NCBI RefSeq assembly: GCF_035084215.1
Contig: NC_090340.1
Coordinates: 4,774,001-4,838,000, forward strand
From: Heptranchias perlo
Taxonomy: Eukaryota
Reading direction: 5' to 3'
DNA: 64,000 nucleotides
Part shown: positions 1 to 64,000 of the stretch, piece by piece
Layout of the letters: each line of letters begins with the position of its first letter
How positions within the stretch are numbered: the stretch's first letter is position 1
Notes under the pieces: generated by a model
Seen by the model: the letters and a program-made list of their open reading frames with translations, nothing else
Databases searched by the model: none
What the model was told of the DNA's origin: nothing
Program-made: the position numbers and the translations under genes

Positions 1-245
1 TTTGTATATTCAGAGACCTTGCAGGTAACACCTGTCTGTCGGCACACTGATTGCCTTGGCAACGGTCAGTTGAAAAAGCTTTCTATAATCATCATGCATT
101 GTTCTGTGATTTATAAATGCGATTTCATTTCGAGGATTTCATTTCCAACAACGTTCACCTGAGGAAGGAGGAAGCCTCCGAAAGCTTGTGAATTTAAAAT
201 AAAATTGCTGGACTATAACTTGGTGTTGTAAAATTGTTTACAATT
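1..245 (+). mobile_element. Penelope-like element pseudo-LTR fragment
   Basis: Contains a minimal hammerhead motif followed by AATAAA and ggactataacttggtgttgt; homologous to 21595-21821. Confidence 0.7.
154..192 (+). ncRNA. Minimal type I hammerhead ribozyme motif (PLE type)
   Basis: ttcac-CTGAGGA-a-ggagg/aag/cctcc-GAAA-gctt-gtgaa: both core boxes, 5-bp stem I, 5-bp stem II, palindromic AAGCTT stem III, CUU site. Confidence 0.75.
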
Positions 246-387
246 AAAGTTCACGCATGTTCTCTGGAGGGAAGCCAGGCACCTGAATTTGCTCCAGAGG
301 CAGCTTCCAATCATCTGCCAATATTTTGCCATCCACATTTTCAGGCAATGTCCACATATCTGGGAATGGAAAGGCAAAGCGAGGTGG

Positions 388-745
388 ACAACAACAACAA
401 CAACAAATTGCAATGACAGTACATTTAACGTAGAAAAAAAGGTTCGAAGACGTTTCACAGAAATGTAATTAGATACAAATCGTCACTGAAAAAAAGCGCT
501 ATTGGGAGGAGTGACGAAAATCGTGGTCAAAGATATGGGCTTTAAAGTTGGTTTTAAAGGAGTGGAGGAAGGTGGGCAAGCGGTGAGGTTTGGGATGTCA
601 TTTCAGTTTTGGAGGAAGAAGAGTTTTTGGAGGGTTCTGTGGCGAGAGAAGGTTACAGAGATAGTGACGGGCGAGACAGTGATGGGATTTGAACACCACG
701 GTTAGAATTTTAAAGTTGAGGTGCTTGGAAACCAAAGACAATGTA
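388..745 (-). mobile_element. L2-like LINE 3' fragment
   Basis: (aac)n tail followed by degenerate L2-type 3' UTR sequence in reverse orientation. Confidence 0.5.
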
Positions 746-1874
746 GGTCAATGAGTTAAATAAGTATCACTTCCGTTCCTCCTATGGAGATGGGCCTCCC
801 GAAAACATCGTCTCGGAGTTGGCGATGGGTTCAGATTCCTTCAGATATCGGTCAGTCTGGCCGAATGTACATTTCAATTCTTCATTTTGTTCCCCTAACT
901 CTGAAACCTAATACTTTACCACCTGATATTCATTTTCAAGATTGTACCTTCCTACAGTGACTTTAAGTAAAGATTCCGAGCAGACCACTCCGGCTGAATA
1001 TTGTTCTACTATCTTATCTTTACGTTCCTGTACATCCTGTTTCTGTCTCTGTTTAACCTTCTGTTTCTGCCCTTTAGCTTGGATTTTGAGTCCGATATTT
1101 TCCTGAATTACAGTGTTTCTGACGGTGCAACTCTCGTATCGCCTAGAATTGACCTTGAATCAAAATAAACTGAACTTTCTTTTTACTTGTATTTCGGTGC
1201 CTGAGATAGCCCTCCAGACACTCAGTGACGGCATCGGTCGAATGTTCCGATCCCTGGAGTTGTTTGACTTGCAGGACCGATCTATGATGTCGACCGAGAT
1301 AATCATCGACATATTCATTTATCTTATCAATTTCTCCCAACTTTAATGACTTACGATTGAGCCCCTGACTGCCAGGGTTGGCCACTCCCAAGTTGACACT
1401 CTTATTAATACCTCAGAGAGACCATAGTTAGCATTGTTAATACTTCATTAAGAAATAAAAAATAATCAGTCATTTTAAGTAAGCGAGTGATTACATCTGT
1501 ATACTTATAAGCAGACAACCTGTTTTATGAACCTAATATAAGCTTGACTTCCTGTGTCTGCAGTAAAAGTTTCCCGCATTCCACTAGAATGCACGAACCA
1601 TTATACCGCTTCTTAAAAAGAACCTTTATAACATTAAATTAAAAAAATATTATAAACTACTGTTAATCATGTTGATTCCTTAAAATCTTACTTTGTTAGT
1701 TCTTAATTAAGTTTGCATTGTGATTAACTATGAGCTATCACAGCTTCCTTATCTCCGGCTTTCCATGTTACAAACGTTGCCTTGCAGGATTCTTCAAAGA
1801 TGTCACCCCTGTGTCAGCAGAAATAAGTTATGTGCCAGTGGCCATCTGTATTAATTGATTTAGGCAAAATTCGT

Positions 1875-2613
1875 TAGGAAGAATGAGGGGAGGCAATGTA
1901 AAGTAAAGGCCACAATTCTAAAAGGGGTTCAGGGACAGAGAGATCTGGGGTTATATGTACACAAATCGTTGAAGGTGGTGGTGCAGGTTGAGAAAGCGGT
2001 TAAAAAAAGCATACCGGATCCTAGACTTTATAAATAGAGGCATAGAGTACTAAAGCAAAAAAGTCAAGATGAGCCTTTATAAAATACTGATTCGGCCACA
2101 ACTGGAGCATTGTGTCCAGTTGTGGGCACCGCACTTTAGGAAATATATGAAGGCCTCAGAGAGTGTGGAGAAGTGATTTACTAGAATGATTCCAGGGATG
2201 AGGGACTTTAGTTACCTGAATAGACTGGAGAAGCTGGGGTTGTTCTCCTTGGAACAGAGAAGGTTGAGCGGAGATTTGACAAACGGATACAAAATCATGA
2301 AGAGTCCAAGCAGAGTAGATGGAAAGAAACTGTTCTCATTGGCTGAAGGGTAAGGAGGCAGAGGACATAGATTTAAGGTGATTGGCAAAAGAACCAAAGG
2401 TAAGAATGAGGAAAAACTTTTTCACACAGCGAGCGGTTACGATCTGGAATGCACTGCCAGAGGGGGTGGTGGAAGTAGATTCAATCATGGCTTTCGAAAG
2501 GGTACTGGATAAGTACTCGTAAGCAAATAATTTTCGCTCTTGCATCGATCCAGCATGAATTCGTTGGGACGAAAGACCTCCTTCCGTGATATAACCTTTC
2601 AATGATTCAATGA
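1875..2613 (+). mobile_element. CR1 LINE 3' fragment (degenerate RT C-terminus and tail)
   Basis: RPQLEHCVQLWAPHF and FFTQRAVTIWN-type CR1 ORF2 motifs with stops; tandem-repeat 3' end. Confidence 0.85.
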
Positions 2614-2719
2614 TTAGAACCATAGAACCATAGAACCAAAGAAAAGATACAACACGGAAGGGGACATTCGGGCTATCATGTCCATGCCGGCTCGAAGAAC
2701 AACCAGGTGCCCAACCAGC

Positions 2720-4212
2720 CTTGTGCTCCAGAACTAGCCGCGCCTCTAGCCAAGCTGTTACAGTACAGCTACAACACTGGCATCTACCCGACAATGTTGA
2801 AATTAGCCCAGATATGTCCTGTCCTCCAAAAAACGGGACAAAACCAATCTGGCCAATTACCGCCCCATCAGTCTACTCTCGATCATCAGCAAAGTGATGG
2901 AACGTGTCGTCGACAGTGATCTCGAGCGGCACTTACTCACCAATAACCTGCTCACCGATGCTCAGTTTGGGTTCTGCAAGGACCACTCAGCTCCAGAACT
3001 CATTACAGCCTTGGTCCAAACATGGACAAAAGAACTGAGTTCCAGAGGTGAGGTCAGAGTGAATGCCCTTAACATCAAGGCAGCATTTGACCGAGTGTGC
3101 CACCAAGGAGCCCTAGTAAAACTGAAGTCAATGAGATTCAGGGGGACAACTCACCAGTGGTTGGAGTCATACCTAGCAAAAAGGAAGATGGTAGTGGTTG
3201 TTGGTGGCCAAGCATCTCAGCCCCAGGACATTGCTGCAGGGGTTCCTCAAGGCAGTGTCTTAGGCCCAACCATCTTCAGCTGCTTCATAATGACCTTCCC
3301 TCCATCATAATGTCAGAAATGGGGATGTTCGCTGATGATTGCACAGTGTTCAGTTCCATTCGCAACCCCTCAGATAATGAAGCAGTCCGAGCCCGGATGC
3401 AGCAAGACCTCGACAACATCCAGGCTTGGGCTCATAAGTGGCAAGTAACATTCGCTCCAGACAAGTGCCAGACAATGACTACCTCCAAAGAGAGACAGAG
3501 TCTAACCACCTCCACTTGACATTCAATGGCATTACCATCGCCGAATCCCCCACCATCAACATCCTGGGGGTCACCATTGACCAGAAACTTAACTGGACCA
3601 GCCATATAAACACTGTGGCTACAAGAGCAGGCCAGAGGCTGGGTATTCTGCGGCGAGTGGCTCACCTCCTGATTCCCAAATTCTTTCCACCATCTACAAG
3701 GCACAAGTCAGGAGTGTGATGGAATACTCTCCACTTGCCTGGAAGAGTGCAGCTCCAACAACACTCAAGAAACGTGACACCATCCAGGACAAAGTCGCCC
3801 GCTTGATTGGCACCCCATCCACCACTCTACACGGCGCACAGTGGCTGCAGTGTGTGCCATCCACAGGATGCACTGCAGCAATTCGCCAAGGCTTCTTCGA
3901 CAGCACCTCCCAAACTCGCGACCTCTACCACCTAGAAGAACAAGAACAGCAGGTACATGGGAACAACACCACCTGCACGTTCCCCTCCAAGTTACACACT
4001 ATCCCGGCTTGGAAATATATCGCCGTTCCTTCATCATCGCTGGGTGAAAATCCTGGAACTCCCTTCCTAACAGCACTGTGGAAAAACCTTCACCACACGG
4101 ACTGCAGCGTTTCAAGAAGGAGGCTCACCTCCACCTTCTCATGGGCAATTAGGGATGGGCCATAAATGCTGGCCTCGCCAGCGACGCCCACATCCCATGA
4201 ACGAATAAATAA
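2720..4212 (+). mobile_element. CR1/L2-group LINE 'family A', 5'-truncated and frameshifted
   Basis: RT motifs GVPQGSVLGPTIF and FADD split over several ORFs; 3' tail gggcaattagggatggg...cccacatcccatgaacgaataaa. Confidence 0.9.
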
Positions 4213-4215
4213 AAC

Positions 4216-5420
4216 TGTGGTGCACTTGGATTTTCAGAAGGCTTTTGATAAGGTCCCACACAAAAGGTTAGCGTTCAAAACTAAAGCACATTGGATTGGG
4301 AGGAATATACTGGCATGGATTGAGAATTGGTTGACAGACAGGAAACAGAGAGTAGGAATAAACGGGTCTTTTTCCGGGTGGCAAACAGTGACTAGTTGGG
4401 TACCGCAGGGATTAGTGCTTGGGCCCCAGCTATTCACAATATACATCAATGATTTGGATGAGGGAACTTAAGGTAACATTTCCAAGTTTGCCGACAACAC
4501 AAAGCTCGGTTGGAATGTGAGCTGTGAGGAGGATGCAAAGAGGCTCCAATGTGATTTGGACAAGTTGGGTGAGTGGGCAAGAACATAGCAGCTGCAGTAT
4601 AACGTGGAGAAATGTGAGGTTATCCGCTTTGGTTGTAAAAACAGAAAGACAGATTATTATCTGAATCGTGATAGATTGGGAAAAGGTGAGGTGGAACGAG
4701 ACCTGGGTGTTCTTGTACACCAGTCGCTGAAAGCGAGCATTCAGGTGCAGCAAGCAGTTAGGAAGGCGAATGGTATTTTGACGTTCATTGCAAGAGGATT
4801 TGAGTACATGAACAGGGATTTTTTACTGAAGTTGCACAGGGCCTTGGTGAGACCACATCTGGAGTATTGTGTTCAGTTTTGGTCTCCTTATCTGAGGAAG
4901 GATGTCCTTGCCATGGAGGGAGTGCAACGAAGGTTTACCGGACTGATGCCTGGGATGGCAGGATTGACGTATGAGGAGAGATTGGGTCGACTAGGCCTAT
5001 ATTCACTAAAATTTAGAAGAATGAGAGTTGATCTCATCGAAACATATAAAATTCAAACAGGACTAGACAGACTAGATGCAGGGAGGATGTTCCCGATGGC
5101 TGGGGAATCCACAACCAGGGGTCACAGTCTCAGGATACAGGGTATGACATTTAGAACCGAAATGACGAGAAATTTCTTTACTCAGAGGGTGGTGAACCTT
5201 TGGAATTCTGCACCACAGAAGGCAGTGGAGGCCAAATCATTAAATATATTTAAGGAGGAGATAGATATATTTCTTAATGCTAAAGGGATCAAGGGATACT
5301 GGGAAAAAGTGGGAACAGAGTACTGAGTTAGACGATCATCCATTACCATTTGGAATGGCAGAGCAGGCCGAAGGGCCGAATGACCTACTCTTGCTCCTAT
5401 TTTCGATGATTCTCTGATTC
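4216..5420 (+). mobile_element. CR1 LINE (HER1-like) RT and 3' tail
   Basis: ORFs 4166-4471 and 4604-5326 carry [12 protein letters not shown] and RPHLEYCVQFWSP; tail gcaggccgaagggccgaatgacctactcttgctcc. Confidence 0.9.
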
Positions 5421-6049
5421 TGTGGGCCCGAACACCCAACATTCCCGATAAGGGCCGCAATACCCTGCATTGCTGATAAGGCCTCCAATCACCCTGCATT
5501 ACTGATGCTGCTTTTTGAATCAAACCCTGAATAGAAGCGATGTCGGTCGTGTTTTTCCTATGTACCGTGACACATTCCCGTTAAAGTGACCATTTTAAAT
5601 TGGCCTGACCTTTATACAATAGCTACAAATACAACAACTAGCAGCCTGCTCCGTCAGAGACTGGAAATGGAGACAAAGGAAGAAACGCAATATATCGGAA
5701 CGTTCGAGAGGGAACTGAAACATAATGGTAGGCAGGTCGCAGGTGATATTTCTGTTTTGCTGATTCGTCTGATCTCAACCGGAACAGCGCCAAGGCTTCT
5801 GCAATTGGTCTTGGAGTCCCTGGGATAGGCAAGACAACGATCAGCACGCATCCTTTTTCCTGATTGTGTCTACTGATAAGCGTATATGGATAAATATGGG
5901 TGAGGTCAGGGTTCGCTCGTCTGTGATATCTAAAGAGTCCTTGTTCCAGTGACCCTCTCTGTCTGTGCTCACCCATAAATAATGGCCATTTGGTAAAGTA
6001 CCAGAAGATTGCCAGCGCCTGTGAAACCGAACTTCAGCAAGAGGTGGTA

Positions 6050-6190
6050 GAAAGAACACACAGATACAAACTTTGTCTCTCATACAAACACACACAAACT
6101 CTCTCTCTCAAACACGCACACTCCCACACACATACACACACACACAAAATCACCCACACACACATGGAAACACACAGATACACACTCTCA
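6050..6190. repeat. Degenerate (CA)n/(CT)n microsatellite
   Basis: Visible CA/CT runs. Confidence 0.8.
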
Positions 6191-6459
6191 CAAGTAATCC
6201 TGGCCTGTTCGACATTATTTAATCTGTTCTTAAATAGAAAAAAAAGCACTTTAAAAGACCAATTCTTCCTGACAGTCAAATCAGCATACAGACATTTCAA
6301 ACAGAATAAGGTGGCTCCGGTTCCCCTGGTACCTGTGCAGTGGGTGACTGCATACGTTGGGTGATTATGTTCAGAAAGGTAAACTATTGATTCTATAAAC
6401 ACTGAAATCGGGTTGTATCCTCAAAATTATACACAATTGTCCAGTAATTCCTCGGTATA

Positions 6460-6630
6460 TGAGAGATGGGCATGTGTGTAAAATACTTAGCGCAAGATGG
6501 CTGTGGGTCTATAACAGTAAATTATAAATTGGTGTGTCTGTAACAGTGAATGGAAGATGGCTGTGGGTGTGTAACAGTTAGTGAGAGATGGGTGTAAAAC
6601 AGTTGGGCGTGGGCGTGGAACAGGGAGTGA
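6460..6630. repeat. Degenerate ~30-bp minisatellite (agatggctgtgggtgtgtaacagt..)
   Basis: About five imperfect units are visible. Confidence 0.6.
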
Positions 6631-6839
6631 CATTTTCACTCTCTGATAGTTTTATTTTTTTTTGCTGTGAATACTTCGATGGATAAGAAAGTGGAGGAGG
6701 AGCAGCCAATGCCAAAGGAAACAATCCGTCCAGACAAAAGAAGGTTTCTATCTGAGATGGAAAGTCGCCTTATATGTTGTTTTTTTTTTCTCAACGATTA
6801 TATTTCAGCGCCGATGGCCTGACTCAAGAAATGAATGTC

Positions 6840-6961
6840 TTACCCATAAAATGAGTCTGATTTCAAATGGTCCACAATGAGGGTGGTCCCCATCAGAATC
6901 ACCGCTGAACCCAACAGGAAACGACACGACCTGATAGTTTGGAATAGGTCACTGGAGCCAG
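6840..6961 (-). pseudogene. Orphan terminal TM exon of an activating-type (Arg-in-TM) Ig receptor, copy A
   Basis: Reads PGSSDLFQTIRSCRFLLGSAVILMGTTLIVDHLKSDSFYG*. Gap-free paralog at 47892-48013 has the same stop position. The acceptor here is AC instead of AG. Confidence 0.55.
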
Positions 6962-7369
6962 GTCGGTAGCAACAGGATAGAAATTTAAACAAGCATGATG
7001 AGAAAATGCAGAGAGTGAGCAAGTGATAGAGAGAGAGTTAACTGAAGATAGTGAGTTTGTTGGATACAAGGGCTGTGCGTTTAAAGGTTTATTTCGAAGG
7101 AGCTTCAGTTTCAGTGAGATTAGATCACAGGCATTAACGGACCACCGAAACTGATCTACAAATAAACAGATTCAACACCGTGACCGCTCAGTTCTTTGCT
7201 AAGAGCACCCAGCCTCTCTGCAAATTAAACGCTCCCTCAGCCATCAACTAGTCTGAGAACACGTAACGGCATCACCTCTGTGCGGTGTCCTGATAGTAAA
7301 CCATTTTAGCCCGTCAATCCCAGAACAACCAATATCCTTATAGCCATCATCACTGATATCACCTCCTGT

Positions 7370-9640
7370 CTAACTCAGCCTTTAAAATATTCAATGACCC
7401 TGCCTCCACTACTGTCTGGGGAAGGGAGTTCCACAGACTCACAACCATCTGAGAGAAAAAATTTCTCCTAATCTCCATCTAAAATGGGAGACCCCTTATT
7501 TTTAAATTATGTCCCCTAGTTCTAGTTTCTCCCGCAAGGAGTAACATCCTTTCAGGGTCTACCCCTTCACGTCCCCTCAAGATCTTAAATGTTTCAATAA
7601 GATACCCTCTCATTCTTCTAAACTTAAATGAAGACAATCCCAACTTCTCCAACCTTTCCTCGTAAGATAACCCCCTCAAGCCAGGAATCAGTTCAGAGAA
7701 CCTTCTCTGAACCGCCTCCAAAGCAATTATGTCATTTCTTAAATAAGGAGACCATAACTACACACAGTATTCCAGATGTGGTCTCACCAATGTCCTGTAC
7801 AACTGTAGCAAAACAGCTCTACTTTTATATTCCGTTCCCCTTGCAATAAATTACAACATTTCATTGCCTTCCGAATCGCTTGCTGTACCTGCATACTAAC
7901 ATTTTGTGATTCATGCACTAGGACACCCACATCCCTATGTACCTCAGAGTTCTGTAATCTCTCTCCATTTAAGCAATATACTGCTTTTATATTCCTCCTG
8001 CCAAAGTGAACAAGTTCACATTTTCCCACATTATACTCCATCTGCCAATGTTTTGCCCACTCACTTAACCTATCCATATCCCTTTGCAGACTCATTATGT
8101 CCTCTTCACAAGTTACTTTCCTACCTACCTTTTTATCATCAGCAAATTTAGCAACCATACATTCGGTCCCTTCATCCAAGTCATTGATATAGATCGCAAA
8201 TAGTTGAGGCCCAGCACTGATCCCTGTGGCACTCCACTCGTTACATCTTGCCAACCTGAAAATTACCCATTTATGCCTACTCTCTGTTTCCTGTTAGCTA
8301 ACCAATCCTTTATCCATGCTAATATCTTACCCCCTACACCATGAGCTTTTATCTTGTGTAGTAACATTTGATGTGGCACCTTGTCAAATGCCTTTTGGAA
8401 ATCCAACTATAACAAACCCCGAGGATCCCCTTTATCCACGTTGCTTGTTACTTCCTCAAAGAACTGTAGTAAATTAATCAAACACGATTACCATTTCACA
8501 AAGCCGTCTTGACTCTGCCTGATTGCATTGAGATTTTCTAAGTGCCCTGCTATAACCTCCTTCATAATAGATTCTAGCATTTCCCAATGACAGATGTTAA
8601 GCTAACTGGCCTGTAGTTTCCTGCTTTCTGTCTCCCACCGTTCTTGAATAGAGGAGTTACATTCGCTATTTTCCAATCTGATAGGACCTTTCCAGAATCT
8701 AGGGAATTTTAGAAAATTAATACCAATGCATCTACTATCTCTGCAGCCATTTCTATTAAGACCCTGGGATGAAGTCCGTCAGGACCTGCGGACTTGTCAG
8801 CTTTCAGTTCGAATAATTTTAAGTTCCTCCCTCCCTTTCATCTCATGATTCACAATTATTTCTGGCATGTTATTTGATCCTCTACGGTGAAAATGGACTT
8901 ACAATATCTGTTCAATTCATCCGCCATTTCCTTCATCTCCATTATTAATTCCCCAGACTCACTCTGTAGAGGACCAATGCTCATTTAACTTAATCTTTTC
9001 CATTTTAAGTACCTGTGGAAATTCTTACTATCTCTCTTTATATTTCTGGATAGCTTTCTCTTATACTCTAATTTCTCCCTCCTTATTATTCTTTTAGTCA
9101 TTCTTTGTTGTTTGTTTTATTTCCTGACCAATCTTCTTACCTGCAAATAATCTTCGTGGAGTTGGATGCTTATTCTTTAAATTTGATGCTGTCTTTAACT
9201 TCCTTAATTAACCAGGGATGGTCCGTCTTTCCCCCGGAGTCTTTCTTTCTCACTGGCATGTATCTTTGCTGAGTGTTATAAAATATCTCATTAAATGTCT
9301 GCCACTGCATCTCCACTGACCTATCCCTTAACCTAATTTCCCAGTCCACTTTAGCCAGCTCTGTCTTCATGCCCTCATAATTGCCATTATTTAAGTTTAA
9401 AACACTGGTCTTGGACCTACTCTTCTCTCCCTCAAACTGAATGTGCAATTCAATCATATTGTGATCACTGCTACCTGGAGGCTCCTTTACAATGAGGTAA
9501 TTAATTTATCCTCTCTCATTGCACATTACCAGATATAGAATAGCCTGCTCTCTGGTCGGCTCTGGAACGTGCTGCTCTAAGAAACTGTCCAAAAGCACTC
9601 TACGAACTCACCTTCCAGGCTACCTTTGCCAATCAGATGT
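7370..9640 (-). mobile_element. CR1 LINE ORF2 fragment (endonuclease end through RT)
   Basis: Minus-strand ORFs 7479-7721, 7784-8254 and 9170-9457 carry CR1 ORF2 motifs (FADD, WQMEYNVGKC). Confidence 0.9.
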
Positions 9641-10820
9641 CATGCTTTGTTCCACCCTTCTCACCTCTCCTTTGAAACTGTTCTTCTCTACCACTCACCC
9701 AAGACTTAACCTCGAGTTTCAAACTGAAGTATCCTCCCTCCTTACCTGCCTCGCCGTCTGCACTGAGCGACTGCTCTTCCTGCTGATTTCAAACTCCATC
9801 TTAACTCACCTTGCCCTCTACCCTGTGACTTCACTGCCCTCCTCTCCTCTCTGAAACTTGCCCTTAATAAACTGTCCTATCCGTATTCACGGCCATCCCC
9901 TCGACCTTGCCATTTCACGTGGCCTCCTTAGTCCCAATGTCTCAATGACAAACAAGGCCAATTCTGATCATTTCCTTATATCCCTCATCTCTCGTCCCCC
10001 GCGCCGCCCCACCCCCGAACCCCACTTCCTTCTGTGTCTATCTGCGTAAAAAAAAAACTCTCCCCAAGTCACTTTCAACGGCACATTCAAATTCCCAACT
10101 GCCGAGCCTTTGGCCCTCCATTTGCCACGATACCTCTGATGCTCTCAATCACCCACACATCTCCGTCTTTGACACCTTTTTCCGCAATAAAACCCTTACT
10201 TTTTACATCCTGTTAATTCCCCGGGTACGGCCCTCAACATCGCTACGTCAAGACAAAAGGGTTCTGACTTCAACGTTTCTGGTGGACAATTTGTTTCGCC
10301 ATTCATAATCAGATCTGGCTGGAATACATCAAGCACTATTGTGCACTGCTCTCCTGTGCCAAATCTGCTCACTACTTCTAGACCATTCAAGAATGGAAAT
10401 AGAACCGTCTCTTCTCTTCTCCACTATCGACCATCTCCATGAACCAATCTTTCCTGCCCCCAAAACACCTTCGTTTCCAACAAGTGTAAGGAACTCATGG
10501 CCTTTTTGGTCAGTGAGAATGAGACTGTGCATTTTGCTGCCTCTGCTGTATCCCTCCCTTCCCAGAACTCACCAAGTCAACTTTCCCACAGGTTTCCCCC
10601 TACCCTAGCCCTGAACCGACGTCTTTCTCTAGTTTATATCCTATCTCCCCTCATGACATCTCCAAGCTCATCTTATCTATGAGACCCACCTCCTGCTCTC
10701 TCGACCCTATTCCCGTTAAACAGGTGACCACCCAACTTCCTTTCCTGAGCTTCATGCTAGATGAAATTCTATATTGTTCATTTTTCTGTGGTACTGTGCG
10801 CCCTCGCTTTCAAAACTGCA
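9640..10820 (+). mobile_element. Degenerate L2 LINE ORF2 fragment
   Basis: GHPLDLAI and SDHFL endonuclease motifs plus the PTSCSLDPIP motif typical of L2 ORF2. Confidence 0.75.
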
Positions 10821-12423
10821 TTCAGTCTGAATTGTTCCAATTTACCGAGGTATCTATGGTTTTATTGTGTCCTGGGTGTCCTGACTATCTTCTCACCTCC
10901 TGACAAACTCTGAATCCAGTCATGAGCACCAAGAAGTCGAACCTTCTAAAAAGTTACCAAACGGGGACTAAACCTTGAGAAACATGTTTTATCATTATGT
11001 TTAGATTCAATTTCATAACTTCTATTAATGTGGCTGGTGTCCAAAGACCCCATCAATTTCAACCACCAAGTTCTGTTGAATGTCAGGGGTATTCTCTCCA
11101 GTCGGTGTGTACCTGCCTTGGTACAAAGGGACTTGTGTAATCAAAAATGCAATTTTCTGCCGATTTTCCCCTCCAGAACGCCGGGATTTTGGGTCAATTG
11201 TAGCGAACGATCCAAGCTCAGGTCAGCCAACTCAGAACAGAGCAGGGTTCGAACCTGCGAACTTCAGCTCTTTGTGGTCCAGTACTTCACCGCGTGATGA
11301 ATGGGGACAGAGCGAAAAAGCCAGATACAGACCGCATTCACGACACCTGCACATGCGTATCTGCAACAGTTTGGCCGGCGATGCGATCGGTGAAGCGCTG
11401 TTGCAATTAGAAACTTTTCACGTAATTCAAAATCGGTCCATTTTCCCGCGGTCAGCAATGAGGTCTGGGTCATTGTAAATTTCAGCGTATTGTCATATCT
11501 ACGTACACAAACATCTGTCATAAAAGTGAACCGGTTCATTGAGGCTGCTGCATCAGATAACTTCTGGAGCGCCTGACTGTAACACTCAGTCCCAGATTAT
11601 CTTCAACATCTCTCGATGTTCTGAACTCTTCAGTGTCTCCCGCTGACTTACAGCAAACGAGTGATCGATTTCATCTCTGTTGCTCACAATGTCTATACGT
11701 GATGTGTTGCGATACCTCTCAGCTCTGGCCATTATTTGCAAAGCTTTATTTATATATACCTATCTGTTAAGTACGAAAATGTGAATAATAAGTCCATTAG
11801 CATTGTGGAGGTAGCTTATGTTCAATGTTTATTGTAATTTTCACATTTCCTTTCGTTCTACTTCTGCCGCATTATTTCCTCCCTTTTAATCCCGACGATC
11901 ACGATCCCTGACTATAACCTGTGCTTGTGTTAATTTCTGACAGTTTGTAATGGGCGGAGAGCCGGCCAGGACGGGATTTTGGATTCGTGTGCAGACAAAA
12001 GGAAAACATTTATGCCATTCAAGATAGGATCTGCCGAGTTTCCCCTGATGAATGTAGGTTTCCACGACTCTGGAGTCTATTATTGCAGCCTGAGAGATTG
12101 GAGAGGAAAGATTTCGAGCAGGAATGGGACTGACCTTGTGTATGATGAGTATCGCTGAGGGTTAATGGACCTTCGTAAAATTCTATGAGGATAGATTAGA
12201 GAATATTTAACAAAGATCAGCAATGATGCGCTTTATGACAGGACGTTTGATGTTTCTCTCAGTTCGGTTCGGTGCGGCTCCTTTCCCCCTATTTGCAGTG
12301 AATCCTGTCAGTTCACACAGAGCAGCACCGAGGCAGTGGAATTCAGATTGTCTCACTTCAGTCAATCGTTGTTCTCTTATCCCGTATCATTTATATAAAC
12401 CTGTTTTTAACTTTTCTCATTAA

Positions 12424-13030
12424 TTCTCGGGATGTGGACATCGCTGGCACGGTCGGCATTTATTGTCCATTCCTAGTTACCAAGGTGGCGGTGGGTCTTC
12501 TCCTTAAACCACTGCAGTCCATGTAGTGAAGGTGCTCCCACAGTGATGTTAGGTAGGGAGTTCCAGGGTTTTGACTAAGCGATGATAAAGCAAGGGCGAT
12601 ATATGTCCAAGAAAAGATGACGTGTGACTTGGAGTGGGGGAACGTGGAGGTGATGTTGTTCCCATGCACCTGCTGCCCTGATCCTTCTAGGTGCTGGAGG
12701 CCTCGGGTTTGGGAGGTGCTGTCGAAGAAGCCTGGGCGAGTTGCTGCAGTGCATCCTGTAGATGGTGCACACTGCAGCCACTGTGCACCGATGGTGGACG
12801 AAATATAAGGTGGTGGAATAAGTGCCGATCAAGCAGACTGTTTTTGTTCTGGATATTGTCGAGCTTCTTGAGTATTGTCGCAGCTGTGCCATCCAGGCAA
12901 GTGGAGAATATTCCATCAAACTTCTGACTTGTCGGTGGTGGTGCCGCTTTGGGAAGTTAGGAGTGAGTTAGTCTCCGAGGAATAACCAGCGTCTGACCTG
13001 CTCCAGGAGCCGCAGCTTTTATATGGCCAT
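12424..13030 (-). mobile_element. LINE family A 3' fragment in V-C1 intron (shared by all three copies)
   Basis: Same fragment at the same intron position at about 26810-27400 and 56484-57095. Confidence 0.85.
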
Positions 13031-13639
13031 TTATATCACTTATTCACAAATCGAAAGTGTTGAATGAGATTGTTTTTGTTTATTTTTATTGCTACATCGA
13101 ATAAGGAAAAAATGTCTTTGACTCTGAATCGAATTCTGCCTGGAATCATTTCTTTCAACCCCCTGATTACTGAGGGGCCGCTCCCGACCCACCTTTTACC
13201 GCACTCCGAAGTCCAACATTAACTTTCCCAGAGTGGCTGGCAATTCAAACGTGGGGCACAACAATGAGATTGTCAGTATCTATTAACAACTAGATCCAAG
13301 TACTAACACACAGACAGATATAAAGGACAGGGCGGGGGGCGCTGGAGGGCAGCCTGTGAAGACAAGTAGCTTGCAATGAAATAATCAACTGCACAGAGAG
13401 GATTGAACAGGCTAAACACTAAACAACATTTTACTGCATAAAATAATAGATTTTATTTGCACTATGGATTCATTGTGGTTGCTAATAGATTTTATTTTCA
13501 GTGATAGATATATTTGCTCTGATAGATTTGATTTCGATTGAAAGATTTGTTTCTGTGGGAAATAGATTTTAGATGTTGACAGATGGCAATGGGTTTTTCA
13601 AGAATTGGATAAGGAACATTTACATGAAACAGAACGAAA

Positions 13640-14900
13640 CTCCGTGCTACGAAGCCTGTGAGTGGATCATCTGCTGTTCAAGCTCAGTCTGTGTCTCCAG
13701 TAAGATCTCGGCGGTGAAGGCAAAGTATCTCCCATGGATGCCAGTGCCAGAGTGGGAATCGTGATTCAAAAATTGATGGAGAAAATGGTTTGGAAGACAC
13801 ATTAGTGACACAAGATCATCTAAGGAAAAGAAGTTAACAAGGATCTGTAATCACCTCAGGTCACGTTGTGATAACTTTCTCACTGGGGAGTGATGACATT
13901 TATGGATGTACGAATTGTTGAGATGCAGTTTAGGATGGAGACGAAGGTACTTTTATGACCGGAATGGGATCACTGTCAGAAACCTCGAGAACATTCTGGA
14001 TTAATTACATTTTGAACTCGGGGCTGAAATATTCCTGATCAAGCAGTTAGTGACTGATGAGTTTACAGTTCTCACCGAGCGACAGGTTAGTTGAAGGAGG
14101 GTAGGGAGCTGTCGGCATCTGAGTGGAGTTGAGCTCCTGAAAATCAAATACCAGGTTGTATATGGGGATTTTAAGAGATCTAAGAGCAATAGTCGAGTGT
14201 TGAAAAGGATGGAGATAAAGTTAATTCGAACATTGAATAATTACTCCCGCAATTCCAATATGAAACTGCGACCTCGTCAGTCTGAAGTTCTAAAAAACAG
14301 CATGAGGTTCGGGATTATTCTCACATGAGGAATTATTGATAAACCGAACAAGATAAAGTGACATGGAAAGAGAGAAGACAAGGAGCAAGTGTGTGGGAGG
14401 GTTGAGGGGAGTGAAAAATAGAGAAGGATTGGACCTTGATCAATTTTTAAATATGAACGATTCGCCCATGGATGAGGCAGATAGATAATGGGGTTCAGGA
14501 TGGAGCGGTATTCCAGATTTGCCGATTTAAAAGCCATTGTCTCGGCCACAGTAGGAGCAGTGCGCGAAATTTTGATGTGAAGAAGGGTGTAAGATTTATT
14601 TACTTGGTGATATCAGTCCTAGATCTCCTGAATCAAAAGACATTAAAGGGAGACTCAGTTGAAGGTATCTGCGGCGAGTCCCACTAGTGATCAAGGGGAA
14701 TAAATGTAGAAAGAGTAAGAGGAGGTTAGAAGATTTTTTTTACGCAAAGGGTTATTAGAGCGTGGGGTAGAACCGCAGAAGGGCAATTGGCGGAAATCAA
14801 ACACAGGGGTTCGGGGGGAATTACAATAATATTGATAGTTGCGGGGGGGTGGCAGGGGACTGGAATGAGGTAGAGATCTCTTTCTGGGCTTAACCTTCTG
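13640..14900 (+). mobile_element. Ancient, highly degenerate CR1 remnant in V-C1 intron
   Basis: Residual FFTQRVIRAW-like codons near 14735-14765; paralogous at about 28000-29270 and 57700-58950. Confidence 0.45.
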
Positions 14901-16732
14901 GAATTTAACCGGAAAGTAAATGGACACGGAACACGGAGACAGTCAAATTTAGCGAGACTCTGCCGATGAATGGTTCACAGGTGGGTCACTCAATGAGGAT
15001 TCATATTGCGCCAGCAAGGCTCCGAGTCGAGAGCGGAGATCCGTCGACTTCCTTGATCAGTGAGAAGTGGTAGAGGCGGATCTCTGCAACTGCAGAATAT
15101 TGGGAGCTTGATAAATTTGATACTACTTTGGCCCCTCTCCCTTTTAATTCGTGATATCGGAAACGGACGAAGACTTGAAATAATTCACACAGAGCGAGAA
15201 CCGGGGTCAGGACCGGAACATTATCTGGGAAATGAATCGAGTGAGTGAGCTCTGGTACAGGACAACTGCACGCGTTTTGGACCTTAACAACGAGTCCCAG
15301 ACTGGAACTGAGACAATAATTTCCTTCATGCTTTTGTATTAATTTATCACTCTGTCAGTGAAAGCATATTATAGAATACTCTCTCCCTATTAGCAACGCA
15401 GAAGCCTATTTAGAACGTCGTTCTAAATCATAGTGAAGCATAAGCAGAAATAGACACCGAGGGCTTTAAGAGATCCCACGGGACGGGTTCGGTTTAACTC
15501 GGACTTAAATTCATTTCAATGCCCAGACATGGGGCCTTCCCGTCAGCGAGTGCTGGATAAAGACAAGAACTAAATAAATATTGCCATGGACTGTTTCAAG
15601 CAAATCAAGCGTTCTTTATTAATACTAAAATGGCGGTAAAATTTCCCTCTTAAAGGGACTCTGCAGATGCTCCAGGCTCTCCCTTCTCGGCGTCTGTTGT
15701 TTCCATTCTCTAATATAATATACGGGTAGTGATTTCAACTCAATTCCTTTAACTCCTTTCCAGTGCCGCTAACTCCTGTGAAGATTACCCGCCTGCACTC
15801 TCCGTCTCTCACACTCCTCTGCACAACGGCTGTTTTTTTCCCCCGAGGAGTTGAACCTAACTTGGTATGAAAATGGCCCCAAAATTACATCTGGGATAAA
15901 CTTGGTAGAAACACGGAGCGAAGAGGGATTGTATCAAGTTTCCAGCTCCTTGATCTCTGTGTATCTGCCGCGTGCCCCATCCCTCTCTGCTGGCTCCAGC
16001 CAACTCCAGCTGCACGGTTCGTGATCCGGGTAAGAGACCCACCTGATCAGCACTGCAGTAAGCTGTATCTGTGTTAAATACAGGAGCCATTCAGGGCTTT
16101 TCTGTCACCACTAATCCGCACCAGAATATTGTCAATGCAGTGCGTTTGAAGGGGCTGAATATGCTCATTGCAATATCACAAAGCATTTGAGGCGGCCACT
16201 CACATTGGTCACCATGCAAGATGGAGTCTTGCGCAATTGAACGGCGGATCCATGGTCAAAATGTAAAAATGAACCATACTTTCGAAACACAGTATCTGAC
16301 GTAACACTCTGAGCGGGGAACCCCATCCCAACTGCCCAGTTCTTCAACTACATGGGCAGGTTCTCAATTGTCTGCTACTGGAGGCGTCCATTAGCGATCG
16401 GTGTCAGGATTGCACTTCTTGAGAAATGTCAATGATCTGGATGAAGGCGTCCACAAGTTCACTGATGGTACAACTATATGTGCTAAAGTCAGAACCATTA
16501 AGGAGAAAACATTTACAATCGGATCGAGATGCGATCGGGGAATCGGCCTGTATCTGGCAGATGTCAATTAATGCAGATAAATGTAGTCTAATACTTGTGG
16601 GCAGGTTTAATACCAAGCATTGTGCACAGTGCTAGGCTCTGAATTAAAGTCTGTTGAGGGGCAAAGATTATTGGGTGTTCGTGTCTGAATCTCCCAAATT
16701 CCACGACTAATGCCGATAGATGATAACCAAAG

Positions 16733-16824
16733 GTACGGTACCATAGTGGTTATGTTACTGGATTAGTAATCCGGAGGCATGGACGACGATTCAGAGTCAT
16801 GAGTCCAAATCCTGCCACGGCAGG
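16733..16824 (+). mobile_element. tRNA-derived SINE head
   Basis: A-box-like taccatagtgg and B-box-like gagtccaaatcc; directly joined to a LINE. Confidence 0.6.
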
Positions 16825-18779
16825 AGCAGCACCAGGCGTACCTAAAAATGAGGTGCCAATCTGGTGAAGCGACAACTCAGGACTACATGCATGTTAAAAA
16901 TGGTATAAACAGAGCTAAGCGATTCCACAACCAACGAAACAGATCAAAGCTCTGCAGTCCTGCCACGTCCAGTTGTGAATGGTGGTGGACAATTAAACAA
17001 CGTAACAGGAGGAGGAGGCTGCGTAAACATCGCCATCCTCAATGATGGCGGAGTCCAGCACGTGAGTGCAAAAGACAAGGCTGAAGTGTTTGCAACTATC
17101 TTCAGCCAGAAGTGCCGAGGGATGATCCATCTCGGCCTCCTCCCGATATCCCCACCATCACAGAAGCCAGTCCTCAGCCAATTCGATTCACTCCACGTGA
17201 TATCAAGAAACGGCTGAGTGCACTGGATACAGCAAAGGTTATGGGCCCCGACAACACCCCAGCTGTAGTGCTGAAGATTTGTGATCCAGAACTAACTGCG
17301 CCTCTAGCCAAGCTGTTCCAGTATAGCTACAAAACTGACATCCACCCGAAAATGTGGAGAATTGCCCAGGTATGTCCTGTCCACAAAAAGCAGGACAAAT
17401 CCAATCCGGCCAATTGCCGCACAATCAGTCTACCCTCAATCAATCAGAAAAGCGATGGAAGGTGTCGTCGACAGTGCTATCAAGCGGCACTTACTCAGCA
17501 ACAACCTGCTCACCGATGCTCAGTTTGGATTCCACCACGACCACTCGGCTCCAGACCTCATTACAGCCTTGGTCCAAACATGGACCAAAGAGCTGAATTC
17601 CGGAGGTGAGCTGAGAGTGACTGCCTTTGACATCAAGGCATCATTCGACCGAGTGTGCCACCAAGGAGACCTAGTAAAATTGAATTCAATGTGAATCAGG
17701 GGGAAAACGCTCCAGTGGCTAGAGTCATACCTAGCGCAAAGGAAGATGGTAGTGGTTATTGGAGGCCAATCATCTCAGCCCCAGGACATTGCTGCAGGGG
17801 TTCCTCAAGGCAGTGTCCGAGGCTCAACCATCTTCAGCTGCTTCATCAATGACCTTCCCTCCATCATAAGGTCAGAAATGGGGATGTTCGCTGATGATTG
17901 CACAGTGTTCAGTTCCGTTTGCAACCCCTCAAATAATGAAGCAGTCGGAGCCCGCACGCAGCAAGACCTGGACAACATCCAGGCTTCGGCTCATAAGTGG
18001 CAAGTAACATTCGCGCCAGATAAGTGACAGGCAATGATCATCTCCAACAAGACAGAGACTCACCACCTCCCCTTGACATTAAACTGCATTACCATCGCCG
18101 AATCCCCCACCATTAACATCCTGGGAGTTACCATTGACCAGAAACCTAACTGGACCAGCCATATAAATACAGTGGCTACGAGAGCAGGTCAGAGGCTGGG
18201 TATTCTGCGGCGAGTGACTCATCTCCTGACTCCCCAAAGTCTTTCCACCATCTACAAGGCACAAGTCAGGAGTGTGCTGGAACACTCTCCACTTGCTTGG
18301 ATGAGTGCAGCTACAACAACACTCAAGAAGCTCGACACCATCCAAGATAAAGCAGCCCGATTGAATGGCACTCCATCCACCACACCACCCTAAACATTCA
18401 CTCACTTCATCACCGGCGCACTGTACCATCCACAGGATGCACTGTAGCAACTCGCCAAGGCTTCTTCGACAGCACCTCCCAAACCCGCGACCTCTACCAC
18501 CTAGAAGGACAAGAGCAGCAGGCACATGGGAACAACACCACCTGCACTTTCCCCTCCAAGTCACACACCATCCCGACTTTGAAATATTCCTTCATCATCA
18601 CTGGGTCAAAATCCTGGAACTCTCTTCCGAACAGAACTGTGGGAGAACCGTCACCATACAGACTGCAGCGGTTCAAGAAGGCGGCTCACCACCACCTTCT
18701 CAAGGGCAATTAGGGATGGGCAATAAATGCCGGCCTCGCCAGCGACGCCCGCATCCCATGAATGATTTTTTTTTAAAAA
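16823..18779 (+). mobile_element. LINE family A insertion specific to copy 1
   Basis: RT motifs and family A tail; absent at the equivalent site in copies 2 and 3 (about 31155 and 60895). Confidence 0.9.
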
Positions 18780-20474
18780 TAGAGTATAAAGATGTTTAGC
18801 CGGGACAAACCGATAGAAACAAAGAGCACCATAATGTCCTTTCCCATTGTCAGCCCTCATCTACAATATTGTGTCCAGTTCTGTTTCCCTCATATGGTGA
18901 GAGTTATTGGGGCATTGGGGAAAAAGTTCAGCGCAGAGCCACTATATTCATACTATTTTAAAAACCCTTAGTTATCACGATAGGTTCAAGGATTTGGGTA
19001 TTTGTACTCTCGAAAAGCGTAGACTTTGGGATACTTAATTGAACGATGAAGGGACTAGTCTGTGCACACGTGGATAGATCACTTGAATTAAATTATTACC
19101 GAGAACGAGGGCTCATGGGTACATGTCATTTAAGCACAGAACACGGTTTGATATCTGGAGGATAGTCTTCTTCCAGAAGGTAACTGAACTTTGGATTAAA
19201 TCGAAGTCTCGTGCAGTGAGTGCGGATTCTCTGCAAAGTTACAAAAGGAGCTCGACGAGTTCCTGAGGGAGGCTGATATCGTGGTGTACAAAGGATAGGT
19301 GTGATGTTGCAAGACGCACCTCAAGGTCAATGTTATTTACTGGAACTCGTTTCTCATCACCTTCGGGTCGGAGAGAAAGCACCTATAACTCTGTGAGGGA
19401 TTTTGCCTCTCCCTGGAGACCAAACGGCACAAACAATCACGGGGAGAGAGACAGACAGACACATCCGTACATAAAGACACGGCCCCCTCCACACCCACAC
19501 CCTCCCCCCACAACACACACACACAAATATTTACATACACATGATGAACAAAACTACATAATCATTAATTAAATGCGATTATTAATCCGAATTAAATGTT
19601 GATATTATCAGACATGGAAAGTCCCTGTGTGCTTTGCATTCCGCTGTACTTTGGCCGCTTGATGCTGAGATACGATGGAGGCGCATTAGTATTTCGGTAA
19701 GAGACGATAGCTGTGATATGTCGGTGCTGCCTGATATCTGACGTTGATTAAATATTTCGCAATATCTCGCCTATAAAATGCTGAAATTCCACTTTCTGTG
19801 TCCCTTTCAGCTGACGGGAACAGTACATCCCTCTACCCCCTGGTGTCGGGGTGTGCAGCAGGCGGGTTAATAATTCTAGTGCTGGTAATTCTCGTCAAGC
19901 GATGCAATTTAGTCAGAACTGAAGGTAAGACCTGACACGATCCTGATTCAGAATTAAGTTTGTTAGTTACATTTCAGCATGGCGGCAGCGAGGGCGAGGG
20001 CACGGAGTATGCGGCGTCAACTGGGATCTAGATTTTGGGAGCGGTGTCCGTCACACGAAGTGAGTTTATATTCCTGGGGTCGAATTTTGTTGCGAGGGCA
20101 AAACTTAAACCCAAGAGATCCCTCAGAATAATTGCAGCAGGTCTGAACATTAAAGCCACCTGTAATTTCGGTTCGTGTTTTTACAGCAACTGAAGGTGTT
20201 GAACTTCCCCTACATCGCCCCGGGACTCTGAGACTGAACCATGCATCGGAAAGGGGTCAAAGAATCATAGAATCATAGAATCATAAAAAGGTTGCAGCAC
20301 GGAAGGAGGTCATTCGGCCCATTGAGTCCGCGCCGGCTCTATGCAAGATCATTCCCGCTTGTCCGACTCCCCCGCCCTATTCCAACGACTTGTTTTCAAG
20401 TAATCATCCAGTTCCCTTTCGAAGGCCATGATTGAATCTGCCTCCACCACCCGCTCGGTCAATGCATTCCAGAT

Positions 20475-21590
20475 AGGAACATCGGAACATAGGAACAGGA
20501 GTAGGCCATTCAGCCCCTCGTGCCTGCTCCGCCATTTGATAAGATCATGGCTGATCTGTGATCGAGCTCCCTACCTGCCTTTGGCCCGTATCCCTTAATA
20601 TCTTTGGTTGCCAAAAAGCTATATATCTCACATTTAAATTTATCAATTGAGCTAGTATCAATTGCCATTTGCGGAAGAGAGTTCCAAACTTCTACCACAC
20701 TTTGTGTGTAGAAGTGATTTCTAATCTCACTCCTGAAAGGTTTGGCTCTCATTTTTAGACTGTGCCCCCGACTCCTCGAATCCCCAACCAGCGGAAATAG
20801 TTTCTCTCTATCCACCCTATCCGTTCCCCATAATATCTTATAAACTTCGATCAGATCACCCCATAACGTTCTAAACTCTAGAGAATACAACCCCAATTTG
20901 TGTAATCTCTCCTCGTAACTTAATCATTGAAGTCTGGGTATCATTCTAGTAAACGTACGCTGCACTCCCTCCAAGGTCAATATGTCCTTCCGTAGGTGCA
21001 GTGCCCAGGTGCGGTCTAACCAGGGTTTTTTTTATAGCTGTAGCATAACTTCTGCCCCTTGTACTCCAGTCCTCTGGATATAAAGGCCAGCAATCGCTTA
21101 GCCTTCTTGATTATTTTCTGCACCTGTTCATGAAACTTCAATGATCGATGTACCTGAACCCCTAAGTCCCTTTGGACATCCACTGTTTTTTTTTAAAGTT
21201 TTTACCATTTAGAAAGTCCCCTGTTCTATCCTTTTTTGATCCAAAGTGGATGACCTCACATTTGTCCACATTGAATTCCATTTGCCACAGCTTTGCCCAT
21301 TCACCTAATCTATCAATATCGCTTTGTAATTTTATGTTTCCATCTACACTGCTTACAATGCCACCAATCTTTGTGTTATCGGCAAACTTAGATGTGAGAC
21401 GTTCTATGCCTTCATCTAAGCCGTTAATAAATATTGTGAATAATTGAGGCCCCAAGACAGATCCCTGCGGGACTCCACTGGTCACATCCTGCCAATGTGA
21501 ATACTCACCCATTATTCCAACTCTCTATCGGCTCAGCCAAATTCCTAACCATGTCCATACTTTTCCCTCGATTCCATGGGCTTCTAACTT
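20475..21590 (-). mobile_element. Nested CR1 LINE 3' fragment
   Basis: ORFs 20510-20896 and 21162-21512 (GVPQGSVLGPQLF, FADN) plus a CR1 tail. Confidence 0.85.
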
Positions 21591-21594
21591 ACTG

Positions 21595-21821
21595 TTCTCC
21601 GTGACTGGCCTGTTTGAACAACAACGACACCTTTTGATTGGTGTGATGCTGTCCCAGCCTAAAATAAGATATGCGATTTGAGAACCTTCCACTCATTCAC
21701 CTGACGAAGGGGATAATCTCCGAAAGCTTGTGATTTTAAAATAACATTGTTCGACTATAACCTCGTGTTGTAAGATTCCTTACATTTGTCCACCCCAGTC
21801 CATCACCGGCATCTCCACATC
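21595..21821 (+). mobile_element. Penelope-like element pseudo-LTR fragment
   Basis: Hammerhead motif, cgactataacctcgtgttg and a ttgtccaccccagtccatcaccggcatctccacatc end; homologous to 1-245. Confidence 0.7.
21697..21733 (+). ncRNA. Minimal type I hammerhead ribozyme motif (PLE type)
   Basis: tcac-CTGACGA-a-gggga/taa/tctcc-GAAA-gctt-gtga. Confidence 0.75.
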
Positions 21822-21889
21822 TTGAAAGATTATGGTTAGAGCATCTGCATACTGCTCACCCACTTCCTTTAAACCCTGGGATGGAAACC

Positions 21890-22045
21890 CAGGGACATTG
21901 GTCCCGGTCGTGCTCGGGTGTAACCCGCCTCGCTTGTACACGTTCCACCTTCCCCAGAACCGGTCCCAATGTCCCAGGAATCTAAATTCCTCCCTCCTAC
22001 ACCATCCCTGCAGCCACGCATTCATCCTACCTATATTGATCCTAA
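21890..22045 (-). mobile_element. CR1 ORF1 SGNH/esterase-domain fragment
   Basis: RMNAWLQGWCRREEFRFLGHWDRFWGRWNVYKRGGLHP, matching the DGLH-region of CR1 ORF1 esterases. Confidence 0.75.
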
Positions 22046-24669
22046 CGAGTCGCTCTATAAATGTTTTCCTCATGTCACCTTTGTTTCTTTTGTCAATCAC
22101 CTTAAATCTATATCCTCTGGCTCTTGCGCCCTTCCGCCAATGGGAACAGTTTCTCTCTTTCGACTCTGTCCATACCCTTCATGATTTTGAATACCTCTAT
22201 CAAATCTCCTCACAATCGTCTCTGTTCCAATAAGCACAAAACCAGCTTCTCCACTCTATCCGCGTAGCTGAAGTCCCTCATCCCTGGATTTATTCCAGTA
22301 AACCTTTTCTGCACACTCTCAAAGGCCTTCAAATATTTCCTAAAGTGCGGTGCCCAGAACTGGACACAATACTCCAGTTGTGTCCAAATGAATGTTTTAT
22401 AAAGGTTCATCATGACTTCCATACTTGTGTAAACTATGTCTTTATTTATAAAGCCCGGGATCCCATATGCTTTTTTAACCGCTTTCTCCACCTGCCCTGC
22501 TACCTTCAACGATTTCTGCACGTAAACCCCCGAATCTCTCTGTTCCTGTACCCATTTTAGAATTGTGCTCTATAGTTTATATTGCCTCTCCTCGTTCTTC
22601 CGACCAAAATGTACCACTCAGCATTTTTCTGCATTAAATTTCATCTGTCACTTGTCTGCCCATGCTACCAGCCTGTCTATATCCACTTGAAGTCTATCAC
22701 TATCCTCCTCACTGTTTACTAGACTTCAAAGTTTTGTGTCATCTGCAAATTTTGAAATTGTGCCCTGTACACCCAAGTGCAAGTCATTAATACATATCAA
22801 GAAAAGCAGTGGTCCTAGCACAGACCCGTGGGGAACACCATTGTATACATCCCTCCAGTCCAAAAAACAACCGTTCACCACTACTCTGTGTTTCCTGTTA
22901 ATTAGCCAATTCTGTATCGATGTTGCTACTGCCCCCTTTATTACATGGACCGCAATCTTGATGAAAAGTCTAACATGCGGCACTTTATCAAAAGCCTTTT
23001 GAAAATCCACATACACCACATCAACCGCATTGCCCTCATCAACCCTCTCTGCTACCTCATCAAGAAACTCTATCAGATTAGTAAAACACGATTTGCCTTT
23101 AATAATTCCCTGCTGGCTTTCCCTAATCAAGCCACACTCGCCCTAGTGACTGTTACTTCTGTCCCGGATTCTCATTTCTAAATGTTTCCCCACCACTGAG
23201 GTTTAACTGACTGGCTGATGGTTGCTGGGTTTACCTTTACACCCTTTTTTGGAACAAGGATAAAATTTGCAATTCTCCAGTCATCTAGCACCACCCCCGT
23301 ACCTATGGATGTTTGGAAGATTATGGCCAGTACCTCCGAAAATTTGCACCCTTACTTCCCTCAGCAACCTACGATGCATCCCATACAGACCAGGTGACTT
23401 TGTACAGCTGGCCTTTCTAGTACCTCTTCTTTATCAATTTTTAGCCAGTCCAGTATCTCAACTATATCTTCCTTTGCTGAGACTCTGGCAGCATCTTCTT
23501 CCTTGGTAAGGACAGATGCAAAGTACTCATTTAGCATTTCGGCTTATGCCTCCATGTGACATCTCCTTTATGGTCCCGAATTGTCCACTTCCCTACTCCT
23601 ACGGCCCGTTTACTGTTTACATGCCTGCAGAAGACTTTTGCTTTCCCTTTTATGTTGGCCGCCAGTCTATTCCCATATTCTCTCTTTGCCCCTCTTATTT
23701 ACTTTTTCACTTCGCCTTTGAAATTTCTATATTCGTCTGGTTCTCACTTGCGTTGTCAACTTGACATCCGTCACACGCCCCTTTCTTTCGATTTCATTCA
23801 CTGTCTATCTCCTTTTTCATCCAGGGAGCTCCAGCTCCAGTTGCTCTAATTTTATGCCTCGTGGGAATGTGCCTCGACTGTACCTGAACCATCTCATCTT
23901 TAAAGGCCGCCCACTGTTCAATTACAGTTTTGACTGCCAATCTATGATTCCAATTTACCCGGGCCAGATCTGTTCTCATCCCATTGAAATTGGCTCTCTT
24001 CCAATTGAGTGTTTTTACTTTTGAGTGGTCCATGTCCTTTTCCACAGCTATTCTAAACCTTTTTGATACAATCGCTGCTCTCTAAATGCTCCCGCAGTGA
24101 CACTTGTTCCACTTGGACGGCCTCATTCCCTAGAACCAAGTCCAGCAATGACTCCTTCCTTGTTGGTACTGAAACGTACTGGTCAAGAAAGTTATCCTGA
24201 ACACTTTTCAAATATTCTTGCCGCTTATAATATTATTGTTATCTCAGTCTATTTTAGGATAGCTAGTTATCACTACTTAATAGCTTTTGCAACTCTTTGT
24301 GATTTCACTGCAAATTTGCTGCTCTATATCCTTCCTACAAGTTGGCGGCCGACAGAAAACACCCAGTAATGTAATGGCACCTCTTTTATTTCTTAACTCT
24401 CACCAAATAGATTCTGTCCTTAACCCATCCTGGACATCCTCTCTCTCCAGTACTGCAATATTCTCCTTAATCAATACGGGCACCCCGACCCTCCTTTCTT
24501 TCCTTCCCTATCTATTCTGAACACCTTGCATCCAGGAATATTTAGGCCCCAATCCTGGCCTTTTTTGAGACATCGTATTCCCATGTGGCTCTTTGCGTCT
24601 GCAGCTCACCAACCTTGTTCGCCATGCTTCGTGCCTTTACACACATGTACTGCAAACCAGTCTTAGACT

Positions 24670-25585
24670 TTAGAAACACAGAAACACAGAAAATAGGAGC
24701 AGGAGTGGGCCATTCGTCCCTTCGAGCCTGCTCCGCCATTCAATGTGATCATGGCTGATCCTCTATCTCAATACCATATTCCAGCTCTCTCCCCATACCG
24801 CTCGATGGCTTCTGTGTCTAGAAATCTATCTAGCTCCTTCTTAAATATATTCAGTGACTTGGCCTCCACAGCCTTCTGTGGTAGAGAATTTCTCAGTATC
24901 ACCATGCTCTGAGTGAAGAAATTTCTCCTCATCTCAGTCCTAAATGCCCTACCCTGTATCCTGAGTCTGTGACACTCGTTGTTGACCGTCCAGCCAAGAG
25001 AAACATCCTCCCTGCATCCAGTCTGTCTAGTCCTTTCAGAACTGTATACGTTTCAATGAGGTCCCCTCTCATTCTTCTAAACTGCAGTAAACTCAGGCCT
25101 AGTCGACCCAATCTCTGCTCATACGACAGTCCTGCCATCCCACGAATCAGTCTGGTGAACCTTCGTTGAACCCCCCTTTATGGCAAGTATATCCTTTCTT
25201 AGGTAAGGAGAGAAAAACTGCACACAATGCTCCAAGTGTGGTCTCACCAAGGACCTGCATAACTGCAGTAAGACATCCTTGCTCCTGTACTCAAATCCTC
25301 TTGCAATGAAGGCCAAAATACGATTTGCCTTCCGAACTGCTTGCTGCACCTGCTTGTTTGATTTAAGTGACTGGTGTACAAGGTCACCCAGGTCCCTTTG
25401 TACAAAAAAATTCCCAATCTATCACCATTTAAATAATGCTCTGCCTTTCGATTTTTCCTTCCAAAGTGGATAACTTCACATTTATCCACATTATACTGCA
25501 TCTACCATGTATTTGCCCACTCACTCAGCTTGTCTAAATCGCCATGAAGCCTCTTTGCATCCTCCTCACAACTCACAATCCCACG
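24670..25585 (-). mobile_element. CR1 LINE (HER1-like) 3' fragment upstream of copy 2
   Basis: RT C-terminal ORFs and HER1-type tail; orthologous to 54357-55258. Confidence 0.85.
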
Positions 25586-25715
25586 TTTCTTGTACTCTCT
25601 CTTTGTCTGATCTCTTGTCAAACACAGACCAATCTCACCGCAGCTTCACGTACATCGCTGCAAAAATGTGACCAACTTTGCGATTAGTCAAGAGCTGTCA
25701 CAATTCGGAATCGTA

Positions 25716-25858
25716 CACGTGATGCAAATCTCTTGACCACCAATGAGATTTGGGTGGTTGTAATTTCAGCTCTGACGTAAAAGTGAAACCAGTGCATTGA
25801 ATTGCCGCTTCAGATATCTTATGGAGCGTCTCATTGATATATTATGGAGCGTCTCATT
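25716..25858 (+). promoter_or_regulatory. Putative proximal promoter of copy 2 (E-box, CCAAT, CRE-like, IRF-like)
   Basis: CACGTG 25716, CCAAT 25740, TGACGTA 25773, AAAAGTGAAACC 25779-25790, 23-bp tandem duplication 25813-25858; lies 100-240 nt upstream of the ATG. Confidence 0.4.
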
Positions 25859-25957
25859 GCAACACACTCACCGCCAGATTATCATCTGATCTCTGAGTCC
25901 CACGCACCCTTCAGTGTTACCAGAAACGAGTGATGAAGTTCATCGCCGTTGCTCAGA

Positions 25958-26012
25958 ATGTCTGCGCTTGATATGCTGCTGTACCTCGCAGCCCTGGCCA
26001 TTATTTACACAG
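25958..26012 (+). CDS. Copy 2 exon 1: signal peptide MSALDMLLYLAALAIIYT
   Basis: ATG, hydrophobic core, phase-1 CAG|GT donor; conserved in all three copies. Confidence 0.75.
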
Positions 26013-26208
26013 GTTTTTGTATACGTGCCTTTTAAATATTAAAGTGTGAATAATAAGTCCATTAGCAGTATGGAGGCAGCTTCTCTTAAATGTTTATTGC
26101 AGTTTACTCATTTCCTTTCGTTCTAATTCTGCCGCATTATTTCTTCCCTTTTAATCCTCACGATCACTATTCCCGACTGTAACCTGTGCTTGTGTTTATT
26201 TCTGACAG

Positions 26209-26529
26209 TTATTAATGGGACCGCTCTCACAGTGACTCAGTTCCCCGCCCGCGTGACTGCGGTGAAAGGTACAAATGTCTCCATTTATTGCTTTTTCGCG
26301 CTTTTGGATCGCAACGCATTGGTGGATGTTTACTGGCGGAGAGCCGGCCAGGACGGGATTTTGGATTCGAGTGCAGACAAAAGGAAAACATTTACACCAT
26401 TGAAGAAAGAATCTGCCGAGTTTCACCTGCTGAATGTAGGTTTCCAGGAATCTGGAGTCTATTATTGCAGCATCAGAGATTGGAGAGGAAAGATTTCCAA
26501 CGGGAATGGGACTGACATTATTGTGTATG
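26209..26529 (+). CDS. Copy 2 exon 2: V-set Ig domain with germline-joined J-like GNGT motif
   Basis: LTVTQFP...NVSIYC...VYWRR...ESGVYYC...GNGTDIIVY; ctgacag| acceptor and |gtgagt donor, phase 1-1. Confidence 0.93.
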
Positions 26530-29500
26530 GTGAGTATCGCTAATGGAACTTCGTAAAATTCTATGGGTATAGATTGGAGAATATTTAACAAAGATCAGAA
26601 ATGTATTTTCTGACAGGACTTTTGATGTTTCTCTCAGTTCGGTGCGGTGCAGCTCCTTTCCACATATTTGCAGTGAATCCTGTGAGTTTACACAGAGCAG
26701 CACCGATTACCCTGCACGGGGCAGTGGAATTCAGATTATCTGACTTCAGTCAATCGTTGTTCTCTTATCCCGTATAATTTATATAAATCTGTTTTACCTT
26801 TTTTTCATTAATTCTCTGGAAGTGGACATCGCTGGCACGGTCGGCATTTATTGTCCATTCCTAGTTACCAAGATGGCGGTGGGTCTGCTCCTTGAACCAC
26901 TGCAGTCCATGTAGTGAAGGTGCTCCCACAGTGCTGTTAGGTAGGGAGTTACAGGATTTTGACTCAGCGATGATAAAGCAAGGAAAATATATGTCCATGT
27001 GAGCATGATGTGTGACTTGGAGGGGGGGATCTTGGAGGTGATGGCGTTCCCATGCACCTGCTGCCCTTGTCCTTCTTGGTGGCGGAGGCTTCGGGTTTGA
27101 GAGCTGCTGTCGAAGCAGCCTTGGCGAGTTGCTTCCGTGCATCCTGTAGATGGTGCGCCGGTGGTGGACGGTATATAAGGTGGTGAAATAAGTGCCGACT
27201 AAGCAGACTGTTTTTGTTCAGGATATTGTTGAGCTTCTTGACTGTTGTAGCTGCGCCATCCAGGCAAGTGGAGAATATTCCATCAAACTTCTGACTTGTC
27301 GGTGGCGGTGCCGCTTTGGGAAGTTAGGAGGTGAGTCAGTCGCCGAGGCAGACCCAGCGTCTGACCTGCTCGAGGAGCCGAAGCATTTATGTGGCCATTT
27401 ATATCACATATTTACAAATCGATAGTGTTGAATGAGATTGTTTGTGTTTACTTTTATACCTATATCGAATAAGAAAAATGTGTCTTCGATTCTGAACAGA
27501 ATCCTGCTTGGAATCACTTCCTTCAATCCTCTAATCACTGAGGGACCGCTCCCGACCCACTTTTTACCGCACTCCAAAGACCAACAGTAACTCTCCCCGA
27601 GTGCTTGCCAATTCAAACGTGGGACACAACAGTGAGATTGTCAATATCTATCGCCAAATAGATACAAGTACTAACACACAGACAGATAAAAAGGACAGGG
27701 GGTGGGGGGTGTAGAGGAGAACACGACAAGGCGAGGAGCGAGCAAAGAAAAATCAACTGGACAGAGAGGATTGACAGGCTAAACACTGAACAACATTTTA
27801 CTGCATAAAACAATAGATTTTATTTACACTTTGGATTCATTGTGCTTGCTAATAGATTTGATTTACAGAGATAGATAAATTAGCTCTGATAGATTTGTTA
27901 TCGATTGATAGATTTGTTTATATGGGAAATAGATTTTAGATGTTGACAGGTGGGAATGGGTTTTTCAAGCATTGGATAAGGAACATTTACATGAAACAGA
28001 ACTATGTGCCGCGAGGCCTGTGAGTGGATCATTTGCTGTTCAAGCTCAGTCTGTGTCTCCAGCAAGATCTCGGCGGTGAAGCCAAAGTATCTCCCATGGA
28101 TCCCGGTGCCAGAGTGGTAATCGTGATTCAAAAAAGGGATGGAGCAAATGGTTTGGAAGACACATTAGTGACACAAGATCATCGAAGGAAAAGAAGTTAA
28201 CAAGGATCTGTAATCATCACCTGCAGGTCACGTGGAGATAACTTTCTCACTGGGGAGTGATGACATTTAGTGGATCGACCAATTGTTGCGATGCAGTTTG
28301 GGATGCAGACGAAGGTACTTTTATGACCGGAATGGGATCACTGTCATATACCTCGAAAAAAATATGGATTAATTACATTTTGAACTCGGGGCTGAAATAT
28401 TCCTGATCACTCAGTTGGTGACTGATGAGTTTACTGTTCTCACCGAGCGACAGGTTAGTTGAGGGAGGGGCCGAGCTGTGGGCATCTGAAAGGAGTTGAG
28501 ATCCTGAAAATCAAATACCGGCTTGTAAAATGGGATTTTAATCGATCTAAATGCAAAAGTCGAGTGTTGAATAGGATGGAGATAAAGTTAATACGAACAT
28601 TGAATAATTACTCCCGCAATTCTAATATCAAACTTTAACCTCGTCAGTCTGAAGTTCGAACAAACAGCATGAGGTTCAGGATTATTCTCAAATGAGGAAT
28701 TGTTGATAAACCGAACAAGATAAAGTGACATGGAAAGAGAGAAGACAAGGAGCGAGTGTGTGGGAGCGTTGGGAGGGAGTGAAAAATACAGAAGGATTGG
28801 ACCTTGATCATTTTTTAAATATGATCGATTGGCCCATGGATGATGCAGATAGATAATGGGGTTTAGGATGGAACGGAATTCCACATTTGCCTATTTAAAA
28901 GCCATTGTCTCGGCCACAGTAGGAGCAGTGCGCGAAATTTTGATGTGAATGAGAGGGTGTAAGATTTATTTCCTTGGTGATATCCGTCCTAGATCTCCTG
29001 AGTCAAAAGAAATTAAAGTGAGACCCAGTAGACGGGATCTCCGACGAGTCCCACTGGTGATCAAGGGGAATAAATGTAGAAAGAGTAAAAGGATTTTCGA
29101 AGATTTGTTTCACTCAAAGGGTTATTAGAGCGTGGGGTAGATCGGCAGAAGGGTTATTGAAGGAAATCAAACACAGGGATTAGGGGGGAATTACATTAAT
29201 ATTAATGCGGGGGTGGGCAGAGTACAGCCCTGAGGTAGAGAACTCTTTCTGAGCTTAAACTTCTCTAATTTAACCGGGAAGTAAATGGACACGGAACACG
29301 GAGACAGTAAAATTCAGCGAGACTCTGCCGATGAATGGGTCACAGATGGGTCACTCAATGAGGATTCATATTGCGCCAGCAAGGATCCCAGTCGGAAACT
29401 GAGATCCGTCGACTTACTTGATCCTTAAGAAGTGGTGGATACGGATCTCTGTAACTGCAGAATATTGGGAGGTTGGTAAATTTGATCCTACTTTGGCGCC

Positions 29501-30128
29501 TCTCCCTTTTAATTCGTGATATCGGAAACGAACAAAGACTTGAAATAATTCACACAGAGCGAGAACCGGGGTCAGGACTGGAACATTATCTGGGGAATGA
29601 ATCGAGTGAGTGAGCTCTGGTACAGGACAACTGGACGCGTTTTAGACCTAAACAACGAGTCCCAGACTGGAACAGAGACAATAATTTCCTTCATGCTTTT
29701 GTATTAATTTATCACTCTGTCAGTGAAACCATATTATAGAATACTGTCTCCCTTTTAGCAACGCAGAAACCGATTTAGAACGTAGGCCTAAATCACAGTG
29801 AAACACCAGCAGAAATAGACACCGCGAGATTGAAGAGATCCCACGGGACTGTTTCGGTTTAACTCGGACTTAAATTCATTTCAGTGCCAAGACATGGGGC
29901 CTTCCCGTCACCGAGTGCTGGATAAAGACAAGAACGAAATAAATATCGCCATGTTCTGTTTCAAGCAAATCAAGCGTTCGTTATTAATTCTAATATGGCG
30001 GTAAAATTTCCCTCTTAAAGGGACTCTGCAGATGCTCCATGCTCTCCCTTCTCGCCGTCTGTTCTTTCCTTTGTCCAATGTAATATACGAGTAGTGATTT
30101 CAACTCAATTCCTTTATCTCCTTTCCAG

Positions 30129-30410
30129 TGCCGCCAACTCCTGTGAAGATTACCCGTCTGCTCTCTCCGTCTCTCACACTCCTCTGTACAACGGCCGTTT
30201 TTTTCCCCGAGGAGTGAAACCTCACTTGGTATCAAAATGGCTCCAAGATTACATCTGGGATAAACTTGGTGGAAACACGGAGCGAAGAGGGATTGTATCA
30301 AGTTTCCAGCTCCCTCATCTCTGAGCAGAGTGGGACGGTTTATATCTGCCAGGTGTCCCATGCCTCTCTCCCGGCTCCAGCCAACGCCAGCTACACGGTT
30401 CGTGATCCGG
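30129..30410 (+). CDS. Copy 2 exon 3: C1-set Ig domain with premature TGA
   Basis: LTLLCTTAVFFPEE*NLTWYQN...GLYQVSSSL...YICQVSHASL; phase 1-1, 282 nt. Confidence 0.9.
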
Positions 30411-30699
30411 GTAAGAGACCCACCATCTCACCACTGCAGTAAGCTGTATCTGTATTACATATAGGAGTGATTCAGGGACTTACAGTGTCAAAAAAGCTTT
30501 TGAGGCGGCCCCTCACAGTGCTCACTGTGCAAGAAGGATTCCTCCGCAATTGAACGGCGGATCCATGTTTGGTTGGGGAATTAATTGCCTTCTCGTTGAC
30601 AGTGGGTAGACTTTAATAGTTGTGGGACAATGCAGCCAGTCAGGATACGTGGAGGAGTAACAGAAGTTGGTACTTGCTGGTCAAAATGTTGAAATGAGC

Positions 30700-31760
30700 C
30701 ATACTTTCGAAACACAATACCTGACGTAATGCAATGAGCGGGGAAACCCATCTCCACTGCCCAGCTCTTCAACTACATGGGCAGGTCCTCCATTGTCTGC
30801 TACTAGAGGGGTCCATTAGCGATCGCTGTAAGAATTGCTCTTCTTGATTCATATCAATCATCTGGTTGAAGGCGGCCACTAGTTCACTGATGGTACAAAT
30901 ATCTGCTGATGTCAGAACCCTTAAGGAGAAAACATTAACAATCGGATCTAGATGCGATAGGGGAATGGGCCTGTATCTGGCAGATGACATTTAAAGTAGA
31001 TAAATGTAGTCTAATGCATGTGGGGAGGTTTAATACCAAACATGTGTGTACAGTGCTAGGCTCTGAATTAAAGTCTGTTGAGGGGCAAAGAGACATGGGT
31101 GTTAGTGTCTGAATCTCTAAATTCCACGACCAAGGCCGAGGGGTGATGACCAAAGCTAGTAGAATATAAAGATGTATAGCCGGGACAAACCGATAGAAAC
31201 AAAGAGCACCATAATGTCCTTTCCCTTGAGCAGAACCCATCTGCAATATTGTGTCCAGTTCTGATTCCCTCATATGGTGAGAGTTATAAGGGCATTGGGG
31301 AAAAAGTTCAGCGCAGAGCCACGAGATTGATATTATTTTAAAAACCCTTAGTTATCACGATAGGTTCAAGGATTTGGGTATTTGTACTGTCGAAAAGCGT
31401 AGACTTCGGGATATTAATTGAACGATGAAGGGACTGGACTGTGTACACGTGGATAGATCACTTGAATTAAATTGTTCGCGAGAACGAGGGCTCGTGGGTA
31501 CATGTCATTTAAGCACAGAATAAGGTTAGATATCTGGAGGATAGTCATCGTCCAGAAAATCACTGACCTTTGGATTAAGTCGAAGTCTCGTGTGGTGAGT
31601 GCGGATTTTCTGCAAAGGTACAAAAGGAGCTGGACGAGTTCCTGAAGGAGGCTGATATCGTTGTGTACAAAAGATAGGTGTGATGTTGCATGACGGCCCT
31701 CAAGGTCAATGTTATTTACTGGAACTCGTTTCTCATCACCTTAGGGTCGGAGAGAAATCT
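30700..31760 (+). mobile_element. Ancient CR1 remnant in C1-TM intron
   Basis: WQMTFKVDKC-like and KELDEFL-like remnants; paralogous at about 16260-19360 (split) and 60430-61480. Confidence 0.6.
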
Positions 31761-32209
31761 CCTATAATTCTGTAGGGGATTTTGCCTCTCCCTGGAGACC
31801 AATCGGCACAAACAATCACGGGGAGAGAGACAGACAGACACATCCATACAAAAAGACACCGCCCCCTCCCGCTAAACCCCACCCCCCACACCCCCCGGCC
31901 CCCACACCCCCACAACAAGCACACAAATATTACATACACATAATGAACAAAACTGCATAATCATTAATTAAATACAATTATTAATCCGAATTAAATGCTG
32001 ATATTTTCAGGCATGGAAAGTCCCGGTGTGCTTTACACTGCGCTGTACTTTGGCCGTTTGATGCTGAGATACGATGGAGTCGCCTTAGTATCTCGATGAG
32101 AGGCGATAGCTGTGATATGTCGGTGCTGCCTGATATCTGACGTTGATTAAATATTTCGCAATATCTCGCCTACAAAATGCTAAAATTCCAATTTCTCTGT
32201 CCCTCTTAG

Positions 32210-32323
32210 CTAACGGCAACAGTACTTTCCTCTACTCCCTGGTGTCGGGGTGTGCAGCAGGCGGGTTAATAATTCTCGTGCTGGTAATTCTTGTCAAGCG
32301 ATGCAATTTCGTCAGAACTGAAG
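32210..32323 (+). CDS. Copy 2 exon 4: transmembrane exon (uncharged TM)
   Basis: ANGNSTFLYSLVSGCAAGGLIILVLVILVKRCNFVRTE; tag| acceptor and |gtaaga donor, phase 1-1. Confidence 0.9.
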
Positions 32324-32919
32324 GTAAGAACTGACACGATCCTGATTCAGAATTAGGTTTGTTAGTTAAATTTCAGCACGGCGGCAGCGAGGGGGAGGGC
32401 ACGGTGTCTCGGGCCCAGACTGGGATCTAGATTTTGGGAGCGGTGTCCGTTACACTAAGTGAGTTTATGTTCCTGGGGCCGAATCTTGTGACGAGGGTCA
32501 GACCTTAAACCCAAGAGATCCCTCAGAATAATTTCAGCAGGTCTGAACATTAAAGCGACCCGTAGTTTCGGTTCGAACTTAGTGCTTTGCAACAACTGAA
32601 GGTGGTGATGTGAATCGTTTACAGTAAATGTAGGGTTGTGTCGGGAGGGGCGACAAATCTGGGGTAAAGGGCGGTGGAACTGGTGATGGGAATGTGACAC
32701 GTGGTATTCGGTTGCAAAAGGCTTCGGATCTCGCCCAGCAACAGTACCGGATGTGACGGGTCAAGTTCTAATCAGGAGAATTGAGTGACCGTTCAGATCA
32801 TTTTCTATTGATCGGTGATTCTGATCACTTTGCGGGAATGTTGGGTATATTTTGGCGGACACATCGCGCATCTGGTTCATGGTGAAATTGACATTGGTCT
32901 CAATTTATTTCTCTGCTAG

Positions 32920-32963
32920 ACACGGAGATTAGTGAGGAGAGAACCGGCCACTTCGAGGAGCAG
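32920..32963 (+). CDS. Copy 2 exon 5: cytoplasmic exon DTEISEERTGHFEEQ
   Basis: Pyrimidine tract with tag| acceptor and |gtcagt donor, phase 1-0; near-identical exon at 62642-62685. Confidence 0.8.
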
Positions 32964-33494
32964 GTCAGTGTCATGCTTGTGTAACGAGAAATAGACTGCT
33001 ATTGCCATCTAATGCATATTTATACCACATTTAAACCGGTATCACTAGGCCATCAGGACGGCTCTCAATAACTGCGGAGCACACCGTCAACACTTGCGGG
33101 TTTATTGTTCCCCAGAGACCTTCGTTCAGCTGAAAGTGTGGTCTCTGCCCTGTCAGTGCCGCGATTGTATCTGTATTAATGCAGCACTCCAATTGTGGCA
33201 GGCGCCGTTGTAGATATTCGTGTCTTGTCAGTGCGGTCGATTGGCTATTCACCTATGGGAGCGTCATAGTTTTGTTCGATCCTGTTCTCACTTGACATCT
33301 CCACCCATGAACTTTCCAGCAGGGTCTGTGGGTGTTGACTGGGACGGAATGCTGGCCGAGATTGTCCCCATCCTGACCCAAAGGCACCGAAACCAATTGT
33401 CTATCTTGAGATGAGCAAGCTCAGAACTCGGAAGTGCATTAACTACTCAACAGCACAGGGGCCAGGCCTTGACCTATATTTGTCAATGTATATT

Positions 33495-35245
33495 CTCAAT
33501 GATGGCGGAGTCCAGCACGTGAGTGCAAAAGACAAGGCTGAAGCGTTTGCAACCATCTTCAGCCAGAAGTGCCGAGTGGATAATCCATCTCAGCCTCCTC
33601 CCGATATCCCCACCATCACGGAAGCCAGTCTTCGGCCAATTCGATTCACTCCACGTGATATCAAGAAACGGCTGAGTGAACTGGATACAGCAAAGGCTAT
33701 GGGCCCCGACAACATCCCAGCTGTAGTGCTGAAGACTTGTGCTCCAGAACTAGCTGTGCCTCTAGCCAAGCTGTTCCAGTACAGCTACAACACTGGTATC
33801 AACCCGACAATGTGGAAAATTGCCCAGGTATGTCCTGTCCACAAAAAGCAGGACAAATCCAATCCGGCCAATTACCGCCCCATCAGTCTACTCTCAATCA
33901 TCAGCAAAGTGATGGAAGGTGTCGTCGACAGTGCTATCAAGCGGCACTTAATCACCAATAACCTGCTCACCGATGCTCAGTCTGGGTTCCGCCAGGACCA
34001 CTCGGCTCCAGACCTCATTACAGCCTTGGTCGAAACATGGACAAAAGAGCTGAATTCCAGAGGTGAGATGAGAGTGACTGCCCTTCACATCAAGGCAGCA
34101 TTTGACCGAGTGTGGCACCAAGGAGCCCTAGTAAAATTGAAGTAAATGGGAATCAGGGGGAAAACTCTCCAGTGGCTGGAGTCATACCTAGCACAAAGGA
34201 AGATGGTAGTGGTTGTTGGAGGCCAAGCATCTCAGCCCCAGGGCATTGCTGCAGGAGTTCCTCAGGGCAGTGTCCGAGGCCCAACCATCTTCAGCTGCTT
34301 CATCAATGACCTTCCCTCCATCATAAGATCAGAAATGGGGACGTTCGCTGATGACTGCACAGTGTTCAATTCCATTCGCAACCCCTCAGATAATGAAGCA
34401 GTCCGAGCCCGCATGCAGCAAGACCTGGACAACATCCAGGCTTGGGCTGATAAGTGGCAAGTAACATTCGCGCCAGATAAGTGCCAGGCAATGACCATCT
34501 CCAACAAGAGAGAGTCTAACCACCTCCCCTTGACATTCAACGGCATTACCATCGCCGAATCCCCCACCATCAACATCCTGGGGGTCACCATTGAAAAGAA
34601 ACTTAACTGGACCAGCCATATAAATACCGTGGCTACGAGAGCAGGTCAGAGGCTGGGTATTCTGCGGCGAGTGACTCACCTCCTGACTCCCCAAAGCCTT
34701 TCCACCATCTACAAGGCACAAGTCAGGAGTGTGATGGAATACTCTCCACTTGCCTGGATGAGTGCAGCTCCAACAACACTCAAGAAGCTCGACACCATCC
34801 AAGATAAAGCAGCCCGCTTGATTGGCACCCCATCCACCACCCTAAATATTCACTCCCTTCACCACCGGCGCACTGTGGCTGCAGTGTGCACCATCCACAG
34901 GATGCACTGCAGCAACTCGCCGTGGCTTCTTCGACAGCACCTCCCAAACCCGCGACCTCTACCACCTAGAAGGACAAGGGCAGCAGGCGCATGGGAACAA
35001 CACCACCTGCACGTTCCCCTCCAAGTCACACACCATCCCGACTTGGAAATATATCGCCGTTCCTTCATTGTGGCTGGGTCAAAATCCTGGAACTCCCTTC
35101 CTAACAGCACTGTGGGAGAACCGTCACCACACGGACTGCAGCGGTTCAAGAAGCCGGCTCACCACCACCTTCTCAAGGGCAATTAGGGATGGGCAATAAA
35201 TGCCGGCCTTGCCAGCGACGCCCACATCCCGTGAACGAATAAAAA
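33495..35245 (+). mobile_element. Young LINE family A insertion in last intron of copy 2
   Basis: RT ORF continuous except one TAA at 34143-34145; flanked by tatatt at 33489-33494 and 35256-35261; absent in copy 3. Confidence 0.93.
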
Positions 35246-35464
35246 TATATATATATATATTGCAGAGAATTTCTCCGGCTGGGAATTATTTTCCTTCCTT
35301 GTCCTTATCCGGCCTTTTATTACACCGCCAGCGCCATTTGAGCAATCACCTGCACTGATCAGACTTACCCAATCCTTAACCGATGCCATTGGGTTTTAGT
35401 GGCCCTGTACGGTGCTGTTTGTGATTTGATGTGAAGCTAATCTTTCTCCAAAAACTTTCTTCAG

Positions 35465-35635
35465 GCTGTGGGAGGAAGAGAGGACGGGAGTCCGTCTTAC
35501 GCTGTTATCAACTTCAGCGGTCACAGGAACATTGGAAAACCCAGAGGTGAGGAAGATGGAACCGTCTATGCCCAGGTACAGTCGAGAAACGGAGCAGCCC
35601 ATTCCAACCAGGAATGGTCCGGTACTGGCGTCTGA
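35465..35635 (+). CDS. Copy 2 exon 6: terminal cytoplasmic exon with PSYAVI and ITSM TVYAQV
   Basis: ctttcttcag| phase-0 acceptor; 56 aa plus TGA; gap-free paralog at 63448-63618. Confidence 0.85.
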   Translation, partial: AVGGREDGSPSYAVINFSGHRNIGKPRGEEDGTVYAQVQSRNGAAHSNQEWSGTGV

Positions 35636-36619
35636 CCTCAGTAATGCACATTGAAGTCATAGAACGCTTCGTGTGAGTAACAGATCCTATTGATCTTTCA
35701 TTGTTGCTTCCACAGACCAAGCAAGGGACGGATTGTACACTGACTAACGCGTCTCCGGATCTGACCGGCTCCCAGAAAATGGCAAGAAGGAAACAGAAAG
35801 AAAACGTAGCGGAGTATGCGGCGATCAGGATCAACAAACCAAGGGAAGAATACGGGATTGTATAAACACCAGCAAATGTCCAGTGATGTTAAAGTCACAC
35901 AGGGGCTGACAACCTTGGCGTCTGTAGTCGACACCTACCTGTATTTAGTGGGGTGTTTGTAAACCGGATTGTCATTTATTGGAATGAGAGAAGGAGTAGC
36001 AGCTTTTACTGGCAGAGTGACACTGCGATTTGGAGGTTGCGCTTATTCTTGAAATCTGCACTTCCAGTGAATGGAGGAGTCAATGCTTAACTCTTTTATA
36101 GGTTTCAAATAGGACCAAAGGAAATGGGAGCGTCTTGTTTCGTAGGGTGGAAATCGATGAGGCCAGTTATTGTGGGTCAGTTCTGTTAATTTAGAAGGAG
36201 TGAGCAGTGGAGTTTATTTTGGGCCTGTGTCGCGAATATACCGGATTTCGGGGAGGGTTCTGAATGTATTCCATCTAAATATTAAATCATTATCAGGCTC
36301 CTAACGGGCCAACTGAATGGTGTTTGGTGACTGGACATCAATTACCGCGGCCCTTTCTGTGCAGAAACAACTATTCCTTCAGTTTGCTTTAGCGAAATTC
36401 ACACTTTCAATGTTGAGAAATCTTTTCACTCCCGATTTCGCTCTTTCTGGATGCATTTGACACTTTTAATCAAATCTGTCCCAGTGCCGAACATTTCCGT
36501 CTCTGGTTATTTTAATCACTCAGTTTGCCTCTTGTGACAGGAATGAACCAGGTGTTTTCGAATGTGCAGTGGGACAGGCCTGGGACCGACTCCGGCTCCC
36601 TGCCTCACTGTGAAATTCA

Positions 36620-38170
36620 TAGAATTACATAGATCACATAGAATTTACAGCATAGAAACAGGCCGTTAGACCCCATTAATCTGTCCTGGTGTTTATGCTT
36701 CACACGAGCCTCTTGCCATCCTATTTCATCTCACCCTATCAGCAAATTGTTCTATTCCTTTATCCCTCATGTACTTATCTTGCTTCCCTTAAATGCATCC
36801 ATGCTGTTCGCCTCAACTGCTCTGCGTGGTAGCAAGTTCCACATTCTAATCACACTGGGTAAAGAAGTTTCTCCTGAATTATTTCTTGGATTTATTAGTG
36901 ACTATATAATATTTATGGCCCTTAGTATTGGACTGCCCCGCAAGTGGAAAAATCTTCTCTACGCCTACTCTATCAAACCACTTCATGATTTTGAAGATTT
37001 CTGTTAACAGCACTGTGGGAGAACCTTCACCACACGGACCGCAGCGGTTCAAGAAGGCGGATTACCACCACCGGATCAAGGGCAATGAGGGATGGGCAAT
37101 AAATGCCAGCCTTGCCTGCGACACCCACATCCCATGAACGAACAAAAAAAAGCTCTCACCTCATACTTCTCATTTCTGGAGAAAAGGGCCCCAGCCTAGT
37201 CATTCTTTCCTGGTAGTTATAACCTCTCAGTTCTGGTATCATCCTTGTAAATCTTTTTTGCACCTTTTCGAATGCCTCTATATCCTTTTTGTCGTGTAGT
37301 GGTCAGAACACAGTATGGTCTAACCAACATTCTTTTAATGTTTAACATAACTTCCATGCTTTTAAATTCTATCCGTCTAGAAATGAACCCCAGTGCATAG
37401 TTTGCATTGTTATGGCCTTGTTAACTAACGTTGCTATTTTTTGTGATTTGTGAATGTGTAACCCGAGATCTCTTTTCTCCTGCATCCCATTTGGACTATT
37501 ATTTCCCAAGGAGTATGCGGCCTCCTTATTCCAACTATTAAATCACCTCACACTTAGCTTTACTAAAATTATTTCACTATTTACACGCTCATTCTGAAAG
37601 TTCATTAACGTCTTCTTGGATTTTGTTGCATTCTTCTTTAGTATTAACGATGCCACACAATTTTGTGTCAACCGCCAATTTTAAAATTGTATTTCCGTTT
37701 CTCGAGTTCAAATCGTTTATAAAAACACTGAACAGCAGTGGTCCCAGCACCGATCTCTTTGGAGCACCACTCCCCATCTTCCGTCAGTCTGACTAACTCC
37801 CTTTAACCCCTACTCTCTGTTTTCTGTTAAGTAGCCAGCTCGCTATTAATTTTGTTTCTTGTCCCGACTCCACATGCTCTCTCTTTAGTCATTATTTTTC
37901 CATGTAGTACCTTATCGAAGGCCTTTTAAAAATCCATTTACACTACATCTACTACATTATCCTTGTCTACTCTTTCTGTTACTTCTTCAAAGAATTCAGT
38001 AAGGTTGGTCATGCACGACCTTTCCTTTTGAAATCCATATTGACTATTCTTTATTATATCTTCAGTTTCAAGATATTTTTCAATTGCTTCTTTGAGTAAA
38101 GATTATATTATCTATCCTACCACCGATGAAAAGCCAACTGGTCTATCGTTCCCTGGACTTGTTGTATCGC
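36620..38170 (-). mobile_element. Older CR1 LINE fragment with nested family A tail (about 37005-37150, +)
   Basis: catagaa tail repeats and a minus-strand SVLGPLLF...VDTKL RT remnant. Confidence 0.8.
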
Positions 38171-38199
38171 ATTTTTTTAATGTAGGAACAAAATTAACT

Positions 38200-38590
38200 G
38201 AATAATGAAGCATTCCGAGCCCGCATGCAGCAAGACCTGGACAAGATCCAGGCCTGGGCTTGTAAGTGGCAAGTAACATTCACGCCAGACAAGTGCCAGG
38301 CAATGACCATCTCCAACAAGAGAGAGTCTAACCACCTCCCCTTGACGTTCAACGGCATTACCATTGCTGAATCCCCCACCATCAACATCCTGGGGGTCAG
38401 CATTGACCAGAAATTTAACTGGACCAGCCATACAATACTGTGGCTACAAGAGCAGGTCAGAGGCTGGGTATTCTGCTGCGAGTGATCACATCTTGACTCC
38501 CCAAAGCCTTTCCACCTTCTACAAGGCACAAGTCAGGAGTGTGTTGGAATACTCTCCCCTTGCCTGGATGAGTGCAGCTTCAACAACATG
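38200..38590 (+). mobile_element. LINE family A fragment
   Basis: MQQDLDKIQAWACKWQVTF RT thumb region. Confidence 0.85.
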
Positions 38591-38594
38591 GATT

Positions 38595-40130
38595 GCATCA
38601 TGGGGAACTCAGGGAAGTAAGGATGAAAATTGTAGAGGCTCTGGCCACAATCTTCCAATCCTCCTTAGATATTGCGGCAGTGCCAACGGACTGGAGGATT
38701 TCAAATATTAAACCACGATTCGAAAAAGGAGAGACGGATAAATCCGGCAATTTCAGGCCAGCGAGTCTAACTTCGGTGCGGGTGAAACTTTTAGAGACAG
38801 TAATCCAGCACAAAATTAATTGGTAATTGGAAAACTATGGGATAATAAATGAAAGTCAGCACGGATTTATTAAAGGAAAACCGGGTTTCACTAATTTGAT
38901 TGAGTGCTTTGATGAAGTAATGGAGTAGGTTGATGAGAGTAATGCGGTTGATGTTGATTTTATATGCTTTCAAAAGGCATTTGATATAGTACCATACAAT
39001 AGATTTTTTTAGAAAAATTGAAGTCCATAGGATTAAAGGGACATTGGCAACATGGATACAAAACTGGCTAAAGGACAGGAAGCAAATTGTTGTGGTGAAC
39101 GGTTGTTTTTCTGACTGAAGAGAAGTACACATTTGTGTTCCATCGGGGTCGGTATTAGATTCACTGCCCTTTTTAATATATATTCGTAACATGGACTTGG
39201 GAATACAGGGTATAATTTCAGAGTTTGCAGATGATATGAAACTGGGGATTGTAATAAACAATGTGAAGGATACTAACAGACTTCTGGAAGACATAGACAG
39301 ACTGGTGAAATAGGCACACACGTGACAGATGAAATTGAATGCTGAGAAGTGTGCAGTGATACATTTTTTTGCAGGAAGAATGCGGAGGGACAATATGAAC
39401 TAAATAGTACAATTTTAAAGGGCGTGCAGGAACAGAGAGACCTGTGGGTGGACATATACAAATCTTTGAAGGTGGTACGAAAAATTGAGAATGCTGTTAA
39501 AAAGGCATATGGGTACCTGGGCTTTATTAGTAGTGGCATGGAGTATAAAAGCAAGGAAGTTGTGATAAACTTTTGTCAAGCACTCGTTAGGCCTCAGCTG
39601 GTGTATTGTTTTCAATACTGTGCACCGCAATTTGGGAAGGATCTCAAGTCCTAAGAGGGAATGGAGAACAGATTTAAGAGAACGGCACCAGGGATGAGGG
39701 TCTTTCGTTATGGAGAGAGACTGGACAAGTTAGGGATGTTCTCCTTCGAGCAGAGAAGGTTAAGAGGATATTTGACAGATGTGTTCAAAAACATGAACCG
39801 TTTTGATAGAGAAAATAATGAAAAACTATTTTCATTGGTGGCTGTGTCGGTAACAAGAGTATACATATTTAAGGTGATTGGCAAAAGAGCTAGAGGCAAT
39901 ATGAGGAAATGTTTTTTACGCAGCGAGTTGTTATGATCTGGAATGCACTGCCGGAAAGGATGGTGAAAGCAGATTCAATAGCAACTCCTAAAAGGGAATT
40001 GGATAAATACTTGAAGGGAAAAAAGTTACAAGGCAACGGGGAAAGAGCAGCGGAGTGGTACTAATTAGATAGCACTTTAAAAGAGCAGGCACTGGCACGA
40101 TGCGCCGAATAGCCTCTTTCTGTGCTGGAC
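38595..40130 (+). mobile_element. CR1 LINE RT and 3' end, degenerate
   Basis: GNFRPASLTS, FADD and RPQLVYCFQY motifs with stops. Confidence 0.85.
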
Positions 40131-40134
40131 CTAA

Positions 40135-41463
40135 TATCAGTCTACTCTCAATCATCAGCAAAGTGATGAAGGTGTCGTCGACAGTGCTATCAAGCGGCAC
40201 TTACTCACCAATAACCTGCTCACCGATGCTCAGTTTGGGTTCCGCCAGGACCACTCGGCTCCAGACCTCATTACAGCCATGGTCCAAACATGGACAAAAG
40301 AGCTGAATTCCAGAGGTGAGGTGAGAGTGATTGCCCTTGATATGAAGGCAGCATTTGACCCAGTGTGGCACCAAGGAGCCCGAGTAAAATTGCAATCAAT
40401 GGGAATCAGGGGGAAAACTCTCCAGTGGCTGAAGTCATACTTGGCACAAAGGAAGATAGTAGTGGTTGTTGAAGGCCAATCATCTGAGACCCAGGACATT
40501 GTTGCAGGAGTTCCGCAGGGCAGTGTCCTTCCCTCTATCATAAGGTCAGAAATGGTAACGTTCGCTGATGGTTGCACAGTTTTCAGTTCCATTCGCAACC
40601 CCTCAAATAATGAAGCAGTCCGAGCCCACATGCAGCAAGACCTGGGCTACATCCAGGCTTGGGCTCATAAGTGGCAAGTAACATTCGCACCAGACAAGTA
40701 CCAGGCGATCACCATCTCCAACAAGAGATAGTCCAACCACCTCCCCTTGACATTCAACGGCATTACCATCGCCGAATCCCCCACAATCCACATCTTGGGG
40801 GTCACCATTAACCAGAAACTTAACTGGACCAGCCATATAAATACTGTGGCTATAAGAACAGGTCAGAAGCTGGGTATTCTGCGGCGAATGACTCACCTAC
40901 TGACTCCCCAAATCCTTTGCACCATCTACAAGGCACAAGTCAGGACTCTAATGGAATACTCTCCACTTGCCTGGAAGAGTGCAGCTCCAACAATACTCAA
41001 GAAGCTCGACACCATCCAGAACAAAGCAGCCCGCTTGATTGGCACCCCATCCACGACTAAACATTCACTCCCTTCACCACCGGCGCAAAGTGGCTGCAGT
41101 GTGTACCATCCACAGGATTCATTGCAGCAACTCGCCAAGGCTTCTTCGACAAAACCTCCCAAACCCAGGAGCTTTACCACCCAGAACGACAGGAACAGCA
41201 GGTACGTGGGAACAACACCAACTGCACGTTCCCCTCCAAGTCACACACCATCCCGACTTGGAAATATATCGCCGATCCTTCATCATCGCTGTGGCAAAAT
41301 CTTGGAACTCCCTACCTAACAGCACTGTTGGAGAACCTTCACCACACGGACTGCAGCGGTTCAAGAAGGCGGCTCAACGCCACCTTCTCAAAGGCAATTT
41401 GTGATGGGCAATACATGCTGGCCTCGCCAGCGACGCCAACATCCCACGAACGAATAAAAAAAA
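40135..41463 (+). mobile_element. LINE family A 3' fragment
   Basis: RT ORFs 40279-40731 and 40747-41319 plus family A tail. Confidence 0.9.
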
Positions 41464-41741
41464 TACTACCACACTATGTTTGCGTCTCAACCATCAGTTC
41501 CTTTATCTGTCCAGCATATTGTCGTGGAACAGTCGGAAGACAACTTTCAGAAGTTATATTTAAAGAGATATTCAGCTCCATTAAGGTGAACCTTTGGTTA
41601 GCTGGTTTAGGCTGCGCGGATGTTGTTAGTTTGAGCTGTTTTTTGATACTGTTTCGCTGTTAAAACTTATGGAGGAACGAGTTTGCCAAAGGTTACCATC
41701 GTTTCACTGATTTTTCTAGTTCCCAATTACTGAACATGTGA

Positions 41742-42310
41742 ATGCTGCTGGGCGGACCATTGAGCCTCACAAATGAGGAAAAGGAGGAGCAGCAAGGAAC
41801 GCAACAAGGACCTGAACAGGCTGGTAGAAGAGGGCGAAGGAGGCAAGATCTTACAGCATGCGGGTCTTCAGGAACCGATCCTCATACCTGGACCTCACAG
41901 AGGAACAGATTGTATGGCGGCTGTGTTTCAACAGGGAGAAAGTCACTTAAATGTGCCACCTGTTGCAGTGAGAATTGGAACAGAGCACCAGGGTCGGCAA
42001 CGTATTCCCTGTGGCAGTGAAAGTCACTCTCGCTCCAAACTTTGAGGCTTCTGGCTCCTTCTAAACTGCTTCTGGAATCATCAACAACATCAATCAGTTT
42101 GTTGTGCAGATCGCCATCCTACAGGGCACTGTTGCACTGATATCTACGAGGCGTCAGCAGTTGGTCACCTTCCCCATGGAAATTGACAAGCAGGAAGAAA
42201 GAATACCCGCATTGCTGGATTTCCGCAGGAGCAGGACATCATAGACTGCACGTACACAGCCCTGCTTACTCCCCATCATGAAGCAGCTCTGTTTATGAAC
42301 AGGAAGTACA
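41742..42310 (+). mobile_element. PIF/Harbinger transposase (HARBI1-like DDE) remnant
   Basis: Manual translation: RVFRNRSSYLDLTEEQ..RL.F...PVAVKVT.A.NF.ASGSF* and IAGFPQ..DIIDCT....NRK, with stops. Confidence 0.8.
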
Positions 42311-42474
42311 GTAAGACCCGCGATGGGTCTCAGACATGCTCAGTCGCATGGACAATGCCACTCTCTGGAGAGGTTAATGTGGCTCAGAAGAGTGAGAACA
42401 TACACTGCAAGACTACTGATTTGAACTTTTTTCATCGAAGCACATGCTCTGTGGAGAAACCAACATTTTACTTA

Positions 42475-45400
42475 AACAGAAACATAGCAAAATATAGAAA
42501 ATAGGAGCAGGAGTAGGCCATTCGGCCCTTCGAGCCTGCCCCGCCATTCAATATGATCATGCCTCTATCTCAATACAATATTCCCGCTCTCGCCCCATAC
42601 CCCTTGATGCCATTGTGTCTAGAATCTATCTAGCTCCATCTTAAATATATTCAGTGACTTGGACCCTACAGCCTTCCGTGGTGGAGAATTCCACAGGTTC
42701 ACCACCCTCTGAGTGAAGCATTTTCTCCTCAACTCAATCCTAAATGGCCTACCCCGTATCCTGAGACTGTGACACCCTCGGTCTGGACATCCCAGCCAGG
42801 GGAAACATTCTCCCCGCATCGAGGCAATCTAGCTCTGTCAGAATTTTATATGATTCAATGAGACCCCCTCTCAATCTTCTAAACGCGAGTGAATACAGGC
42901 CTGTCGGCCCAATCTCTCCTCATACGATAGTCCTACCATCCCAGTATTCAGTCTGGTGAACCTACGCTGCACTCCCTCTATGGCAAATGTATCCTTTCTT
43001 AGGTAGGAGACCAAAATTGCACACAATACTCCAGGTGTGGTCCCACCAAGGCCCTGTATAACTGCAGTAAGACGTCCTTGTTCCTGTACTCAAATCCTCT
43101 TGCAACGAAGGCCAACATACCATTTGTCTTCCTAACTGCTATCTGCACCTGAATATCTGCTTGTGTACAAGGACACCCAGGTCCCTTTGCACATTAACAT
43201 TTCCCAATCTATCACCATTTAAATAATAGTCTGCCTTTCTGTTTTTCCTTCCATAGTGAATAACTTCACATTTATCCACATTATACTGCATCTTCCATGT
43301 ATTTGGTCGCAAACTCAACTTGTCTAAATTTCCTTGAAGCATCTTGACATCCTCCTCAAAACTCAAGATACCACCTATTTTTGTCGTCAGCAAACTTGGA
43401 AGTATTACATTTGGTTCACTCGTCCAAATCATTGAAATATGTTGTGAATAAGTGGGACCCAAGTACTGATTCCTGCGGTACCGCAATAGTCACTGCCTGA
43501 CACCCCGAAAAAGACCCATTTATTCCTACTCTCTGTTTCCTGTCTGTTAACCAATTTTCAATCCGTGCCAGTATATTACCACCAATCCTATTTATTTTAA
43601 TTTTGCACAATAACCTCTTGTGGGACTTTATCAAAGGCCTTCTCAAAATCCAAATACACCACATCCACTGGTTCTCCCTTATTCTACCAGTTACATCCAC
43701 AAAAAAATCCACAAGGTTTGTCAAACACGATTTCTCTTTCCTTAACTCATGTTTACATAAGAACATAAGAAATAGGAGCAGGAGTCGGCCAATCGGCCGC
43801 TCGAGCCTGCTCCGCCATTCAATAAGTTCATGGCTGATCTGATCCTAACCTCAAATTTAAATTCATGTCCAATTTCCTGCCCGTTCCCCATAACCCCTAA
43901 TTCTCTTTACTTCTAGGAAACTGTCTATTTCTGTTTTAAATTTATTTAATGATGGAGCGTCCACAGCTTCCTGGGGCAGCAAATTCCACAGACCTACTAC
44001 TCTCTGAGTGAAGAAGTTTCTCCTCATCTCAGTTTTGAAATGGCAGCCCCTTATTCTAAGATTATGCCCCTAGTTCTAGTTTCACCCATCCTTGGGAACA
44101 TCCTCACCGCATCCACCCGATTAAGCCGCTTCACAATATTATGTGTTTCAATAAGATCGCCTCTCATTCTTCTGAACTCCAATGAGTAGAGTTCCAATAT
44201 ACTCAACCTCTCCTCATATGTCCACCCCCTCATCCCCGGGATTAACCGAGTGAACCTTCTTTGTACTGCCTCGAGAGCAAGTATGTCTTTTCTTAAGTAA
44301 GGACACCAAAACTGTATGCAGTATTCCAGGTGCGGTCACATCAATACCTTATATAACTGCAGCAATACCTCCCTGTTTTTATATTCTATCCCCCTAGCAA
44401 TAAAAGCCAACTTTCCGTTGGACTTCTTGATCACCTGCTGCACCTGCATACTAACTTTTTGATTTTCTTGCACTAGAACCCCCAGATCCCTTTGTACTGC
44501 AGTACTTTCCAGTTTCTCGCCATTAAGATAATAACTTGCTCTCTGATTTTTCCTGCCAAAGTGCACAACCTCACATTTTCGAATATTGTATTGCATCTGC
44601 CAAATCTCCGCCCACTCACCCAACCTGTCTATATCCCCTTGTAGGTTTTTTATGTCCTCCTCACTCTCTATATTCCCTCCCATCTCAGTATCATCTGCAA
44701 ACTTTGATACGTTACACTCGGTCCACTCCTCCAAATCGTTAATATAGATTGTAAAGAGTTGGGGACCCAGCACGGACCCCTGCGGAACACCACTGGCTAC
44801 TGGTTGCCAGTCCGAGAATGAACCATTTATCCCAACTCTCTGCTTCTGTCAGACAACCAATCCTCCACCCATGCCAGAATATTACCCCCAATCCAGTGAT
44901 TCTTTATCTTGAGCAATAATCTTTTGTGTGGCACCTTGCCGAATGCCTTCTGGAAGTCTAAATACACTACGTCCACTGGTTCCCCTTTATCCACCCTGTA
45001 CATTATGTCCTCAAAGAACTCAAGAAAATTTGTCAGACATGACTTCCCCTTCATAAAACCATGCTGACTTTGTCCTATTATATTATGTTTATCCAAATGT
45101 TCCGCGACTGTCTCCTTAATAATGGACTCCAAAATTTTACCCACCACAGATGTTAGGCTAACTGGTCTATAACTTCCAGCCTTCTGCCTACTACCCTTTT
45201 TTAAAATAAGGGTGCTACATTAGCAGTTTTCCAATCTGCCGGGACCTTTGCCGAGTCCAGAGAATTTTGGAAAATTATTACCAAAGCATCCACAATCCCT
45301 ACTGCCACTTCCCTCAAGACCCTAGGATGTAAGCCATCAGGTCTAGGGGATTTATCCGCCTTGAGTCCCATTAATTTACTGAGTACCAATTCCTTAGTGA

Positions 45401-45850
45401 TTTTAATCGTATTAAGCTCCTCCCCCCCTCCGAGAGCCCCCTGTTTGTCCAGTGTAAAGAGTGAAACAAAATATTTGTTCAGCATTTTTGCCATCTCCAT
45501 GTTTCCCATCATTAATTTCCCGGTCTCATCCCCTAAGGGACCTAAGTTTGCCTTAGCCACCCTTTTTCATTTATATAACTATAGAAACTCTCGCTATCTA
45601 CATTTTCTAAGTGTCCTGTTATCACATCCTTTATAATAGACTGCAGCATTTTCCCTACGACTGATGTTAGACTAACCGGTCTGTACTTCCCTGTTTTCTT
45701 CCTCCCTCCTTTTTTAAATAGTTGGGTTTCATTTGCCACCCACCAATCTGCAGGAACTGTTCCATAATCTATAGAATTTTGGAAGATGACAAAAAATGCA
45801 TCCACCATTTCCATGGCTACCTCTTTTAGTACTCTGAAATGCAGATCCAA
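42475..45850 (-). mobile_element. Two nested CR1 LINEs (HER1-like 42475-43755 and 45600-45850; second element 43755-45600)
   Basis: Two separate 3' tails (42475 and 43755) and overlapping RT segments. Confidence 0.85.
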
Positions 45851-45899
45851 CAGAGTACAAATTAATGAAACCTATCAGAGAGCTTGAAATTAAAATAAA

Positions 45900-47716
45900 G
45901 AGGGATATAGAACTTGGAATTCCAAAATTCAGGGTTGGGTTCCCTTCAGCGAAAACTGAATTTGATACATTTGAGGCCCAGGGAGCAATGGATAACGGTA
46001 AAACGAGAGCTGCAAGACTTTATTTTTAAATGCAAGGGATGGTTTCTTGATAATATGGTAGTATTTGGGGGGACCGTAGGTTTCACTGTGGATTTTGGTA
46101 TTTTCTTTGTCTGTATCATGATGTGTAATTTTAACCGAATGAAAGTTGGACCAGCAGAGCAACTGGCTCTCGATAGCTCTGTGATGCCAACAAGATGAGG
46201 TGTGGATCTCAGGCATTAACCCAAGATCCAACAAAGAGGGGGGGGGGGGGGCTGTTAGAGTCTAAGATTGAGAAGTAGTAAGGGAAACCATTTTCTTGGA
46301 TTATTTCTGTTGCTTAAAAACATCATATTGAAAGACTGACAGTGTATTGTAAGTGGAAGCAACTTAATCTAAATTTCCAAAGGTAGCTAGTGAGATTATG
46401 AAGTTATATTTTGCGCCTTTCACCAAAAGGATATTATATTTCCAGCTTGAGGAAAAGTACAATTGAAAAATAAAAAGCACCGGACAAAATGAAGGTAGAA
46501 AATCTCCACCCGGTCCGGAAGTGAACAGCGGCGTCGCTGCAGAGCAGGAATGGGAGCGAAAACTGCCATTGCTCTGCTGTCGTGTTCTCACCGACCAGCA
46601 GCAGCGTCATTGATGAGTCTGAACTGCTCACCACGAGCAGACAGCATCTGAGAATAATAAGGAAATAGGTCAGCAGGTGATAGAGAGAATAATTGGAATG
46701 CGACAGATATGAACGATCAGAGAACACACGATTGACAACACACGATGGACAACAAATGAGCGAGGTACATTAATATGATTCGACGGAGGAGGTGGGTAAT
46801 GTCCCAAAACACGGAGAGCTATGCTCAAACAGGTTGTTAAATTCTAGCAACCCCAAAGAGCTGCAGTTATTGTGATTGATAAGGAGGGTTGTGCGCATCT
46901 TGGTGACCACAATTGCTGCTGCTAACCTATGGTTTGAACTGTTAGTGTGTTATCTCTAAACTGTAGTCCCCTTAGATCAAATGGTCACTTAGTTTGCACG
47001 AAAACTGTTTTCAGCTCGGCACATATACTTTCGGGTCTTTCTCCACTAATCGCCATTGAGTCGCTCACGCACAAGCCCCATTAGACCTTGTAGCCACAGC
47101 ACAAAGGCGGCTAAAGGAAAACGTTCGATCAGCTTAAAGCGGTGTTTCAATAAACAGGGCAGGAAAACTACAAAACGGATGAGACAAATCAATTGGAAAC
47201 ATGTAAAATGGACAGTCGGATGTCCACTGTCTGCAGGAGTTCGTAAAACAGCGTATCGGCACAGTGTCCTTTCACCTTTGGGAACTTAGTTCAGATTCAG
47301 CCCCTCGTGTTGATGTGATGCCCTTTTCTGCTGACTGTAAACATTTTCATCGAGATGAATTTTCGCATTCATATCCAGTAATCAGTGGTTGTGAGTCCCT
47401 GATTCAGTTGGGAGGTGGTGAACTTCCCACAGCATGGCCCAGGCGGGGGAGGGTCTGGGGCGAAAAGTGAAGGAAATGTTGGAAAAGGAGTGCGAGAGCT
47501 CTCAATGGATGAATCGTTGCGTGACAAATGAGACAAAATTAAACGTTAAAAGGTAATAAGAGAACAAAAAAGAACCAGAGCGGATTCAAATAAGGAACCG
47601 TATCACTGGATACAAATTATGAGTTTATTGATAAATCGGATAGAAGTACTGCTCAGGACCGGCTGTGAAACTCCAGGTCCCTCAATAAAACTGCTCTACT
47701 TATTGGAAGAGTAACA
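45900..47716 (+). mobile_element. Possible LTR-retroelement/ERV 3' remnant (env C-terminus, PPT, LTR)
   Basis: ORF 45914-46198 with a hydrophobic C-terminal segment; polypurine tract 46233-46251 followed by TGTTA at 46253; candidate end TAACA at 47716 after AATAAA at 47684. Confidence 0.4.
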
Positions 47717-47891
47717 GGAAGCATCAATCAGGACCTCCTGGGGGACGTGAACCCACGGGCCGTTAATGATTGGGGGCCCGTAACTGGAGTGTGTGGAGTG
47801 CAGATTTCAGTCTAAAGGGCGGCCTGACTTCTCAGTCTCGGTGGTTTCCTTCTTCGGTGCCAGCGATTATCCGAAATAAGAAATGAATGTC

Positions 47892-48013
47892 TTAGCTTAA
47901 AAAGGGTACTGATTTGAAACGGTCCACAATGTGGGTAGGTCCCATTAGATTGAGCATTAACCCCACCAGGAAATGGCACAGCCTGATGGTTTGGAATCGG
48001 TCAGTAGACTGTG
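47892..48013 (-). pseudogene. Orphan terminal TM exon of an activating-type Ig receptor, copy B
   Basis: cttctgttgctttccag| acceptor, phase 1; (A)QSTDRFQTIRLCHFLVGLMLNLMGPTHIVDRFKSVPFLS*; 21/40 aa identical to 6840-6961. Confidence 0.55.
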
Positions 48014-48487
48014 CTGGAAAGCAACAGAAGGGCAGTTTAAATGAGTTTAGTAAGAAACGGCAGAGCGAGAGATAGAGAGAGAGAGCTAACTGAAGGCAGT
48101 GAGTACCTTGGGTACAAGGATTAAACATTTCAGGGTTTATTTCAGCGGAGCTGTATTTACTTAAACCGCAGTGAGATTAGATCACAGTCATGTACCGAAC
48201 GCTGAAACTCATGTCCAAATAAACAGCTTTAGTGTCCGCAGCCCCGTGATCTCTCGCGTCTTCTCAAAGAACAACCCCCCAACTCCGCCCCACCAGCCCC
48301 ACTGCAGATTGCACACTCAGTTTGGCAATCAGCTGTCAACTACTCTTCGCCACATCAAACCACTGACATCACTTCCCGTCTTCCTGCTTTATATTCGGTC
48401 TGAATCGTTCCAGTTTATTAAAGGTTAACGATTTTACTGTGTCCTGAATGTGGGGACTGACTACCTCCTCAGCTGCTCACATCGTCT

Positions 48488-48630
48488 GACGGTGTAAAAT
48501 GGTTGATAGCGAATTGGCCGCCCGTTTTACATTGACTTCAATGGAAATAAAAAATGGGGAGAGATGTAAAAAGGGCTGCCGATTCGATATCAGCCGTTTT
48601 AGACTGTCGCTCAAATTTAAATTTACCCCA
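48488..48630. mobile_element. Palindromic MITE-like element
   Basis: 44-bp imperfect inverted arms at 48488-48531 and 48565-48608. Confidence 0.6.
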
Positions 48631-48959
48631 TACATTCTGTAGTTTTAAAACTAATACTTTACATTATTACTAATCCATTTTCAACTGTGTTACACAATGG
48701 ACATTAAATTCGAGCAGGTTCCTGAAGCGTTGGGCGGCCACACCGCCACTTTACCGTCCATGGGAGGGAGTTGAAAATCTACCACTGACAGTGTGAACCA
48801 AATGGAGTCTTCAGGTGGTGAATTAATAGGGCGAGCCGATGGAGGACAGTGATGATGGCAGTAAAGGGGCCAGAGGTAGAAGGCAGAACATGGAATTCAG
48901 TCGGATTAAAGATCCGTGGGAACGCAAAGGAAGCGTTAGATGCGAGATGGAGAGGGAAG

Positions 48960-49250
48960 GTAGGGACGGGTTTGATCCTGGGGAAAAGCAGGAAAAGGAA
49001 AAGGGGAGATGAGGAAGGGTGGAAAGACTTGAGGGGGTTAAGCAGGTAGGAAGAAAAGGATGATAAATAAAGGGAGAGGGGGGAGTGAAGGCGGACAAGA
49101 ACGGGAAGGAACGTGGGAGGAGGGGGAGGCGAAAGATGACAGGAGCGGGAGGGGGAAGGGGAGCAGATTGAAGAGGAGAGGTTGAAAGAGGGATGGACTG
49201 GATGGTGAAAGGGAGGTGGAGTGGACACAAAGGGAGGCGAGGACAATGAG
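48960..49250. repeat. Purine-rich (GA) low-complexity tract
   Basis: Composition visible in the sequence. Confidence 0.7.
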
Positions 49251-50009
49251 TAGCCCAAACACCAGAGAGCCATCTTGGGGCCACGAGTGCCAGGGAGCAC
49301 GGAACCAGACAGAAATGGGACGGCGGGACAGCGAAATAACTGCAGGGAATTAGCAGTGGCGACGTGACAGAGAGACTTGCGTGCACAGCGAGCAGATGGA
49401 TCTTGGAGAGGCTGACAATGATAGTGAGTTGTGAGGGTGGGTTGGGAGAGTAGACGAAAAAGAGAAGATAATATCTGTTGTCACAGCAGTTTTTCTGTGC
49501 TCTTTGTTTTTATATAATTTATTGCAGTTTAAGGGAAACAGACTGCATCTGGGATTGGGGCTGCTTAATTGCATCGGGCAGCCGAGGGTCTTGATCTCAG
49601 AGGCTGATGGACCCGCGAATCAGTGTCAGTCAAGACAAGCACTTAAGGGAAGTGAAGAAAGGGGAGTGGATTGAGGCATTAGCCGCGACCGGCGATGGCA
49701 CTGCCGACTGGAGTTGCAAGCGGACAGGTCGACCAGTGGGAATGGGCTACGTGCTACAGGCCCATGGCAGTGGGGAGCTGTGCATGCCCAGCATTGTGAA
49801 TTGTTGGAGATATGGTCAGGTGCTTATACGAAGAGTGAACTTAAAGGAACATTGTTATATGGACTTTGTGCCCTGGCTCAAGATATGACAAAGAGAAGCA
49901 GCAGAGGGATTGTGAGCGGCTGGAAGTTGGGCCCACCAAGAAAGACTGCAAATAAGCTTCGAGTAAAAATATTAAGGTGATGATTATGAGTTGGTTACGT
50001 TTATACAGT

Positions 50010-51470
50010 TAATCACATATACAGAATATATATGTGCACACGTATACATACAGAACTGAAGACGTCACCTGGCAAATCAACCAAACAGACCAGTGGAAAA
50101 TAGACACATATGTACACACACCATATATACGCACACACATAATACAAACCCAGCCATATACATAAAACAAACAAACATAATACACACAAAACACACGCAG
50201 ACACACATAACACAGGAACACATTTATACACACATAATACACACACCCACAAATGATATATAAACATACGCACACGTACACACACATAACACGCACACAG
50301 ACTCACATAAAATATACACATACATATACATATATATAATTATAAAACTGAAGAATTCACGTGGAAAATCACCCGAACATTAGCTCCTGTAACACAGTAG
50401 GGAAAGTAAACATACACTCACACAGCCACACACATAAACCACGTAAGCACTTATAACACACAATACATACGTATACGTATCAAACACATACATGCAGAAC
50501 ATCCACACACAAACACACATAACAAACACACATATGTCCCCACATAATAGGCACACATATGCATACACGCATACATACACACACATATAACACACAGACA
50601 TTGCATATAAACACATAACACGCAAACAGACATGAATTGTACATACAATAGCATAACTCACATATACATGCATAACACACACATGTACACATATACAACT
50701 AAACTTATTCACACATTACACACACAGATGCACATGTATACACATAAAACTGAATAATGCATAAGGAAAATCAACCCAACAGTAGATCCTGTAGCAGAAG
50801 TACATGCACATACTTTCACAAACACACAAATCACGTACATGCAAATATGGACACACATGGACACGCACATTAGGACAAACCTAACACAAACATATATCCG
50901 GTGCACATAATAAGCACATACATAAATACACACACATAAAAGATTAAAAACAACACACAACACACATATATAACACATACATGTACATACATGATATACA
51001 CACATGTTCATACACATATACATGCTTGCACATGTAACACACACAGACAACACATATATGCACATGATGCGCACACACATGCATTTTACTTAAACACATA
51101 ATTCATATTTACATGCATATAAATATACACACGCATACAAACACAAAAACACATGTACATATACACACATTCACACATAACACACACAGATACGCACAAA
51201 TACATAAAAAAAACTAAAGACTTCGCTTGCCAAATCACCCGCACAGTATTCCTATAAGAGAACAGGGCAAACACAGACATATAACAGAAGCAAAATACAC
51301 ACAAATACATTTACGCACACATAATACATGACCATGCTCACACAGATAAACAAACATACACATAGAAACGCACTCATAACAAGCATGCATACAGACATGC
51401 ACAGACACATACACACACATTTGTACACATACACATATAATACATAAACATATGCACACAAATCACACAA
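50010..51470. repeat. CA-rich low-complexity array with four embedded ~47-bp cores
   Basis: Cores at about 50054, 50346, 50748 and 51212. Confidence 0.8.
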
Positions 51471-51529
51471 TCACCAGCGGCATCACCCAGTCACCAGCAG
51501 CATCGCCCAGCAGTGACCAATGGCCATAA

Positions 51530-54355
51530 AGTGGAAGGAGGCCCATCAAGTCCGCGCCGGGTCTATGCAAGAACAATCCAGTTAGTCCCACTCCCCCGCC
51601 CTATTCCCAAGTACTTGCTTTCAAGCACTTATCCAGTTCCCTTTCGAAGGCTATGATTGAATCTGTTTCCACCATCCCTCTGGCAGTGTATTCCAGATCC
51701 TAACCACTCGCTATGTAAAAAGTATTTCCTCATGTCACCTTTAGTTCTTTTGCCAATCACATTAAATCTATGTCCTCTGGTTCTTGACAATTCCGCTAAT
51801 GGGAACAGTTTTTCTCTATCCACTATGTCCAGACCCTTCATGATTTTGAATACCTCTATCAAATCTCCTCGCAATCCTCTCTGTTCCAAGGAGAACAACA
51901 CCAGCTTCTCCAGTCTATCCACGTAACTAAATTCCCTCATCTCTGGATTCATTCCAGTAAATCTATTCTGCACTCTCTCATGCCTTCACATCTTTCCTGA
52001 AGTGCAGTGCCCAGAACTAGACACAATACTCCAGTTGTGGCCGAACCAGTGTTTTATGAAGGTTCATCATGACTTCCATACTTTTGTACTCCATGCCTTT
52101 ATTTATAAAGCCTAGGATCCCGTATGCTTTTTTTAACCGCATTCTCAACCTGCCCTGCCACCTTCAACGATTTTGCATGTATACCCCCAGATCGCTCTGT
52201 TCATGTACCCCTTTTAGAGTTGTGCCCTCTAGTTTGTATTGCCACTCCTCGTTCTTCCTTCCAAAATGTAACACTTCGCAGTTTTCTGCGTTAAATGTCA
52301 TCTGCCACGTGTCCGCCCATGCCACCAGCCTGGCTATATCCTCTTGATGTCTATTACTATCCTCCTCACTGTTTATTAGCCTTCCAAGTTTTGTGTCATC
52401 TGCAAATTTTGAAATTGTGCCCTCTACCCCCAAGTGCAAGTCATTAATATATATCACGAAAAGCAGTGGTCCCAGCACTGACCCGTGGGGAACAGCACTG
52501 TACACGTCCCTCTAGTCCGAAAAACAACAGTTCACCACTACTCTCTGTTTCAAGTCACTCAGCCAATTCTGTATCCATTTTGCTACTGCCCCCTTTATTC
52601 CATGGGCCGCAATCTTGATGATAAGCCTACCATGCGGCACTTTATCAAACGCCTTTTGAAAGTCCATATACACCACATCAACTGCATTGCCCTCATCTAC
52701 CCACTCTGCTACCTCATGAAGAAACTCTATCAGGTTTGTTAAACACGACTTGCCTTTAATAATTCCCTGCTGGCATTCCCTAATCAACCCACACTCGTGC
52801 AAGTGACTGTTCAATCTGTCCCGGATTCTCATTTCCAAAAGTTTCCCCATCACTGAAGTTAAACTGACTGGCCTATAGCTGCTGGGTTAATCCTAACACT
52901 CTTTTTTGAACATGGGTGTAATGATTGCAATTCTCCAGTCCTTTGGCACTACCCCCGTATCTATGGATGTTTGGAAGATTATGGCCGTATCTCCGCAATT
53001 TCAACCCTTGCTTCCCTCAGCAACCTAGGATGCATCCCATACGGACCAGGTGACTTTGCTACTTTAAGTACAGCTAGCCATTAAAGTACCTCTTCTTTAT
53101 CAATTTTTAGCCAGTCCATTATCTCAAATATATTTTCCTTTACTGAGACTCTGGCAGCATCTTCTACCTTGGTAAAGACAGATAAAAATTACTCATTTAG
53201 TACTTCGGCCATGCCCTCTGCCTCCATGAGTAGATCTCCTTTATGGTCCCTAATCATCCCCACCCCTCCTCTTGCTACCCGTTTACTGCTTACATACCCG
53301 CAGAAGACATTTGGATTCACTTTTATGTTGGCCGCCAGCCTATTCCCACAGTCTCTCTTTGCCCCTCTTATTTCCTTTTTTCACTTTCCCTCCGAACTTT
53401 CTATATTCTGTCTGGTTCTCACTTGCCTTATGAACATGACATCTGTCACATGCCCCTTTTTTTTCCATTTTATCTTACTATCTATTTCCTTTGTCATCCA
53501 GGGAGCTCTGGCTTTAGTTGCCCTACATTTCAGCCTCGTGGGAATGTGCCTAGTCTGTACCCGAAGCATTTCATCTTTAAAGGCCGCCCACTGTACAATT
53601 ACAGTTTTGCCTGCCGATCTGTGATTCCAATTTACCCGAGCCATATCTGTTCTCATCCCATTGAAATTGGCTCTCCTCCAATTGAGTATTTTTACTTTAG
53701 AGTGGTCCGTGTCCTTTTCTATAGCAATTCTAAACCTTATGATACTATCGCTGCTCTCTAAATACTCCTGCACTGACACTTGCTCCACTTGGCCTGCCTC
53801 ATTCCCGAGAACCAAGGCCAGCAATGCCTCCATCCTCGTTGGGCCGGAAAAGTATTGGTCGAGAATGGTTTCCTGAACACATTTCAAAAATTCCTCCCCC
53901 TAATACTATTATTATTATCCAAGTCTATATTAGGATAGTTGAAGTCCCCAGTTATCACGATAGGTTTTGCAACTCTTTTTAATTTCACTGCAAATTTGCT
54001 GCTCCATATCCTTCCCACTAGTTGGTGGCCTATGGAATATATCCAGTAATGTATTGGCACGTCTTTTATTTCTTAACTCGAAACAAATAGATTCTGTCCT
54101 TGACCCCTCCAGGACATCCTCTCTCTCCAGTATTCTCCTTAATCAAAACTGCAACGCCCTCCATCCTTTCTTTCCTTCCCTATCTTTTCTGAACACCGTG
54201 TATCCAGGAATATTTAGTACCTAATCCTGCACTTTTTTGAGCCAGTTATCTCCAAGAAATCATATTCCCATGTGGCTATTTGCGTCTGCAGCTAGCAACC
54301 TTGTTTACCATGCTGCGTGCGTTTACACACATGCACTACAAACCAGTCCTAGACT
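51530..54355 (-). mobile_element. CR1 LINE ORF2 fragment (paralog of 20262-24670)
   Basis: Minus-strand ORFs with endonuclease-end and RT motifs ([15 protein letters not shown]). Confidence 0.9.
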
Positions 54356-54356
54356 T

Positions 54357-55258
54357 TAGAAACATAGAAAATAAGAGCAAGAGTAGGCCATTCGGCTCTT
54401 GGAGCCTGCTCCACCATTCAATATGATCATGACTGATCCTCCATCGCAATACCATGTTCCCGCTCTCTCCGCATACCCCTTGATGCCTTCTGCTTCTAGA
54501 AATCTATCCATCTCCTTCTTAAATATATTAGGCGAGGTGGCCTCTACAGCCTTCTGTGGTGGAGAATTCCACAGGTTCAACATCCTCTGAGTGAAGAAAA
54601 TTCTCCTCATCTCAGTCCTAAATGTCCTACCCCACTTCCTGAGTCTGTAGCCCCTCTCTGTAGTTGCCACAGCCAGGGGAAACATCGTCACTGCATCCTG
54701 TCTGTCTAGCCCTGTCAGAATTTTATACGTTCCAATGAGAACCCCTCGTTCTTCTAAACTCTAGTAAACACAGTCCTAGTCGACACAAACTCTCCTCATA
54801 CAACAGTCTTACCATCACAGAATTCAGTCTGGTGAACCATCGCTGAACTTCCTCCATGGCAATTATATCCTTTCTTATGTAAGGAGACCAAAACTGTACA
54901 CAATACTCTAGGTATGGTCTCACCAAGGCCTTGTTTAACTGCAGTAAGACATCCTTGCTCCTGTACACAAATCTTCTTCCAATGAAGACCAAGATACAAT
55001 TTGCCTTCCTAACTGCTTGCTGCACCTGCAGGTTTGCTTTCAGTGACTGGTGTACAAGGACACCCAGGTCCCTTTGTACATCAACATTTCTCTATCTATC
55101 ACCATTTAAATAATACTCTGCCTTTCTGTTTTTCCTTTCAAAGTGGATAATTTCACATTTACCCATGTTATAATGCATCTGCCATGTATTTCCCCACGCA
55201 CTCAACTTGTCTAAATCGCCTTGAAGAATCTTTGCATCCTCCTCACAACTTACAATCC
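54357..55258 (-). mobile_element. CR1 LINE (HER1-like) 3' fragment upstream of copy 3
   Basis: Same junctions as 24670-25585. Confidence 0.85.
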
Positions 55259-55620
55259 TATCGTTCGTGTACTCTCTCTTTGCAGACACAAATCCATCTC
55301 ACCGCAACTTCACGTACATTGCTGCAAAAATGTGACCAAATTTGCGATTCGTCAAGAGCTGTATCAATTCGGAATCGTATACGTGATGCAAATCTCTTGA
55401 CGACCAATGAGATCTGGGTCGTTATAATTTCAGCTCTGACGTAAATGTGAAACCAGTGCATTGAATTGCCGCTTCAGATATCATATAGAGCGTCTCATTG
55501 ATATATTATGGAGCGTCCCATTGCTGCACGCTCACCGCCAGATTATCTTCCGATCTCTCCGTCCCACGCACCTTCAGTGCTACCATAAACGAGTGATGAA
55601 GTTCATCGCCGTTGCTCAGA

Positions 55621-55675
55621 ATGTCTGCACTTGATGTGCTGCTGTACCTCGCAGCCCTGGCCATTATTTGCACAG
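55621..55675 (+). CDS. Copy 3 leader exon MSALDVLLYLAALAIICT
   Basis: ATG at 55621 and phase-1 CAG|GT donor. Confidence 0.75.
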
Positions 55676-58600
55676 GTTTATTTACACCTGCCTTTTAAAT
55701 ATTTATGTATGAATAACAAGTCCATTAGTAGTATGGAGGCAGCTTCTGTTCAATGTTTATTGGAGTTTTCTCGTTTCCTTTCGTTCTACTTCTGCCACAT
55801 TATTTCCTCCCTTTTAATCCCCACGATCACTATCCCTGACTATAACCTGTGTTTGTGTTTATTTCTGACAGTTAGTAATGGGACCGCACCCGCACGTCAG
55901 GTCCCTGTCCGCCTGACTCCGGTGAAAGGTACAAATGTCTCCATGTATTGCTATGTCCCTCTTTTCGATCGCAACGCATTGGTGGATGTTTACTGGCGGA
56001 GAGCCGGCCAGGACGGGTTTTGGACTCGAGTGCAGACAAAAGGAAAACAGTTATGCCATTCAAGAAAGGATCTGCCGAGTGACTTTCACCTGCTGAATGG
56101 AGGTTTCCAGGACTCTGGAGTCTATTATTGCAGCATGAGAGATTGGAGAGGAAAGTTTTCCAACGGGAATGGGACTGAGCTTATTGTGTATGGTGAGTGT
56201 CGCTGATGGGTTAATGAACCTTCGTAAAATTCTATGAGTATTGATTAGAGAATATTTAACAAAGATCAGCAATGTTTCGTTTTCTGACAGGACTTTTGAT
56301 GTTTCTCTCAGTTCGGTTCGGTGCGGCTCCTTTCCCCCTATTTGCAGTGAATCCTGTGAGTTTACACAGAGCAGCACCGATTACCCTGCTCGGGGCAGTG
56401 GAATTCAGATTATCTGACTTCAGTCAATTGTTGTTCTCTTATCCCGTATCATTTATATAAATCTATTTTATATTTTATCATTGATTCTCGGGATGTGGAC
56501 ATCGCTGGCACGGTCAGCATTTATTGTCCATTTCTCGTTGCCAAGATGGCGGTGGGTCTTCTCATTGAACCACTGCAGTCCATGTAGTGAAGGTGCTCCC
56601 ACAGTGCTGTTAGGTAGGCAGTTTCAGGATTTTGACGACGCGATGATAATGCAATGGCCATATATGTCCAAGTGAGGATGACGTGTGACTTGGAGTGGGT
56701 GAACTTGGAGGTGATGGTGTTCCCATGCACCTGCTGCCCTTATCCTTCTAGGTGGTGGAGGCCTCGGGTTTGGGAGGTGCTGTCGAAGAAGCCTGGGCGA
56801 GTTGCTGCAGTGCATCCTGTAGATGGTGCATACTGCAGCCACTGCGCGCCGGTGGTGGACGGAATATAAAGTGATGGAATAAGTGCCGATCAAGCAGACT
56901 GTTTTTGTTCAGGATATTGTCGAGCTTCTTGAATGTTGTTGCAGCTGTGCCATCCAGGCAAGTGGAAAATATTCCATCAAACTTCTGACTTGTCGGTGGC
57001 GGTGCCGCTTTGGGAAGTTCGGTGGTGAGTCAGTCGCCGAGGAATAACCAGCGTCTGACCTGCTCGAGGAGCGGCAGCATTTATGTGGCCATTTATATCA
57101 CATATTTACAAATCGAAAGAGTTGAATGAGATTGTTTGTGTTTATTTTTATACCGAGATCGAATAAGAAAAAAGTGTCGTTGACTCTGAATAGGGTTCTG
57201 CCTGGAATCACATCCTTCAATCCTCCAATCACTGAGGGGCCGCTCCCGACCCACCTTTTACCGCACTCCGAAGTCCAACAGGAACTTTCCCCGAGTGTCT
57301 GGCAATTCAAACGTGGGACACAACAGTGAGATTTTCAGTATCTATTAACAAATAGATACAAGTACTAACACACTGACAGATATAAAGGACAGGGCGGGGG
57401 CGCTGGAGGGGAGCCTGTGAATACAAGGAGCTAGCAAAGAAATATCAACTGGACAGAGAGGATTGACAGGCTAAACACTGAATAACATTTTACTGCATAA
57501 AATAATAGATTTTATTTACACATTGGATTCATTGTGGTTGCTAATAGATTTTATTTTCAGTGATATATAAATTTGCTCTGATAGATTTGATTTCGATTGA
57601 TAGATTTGTTTATAAGGGAAATAGATTTAGATTTTGACAGGTGGGAATGGTTTTTTCAAGCATTGGATAAGGAACATTTATATGAAACAGAACGAAACTC
57701 CGTGCCACGAAGTCTGTGAGTGGATCATCTGCTGTTCAAGCTCAGTCTGTGTCTCCTGTAAGATCTCGGCGGTGAAGGCAAAGTATCTCCCATGGATCCC
57801 AGTTCCAGAGTGGGAATCGTGGTTCAAAAAAGGGATGGGGCAAATGTTTTGGAAGACACATTAGTGACACAAGATCATCGAAGGAAAAGAAGTTAACAAG
57901 GATCTGTAATCACCTGCAGGTCACGTGGAGATAACTTTCTCACTGGGGAGTGATGACATTTAGTGGATCTACCAATTGTTGAGATGCAGTTTTGGATGCA
58001 GACGTAGGTTCTTCTATGACCGGAATGGGATCACTATCATATATCTCGAAAAAATTCTGGATTAATTACATTTTGAACTCGGGGCTGAAATATTCCTGAT
58101 CAAGCAGTTAGTGACTGATGAGTTTACAGTTCTCACCGAGCGACAGGTTAGTTGAGGGGAGGGGGGAGCTGTGGGCATCTGAGTGGAGTTGAGCTCCTGA
58201 AAATCAAATACCAGATTATGAATGGGGATTTTAATCGATGTAAGTGCAGTAGTCGAGTGTTGAATAGGATGGAGATAAAGTTAATACGAACATTGAATAA
58301 TTACTCCCGCAATTCTAATATCAAACTGTAACCTCGTCAGTCTGCAGTTCTAACAAACAGCACGAGGTTCGGGATTATTCTCAGATGAGGAATTATTGAT
58401 AAACCGAACAAGATAAAGTGACATGGAAAGAGAGAAGACAAGGAGCGAGTGTGTGGGAGGGTTGGGAGGGAGTGAAAAATAGAGAATGATTGGACCTTGA
58501 TCGATTGGCCCATGGATGAGGCAGATAGATAATGGGGTTTAGGATCGAGCGGTATTCCAGATTTGCCTAATTTAAAGCCATTGACTAGGCCACAGTAGGA

Positions 58601-61600
58601 GCAGTGCGCGAAATTTTGATGTGAAGGAGCGGGTGCAAGATTTATTTACTTGGTGATTTCAGTCCGAGATCCCCTGAATCAAAATAAATTAAATGGAGAC
58701 CCAATAGATGGGATCTGCGGCGAGTCCCACTAGTGATCAAGGGGAATAAATGTAGAAAGAGTAAGAGGAGGTTAGAACATTTATTTTACTCAAAGGGTTA
58801 TTAGAGCGTGGGGTAGATCGGCAGAAGGGCAATTGGCGGAAATCAAACACAGGGGTTAGGGGGGAATTACATTAATATTAAGGCGCGGGGAAGGCAGGGG
58901 ACTGGACTGAGGTAGAGAGCTCTTTCTGAGATTAAACATTGGTAATTTAACCGGAAAGTAAATAGACACGGAACACCGAGACAGTAAAATTCAGGGAGAC
59001 TCTGCCGATGAATGGGTCACAGATGGGTCACTCAACGAGGAATCATCTTGCGCCAGCAAGGCTCCGAGTCGAGAGCGGAGATCCGTCGACTTACTTGATC
59101 CTTAAGAAGCGGTGGAGACGGATCTCTGTAACTGCAGAATATTGGGAGGTTGGTTAATTTGATCCTACTTTGGCCCCTCTCCCTTTTAATTCGTGATATC
59201 GGAAACGAACGAAGTCTTGAAATAATTCACGCAGAGCGAGAACCGGGGTCAGGACCGGAACATTATCTGGGAAATGAATCGAGTGAGTGAGCTCTGGTAC
59301 AGGACAACTGCACGCGTTTTGGACCGAAACAACGAGTCCCAGACTGGAACAGAGACAATAATTTCTTTTATGCTTTTGTATTAATTTATCACTCTGTCAG
59401 TGAAACCATATTATAGAATACTCTCTCCCTATTAGCAACGCAGAAGCCTATTTAGAACGTTGGTCTAAATCACAGTGAAACACCAGCAGAAATAGACACC
59501 GGGAGAGTTTAGAGATCCCACGGGACGGGTTCGGTTTAACTCGGACTTAAATTCATTTCAGTGCCCAGACATGGGGCCTTCCCGTCACCGAGTGCTGGAT
59601 AAAGACAAGAACTAAATAAATATTGCCATGTACTGTTTCAAGCAAATCAAGCGTTCGTTATTAATTCGAATATGGCGGTAAAATTTCCCTCTTAAAGGGA
59701 CTCTGCAACTGCTCCATGCTCTCCCTTCTCGCCGTCTGTTCTTTCCGTTCTCGAATTTAATATATTTCAACTCAATTCCTTTAACTCCTTTCCAGTGCCG
59801 CCAACTCCTGTGAAGATTACCCGCCTGCTCTCTCCGTCTCTCATACTCCTCTGTTCAACGGCTGTTTTTTTCCCCGAGGAGTTCAACCTCACTTGGTATG
59901 AAAATGACTCCAAAATTACATTTGGGATAAACTTGGTGGAAACACGGAGCGAAGAGGGATTGTATCAAGTTTCCAGCTTCCTCATCTCTGTGCAGAGCGG
60001 GACGGTTTATATCTGCCGGGTGTCCCATGCCTCTCTCCCGGCTCCAGCCAACGCGAGCTACACGGTTCGTGATCCGGGTACGAGACCCTCCTCAGCACTG
60101 CAATAAGCTGTATCTGTATTACATATAGGAGCCATTCAGGGACTTTCTTTCACCACTAATCCGCATCAGATCATTTTCTATGCAGTGTGTTTTAAGGGGA
60201 CTGAATGTGCTCATTGCAGTGTCAAAAAGCTTTTGAGGCGGCCCCTCACAGTGGTCACTATGCAAGATGGAGTCCTGCGCAATTGAATGGCGGATTCTTC
60301 TTTGGTTGGGGAATTAATTGCATTCTCATTGATGGAGGGTAGACATTAATCGTTGTGGGACAATGCGGCCAGTCAGGATACATGGAGGACTAAGAGAAGT
60401 TGGTAGTTGCTGGTCAAAATGTTAAAATGAACCATAATTTCGAAACACAGTATCTGACGTAATGCAATGAGCGGGGAAACCCATTTCCACTGCCCAGCTC
60501 TTCAACTGCATGGGCAGGTCCTCCATTGTCTGCTACTGGAGGGGTCCATTAGGGATCGGTGTAAGGATTGCTCTTCTTGATTAATATCAATGATCTGGAT
60601 GAAGGCGTCCACAAGTTCAATGATGGTACAAATATCTGTGCTGACGCCAGAACCCTTAAGGAGAAAACATTTGCAATCGGATCTAGATGCGACAGGTGAA
60701 TGGGCCTGTATCTGGCAGATGACAATTGATGTAGATAAATGTAGTCAAATGCTTGTGGGTATGTTTAATACCAAGCATGTGTGTACAGTGCTAGGCTCTG
60801 AATTAAAGTCTGTTGAGGGTCAAAGATTAATGGGTGATGGTGTCTGAATCCCTAAAGTTCCACGACCAAGGCCGAGAAATGATGACGAAATCAATTCGAG
60901 TATAAAGATGTATAGTCGGGACAAACCAATAGAAACAAAGAGCACCATAATGTTCTTTCCCATGGTCAGCCCTCATCTGCAATATTATATCCAGTTCTGA
61001 TTCCCTCATGTTGTGAGAGTTATAGGGGCATTGGAGAAAAAGTTCTGCGCAGAGCCACAAGATTGATACTATTTTAAAAACCTTTAGTTATCACGACAGG
61101 TTCAAGGATTTGGGTATTTTTACTCTAGAAAAGCGTAGACTTCTTGATACTGAATTGAACGATGAAGGGAGTAGACAGTGTACACGTGGATAGATCACTT
61201 GAATTAAATTATGAGCGAGAACGAGGGCTCTTGGGTACATGTCATTTAAGCACAGAACACGGTTAGATATCTGGAGGATAGTCTTCATCCAGAAGGTCAC
61301 TGACCTTTGGATTAAGTCGAAGTCTCATGCAGTGAGTGCGGATTCTCTGCAAAGTTACAAACGGAGCTGGACGAGTTCCTGAAGGAGGCTGATATCGTTG
61401 TGTACAAAAGATAGGTGTGATGTTGCATGACGTCCCTCAAGGTCAATGTTATTTACTGGAACTCGTTTCTCATCACCTTCGGGTCGGAGAGAAATCTCCT
61501 ATAATTCTGTGGGGGATTTTGACTCTCCCTGGAGACCAATCGGCACAAACAATCACGGGGAGAGAGACAGACAGACACATCCATACAAAAAGACACCGCC

Positions 61601-63618
61601 ACCTCCACCACCCCCCTCCCCCCACCCCCCACCCACACACACACAAATATTTACATACACATGATGAACAAAACTGCATAATCATTAATTAAATACAATT
61701 ATTAATCCGAATTAAATGCTGATATTATCAGAAATGGAAAGTCCCTGTGTGCTTTACACTGCGCTGTACTTTGGCCGTTTGATGCTGAGATACGATGGAG
61801 TCGCCTTGGTATCTCGGTAAGAGACAATAGCTGTGATATGTCGGTGCTGCCTGATATCTGACGTTGATTAAATATTTCGCAATATCTCGCCTATAAAATG
61901 CTGAAATTCCAATTTCTCTGTCCCTTTCAGCGAACGGGAACAGTACTTTCCTCTACTCCCTGGTGTCGGGGTGTGCAGCAGGCGGGTTAATAATTCTAGT
62001 GCTGGTAATTCTTGTCAAGCGATGCAATTTAGTCAGAATTGACGGTAAGAACTGACACGATCCTCATTAAGAATTAGGTTTGTTAGTTACATTTCAGCTC
62101 GGCGGCAGCGAGGAGGACGGGACGGCGTATACGGCCTGGACTGGGATCTAGATTTTGGGAGCGGTGTCCGTTACACTAAGTGAGTTTATGTTCCTGGGGC
62201 CGAATGTTGTGACGAGGGCCAGACCTTAAACCCAAGAGATCCCTCAGAATAATTTCAGCAGGTCTGACATTAAAGCGACCCGTAGTTTCGGTTTGAACTT
62301 AGTGCTTCACAACAACTGAAGGCGGTGATGTGAATATTTTACAGTAAATGTAGGGTTGTGTCGGGAGGGGCGACAAATCTGGGGTCGAGGGCGGTGGAAC
62401 TGGTGGTGGGAATGTGACACGTGGTGTTCGGTTGAAAAAAGGGTCCGTTTCTCGCCCAGCAATCGTACCGGATGTAACGGCTCAAGTTCTAATAAGGAGA
62501 ATTGAGTGACCGTTCAGACCATTTTCTATTGATCGGTGATTCTGGTCAATTTTGCGGGAATGTTGGGTATATTTTGGGGGGAAAATCACGTATCTGGTTC
62601 ATGTGAAATTGATCATTGTTCTAAATTTATTTCTCTACCAGACACGGAGATTAGTGAGGAGAGACCCGGCCACTTCGAGGAGCAGGTCAGTGTCATACTA
62701 GTGTAACAAGAAATAGACTGCTGTTGCTCAAGTAATGCAAATTTATACCACATTTATACCGGTATCACGAGGACATCAGGACGGCTCTCAGTAACTGCGG
62801 AGCACACCGTCACCACTTGCGGGTTTATTGTTCCCCAGAGACCATCCCTCCACTGAAAGTGTAGTCTCTGACCTGTCAGTGCCGCGATTATATCTGTATT
62901 AATGTAGCCCTCCATTTCTCGCAGGCGCTGTTGTCGATATTTATGCCTTGTCAGTGAGGTCGATTGGCTGTTCATCTATGGGGAGCGTCATAGTTTTGCT
63001 CGATCCTGTTCTCAGCTGACATCTCCACCCATGACCTTTCCAGCAGGGTCTCTGGGTGTTGACCGGGACTGACTGCTGGCCGAGATTGCCCCCCTCCTGA
63101 CCCAAAGGCACCGAAACCAATTGTCCATCCTGAGATGAGCAAGCTCAGAACTCGGAAGTGCTTTAATTACTCAATAGCACACGGGCCAGTCCTTGACCCA
63201 CAGGCCAGGCTGAGCTCTGATAAAATGGTCTGTAAATGTATATTGAAGAGAATTTCTCCGGCTGGGAATTATTTTCCTCCCTTGTCCTTATCCGGCCTTT
63301 TATTACACCGCCAGCTCCATTAGAGCAATCACCTGCACTGATCAGACTTACCCAATCCTTAACCGATGCCATTGGGTTTTAGTGGCCCTGTACGGTGCTG
63401 TTTGTGATTTGATGTCGAGTTAATCTTTCTCCAAAAACTCTCTTCTGGCTGTGGGAGGAAGAGCGGACGGGAGTCCGTCTTACGCTGCTATCAACCTCAG
63501 CGGTCACGGGAGCATTGGAAAACCCAGACGTGAGGAAAATAGAAACGTCTATGCCCAGGTACAGTCGAGAAACGGAGCAGCCCATTCCAATCAGGACTGG
63601 TCCAGTCCTTCCGTCTGA
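55621..63618 (+). CDS. VJ-C1-TM Ig-superfamily receptor, copy 3 (open exons; last-exon acceptor mutated)
   Basis: Exons 55621-55675, 55872-56192, 59796-60077, 61931-62044, 62642-62685 and 63448-63618 are all open; AG>TG at 63446-63447. Confidence 0.8.
55872..56192 (+). CDS. Copy 3 VJ-type V exon
   Basis: Both Cys, the Trp, DSGVYYC and GNGTELIVY are retained; 321 nt. Confidence 0.9.
59796..60077 (+). CDS. Copy 3 C1-set exon (intact)
   Basis: LILLCSTAVFFPEEFNLTWY...GLYQVSSFL...YICRVSHASL. Confidence 0.92.
61931..62044 (+). CDS. Copy 3 TM exon
   Basis: ANGNSTFLYSLVSGCAAGGLIILVLVILVKRCNLVRID. Confidence 0.9.
62642..62685 (+). CDS. Copy 3 cytoplasmic exon 1
   Basis: cag| DTEISEERPGHFEEQ |gtcagt. 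Confidence 0.8.
63448..63618 (+). pseudogene. Copy 3 terminal cytoplasmic exon with dead acceptor
   Basis: AVGGRADGSPSYAAINL...RNVYAQV...SPSV*, preceded by tcttctg instead of ttcttcag. Confidence 0.8.
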
Positions 63619-64000
63619 CCTCAGTAATGCACATTGAAGTACTGGAACGCTTAGTGTGAGTAACATATCCTATTGATATTTCAGTGTTGCTTCCACAGAC
63701 CAAGCAAGAGACGGATTTTGCACTGACTTCCGCGTCTCTGGATCTGACCGGCTCCCAGGAACTGGCAAGAAGGAAACAGAAAGAAAACGTAGCGGAGTAT
63801 GCGGCGATCAGGATCAACAAGCCAAGGGAAGAATACGGGATTGTATAAACACCAGCAAATGTCCAGTGATGTTAAAGTCACACGGGGGATGGCCATCTTG
63901 GTGCCTGAAGAACACACCTACTTGTATTTTTCGGGGTGTTTGGAAACCGGATTGTCATTTATTGGAATGGGAGGAGTAGCAGCTTTTACTGGCAGAGAGA

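Follow-up and report, generated by a model that had tools for sequence, protein, structure and literature searches.

The window analysed here, meaning the whole 64,000-nucleotide stretch of Heptranchias perlo DNA, holds three plus-strand copies (A, B, and C) of a leader-V-C1-transmembrane (TM)-tail gene amid many LINE-like repeats, along with two minus-strand blocks that lie ahead of gene leaders, 4.7 kb from that of gene A and 7.6 kb from that of gene C. The features are as follows.

6838..6843, minus strand: splice donor GTAAGA, enclosing the TAA earlier read as a stop
6844..6961, minus strand: pseudo-exon A' (118 nt), a TM exon of activating type from the VJ-C1 receptors; begins in phase 1 and ends in phase 2 (the end inferred)
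6962..6963, minus strand: dead splice acceptor, AC where the paralog C' has AG
6964..7280, minus strand: upstream flank, likely an intron remnant, in common with the 48 kb copy (66-79% identity, ~330 nt shared)
7366..8819, strand not assigned: LINE-like insertion past the shared flank, with many copies in the window
10815..10913, strand not assigned: further part of the shared flank, with homology to 48388-48489 (nhmmer E 1e-5)
11689..19924, plus strand: gene A, inhibitory-type VJ-C1, broken (leader donor CT, V short by ~115 nt, C1 frameshift, TM exon uncharged)
25958..35870, plus strand: gene B, inhibitory-type VJ-C1 (TGA in C1; LTYASL Tyr changed to Asn)
47896..48013, minus strand: pseudo-exon C' (AG acceptor kept at 48015-48014; CT at the donor position, 47895-47894; His in place of Arg; TM with polar and Pro substitutions)
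48014..48489, minus strand: upstream flank of C', with a transcription-factor-like motif cluster at 48285-48393
55621..63873, plus strand: gene C, inhibitory-type VJ-C1 (leader-V-C1-TM open with AG/GT ends; LTYASL Tyr changed to Ser)

Each plus-strand gene has one V exon and one C1 exon. In gene B, 26209-26529 forms a single AG/GT-bounded exon that encodes V plus a J-like motif and ends G-N-G-T-D-I-I-V-Y, with the C1-set domain next; Pfam scores for the VJ-C1 family are 26.6 bits for V-set and 37.7 bits for C1-set. The V exon of gene B shares 99% identity with P0001, a RefSeq protein of H. perlo. Exon ends in genes B and C were taken for the first four exons only, and the cytoplasmic exons of gene A were not found. 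The gene bodies are 88-91% identical to one another (~90% for 11953-16249 versus 55995-60295), and the minus-strand blocks (~70% identity) are older duplicates than these bodies. Because the upstream blocks (6826-7280 versus 47878-48400) are ~70% alike and the adjoining gene bodies ~90% alike, later homogenisation or replacement of the gene bodies is suggested. The V exon of gene C carries a compensated frameshift of ~22 codons (55990-56080, plus strand), leaving the frame open and that part of the domain scrambled. The Tyr of the LTYASL ITIM, present in P0001, P0002, and P0012, has been lost from genes B (35716-35790, plus strand) and C (63690-63780, plus strand) through different changes. 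A long, degenerate CA-rich tract (50000-51500) lies ahead of gene C, and a short minisatellite-like array (6460-6610) lies downstream of A'.

A preliminary description of this DNA had reported a minus-strand peptide closed by TAA at 6959-6840, and the same reading was obtained here: the 39-residue GSSDLFQTIRSCRFLLGSAVILMGTTLIVDHLKSDSFYG followed by TAA, with the Arg retained and the Asn of the NxxR motif gone. A search with the V exon returned P0003 and P0004 and, from their cluster, P0011, which are H. perlo leader-V-C1 proteins (all protein models being automatic annotations). These three run from C1 straight into A-S-T-D-R-F-P-T-(L/F)-N-F-C-R-F-L-L-G-L-M-V-I-L-L-G-T-T-I-I-V-D-H-L-K-S-V-P-F, so that the intact VJ-C1 paralogs whose existence the preliminary description had proposed to check do carry the exon directly after C1. 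A' matches the TM exon of P0003, P0004, and P0011 at 24 of 37-39 residues; against P0011 the shared residues number 24/39 for A' and 25/39 for C'. When the intact TM exon was searched against the window by tblastn, A' and C' were the sole significant matches (E ~1e-11). Among the 4 candidates that a word-index search gave for the 43-aa TM region, P0003 and P0004 were the only matches; profile searches reached further. On this evidence, A' is almost certainly a TM exon from the VJ-C1 family to which the plus-strand genes belong, and comes from a member with the Arg and without an ITIM, as had been proposed.

The true ends of the exon emerge from four sequencing runs, all of one sample, that were compared with 6560-7365 at 80% likeness; the labelling of runs as RNA is a guess. 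No RNA record was listed for 6620-7360 itself, a blank that was given no weight. A paralog contig covering 6847-6923 (12 differences in 77 nt) occurs in two of the three probable-RNA runs and contains no intron letters. Read by hand, its 5' loose end gives T-D-R-F-P-T-L-N-F-C, as in P0003, and its 3' loose end, after F, gives stop-S-N-T-P-D-D-K-L-A-A, that is, the early stop of P0003 and then the tail exon of P0011. A paralog DNA contig, in contrast, follows the genomic flank to 6819. Because the probable-RNA contigs join the tail exon at this point and the DNA contig continues, the exon is internal and ends most simply between GG and GTAAGA; the phase-2 donor is deduced, since the DNA of the intact genes is known only as short contigs. 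The TAA occupies positions +2 to +4 of the GTAAGA donor. It does fall at the same codon in both window copies, as had been claimed, but as part of a splice site and not as a conserved stop, and the 10-aa tail is therefore an artefact of a misread donor; intact tails are 8 aa long via a different stop or 32 aa long via a further exon. The Arg-TM gene represented by P0003 and the probable-RNA contig has its stop two codons before the exon end and is nevertheless spliced to the tail exon, which gives an 8-residue tail versus 32 in P0011. A further TM-exon paralog is found on a 2198-nt DNA contig, which reads N-L-R-R-L-L-L-G-L-M (by hand) with N-x-x-R kept, has a downstream flank colinear with A', and matches none of the fetched proteins.

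The gapless alignment of 6840-6961 with 47892-48013, which holds the second copy C', was recovered (87/122 nt), and so was the count of six synonymous codon changes. The selection that these changes had been taken to imply did not hold up: they stand beside 18 non-synonymous changes, and the Nei-Gojobori dN/dS between the copies, a comparison that had itself been recommended, is 0.60 (bootstrap 0.25-1.36; Fisher p 0.24), which is not significant and leaves room for residual constraint. Nor is the exon set apart from indel-bearing flanks. The gap-free diagonal passes both of its ends (~7029 to 6823), and exon identity (84/119 nt, 70.6%) is no better than the 66-79% of the upstream intron and flank. 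Thus neither dN/dS nor the comparison of exon with flank supports selection on A' and C'. The splice lesions of the two copies are complementary, with a dead acceptor and live donor in A' and a live acceptor and dead donor in C'. The Arg near the start of the TM is present in A' and replaced by His in C', the TM of which is degraded. In the A copy, LINE-like insertions split 10815-10913 from the rest of the flank. Two candidate further copies were rejected: a 43-nt match in 46400-46900 (E 0.25-0.34), which gave no TM profile match, and a DNA contig with 10 differences at 7112-7169, which equals the 48 kb copy of the window (10/58).

At its locus, A' (6844-6961) is very likely non-functional. 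The AC acceptor at 6963-6962 noted earlier was confirmed by a DNA contig that covers all 806 nt of 6560-7365, differs only at 6714 and 7316, and leaves both AC and the GT donor (6843-6842) unchanged. As had also been reported, there are no Ig exons upstream: no minus-strand leader, V, or C1 was detected in the window, and no tail exon in the 6.8 kb downstream of A' (best score 22 versus 44 for the positive control). It is very unlikely that A' is still used, either by a minus-strand gene with Ig exons beyond the window or via a non-canonical acceptor. The 39-codon open frame, the Arg, the hydrophobic core, the retained GT donor, and a score of 24.8 bits on a TM profile from other sharks would all suit such use; against it, the acceptor is AC, the only other AGs in 6930-7040 end at 6952 and 6931 and give out-of-frame reads, and minus-strand V and C1 are absent over 57 kb upstream, as is a tail exon over 6.8 kb downstream. 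That A' is a chance hydrophobic frame or a transposon fragment has a negligible probability, even though the pattern is common. Pfam gave no meaningful match for either orphan frame, the hydropathy (KD19) of A' is 1.75 and of C' 1.47 versus 2.33 for the intact paralogs, 107 of the 2190 stop-free segments in the six frames of the window are equally hydrophobic, and 8 other such segments fit the same crude pattern, in which an N-terminal Arg goes with a tail no longer than 15 aa, several being antisense copies of one LINE. A' stands above chance because it is homologous to intact proteins (tblastn E 9e-12 in the window) and to the profile built from other sharks only. Its homology to the TM of family proteins is exon-bounded and only four DNA-run records cover the exon at >=80%, so the transposon origin named earlier as a refutation is excluded. 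The internal evidence first put forward was nonetheless weak, because of the 18 non-synonymous codons, the equally conserved flank, the His of the paralog, and the commonness of the pattern.

The upstream flank could also be an enhancer or promoter for the adjacent plus-strand gene, with the exon as its passenger. We regard this as improbable, and it would be compatible with the pseudo-exon reading. Both copies precede the leader of a gene, the flank is conserved as much as the exon, and within 110 nt (48285-48393) the 48 kb copy contains GC-box, E-box, C/EBP-, RUNX-, CRE-, ETS-, and TATA-like motifs. However, the A copy gave no match to any of the 9 motif patterns, the block is missing at gene B, and 70% identity may be plain neutral decay. 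Gene B likewise has no TM-exon remnant of the A'/C' kind. A' is best described as an orphan remnant and an ordinary pseudo-exon, and its minus-strand orientation is compatible with a possible head-to-head gene.

Within Heptranchias, the intact relatives of A' form pairs with ITIM-bearing proteins. V domains of the Arg-TM and ITIM partners are identical at 105/106 positions for P0003 and P0012 and at 102/106 for P0011 and P0002, versus 94/106 between the two Arg-TM proteins P0003 and P0011. LTYASL occurs in P0001, P0002, and P0012, and the tail Tyr is absent from P0003 and P0011, whose tails (8 and 32 aa) contain neither ITIM nor Tyr. In an alignment with the last motif of the ITIM exon, the P0011 tail has Ala in place of Tyr, at a score reached by 0/2000 shuffles for five of the nine inhibitory tails and by 6-21/2000 for the other four. 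Since this tail is the ITIM exon without its Tyr, a gene of the inhibitory type was likely the origin of the activating one.

Profile searches found relatives of the family in sharks, rays, and the elephant shark. Of the 177 fetched proteins, 12 exceeded 8 bits on a TM profile built from 5 proteins (the 12 include these training sequences), and the carriers belong to seven shark species: Heptranchias, two Chiloscyllium, Hemiscyllium, Scyliorhinus, Carcharodon, and Heterodontus. Among the named ray and chimaera proteins in the 177 fetched, none has the TM module, in a set where 50% clustering hides short forms. The Arg is present in 11/12 matches and missing in P0082, and the acidic C-terminal end of the TM is likewise kept, with D/E before H in 11/12 and D in both A' and C'. 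The Asn three residues ahead of the Arg is found in P0003, P0004, P0011, P0029, and P0105, and is lacking in A', C', and the other 7 profile matches; by species, it is present in Heptranchias, Chiloscyllium plagiosum, and Hemiscyllium and absent from the catshark, white shark, horn shark, and C. punctatum copies. On a profile made from non-Heptranchias proteins only, A' scores 24.8 bits and C' 3.3 bits.

A V-C1 tree was reconstructed from 50 of the 177 proteins, chosen by us, of which two were dropped for lack of the anchor motif; the resulting 48 rows, none a named PRARP or NKp30 sequence, gave a tree with 8 open branches of 45. The 10 rows with the TM module, among them P0082 without the Arg, need 9 changes on it versus a shuffled mean of 9.3, and supported sister pairs of Arg and uncharged TMs include P0003 with P0012 (99/94) and P0029 with P0025 (100/100). 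Because the module is scattered on the tree and sister to uncharged-TM proteins, the TM module appears conserved while the ectodomain tracks its local partner. Such a pattern is what gene conversion or exon shuffling would be expected to produce.

Several known systems resemble this family in part. As described in excerpts of PMC2413239 and PMC6557307, receptors with an NxxR TM that use FcR-gamma (LILRA2, PIR-A, NKp46, GPVI, OSCAR, FcalphaR, and Xenopus XFL TM1) share with the shark proteins the N-terminal TM Arg, the acidic TM end, and the short tail, as well as NxxR itself in several shark copies, ITIM partners, and clusters rich in aberrant exons. The shark ectodomain differs from theirs in consisting of a joined VJ plus C1 and not of LRC- or FcR-type domains, in having no DYT, and in its variable Asn. 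LILR/KIR-like LRC-type Ig domains are not what the shark genes encode; V-set and C1-set domains are found instead. SIRP alpha/beta, in the portion of PMC12975943 available, likewise combine a VJ-type V with C1-set domains and have ITIM and charged-TM partners with similar ectodomains; they differ in having two C1 domains where the shark family has one, and SIRP-beta uses DAP12 where the shark TM has an N-terminal Arg (PMC12975943, same portion). Several family members are auto-named SIRP-alpha-like, and sequence matches in the PDB (E 1e-14 to 1e-15) are all distant: IgA, IgM, UrIg2 (9dmx, E 5e-15), and SIRP-alpha (2wng, E 1e-14). The pairing of SIRP-beta with DAP12 goes through a Lys, and NKp30 has a single V domain. 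The non-rearranging VJ(-C1) genes UrIg/UrIg2, NKp30, and PRARP, as excerpted from PMC10751288, PMC12227049, and PMC11599192, have V and a GxG J in one exon followed by C1, as here; these excerpts make no mention of activating/ITIM pairing, and UrIg2 has nine C1 domains versus the single one here (PMC12227049, in part). In its predicted working, the family resembles paired receptors of the LILRA/NKp46 and SIRP-beta types; its domain architecture excludes it from both and places it in the loosely defined group of non-rearranging VJ-C1 genes.

Taken together, 6844-6961 is quite probably an acceptor-broken, likely non-functional copy of a TM exon that intact sister genes splice behind VJ-C1, yielding a short-tailed receptor predicted to activate via an ITAM adaptor such as FcR-gamma. 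According to excerpts of PMC2413239 (the motif and XFL expression) and PMC6557307 (the motif and the acidic residue), FcR-gamma associates with the NxxR TMs of both mammalian LRC receptors and Xenopus XFL, one XFL receptor depends on FcR-gamma for surface expression, the motif is traced back to amphibians, and an acidic C-terminal residue of the TM is an added feature. The TM of P0003, P0004, and P0011 reads N-F-C-R and ends I-V-D-H. Before the TM, the intact proteins read D-R-F-P-T and lack the DYT consensus given in the available part of PMC6557307, and no paper on shark FCER1G was found in the literature searched. It is likely, as a prediction, that the intact carriers activate via an ITAM adaptor. 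Having no signalling Tyr of its own, the receptor would pair its TM Arg with the Asp in the TM of a dimer of FcR-gamma (or CD3-zeta) and would signal on binding a ligand shared with an SHP-recruiting ITIM partner, such that intact shark proteins whose TM has N-F-C-R or N-I-F-R and is acidic at its end would oppose their ITIM partners. Gene conversion or shuffling of TM exons may keep the V domains of partners alike, and birth-and-death turnover with LINE insertion may have stranded both window copies, which would then have decayed. A less probable account, which we consider unlikely, accepts the identity of the exon and holds that the intact carriers are not FcR-gamma-coupled activators and instead are decoys or use CD3-zeta, DAP12, or homodimers. 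The variable NxxR Asn and the carrier without Arg would agree with this, as would P0003, which stops 8 residues past the TM as does the non-signalling SIRP-gamma (PMC12975943, in the portion available); the Arg shared by 11/12 profile matches across 7 species, the conserved acidic TM end, the removal of the tail Tyr, and the pairing with ITIM forms speak against it.

The exon at this locus is very likely dead and is ordinary, and its value is that of a pointer to the paired VJ-C1 family. Public names given to the intact relatives, such as 'H-2 class I-like', 'CD276 homolog', 'tapasin-related', and 'NCR3LG1-like', hide a family found across sharks, in which VJ-C1 partners predicted to activate and to inhibit have almost the same V domain. 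The genes named here can now be used to ask whether paired signalling of the FcR-gamma type is older than the divergence of cartilaginous from bony fish. They also allow the question of whether non-rearranging VJ-C1 receptors, like antigen receptors, use ITAM adaptors for signalling. A bolder and rather doubtful proposal, which we offer tentatively, is that this may be an undescribed family of shark paired receptors whose VJ-C1 ectodomain is non-rearranging and resembles that of antigen receptors, with an activating TM exon homologous to the NxxR/FcR-gamma module of frogs and mammals. If so, the TM module would be as old as the last common ancestor of jawed vertebrates and would be a mobile exon that was joined to new ectodomains again and again, and the family would be a living model of an adaptor-coupled TCR/Ig precursor and a candidate system for NK or myeloid recognition in sharks. 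No description of the family, or of an NxxR TM in sharks, was found in the literature searched, mostly from outside subscription journals. Studies of NCR3 and PRARP in sharks and of VJC1 genes in Xenopus, or their supplements, may already include the family.

Some of the fetched proteins depart from the common layout. The TM exon is absent and the tyrosine tail kept in P0005, P0013, P0026, P0027, and P0179, and C1 is absent from P0007, P0032, and P0033; these are either exon-skipping isoforms or annotation artefacts. Finally, P0047, P0063, and P0070 have an Arg near the start of a different type of TM that the TM profile does not score, and one of the three has a tyrosine-bearing tail.

Follow-up and report, generated by a model that had tools for sequence, protein, structure and literature searches.

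What kind of receptor does this locus encode, and does it still encode one? Three colinear copies of one gene lie on the plus strand of the window, the 64-kb stretch of Heptranchias perlo DNA analysed here (copy A, 11689-19924; copy B, 25958-35865; copy C, 55621-63848). The earlier note recognised the three copies, took them for six-exon genes of about 328 aa, and proposed a candidate undescribed family resembling the pre-RAG antigen-receptor ancestor. We consider it probable that these are tandem duplicates of a single non-rearranging, SIRP-like receptor gene, belonging to an extensive multigene family of sharks, rays and chimaeras, and that the locus is a decaying corner of a family evolving by birth and death. 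The copies are unequal and all are damaged; 0 of 3 is intact. No gene from outside the family was found in the 64-kb window.

The intact gene has seven coding exons, not six: a split leader, a VJ-type V exon, a single C1-set exon, a stalk and transmembrane (TM) exon, and three cytoplasmic exons (cyt1, cyt2 and cyt3). Heterodontus P0147 and Heptranchias P0152 and P0153 map colinearly (tblastn) onto seven AG/GT-bounded exons of copies B and C. The copy B exons, all bounded by AG/GT sites, sum to 1077 nt, or 358 codons plus a stop. Isoform differences among relatives coincide exactly with these exons. Heterodontus isoform X3 (P0148) lacks exactly cyt2, C1 is missing from Heterodontus P0001 but present in its sister isoform P0147, and Mobula P0007 is identical to P0008 from the TM segment onward but lacks C1. 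Scyliorhinus P0006 and Callorhinchus P0030, like P0001 and P0007, are annotated as V-only models.

The ectodomain is largely as first described. The V exon encodes a V-set domain and the following exon a true C1-set domain, both exceeding Pfam cut-offs. The J-like G strand, NGNGT.(I/L)IVY, lies within the V exon with a GT donor directly after it, and no recombination signal (heptamer, 12- or 23-nt spacer, nonamer; ≤2 mismatches) occurs on either strand of the 64-kb window. The spacing is YYC-x11-GNGT, where x10 had been given. No further Ig exon beyond the single C1 of each copy was found anywhere in the 64 kb, and the TM segments of A, B and C are all uncharged, as claimed. The AlphaFold model of P0153, an intact relative, contains a TM helix and two Ig domains predicted with confidence; a Foldseek search with it ranks Ig light chains and TCR chains top, so the predicted structure is consistent with the light-chain/TCR shape proposed in the earlier note.

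We also agree that the tail appears to be of a SIRP-like inhibitory type. Across the 19 members compared, intact relatives share four conserved tyrosine motifs (S/LxYAxL, TVYAQT, LTYAxL and xEYAxI). In copies B and C, Y1 (SPSYAxI, with Pro at -2), Y2 (TVYAQT or NVYAQT) and Y4 (VAEYAAI) survive, and Y3 is gone from both. The ITSM is an artefact: the donor CAG/GTACAG at 35575/35576 had been read through, so the supposed end of the tail (TVYAQV...TGV, then a stop) is partly intron. After splicing, the tail carries on in a further exon, where VAEYAAI forms a canonical ITIM, and copy B ends at 35865, beyond the 35635 at which the locus had been closed. A search with the tail alone returned chondrichthyan proteins only, none from bony vertebrates.

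Family members occur in at least 13 chondrichthyan species in RefSeq and UniProt. Their automatic names are inconsistent, the commonest being "SIRP-alpha-like", and all 32 matches at E≤1e-10 are chondrichthyan and mostly auto-named in this way. Most relatives have a single C1 stretch. Two activating relatives, P0161 and P0011, have Arg in the TM segment, and the Heptranchias perlo RefSeq set holds intact near-identical relatives at ~97% identity to copy B. Our literature search, thin on subscription journals, found no paper describing the family. The claim of an undescribed family holds only with the qualification that its gene models are already in RefSeq and UniProt. The family is real, and the locus in the window is an ordinary decaying part of it.

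So, are these SIRP-like genes? Like the SIRP family (SIRP-alpha, SIRP-beta and SIRP-gamma; PTPNS1/SHPS-1), the shark genes have a VJ-type V domain followed by C1-set sequence and an exon order that runs from leader through V, C1 and TM to three cytoplasmic exons. Natural isoforms that leave out the C1 exons occur in both, as do sister genes whose TM segment carries a basic residue and whose tail is short, and the four-tyrosine tail of the intact shark relatives appears to correspond to the inhibitory tail of SIRPs. Mouse SIRP-alpha has eight exons on the same plan, and its short isoform skips the C1 exons (PMC12324903). The family profile matches SIRP-alpha (2wng) at 4e-31, the colinear alignment of V and C1 scoring 64 bits and d3 scoring 48. 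SIRP-alpha ranks within the top four profile matches, and the nearest named clusters in a protein-language-model atlas are SIRP-alpha (0.96). SIRPs differ in having two membrane-proximal C1-set domains within a three-domain ectodomain (PMC2785349), whereas the shark family has one C1 domain; the shark family is also a large chondrichthyan expansion, and the window copies are damaged.

Other immune receptors share parts of this plan. Like Ig light chains and TCR chains, the family has a two-domain V-C1 ectodomain, but the window copies lack recombination signals or a separate J segment and have their own TM segment and signalling tail. In NKp30/NCR3 a germline VJ exon likewise includes a G strand of the GxGT type, but the protein has no C1 domain and its TM segment is charged, whereas the shark copies have a C1-set exon and an uncharged TM segment. 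Teleost NITRs, hagfish APAR and the lamprey TCR-like gene represent other paired VJ-type receptor families and resemble the shark family in being multigene and non-rearranging, with a VJ domain and inhibitory (ITIM) and activating versions. To our knowledge, a true C1-set domain has been reported in none of the three. NKp30/NCR3 is listed among VJ-type IgSF members (PMC11599192), and NITRs have been described as a paired receptor family of the VJ type (PMC2442602). As in UrIg and UrIg2 of elasmobranchs, the genes do not rearrange, the leader is split, one exon encodes the VJ domain, and the constant part is C1-set. However, UrIg2 has nine to eleven C domains, while here the TM exon comes straight after a single C1 exon; neither an ITIM tail nor a paired activating form is reported for UrIg or UrIg2, and these are described as single genes in the MHC and in the antigen-receptor complex rather than as a large tandem family (PMC12227049).

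These likenesses raise the alternative of an independent lineage of antigen-receptor-like VJ-C1 receptors, kin of the pre-RAG receptor rather than relatives of SIRPs, in which the inhibitory tail would be incidental. Searched alone against solved structures, the C1 exon finds UrIg2, Ig heavy chains and MHC ahead of any SIRP (UrIg2 is the best match of the copy C exon, at 2e-10). The V exon alone matches TCR V-alpha best, with no SIRP and no NKp30 at E≤0.01 among solved structures. One C1 domain, as in TCR and light chains, the Foldseek ranking, the confinement of close relatives to chondrichthyans and the lack of a paper on the family all lean the same way. Against this, SIRPs offer parallels to the exon plan, to the tail with its four tyrosines, to the V-only isoforms and to the paired forms with Arg in the TM segment (PMC12324903), and the profile and atlas matches place SIRP-alpha close by. 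SIRPs, moreover, themselves combine VJ and C1-set domains, and kinship between them and the antigen-receptor precursor has already been suggested (PMC2785349). The pre-RAG resemblance was overstated; the same argument has been made for SIRP-alpha in that paper and, more strongly, for UrIg and UrIg2 (PMC12227049). The family-profile V-C1 scores are 64 bits for SIRP-alpha, 66 for light chain and 59 for UrIg2, and on these sequence scores SIRP-alpha, Ig light chains and UrIg2 lie at about the same distance from the ectodomain. We regard the independent lineage as improbable. Similarly doubtful is the proposal that the single-C1 VJ-C1-TM family represents an ancient lineage of its own, made up of membrane-bound, non-rearranging antigen-receptor-like genes, with UrIg/UrIg2 or the Ig/TCR stem as its sister group, and is not a SIRP orthologue. 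Were it correct, the family would have preserved the pre-RAG receptor's chain layout of one V and one C, and would signal through paired inhibitory and activating versions.

The V domain of intact members would most likely bind a ligand, and the four tail tyrosines would be phosphorylated by Src-family kinases. By analogy with SIRP-alpha, SHP-1/SHP-2-type phosphatases would then dock on the tail and damp cell activation; CD47 binding and recruitment of SHP-1/SHP-2 are hallmarks of the SIRP family. The sister genes with an Arg-bearing TM segment and a short tail may signal through an ITAM adaptor.

Of the three copies in the window, copy A is a dead pseudogene. Its leader exon (11689-11743) has lost its donor (AAG/CT). 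The V-exon remnant (11944-12144) has a 117-bp deletion that includes the first Cys, followed by a 3-bp deletion, and its donor GT has become AT. The C1 exon (15764-16029) has a +1 frameshift and a 17-bp deletion, and the TM exon (19811-19924) is open. No cytoplasmic exons were found downstream of the TM exon, and similarity to B and C stops at 20202.

Copy B retains all seven exons. The split leader, MSALDMLLYLAALAIIYT (exon 1, 25958-26012), starts with ATG, ends in phase 1 at the donor CAG/GTTTTT and is identical, from its second Met, to the N-terminus of P0152. The germline-joined VJ exon (exon 2, 26209-26529; phase 1 to 1, AG/GT) is intact, with a Pfam V-set match of 7e-6, above the cut-off, and 105/106 residues as in P0152. 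A lesion lies in the C1-set exon (exon 3, 30129-30410; 282 nt, phase 1 to 1), where an in-frame TGA at 30215-30217 stands in place of the TTC of copy C and the TTG of copy A; P0152 has Leu here. The portion past the stop scores as C1-set at 1.9e-6 and 28.6 bits (PF07654, cut-off 21). Exon 4 (32210-32323), encoding the stalk, the uncharged TM segment and the start of the tail, has 37/37 residues as in P0152, and cyt1 (exon 5, 32920-32963; phase 1 to 0, AG/GT) encodes D-TEISEERTGHFEEQ, located by tblastn of P0147, P0152 and P0153. The cyt1-cyt2 intron contains a stop-broken retrotransposon fragment (RVT_1, 33411-35186, also plus strand) that is absent from copy C. Beyond it lie cyt2 (exon 6, 35465-35575; ...SPSYAVINF...GTVYAQ), which ends at the donor CAG/GTACAG, and cyt3 (exon 7, 35716-35865; TKQGTDCTLTNASPD...VAEYAAI...EEYGIV), which closes with TAA (35863-35865). 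Where relatives have LTYASL, copy B has LTNASP, so that its third tyrosine motif is lost. Copy B can yield a receptor only by skipping the C1 exon, and that product would have V as its sole Ig domain.

Copy C combines a partly scrambled V domain with a non-functional cyt2 acceptor. Its leader (exon 1, 55621-55675) is followed by a VJ exon (exon 2, 55872-56192) that is open but contains a 1-nt deletion and a 4-nt insertion. This -1/+4 frameshift pair puts ~22 residues, from the C' to the D strand, into another frame and creates a new Cys; at 56017-56079 the other frame still spells the ancestral peptide VLDSSADKRKTVMPFKKGSAE. The C1-set exon (exon 3, 59796-60077) is intact (2.7e-9, 37.7 bits against the PF07654 cut-off of 21). 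The TM exon (exon 4, 61931-62044) and cyt1 (exon 5, 62642-62685) are followed by cyt2 (exon 6, 63448-63558), whose acceptor at 63446-63447 is TG instead of AG, and by cyt3 (exon 7, 63699-63848), where the third tyrosine is lost (LTSASL) and VAEYAAI retained.

Are these lesions real, and are they fatal? It is very unlikely that they are assembly or sequencing errors and that B and C are intact, even though the 1-nt deletion of copy C adjoins a short T run and all the lesions were read from the assembly. The copy B TGA is a substitution rather than an indel, homopolymer error explains neither the 4-nt insertion nor the AG>TG change, copy A is missing large stretches, and each copy bears several independent lesions along with an excess of non-synonymous changes. 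It is somewhat easier to imagine, though we still think it unlikely, that B, C or both make working receptors by alternative splicing, B skipping C1 to give V-TM-tail and C skipping cyt2. The 282-nt, phase 1 to 1 C1 exon could be skipped with the frame preserved, and the copy B V exon is nearly identical to that of intact P0152. V-only models are annotated in the four genera named above, Heterodontus X3 omits cyt2, and SIRP-alpha has a natural form without C1 domains (PMC12324903). The loss of the third tyrosine in both copies and the scrambled V domain of copy C, with its new Cys, argue against this, as do the substitutions. B and C differ over C1 to cyt3 by 29 non-synonymous and 8 synonymous changes, and in the tail exons by 18 non-synonymous and 1 synonymous, an excess that points to relaxed constraint.

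The RNA evidence also fails to favour rescue by splicing, with no contigs assignable to copy B or C. In run X1 coverage is confined to exons, and one contig spans C1, TM, cyt1 and cyt2, joined as the earlier note had predicted. The contigs align to the C1, TM and cyt1 exons of copy C at 95-99% but are not identical, and their letters agree with copy B at 8/11 informative places. Their TM exon is 6 nt longer and P0153-like, which, together with the non-identity, indicates splicing of a close paralogue rather than expression of the window copies.

Self-comparison of the window resolved three plus-strand duplicates of one SIRP-like receptor gene: copy A as a duplicated block at 11655-20202 (+), copy B as a unit at 22038-36020 (+) and copy C as a unit at 51696-64000 (+). 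Copies B and C are ~88-92% alike over long blocks, introns included, and copies A and B ~87-90% alike. A translated search with the copy B V exon as query found exactly three V exons, and the three colinear copies proposed in the earlier note are thus borne out. Searching all six frames with V and C1 exons as queries turned up no additional V or C1 exon on either strand, including the regions upstream of two minus-strand exons that encode an Arg-containing transmembrane segment (Arg-TM).

When related proteins (P0147 of Heterodontus, P0152 and P0153 of Heptranchias) were mapped to the window, copies B and C each proved to hold seven colinear exons. Those of copy B, all on the plus strand, are the leader (25958-26012), V (26209-26529), C1 (30129-30410), TM (32210-32323), cyt1 (32920-32963), cyt2 (35465-35575) and cyt3 (35716-35865), with AG/GT sites and compatible phases at all seven. 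Their lengths total 1077 nt, or 358 codons and a stop; P0147 is 358 aa long and P0153 360 aa. Full-length analyses used the database proteins P0147, P0152 and P0153, and the window exons were searched singly, only their lengths being summed. In the relatives, what separates one isoform from another is exactly such an exon: in Heterodontus, P0148 is without cyt2 and P0001 is without the C1 that its sister isoform P0147 has, and Mobula P0007 equals P0008 from TM onward but lacks C1. The earlier note had described six exons, 328 aa and an inhibitory ITIM-like/ITSM tail, and its model is wrong in the 3' part. Both the length and the ‘ITSM’ TVYAQV are artefacts, because the sixth exon was read past its donor CAG|GTACAG (35575/35576) to a stop at 35635. 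The spliced reading at cyt2/cyt3 is TVYAQ|TKQG..., and the tail continues to a canonical ITIM, VAEYAAI.

The ectodomain reading fared better. Against Pfam V-set, the V exon of copy B and that of copy C both score above the cut-off (7e-6 and 3e-6, respectively), and Pfam C1-set is matched by the copy C C1 exon (2.7e-9) and by the part of the copy B C1 exon that follows its stop (1.9e-6). The V exon itself encodes the J-like G strand, NGNGT.(I/L)IVY, and a consensus donor comes directly after that strand. A 64-kb scan found no heptamer-spacer-nonamer recombination signal anywhere in the window; the sole CACAGTG (26228) sits within a V exon and has no nonamer. The core observation therefore holds: the VJ exon is joined in the germline, the exon after it is true C1-set, and there is no rearrangement.

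The copies belong to a family that is real and interesting and whose only description comes from automatic annotation. Among 1.8 billion representative proteins, HMMER found 146 matches to the copy B V exon; the best of these (50-64% identity) come from sharks, rays and a chimaera, as RefSeq models. All 32 matches to P0147 at E<=1e-10 are chondrichthyan, as are all close matches given names. Members occur in Heterodontus, Heptranchias, Scyliorhinus (two species), Hemiscyllium, Chiloscyllium, Carcharodon, Cetorhinus, Mustelus, Mobula (two species), Hemitrygon, Amblyraja and Callorhinchus. Remoter V-only matches from reptiles, a teleost and coelacanth are without a C1 domain, and a database search with the tail alone, limited by a word filter, returned chondrichthyan proteins only and no bony-vertebrate SIRP-alpha. 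Copy B has an intact near-twin in Heptranchias perlo P0152, with residue matches of 105/106 in V, 88/93 in C1, 37/37 in TM, 15/15 in cyt1, 36/37 in cyt2 and 45/49 in cyt3.

Conserved across an alignment of 19 members are the landmarks of the V and C1 domains, four tail motifs and a VPPTP linker. Between the V-domain cysteines (26283-26468 in the copy B V exon) lie only 58 residues, short for a V-set, as holds throughout the alignment. In P0161 (Heptranchias), P0011 (Chiloscyllium) and P0014, the TM and tail are replaced by an Arg-containing TM and a short tail; because of such members, the family is one of paired inhibitory and activating receptors. The commonest automatic name is ‘tyrosine-protein phosphatase non-receptor type substrate 1-like’, that is, SIRP-alpha-like, and others, inconsistently, are tapasin-related, NCR3 ligand-like, CD276, MHC-like and Ig lambda-like. 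The suggestion that the family is undescribed stands in part: we found no paper describing it in a literature search with most subscription journals outside its coverage, and automatic annotation already covers it as RefSeq models. A proper description would tidy the inconsistent genome annotation.

So, are these receptors SIRPs? Against solved structures, the best match of the single C1 exon is UrIg2 (2e-10), with Ig heavy chains and MHC next, and the single V exon finds TCR V-alpha, weakly. The family profile matches 2rcj (4e-36), UrIg2 (4e-35), a Fab (3.5e-31) and SIRP-alpha (4e-31), and its V-C1 unit alone scores 66 bits with the best 2rcj stretch, 64 with SIRP-alpha d1-d2 and 59 with UrIg2. 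The 2rcj chain is filed as an IgA1 heavy chain; the aligned residues of that stretch look like a lambda-type V-C. Most of both Ig domains in the P0153 AlphaFold model exceed pLDDT 85, and the Foldseek matches of this model are Ig light chains and TCR chains. In the ESM atlas the nearest entries are two SIRP-alpha clusters (0.96), which we treat as a lead only. PRARPs were also considered as a comparison; they are receptors with just one V domain. At present the candidates for the pre-RAG gene are UrIg and UrIg2, both with many C domains (PMC12227049), and membership of the family among them was rejected on this ground. Mouse SIRP-alpha is built from eight exons, of which one is the leader, one V, two C1, one TM and three cytoplasmic, and it also occurs naturally in a short form lacking C1 (PMC12324903); the shark family thus shares its exon plan except for the C1 exon count, two in the mouse gene. 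SIRPs are listed among VJ-type IgSF members (PMC11599192) and, combining a V domain with C1-set domains, have long been proposed as relatives of antigen-receptor precursors (PMC2785349). We consider the family probably related to SIRPs and read it as one that most likely works like them. Its members are at most candidate SIRP orthologues, the two-C1 feature of SIRPs being absent. The ectodomain layout is exactly one V and one C1, as in a TCR or light chain, within a large, expressed, paired SIRP-like family of sharks, rays and chimaeras. Its description would add a data point to the debate over which non-rearranging V-C1 genes are nearest the antigen-receptor ancestor.

Logan contigs from three RNA runs of one sample (X1-X3) were compared with window positions 58001-64000. 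Depth in X1 is 30-250 over the C1, TM, cyt1, cyt2 and cyt3/3'UTR exons, with introns almost bare, and a single contig spans C1|TM|cyt1|cyt2 with joints at 60077>61925, 62042>62640 and 62684>63447. Since exons are covered, introns nearly not, and one contig joins the exons, the contigs represent RNA and the junctions are genuine. An X1 contig has six extra letters at the C1|TM joint, as does P0153 (..RDP-VL-ANRNN.., two extra residues, VL, relative to P0152). At the corresponding acceptor place, copies B (32204-32209) and C (61925-61930) have CC, not AG; an acceptor 6 nt upstream is used in some paralogue. Because the contigs are only 95-99% like copy C, carry copy B letters at 8 of 11 informative places and share the P0153-like extra letters, the RNA source is most likely a close paralogue outside the window, rather than copies A, B or C. 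Of the splice joints predicted earlier, those of C1|TM|cyt1|cyt2 are therefore seen, most likely in that paralogue, and V-to-C1 lies outside the covered stretch.

The window itself holds three decaying copies at different stages, typical of birth-and-death evolution in an immune receptor cluster; this result is ordinary, and the interest sits at the family level. Copy A has lost its leader donor, its V donor (GT>AT) and, with 117 bp of V-exon sequence, the first cysteine; its C1 exon carries a +1 frameshift and a 17-bp deletion, and no cytoplasmic exons were found in it. Copy B is intact apart from a TGA in C1 at 30215-30217 (TTC in copy C, TTG in copy A and Leu in P0152) and the loss of the third tail tyrosine (LTNASP, versus LTYASL in relatives). 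Copy C has also lost this tyrosine (LTSASL) and has TG in place of AG at the cyt2 acceptor, and in its V exon a 1-nt deletion and a 4-nt insertion rewrite ~22 residues, the ancestral peptide being legible in the other frame. Copies B and C differ by 29 non-synonymous and 8 synonymous changes from C1 to cyt3 (18 and 1 in the three tail exons), an excess that points to relaxed constraint, not selection on the signalling tail.

The copy A leader (11689-11743, MSIRDVLRYLSALAIIC...) agrees with that of activating-type P0161 in 16 of 20 residues and is less similar to the leaders of B and C, and its TM exon is inhibitory-type despite this activating-like leader. Such a combination hints that paired genes have exchanged sequence, by exon shuffling or by gene conversion. 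Orphan minus-strand exons at 6849-6962 (-) and 47901-48013 (-) match the Arg-TM/short-tail exon of activating relatives (66% and 46% identity, respectively, to P0161 residues 219-256; Chiloscyllium P0011 is also matched), and in the six-frame scan neither a V nor a C1 exon precedes them on the minus strand. Inverted activating partner genes seem to have left these exons as relics.

Much of the non-exonic window consists of retrotransposon repeats. One non-LTR retrotransposon (RVT_1) is present at 33411-35186, 17035-18765, 2717-4209 and 40136-41460, its copies 86-92% alike. The fragment in the cyt1-cyt2 intron occurs in copy B only, and the insertions are independent, lying in different introns of copies A and B and at intergenic sites.
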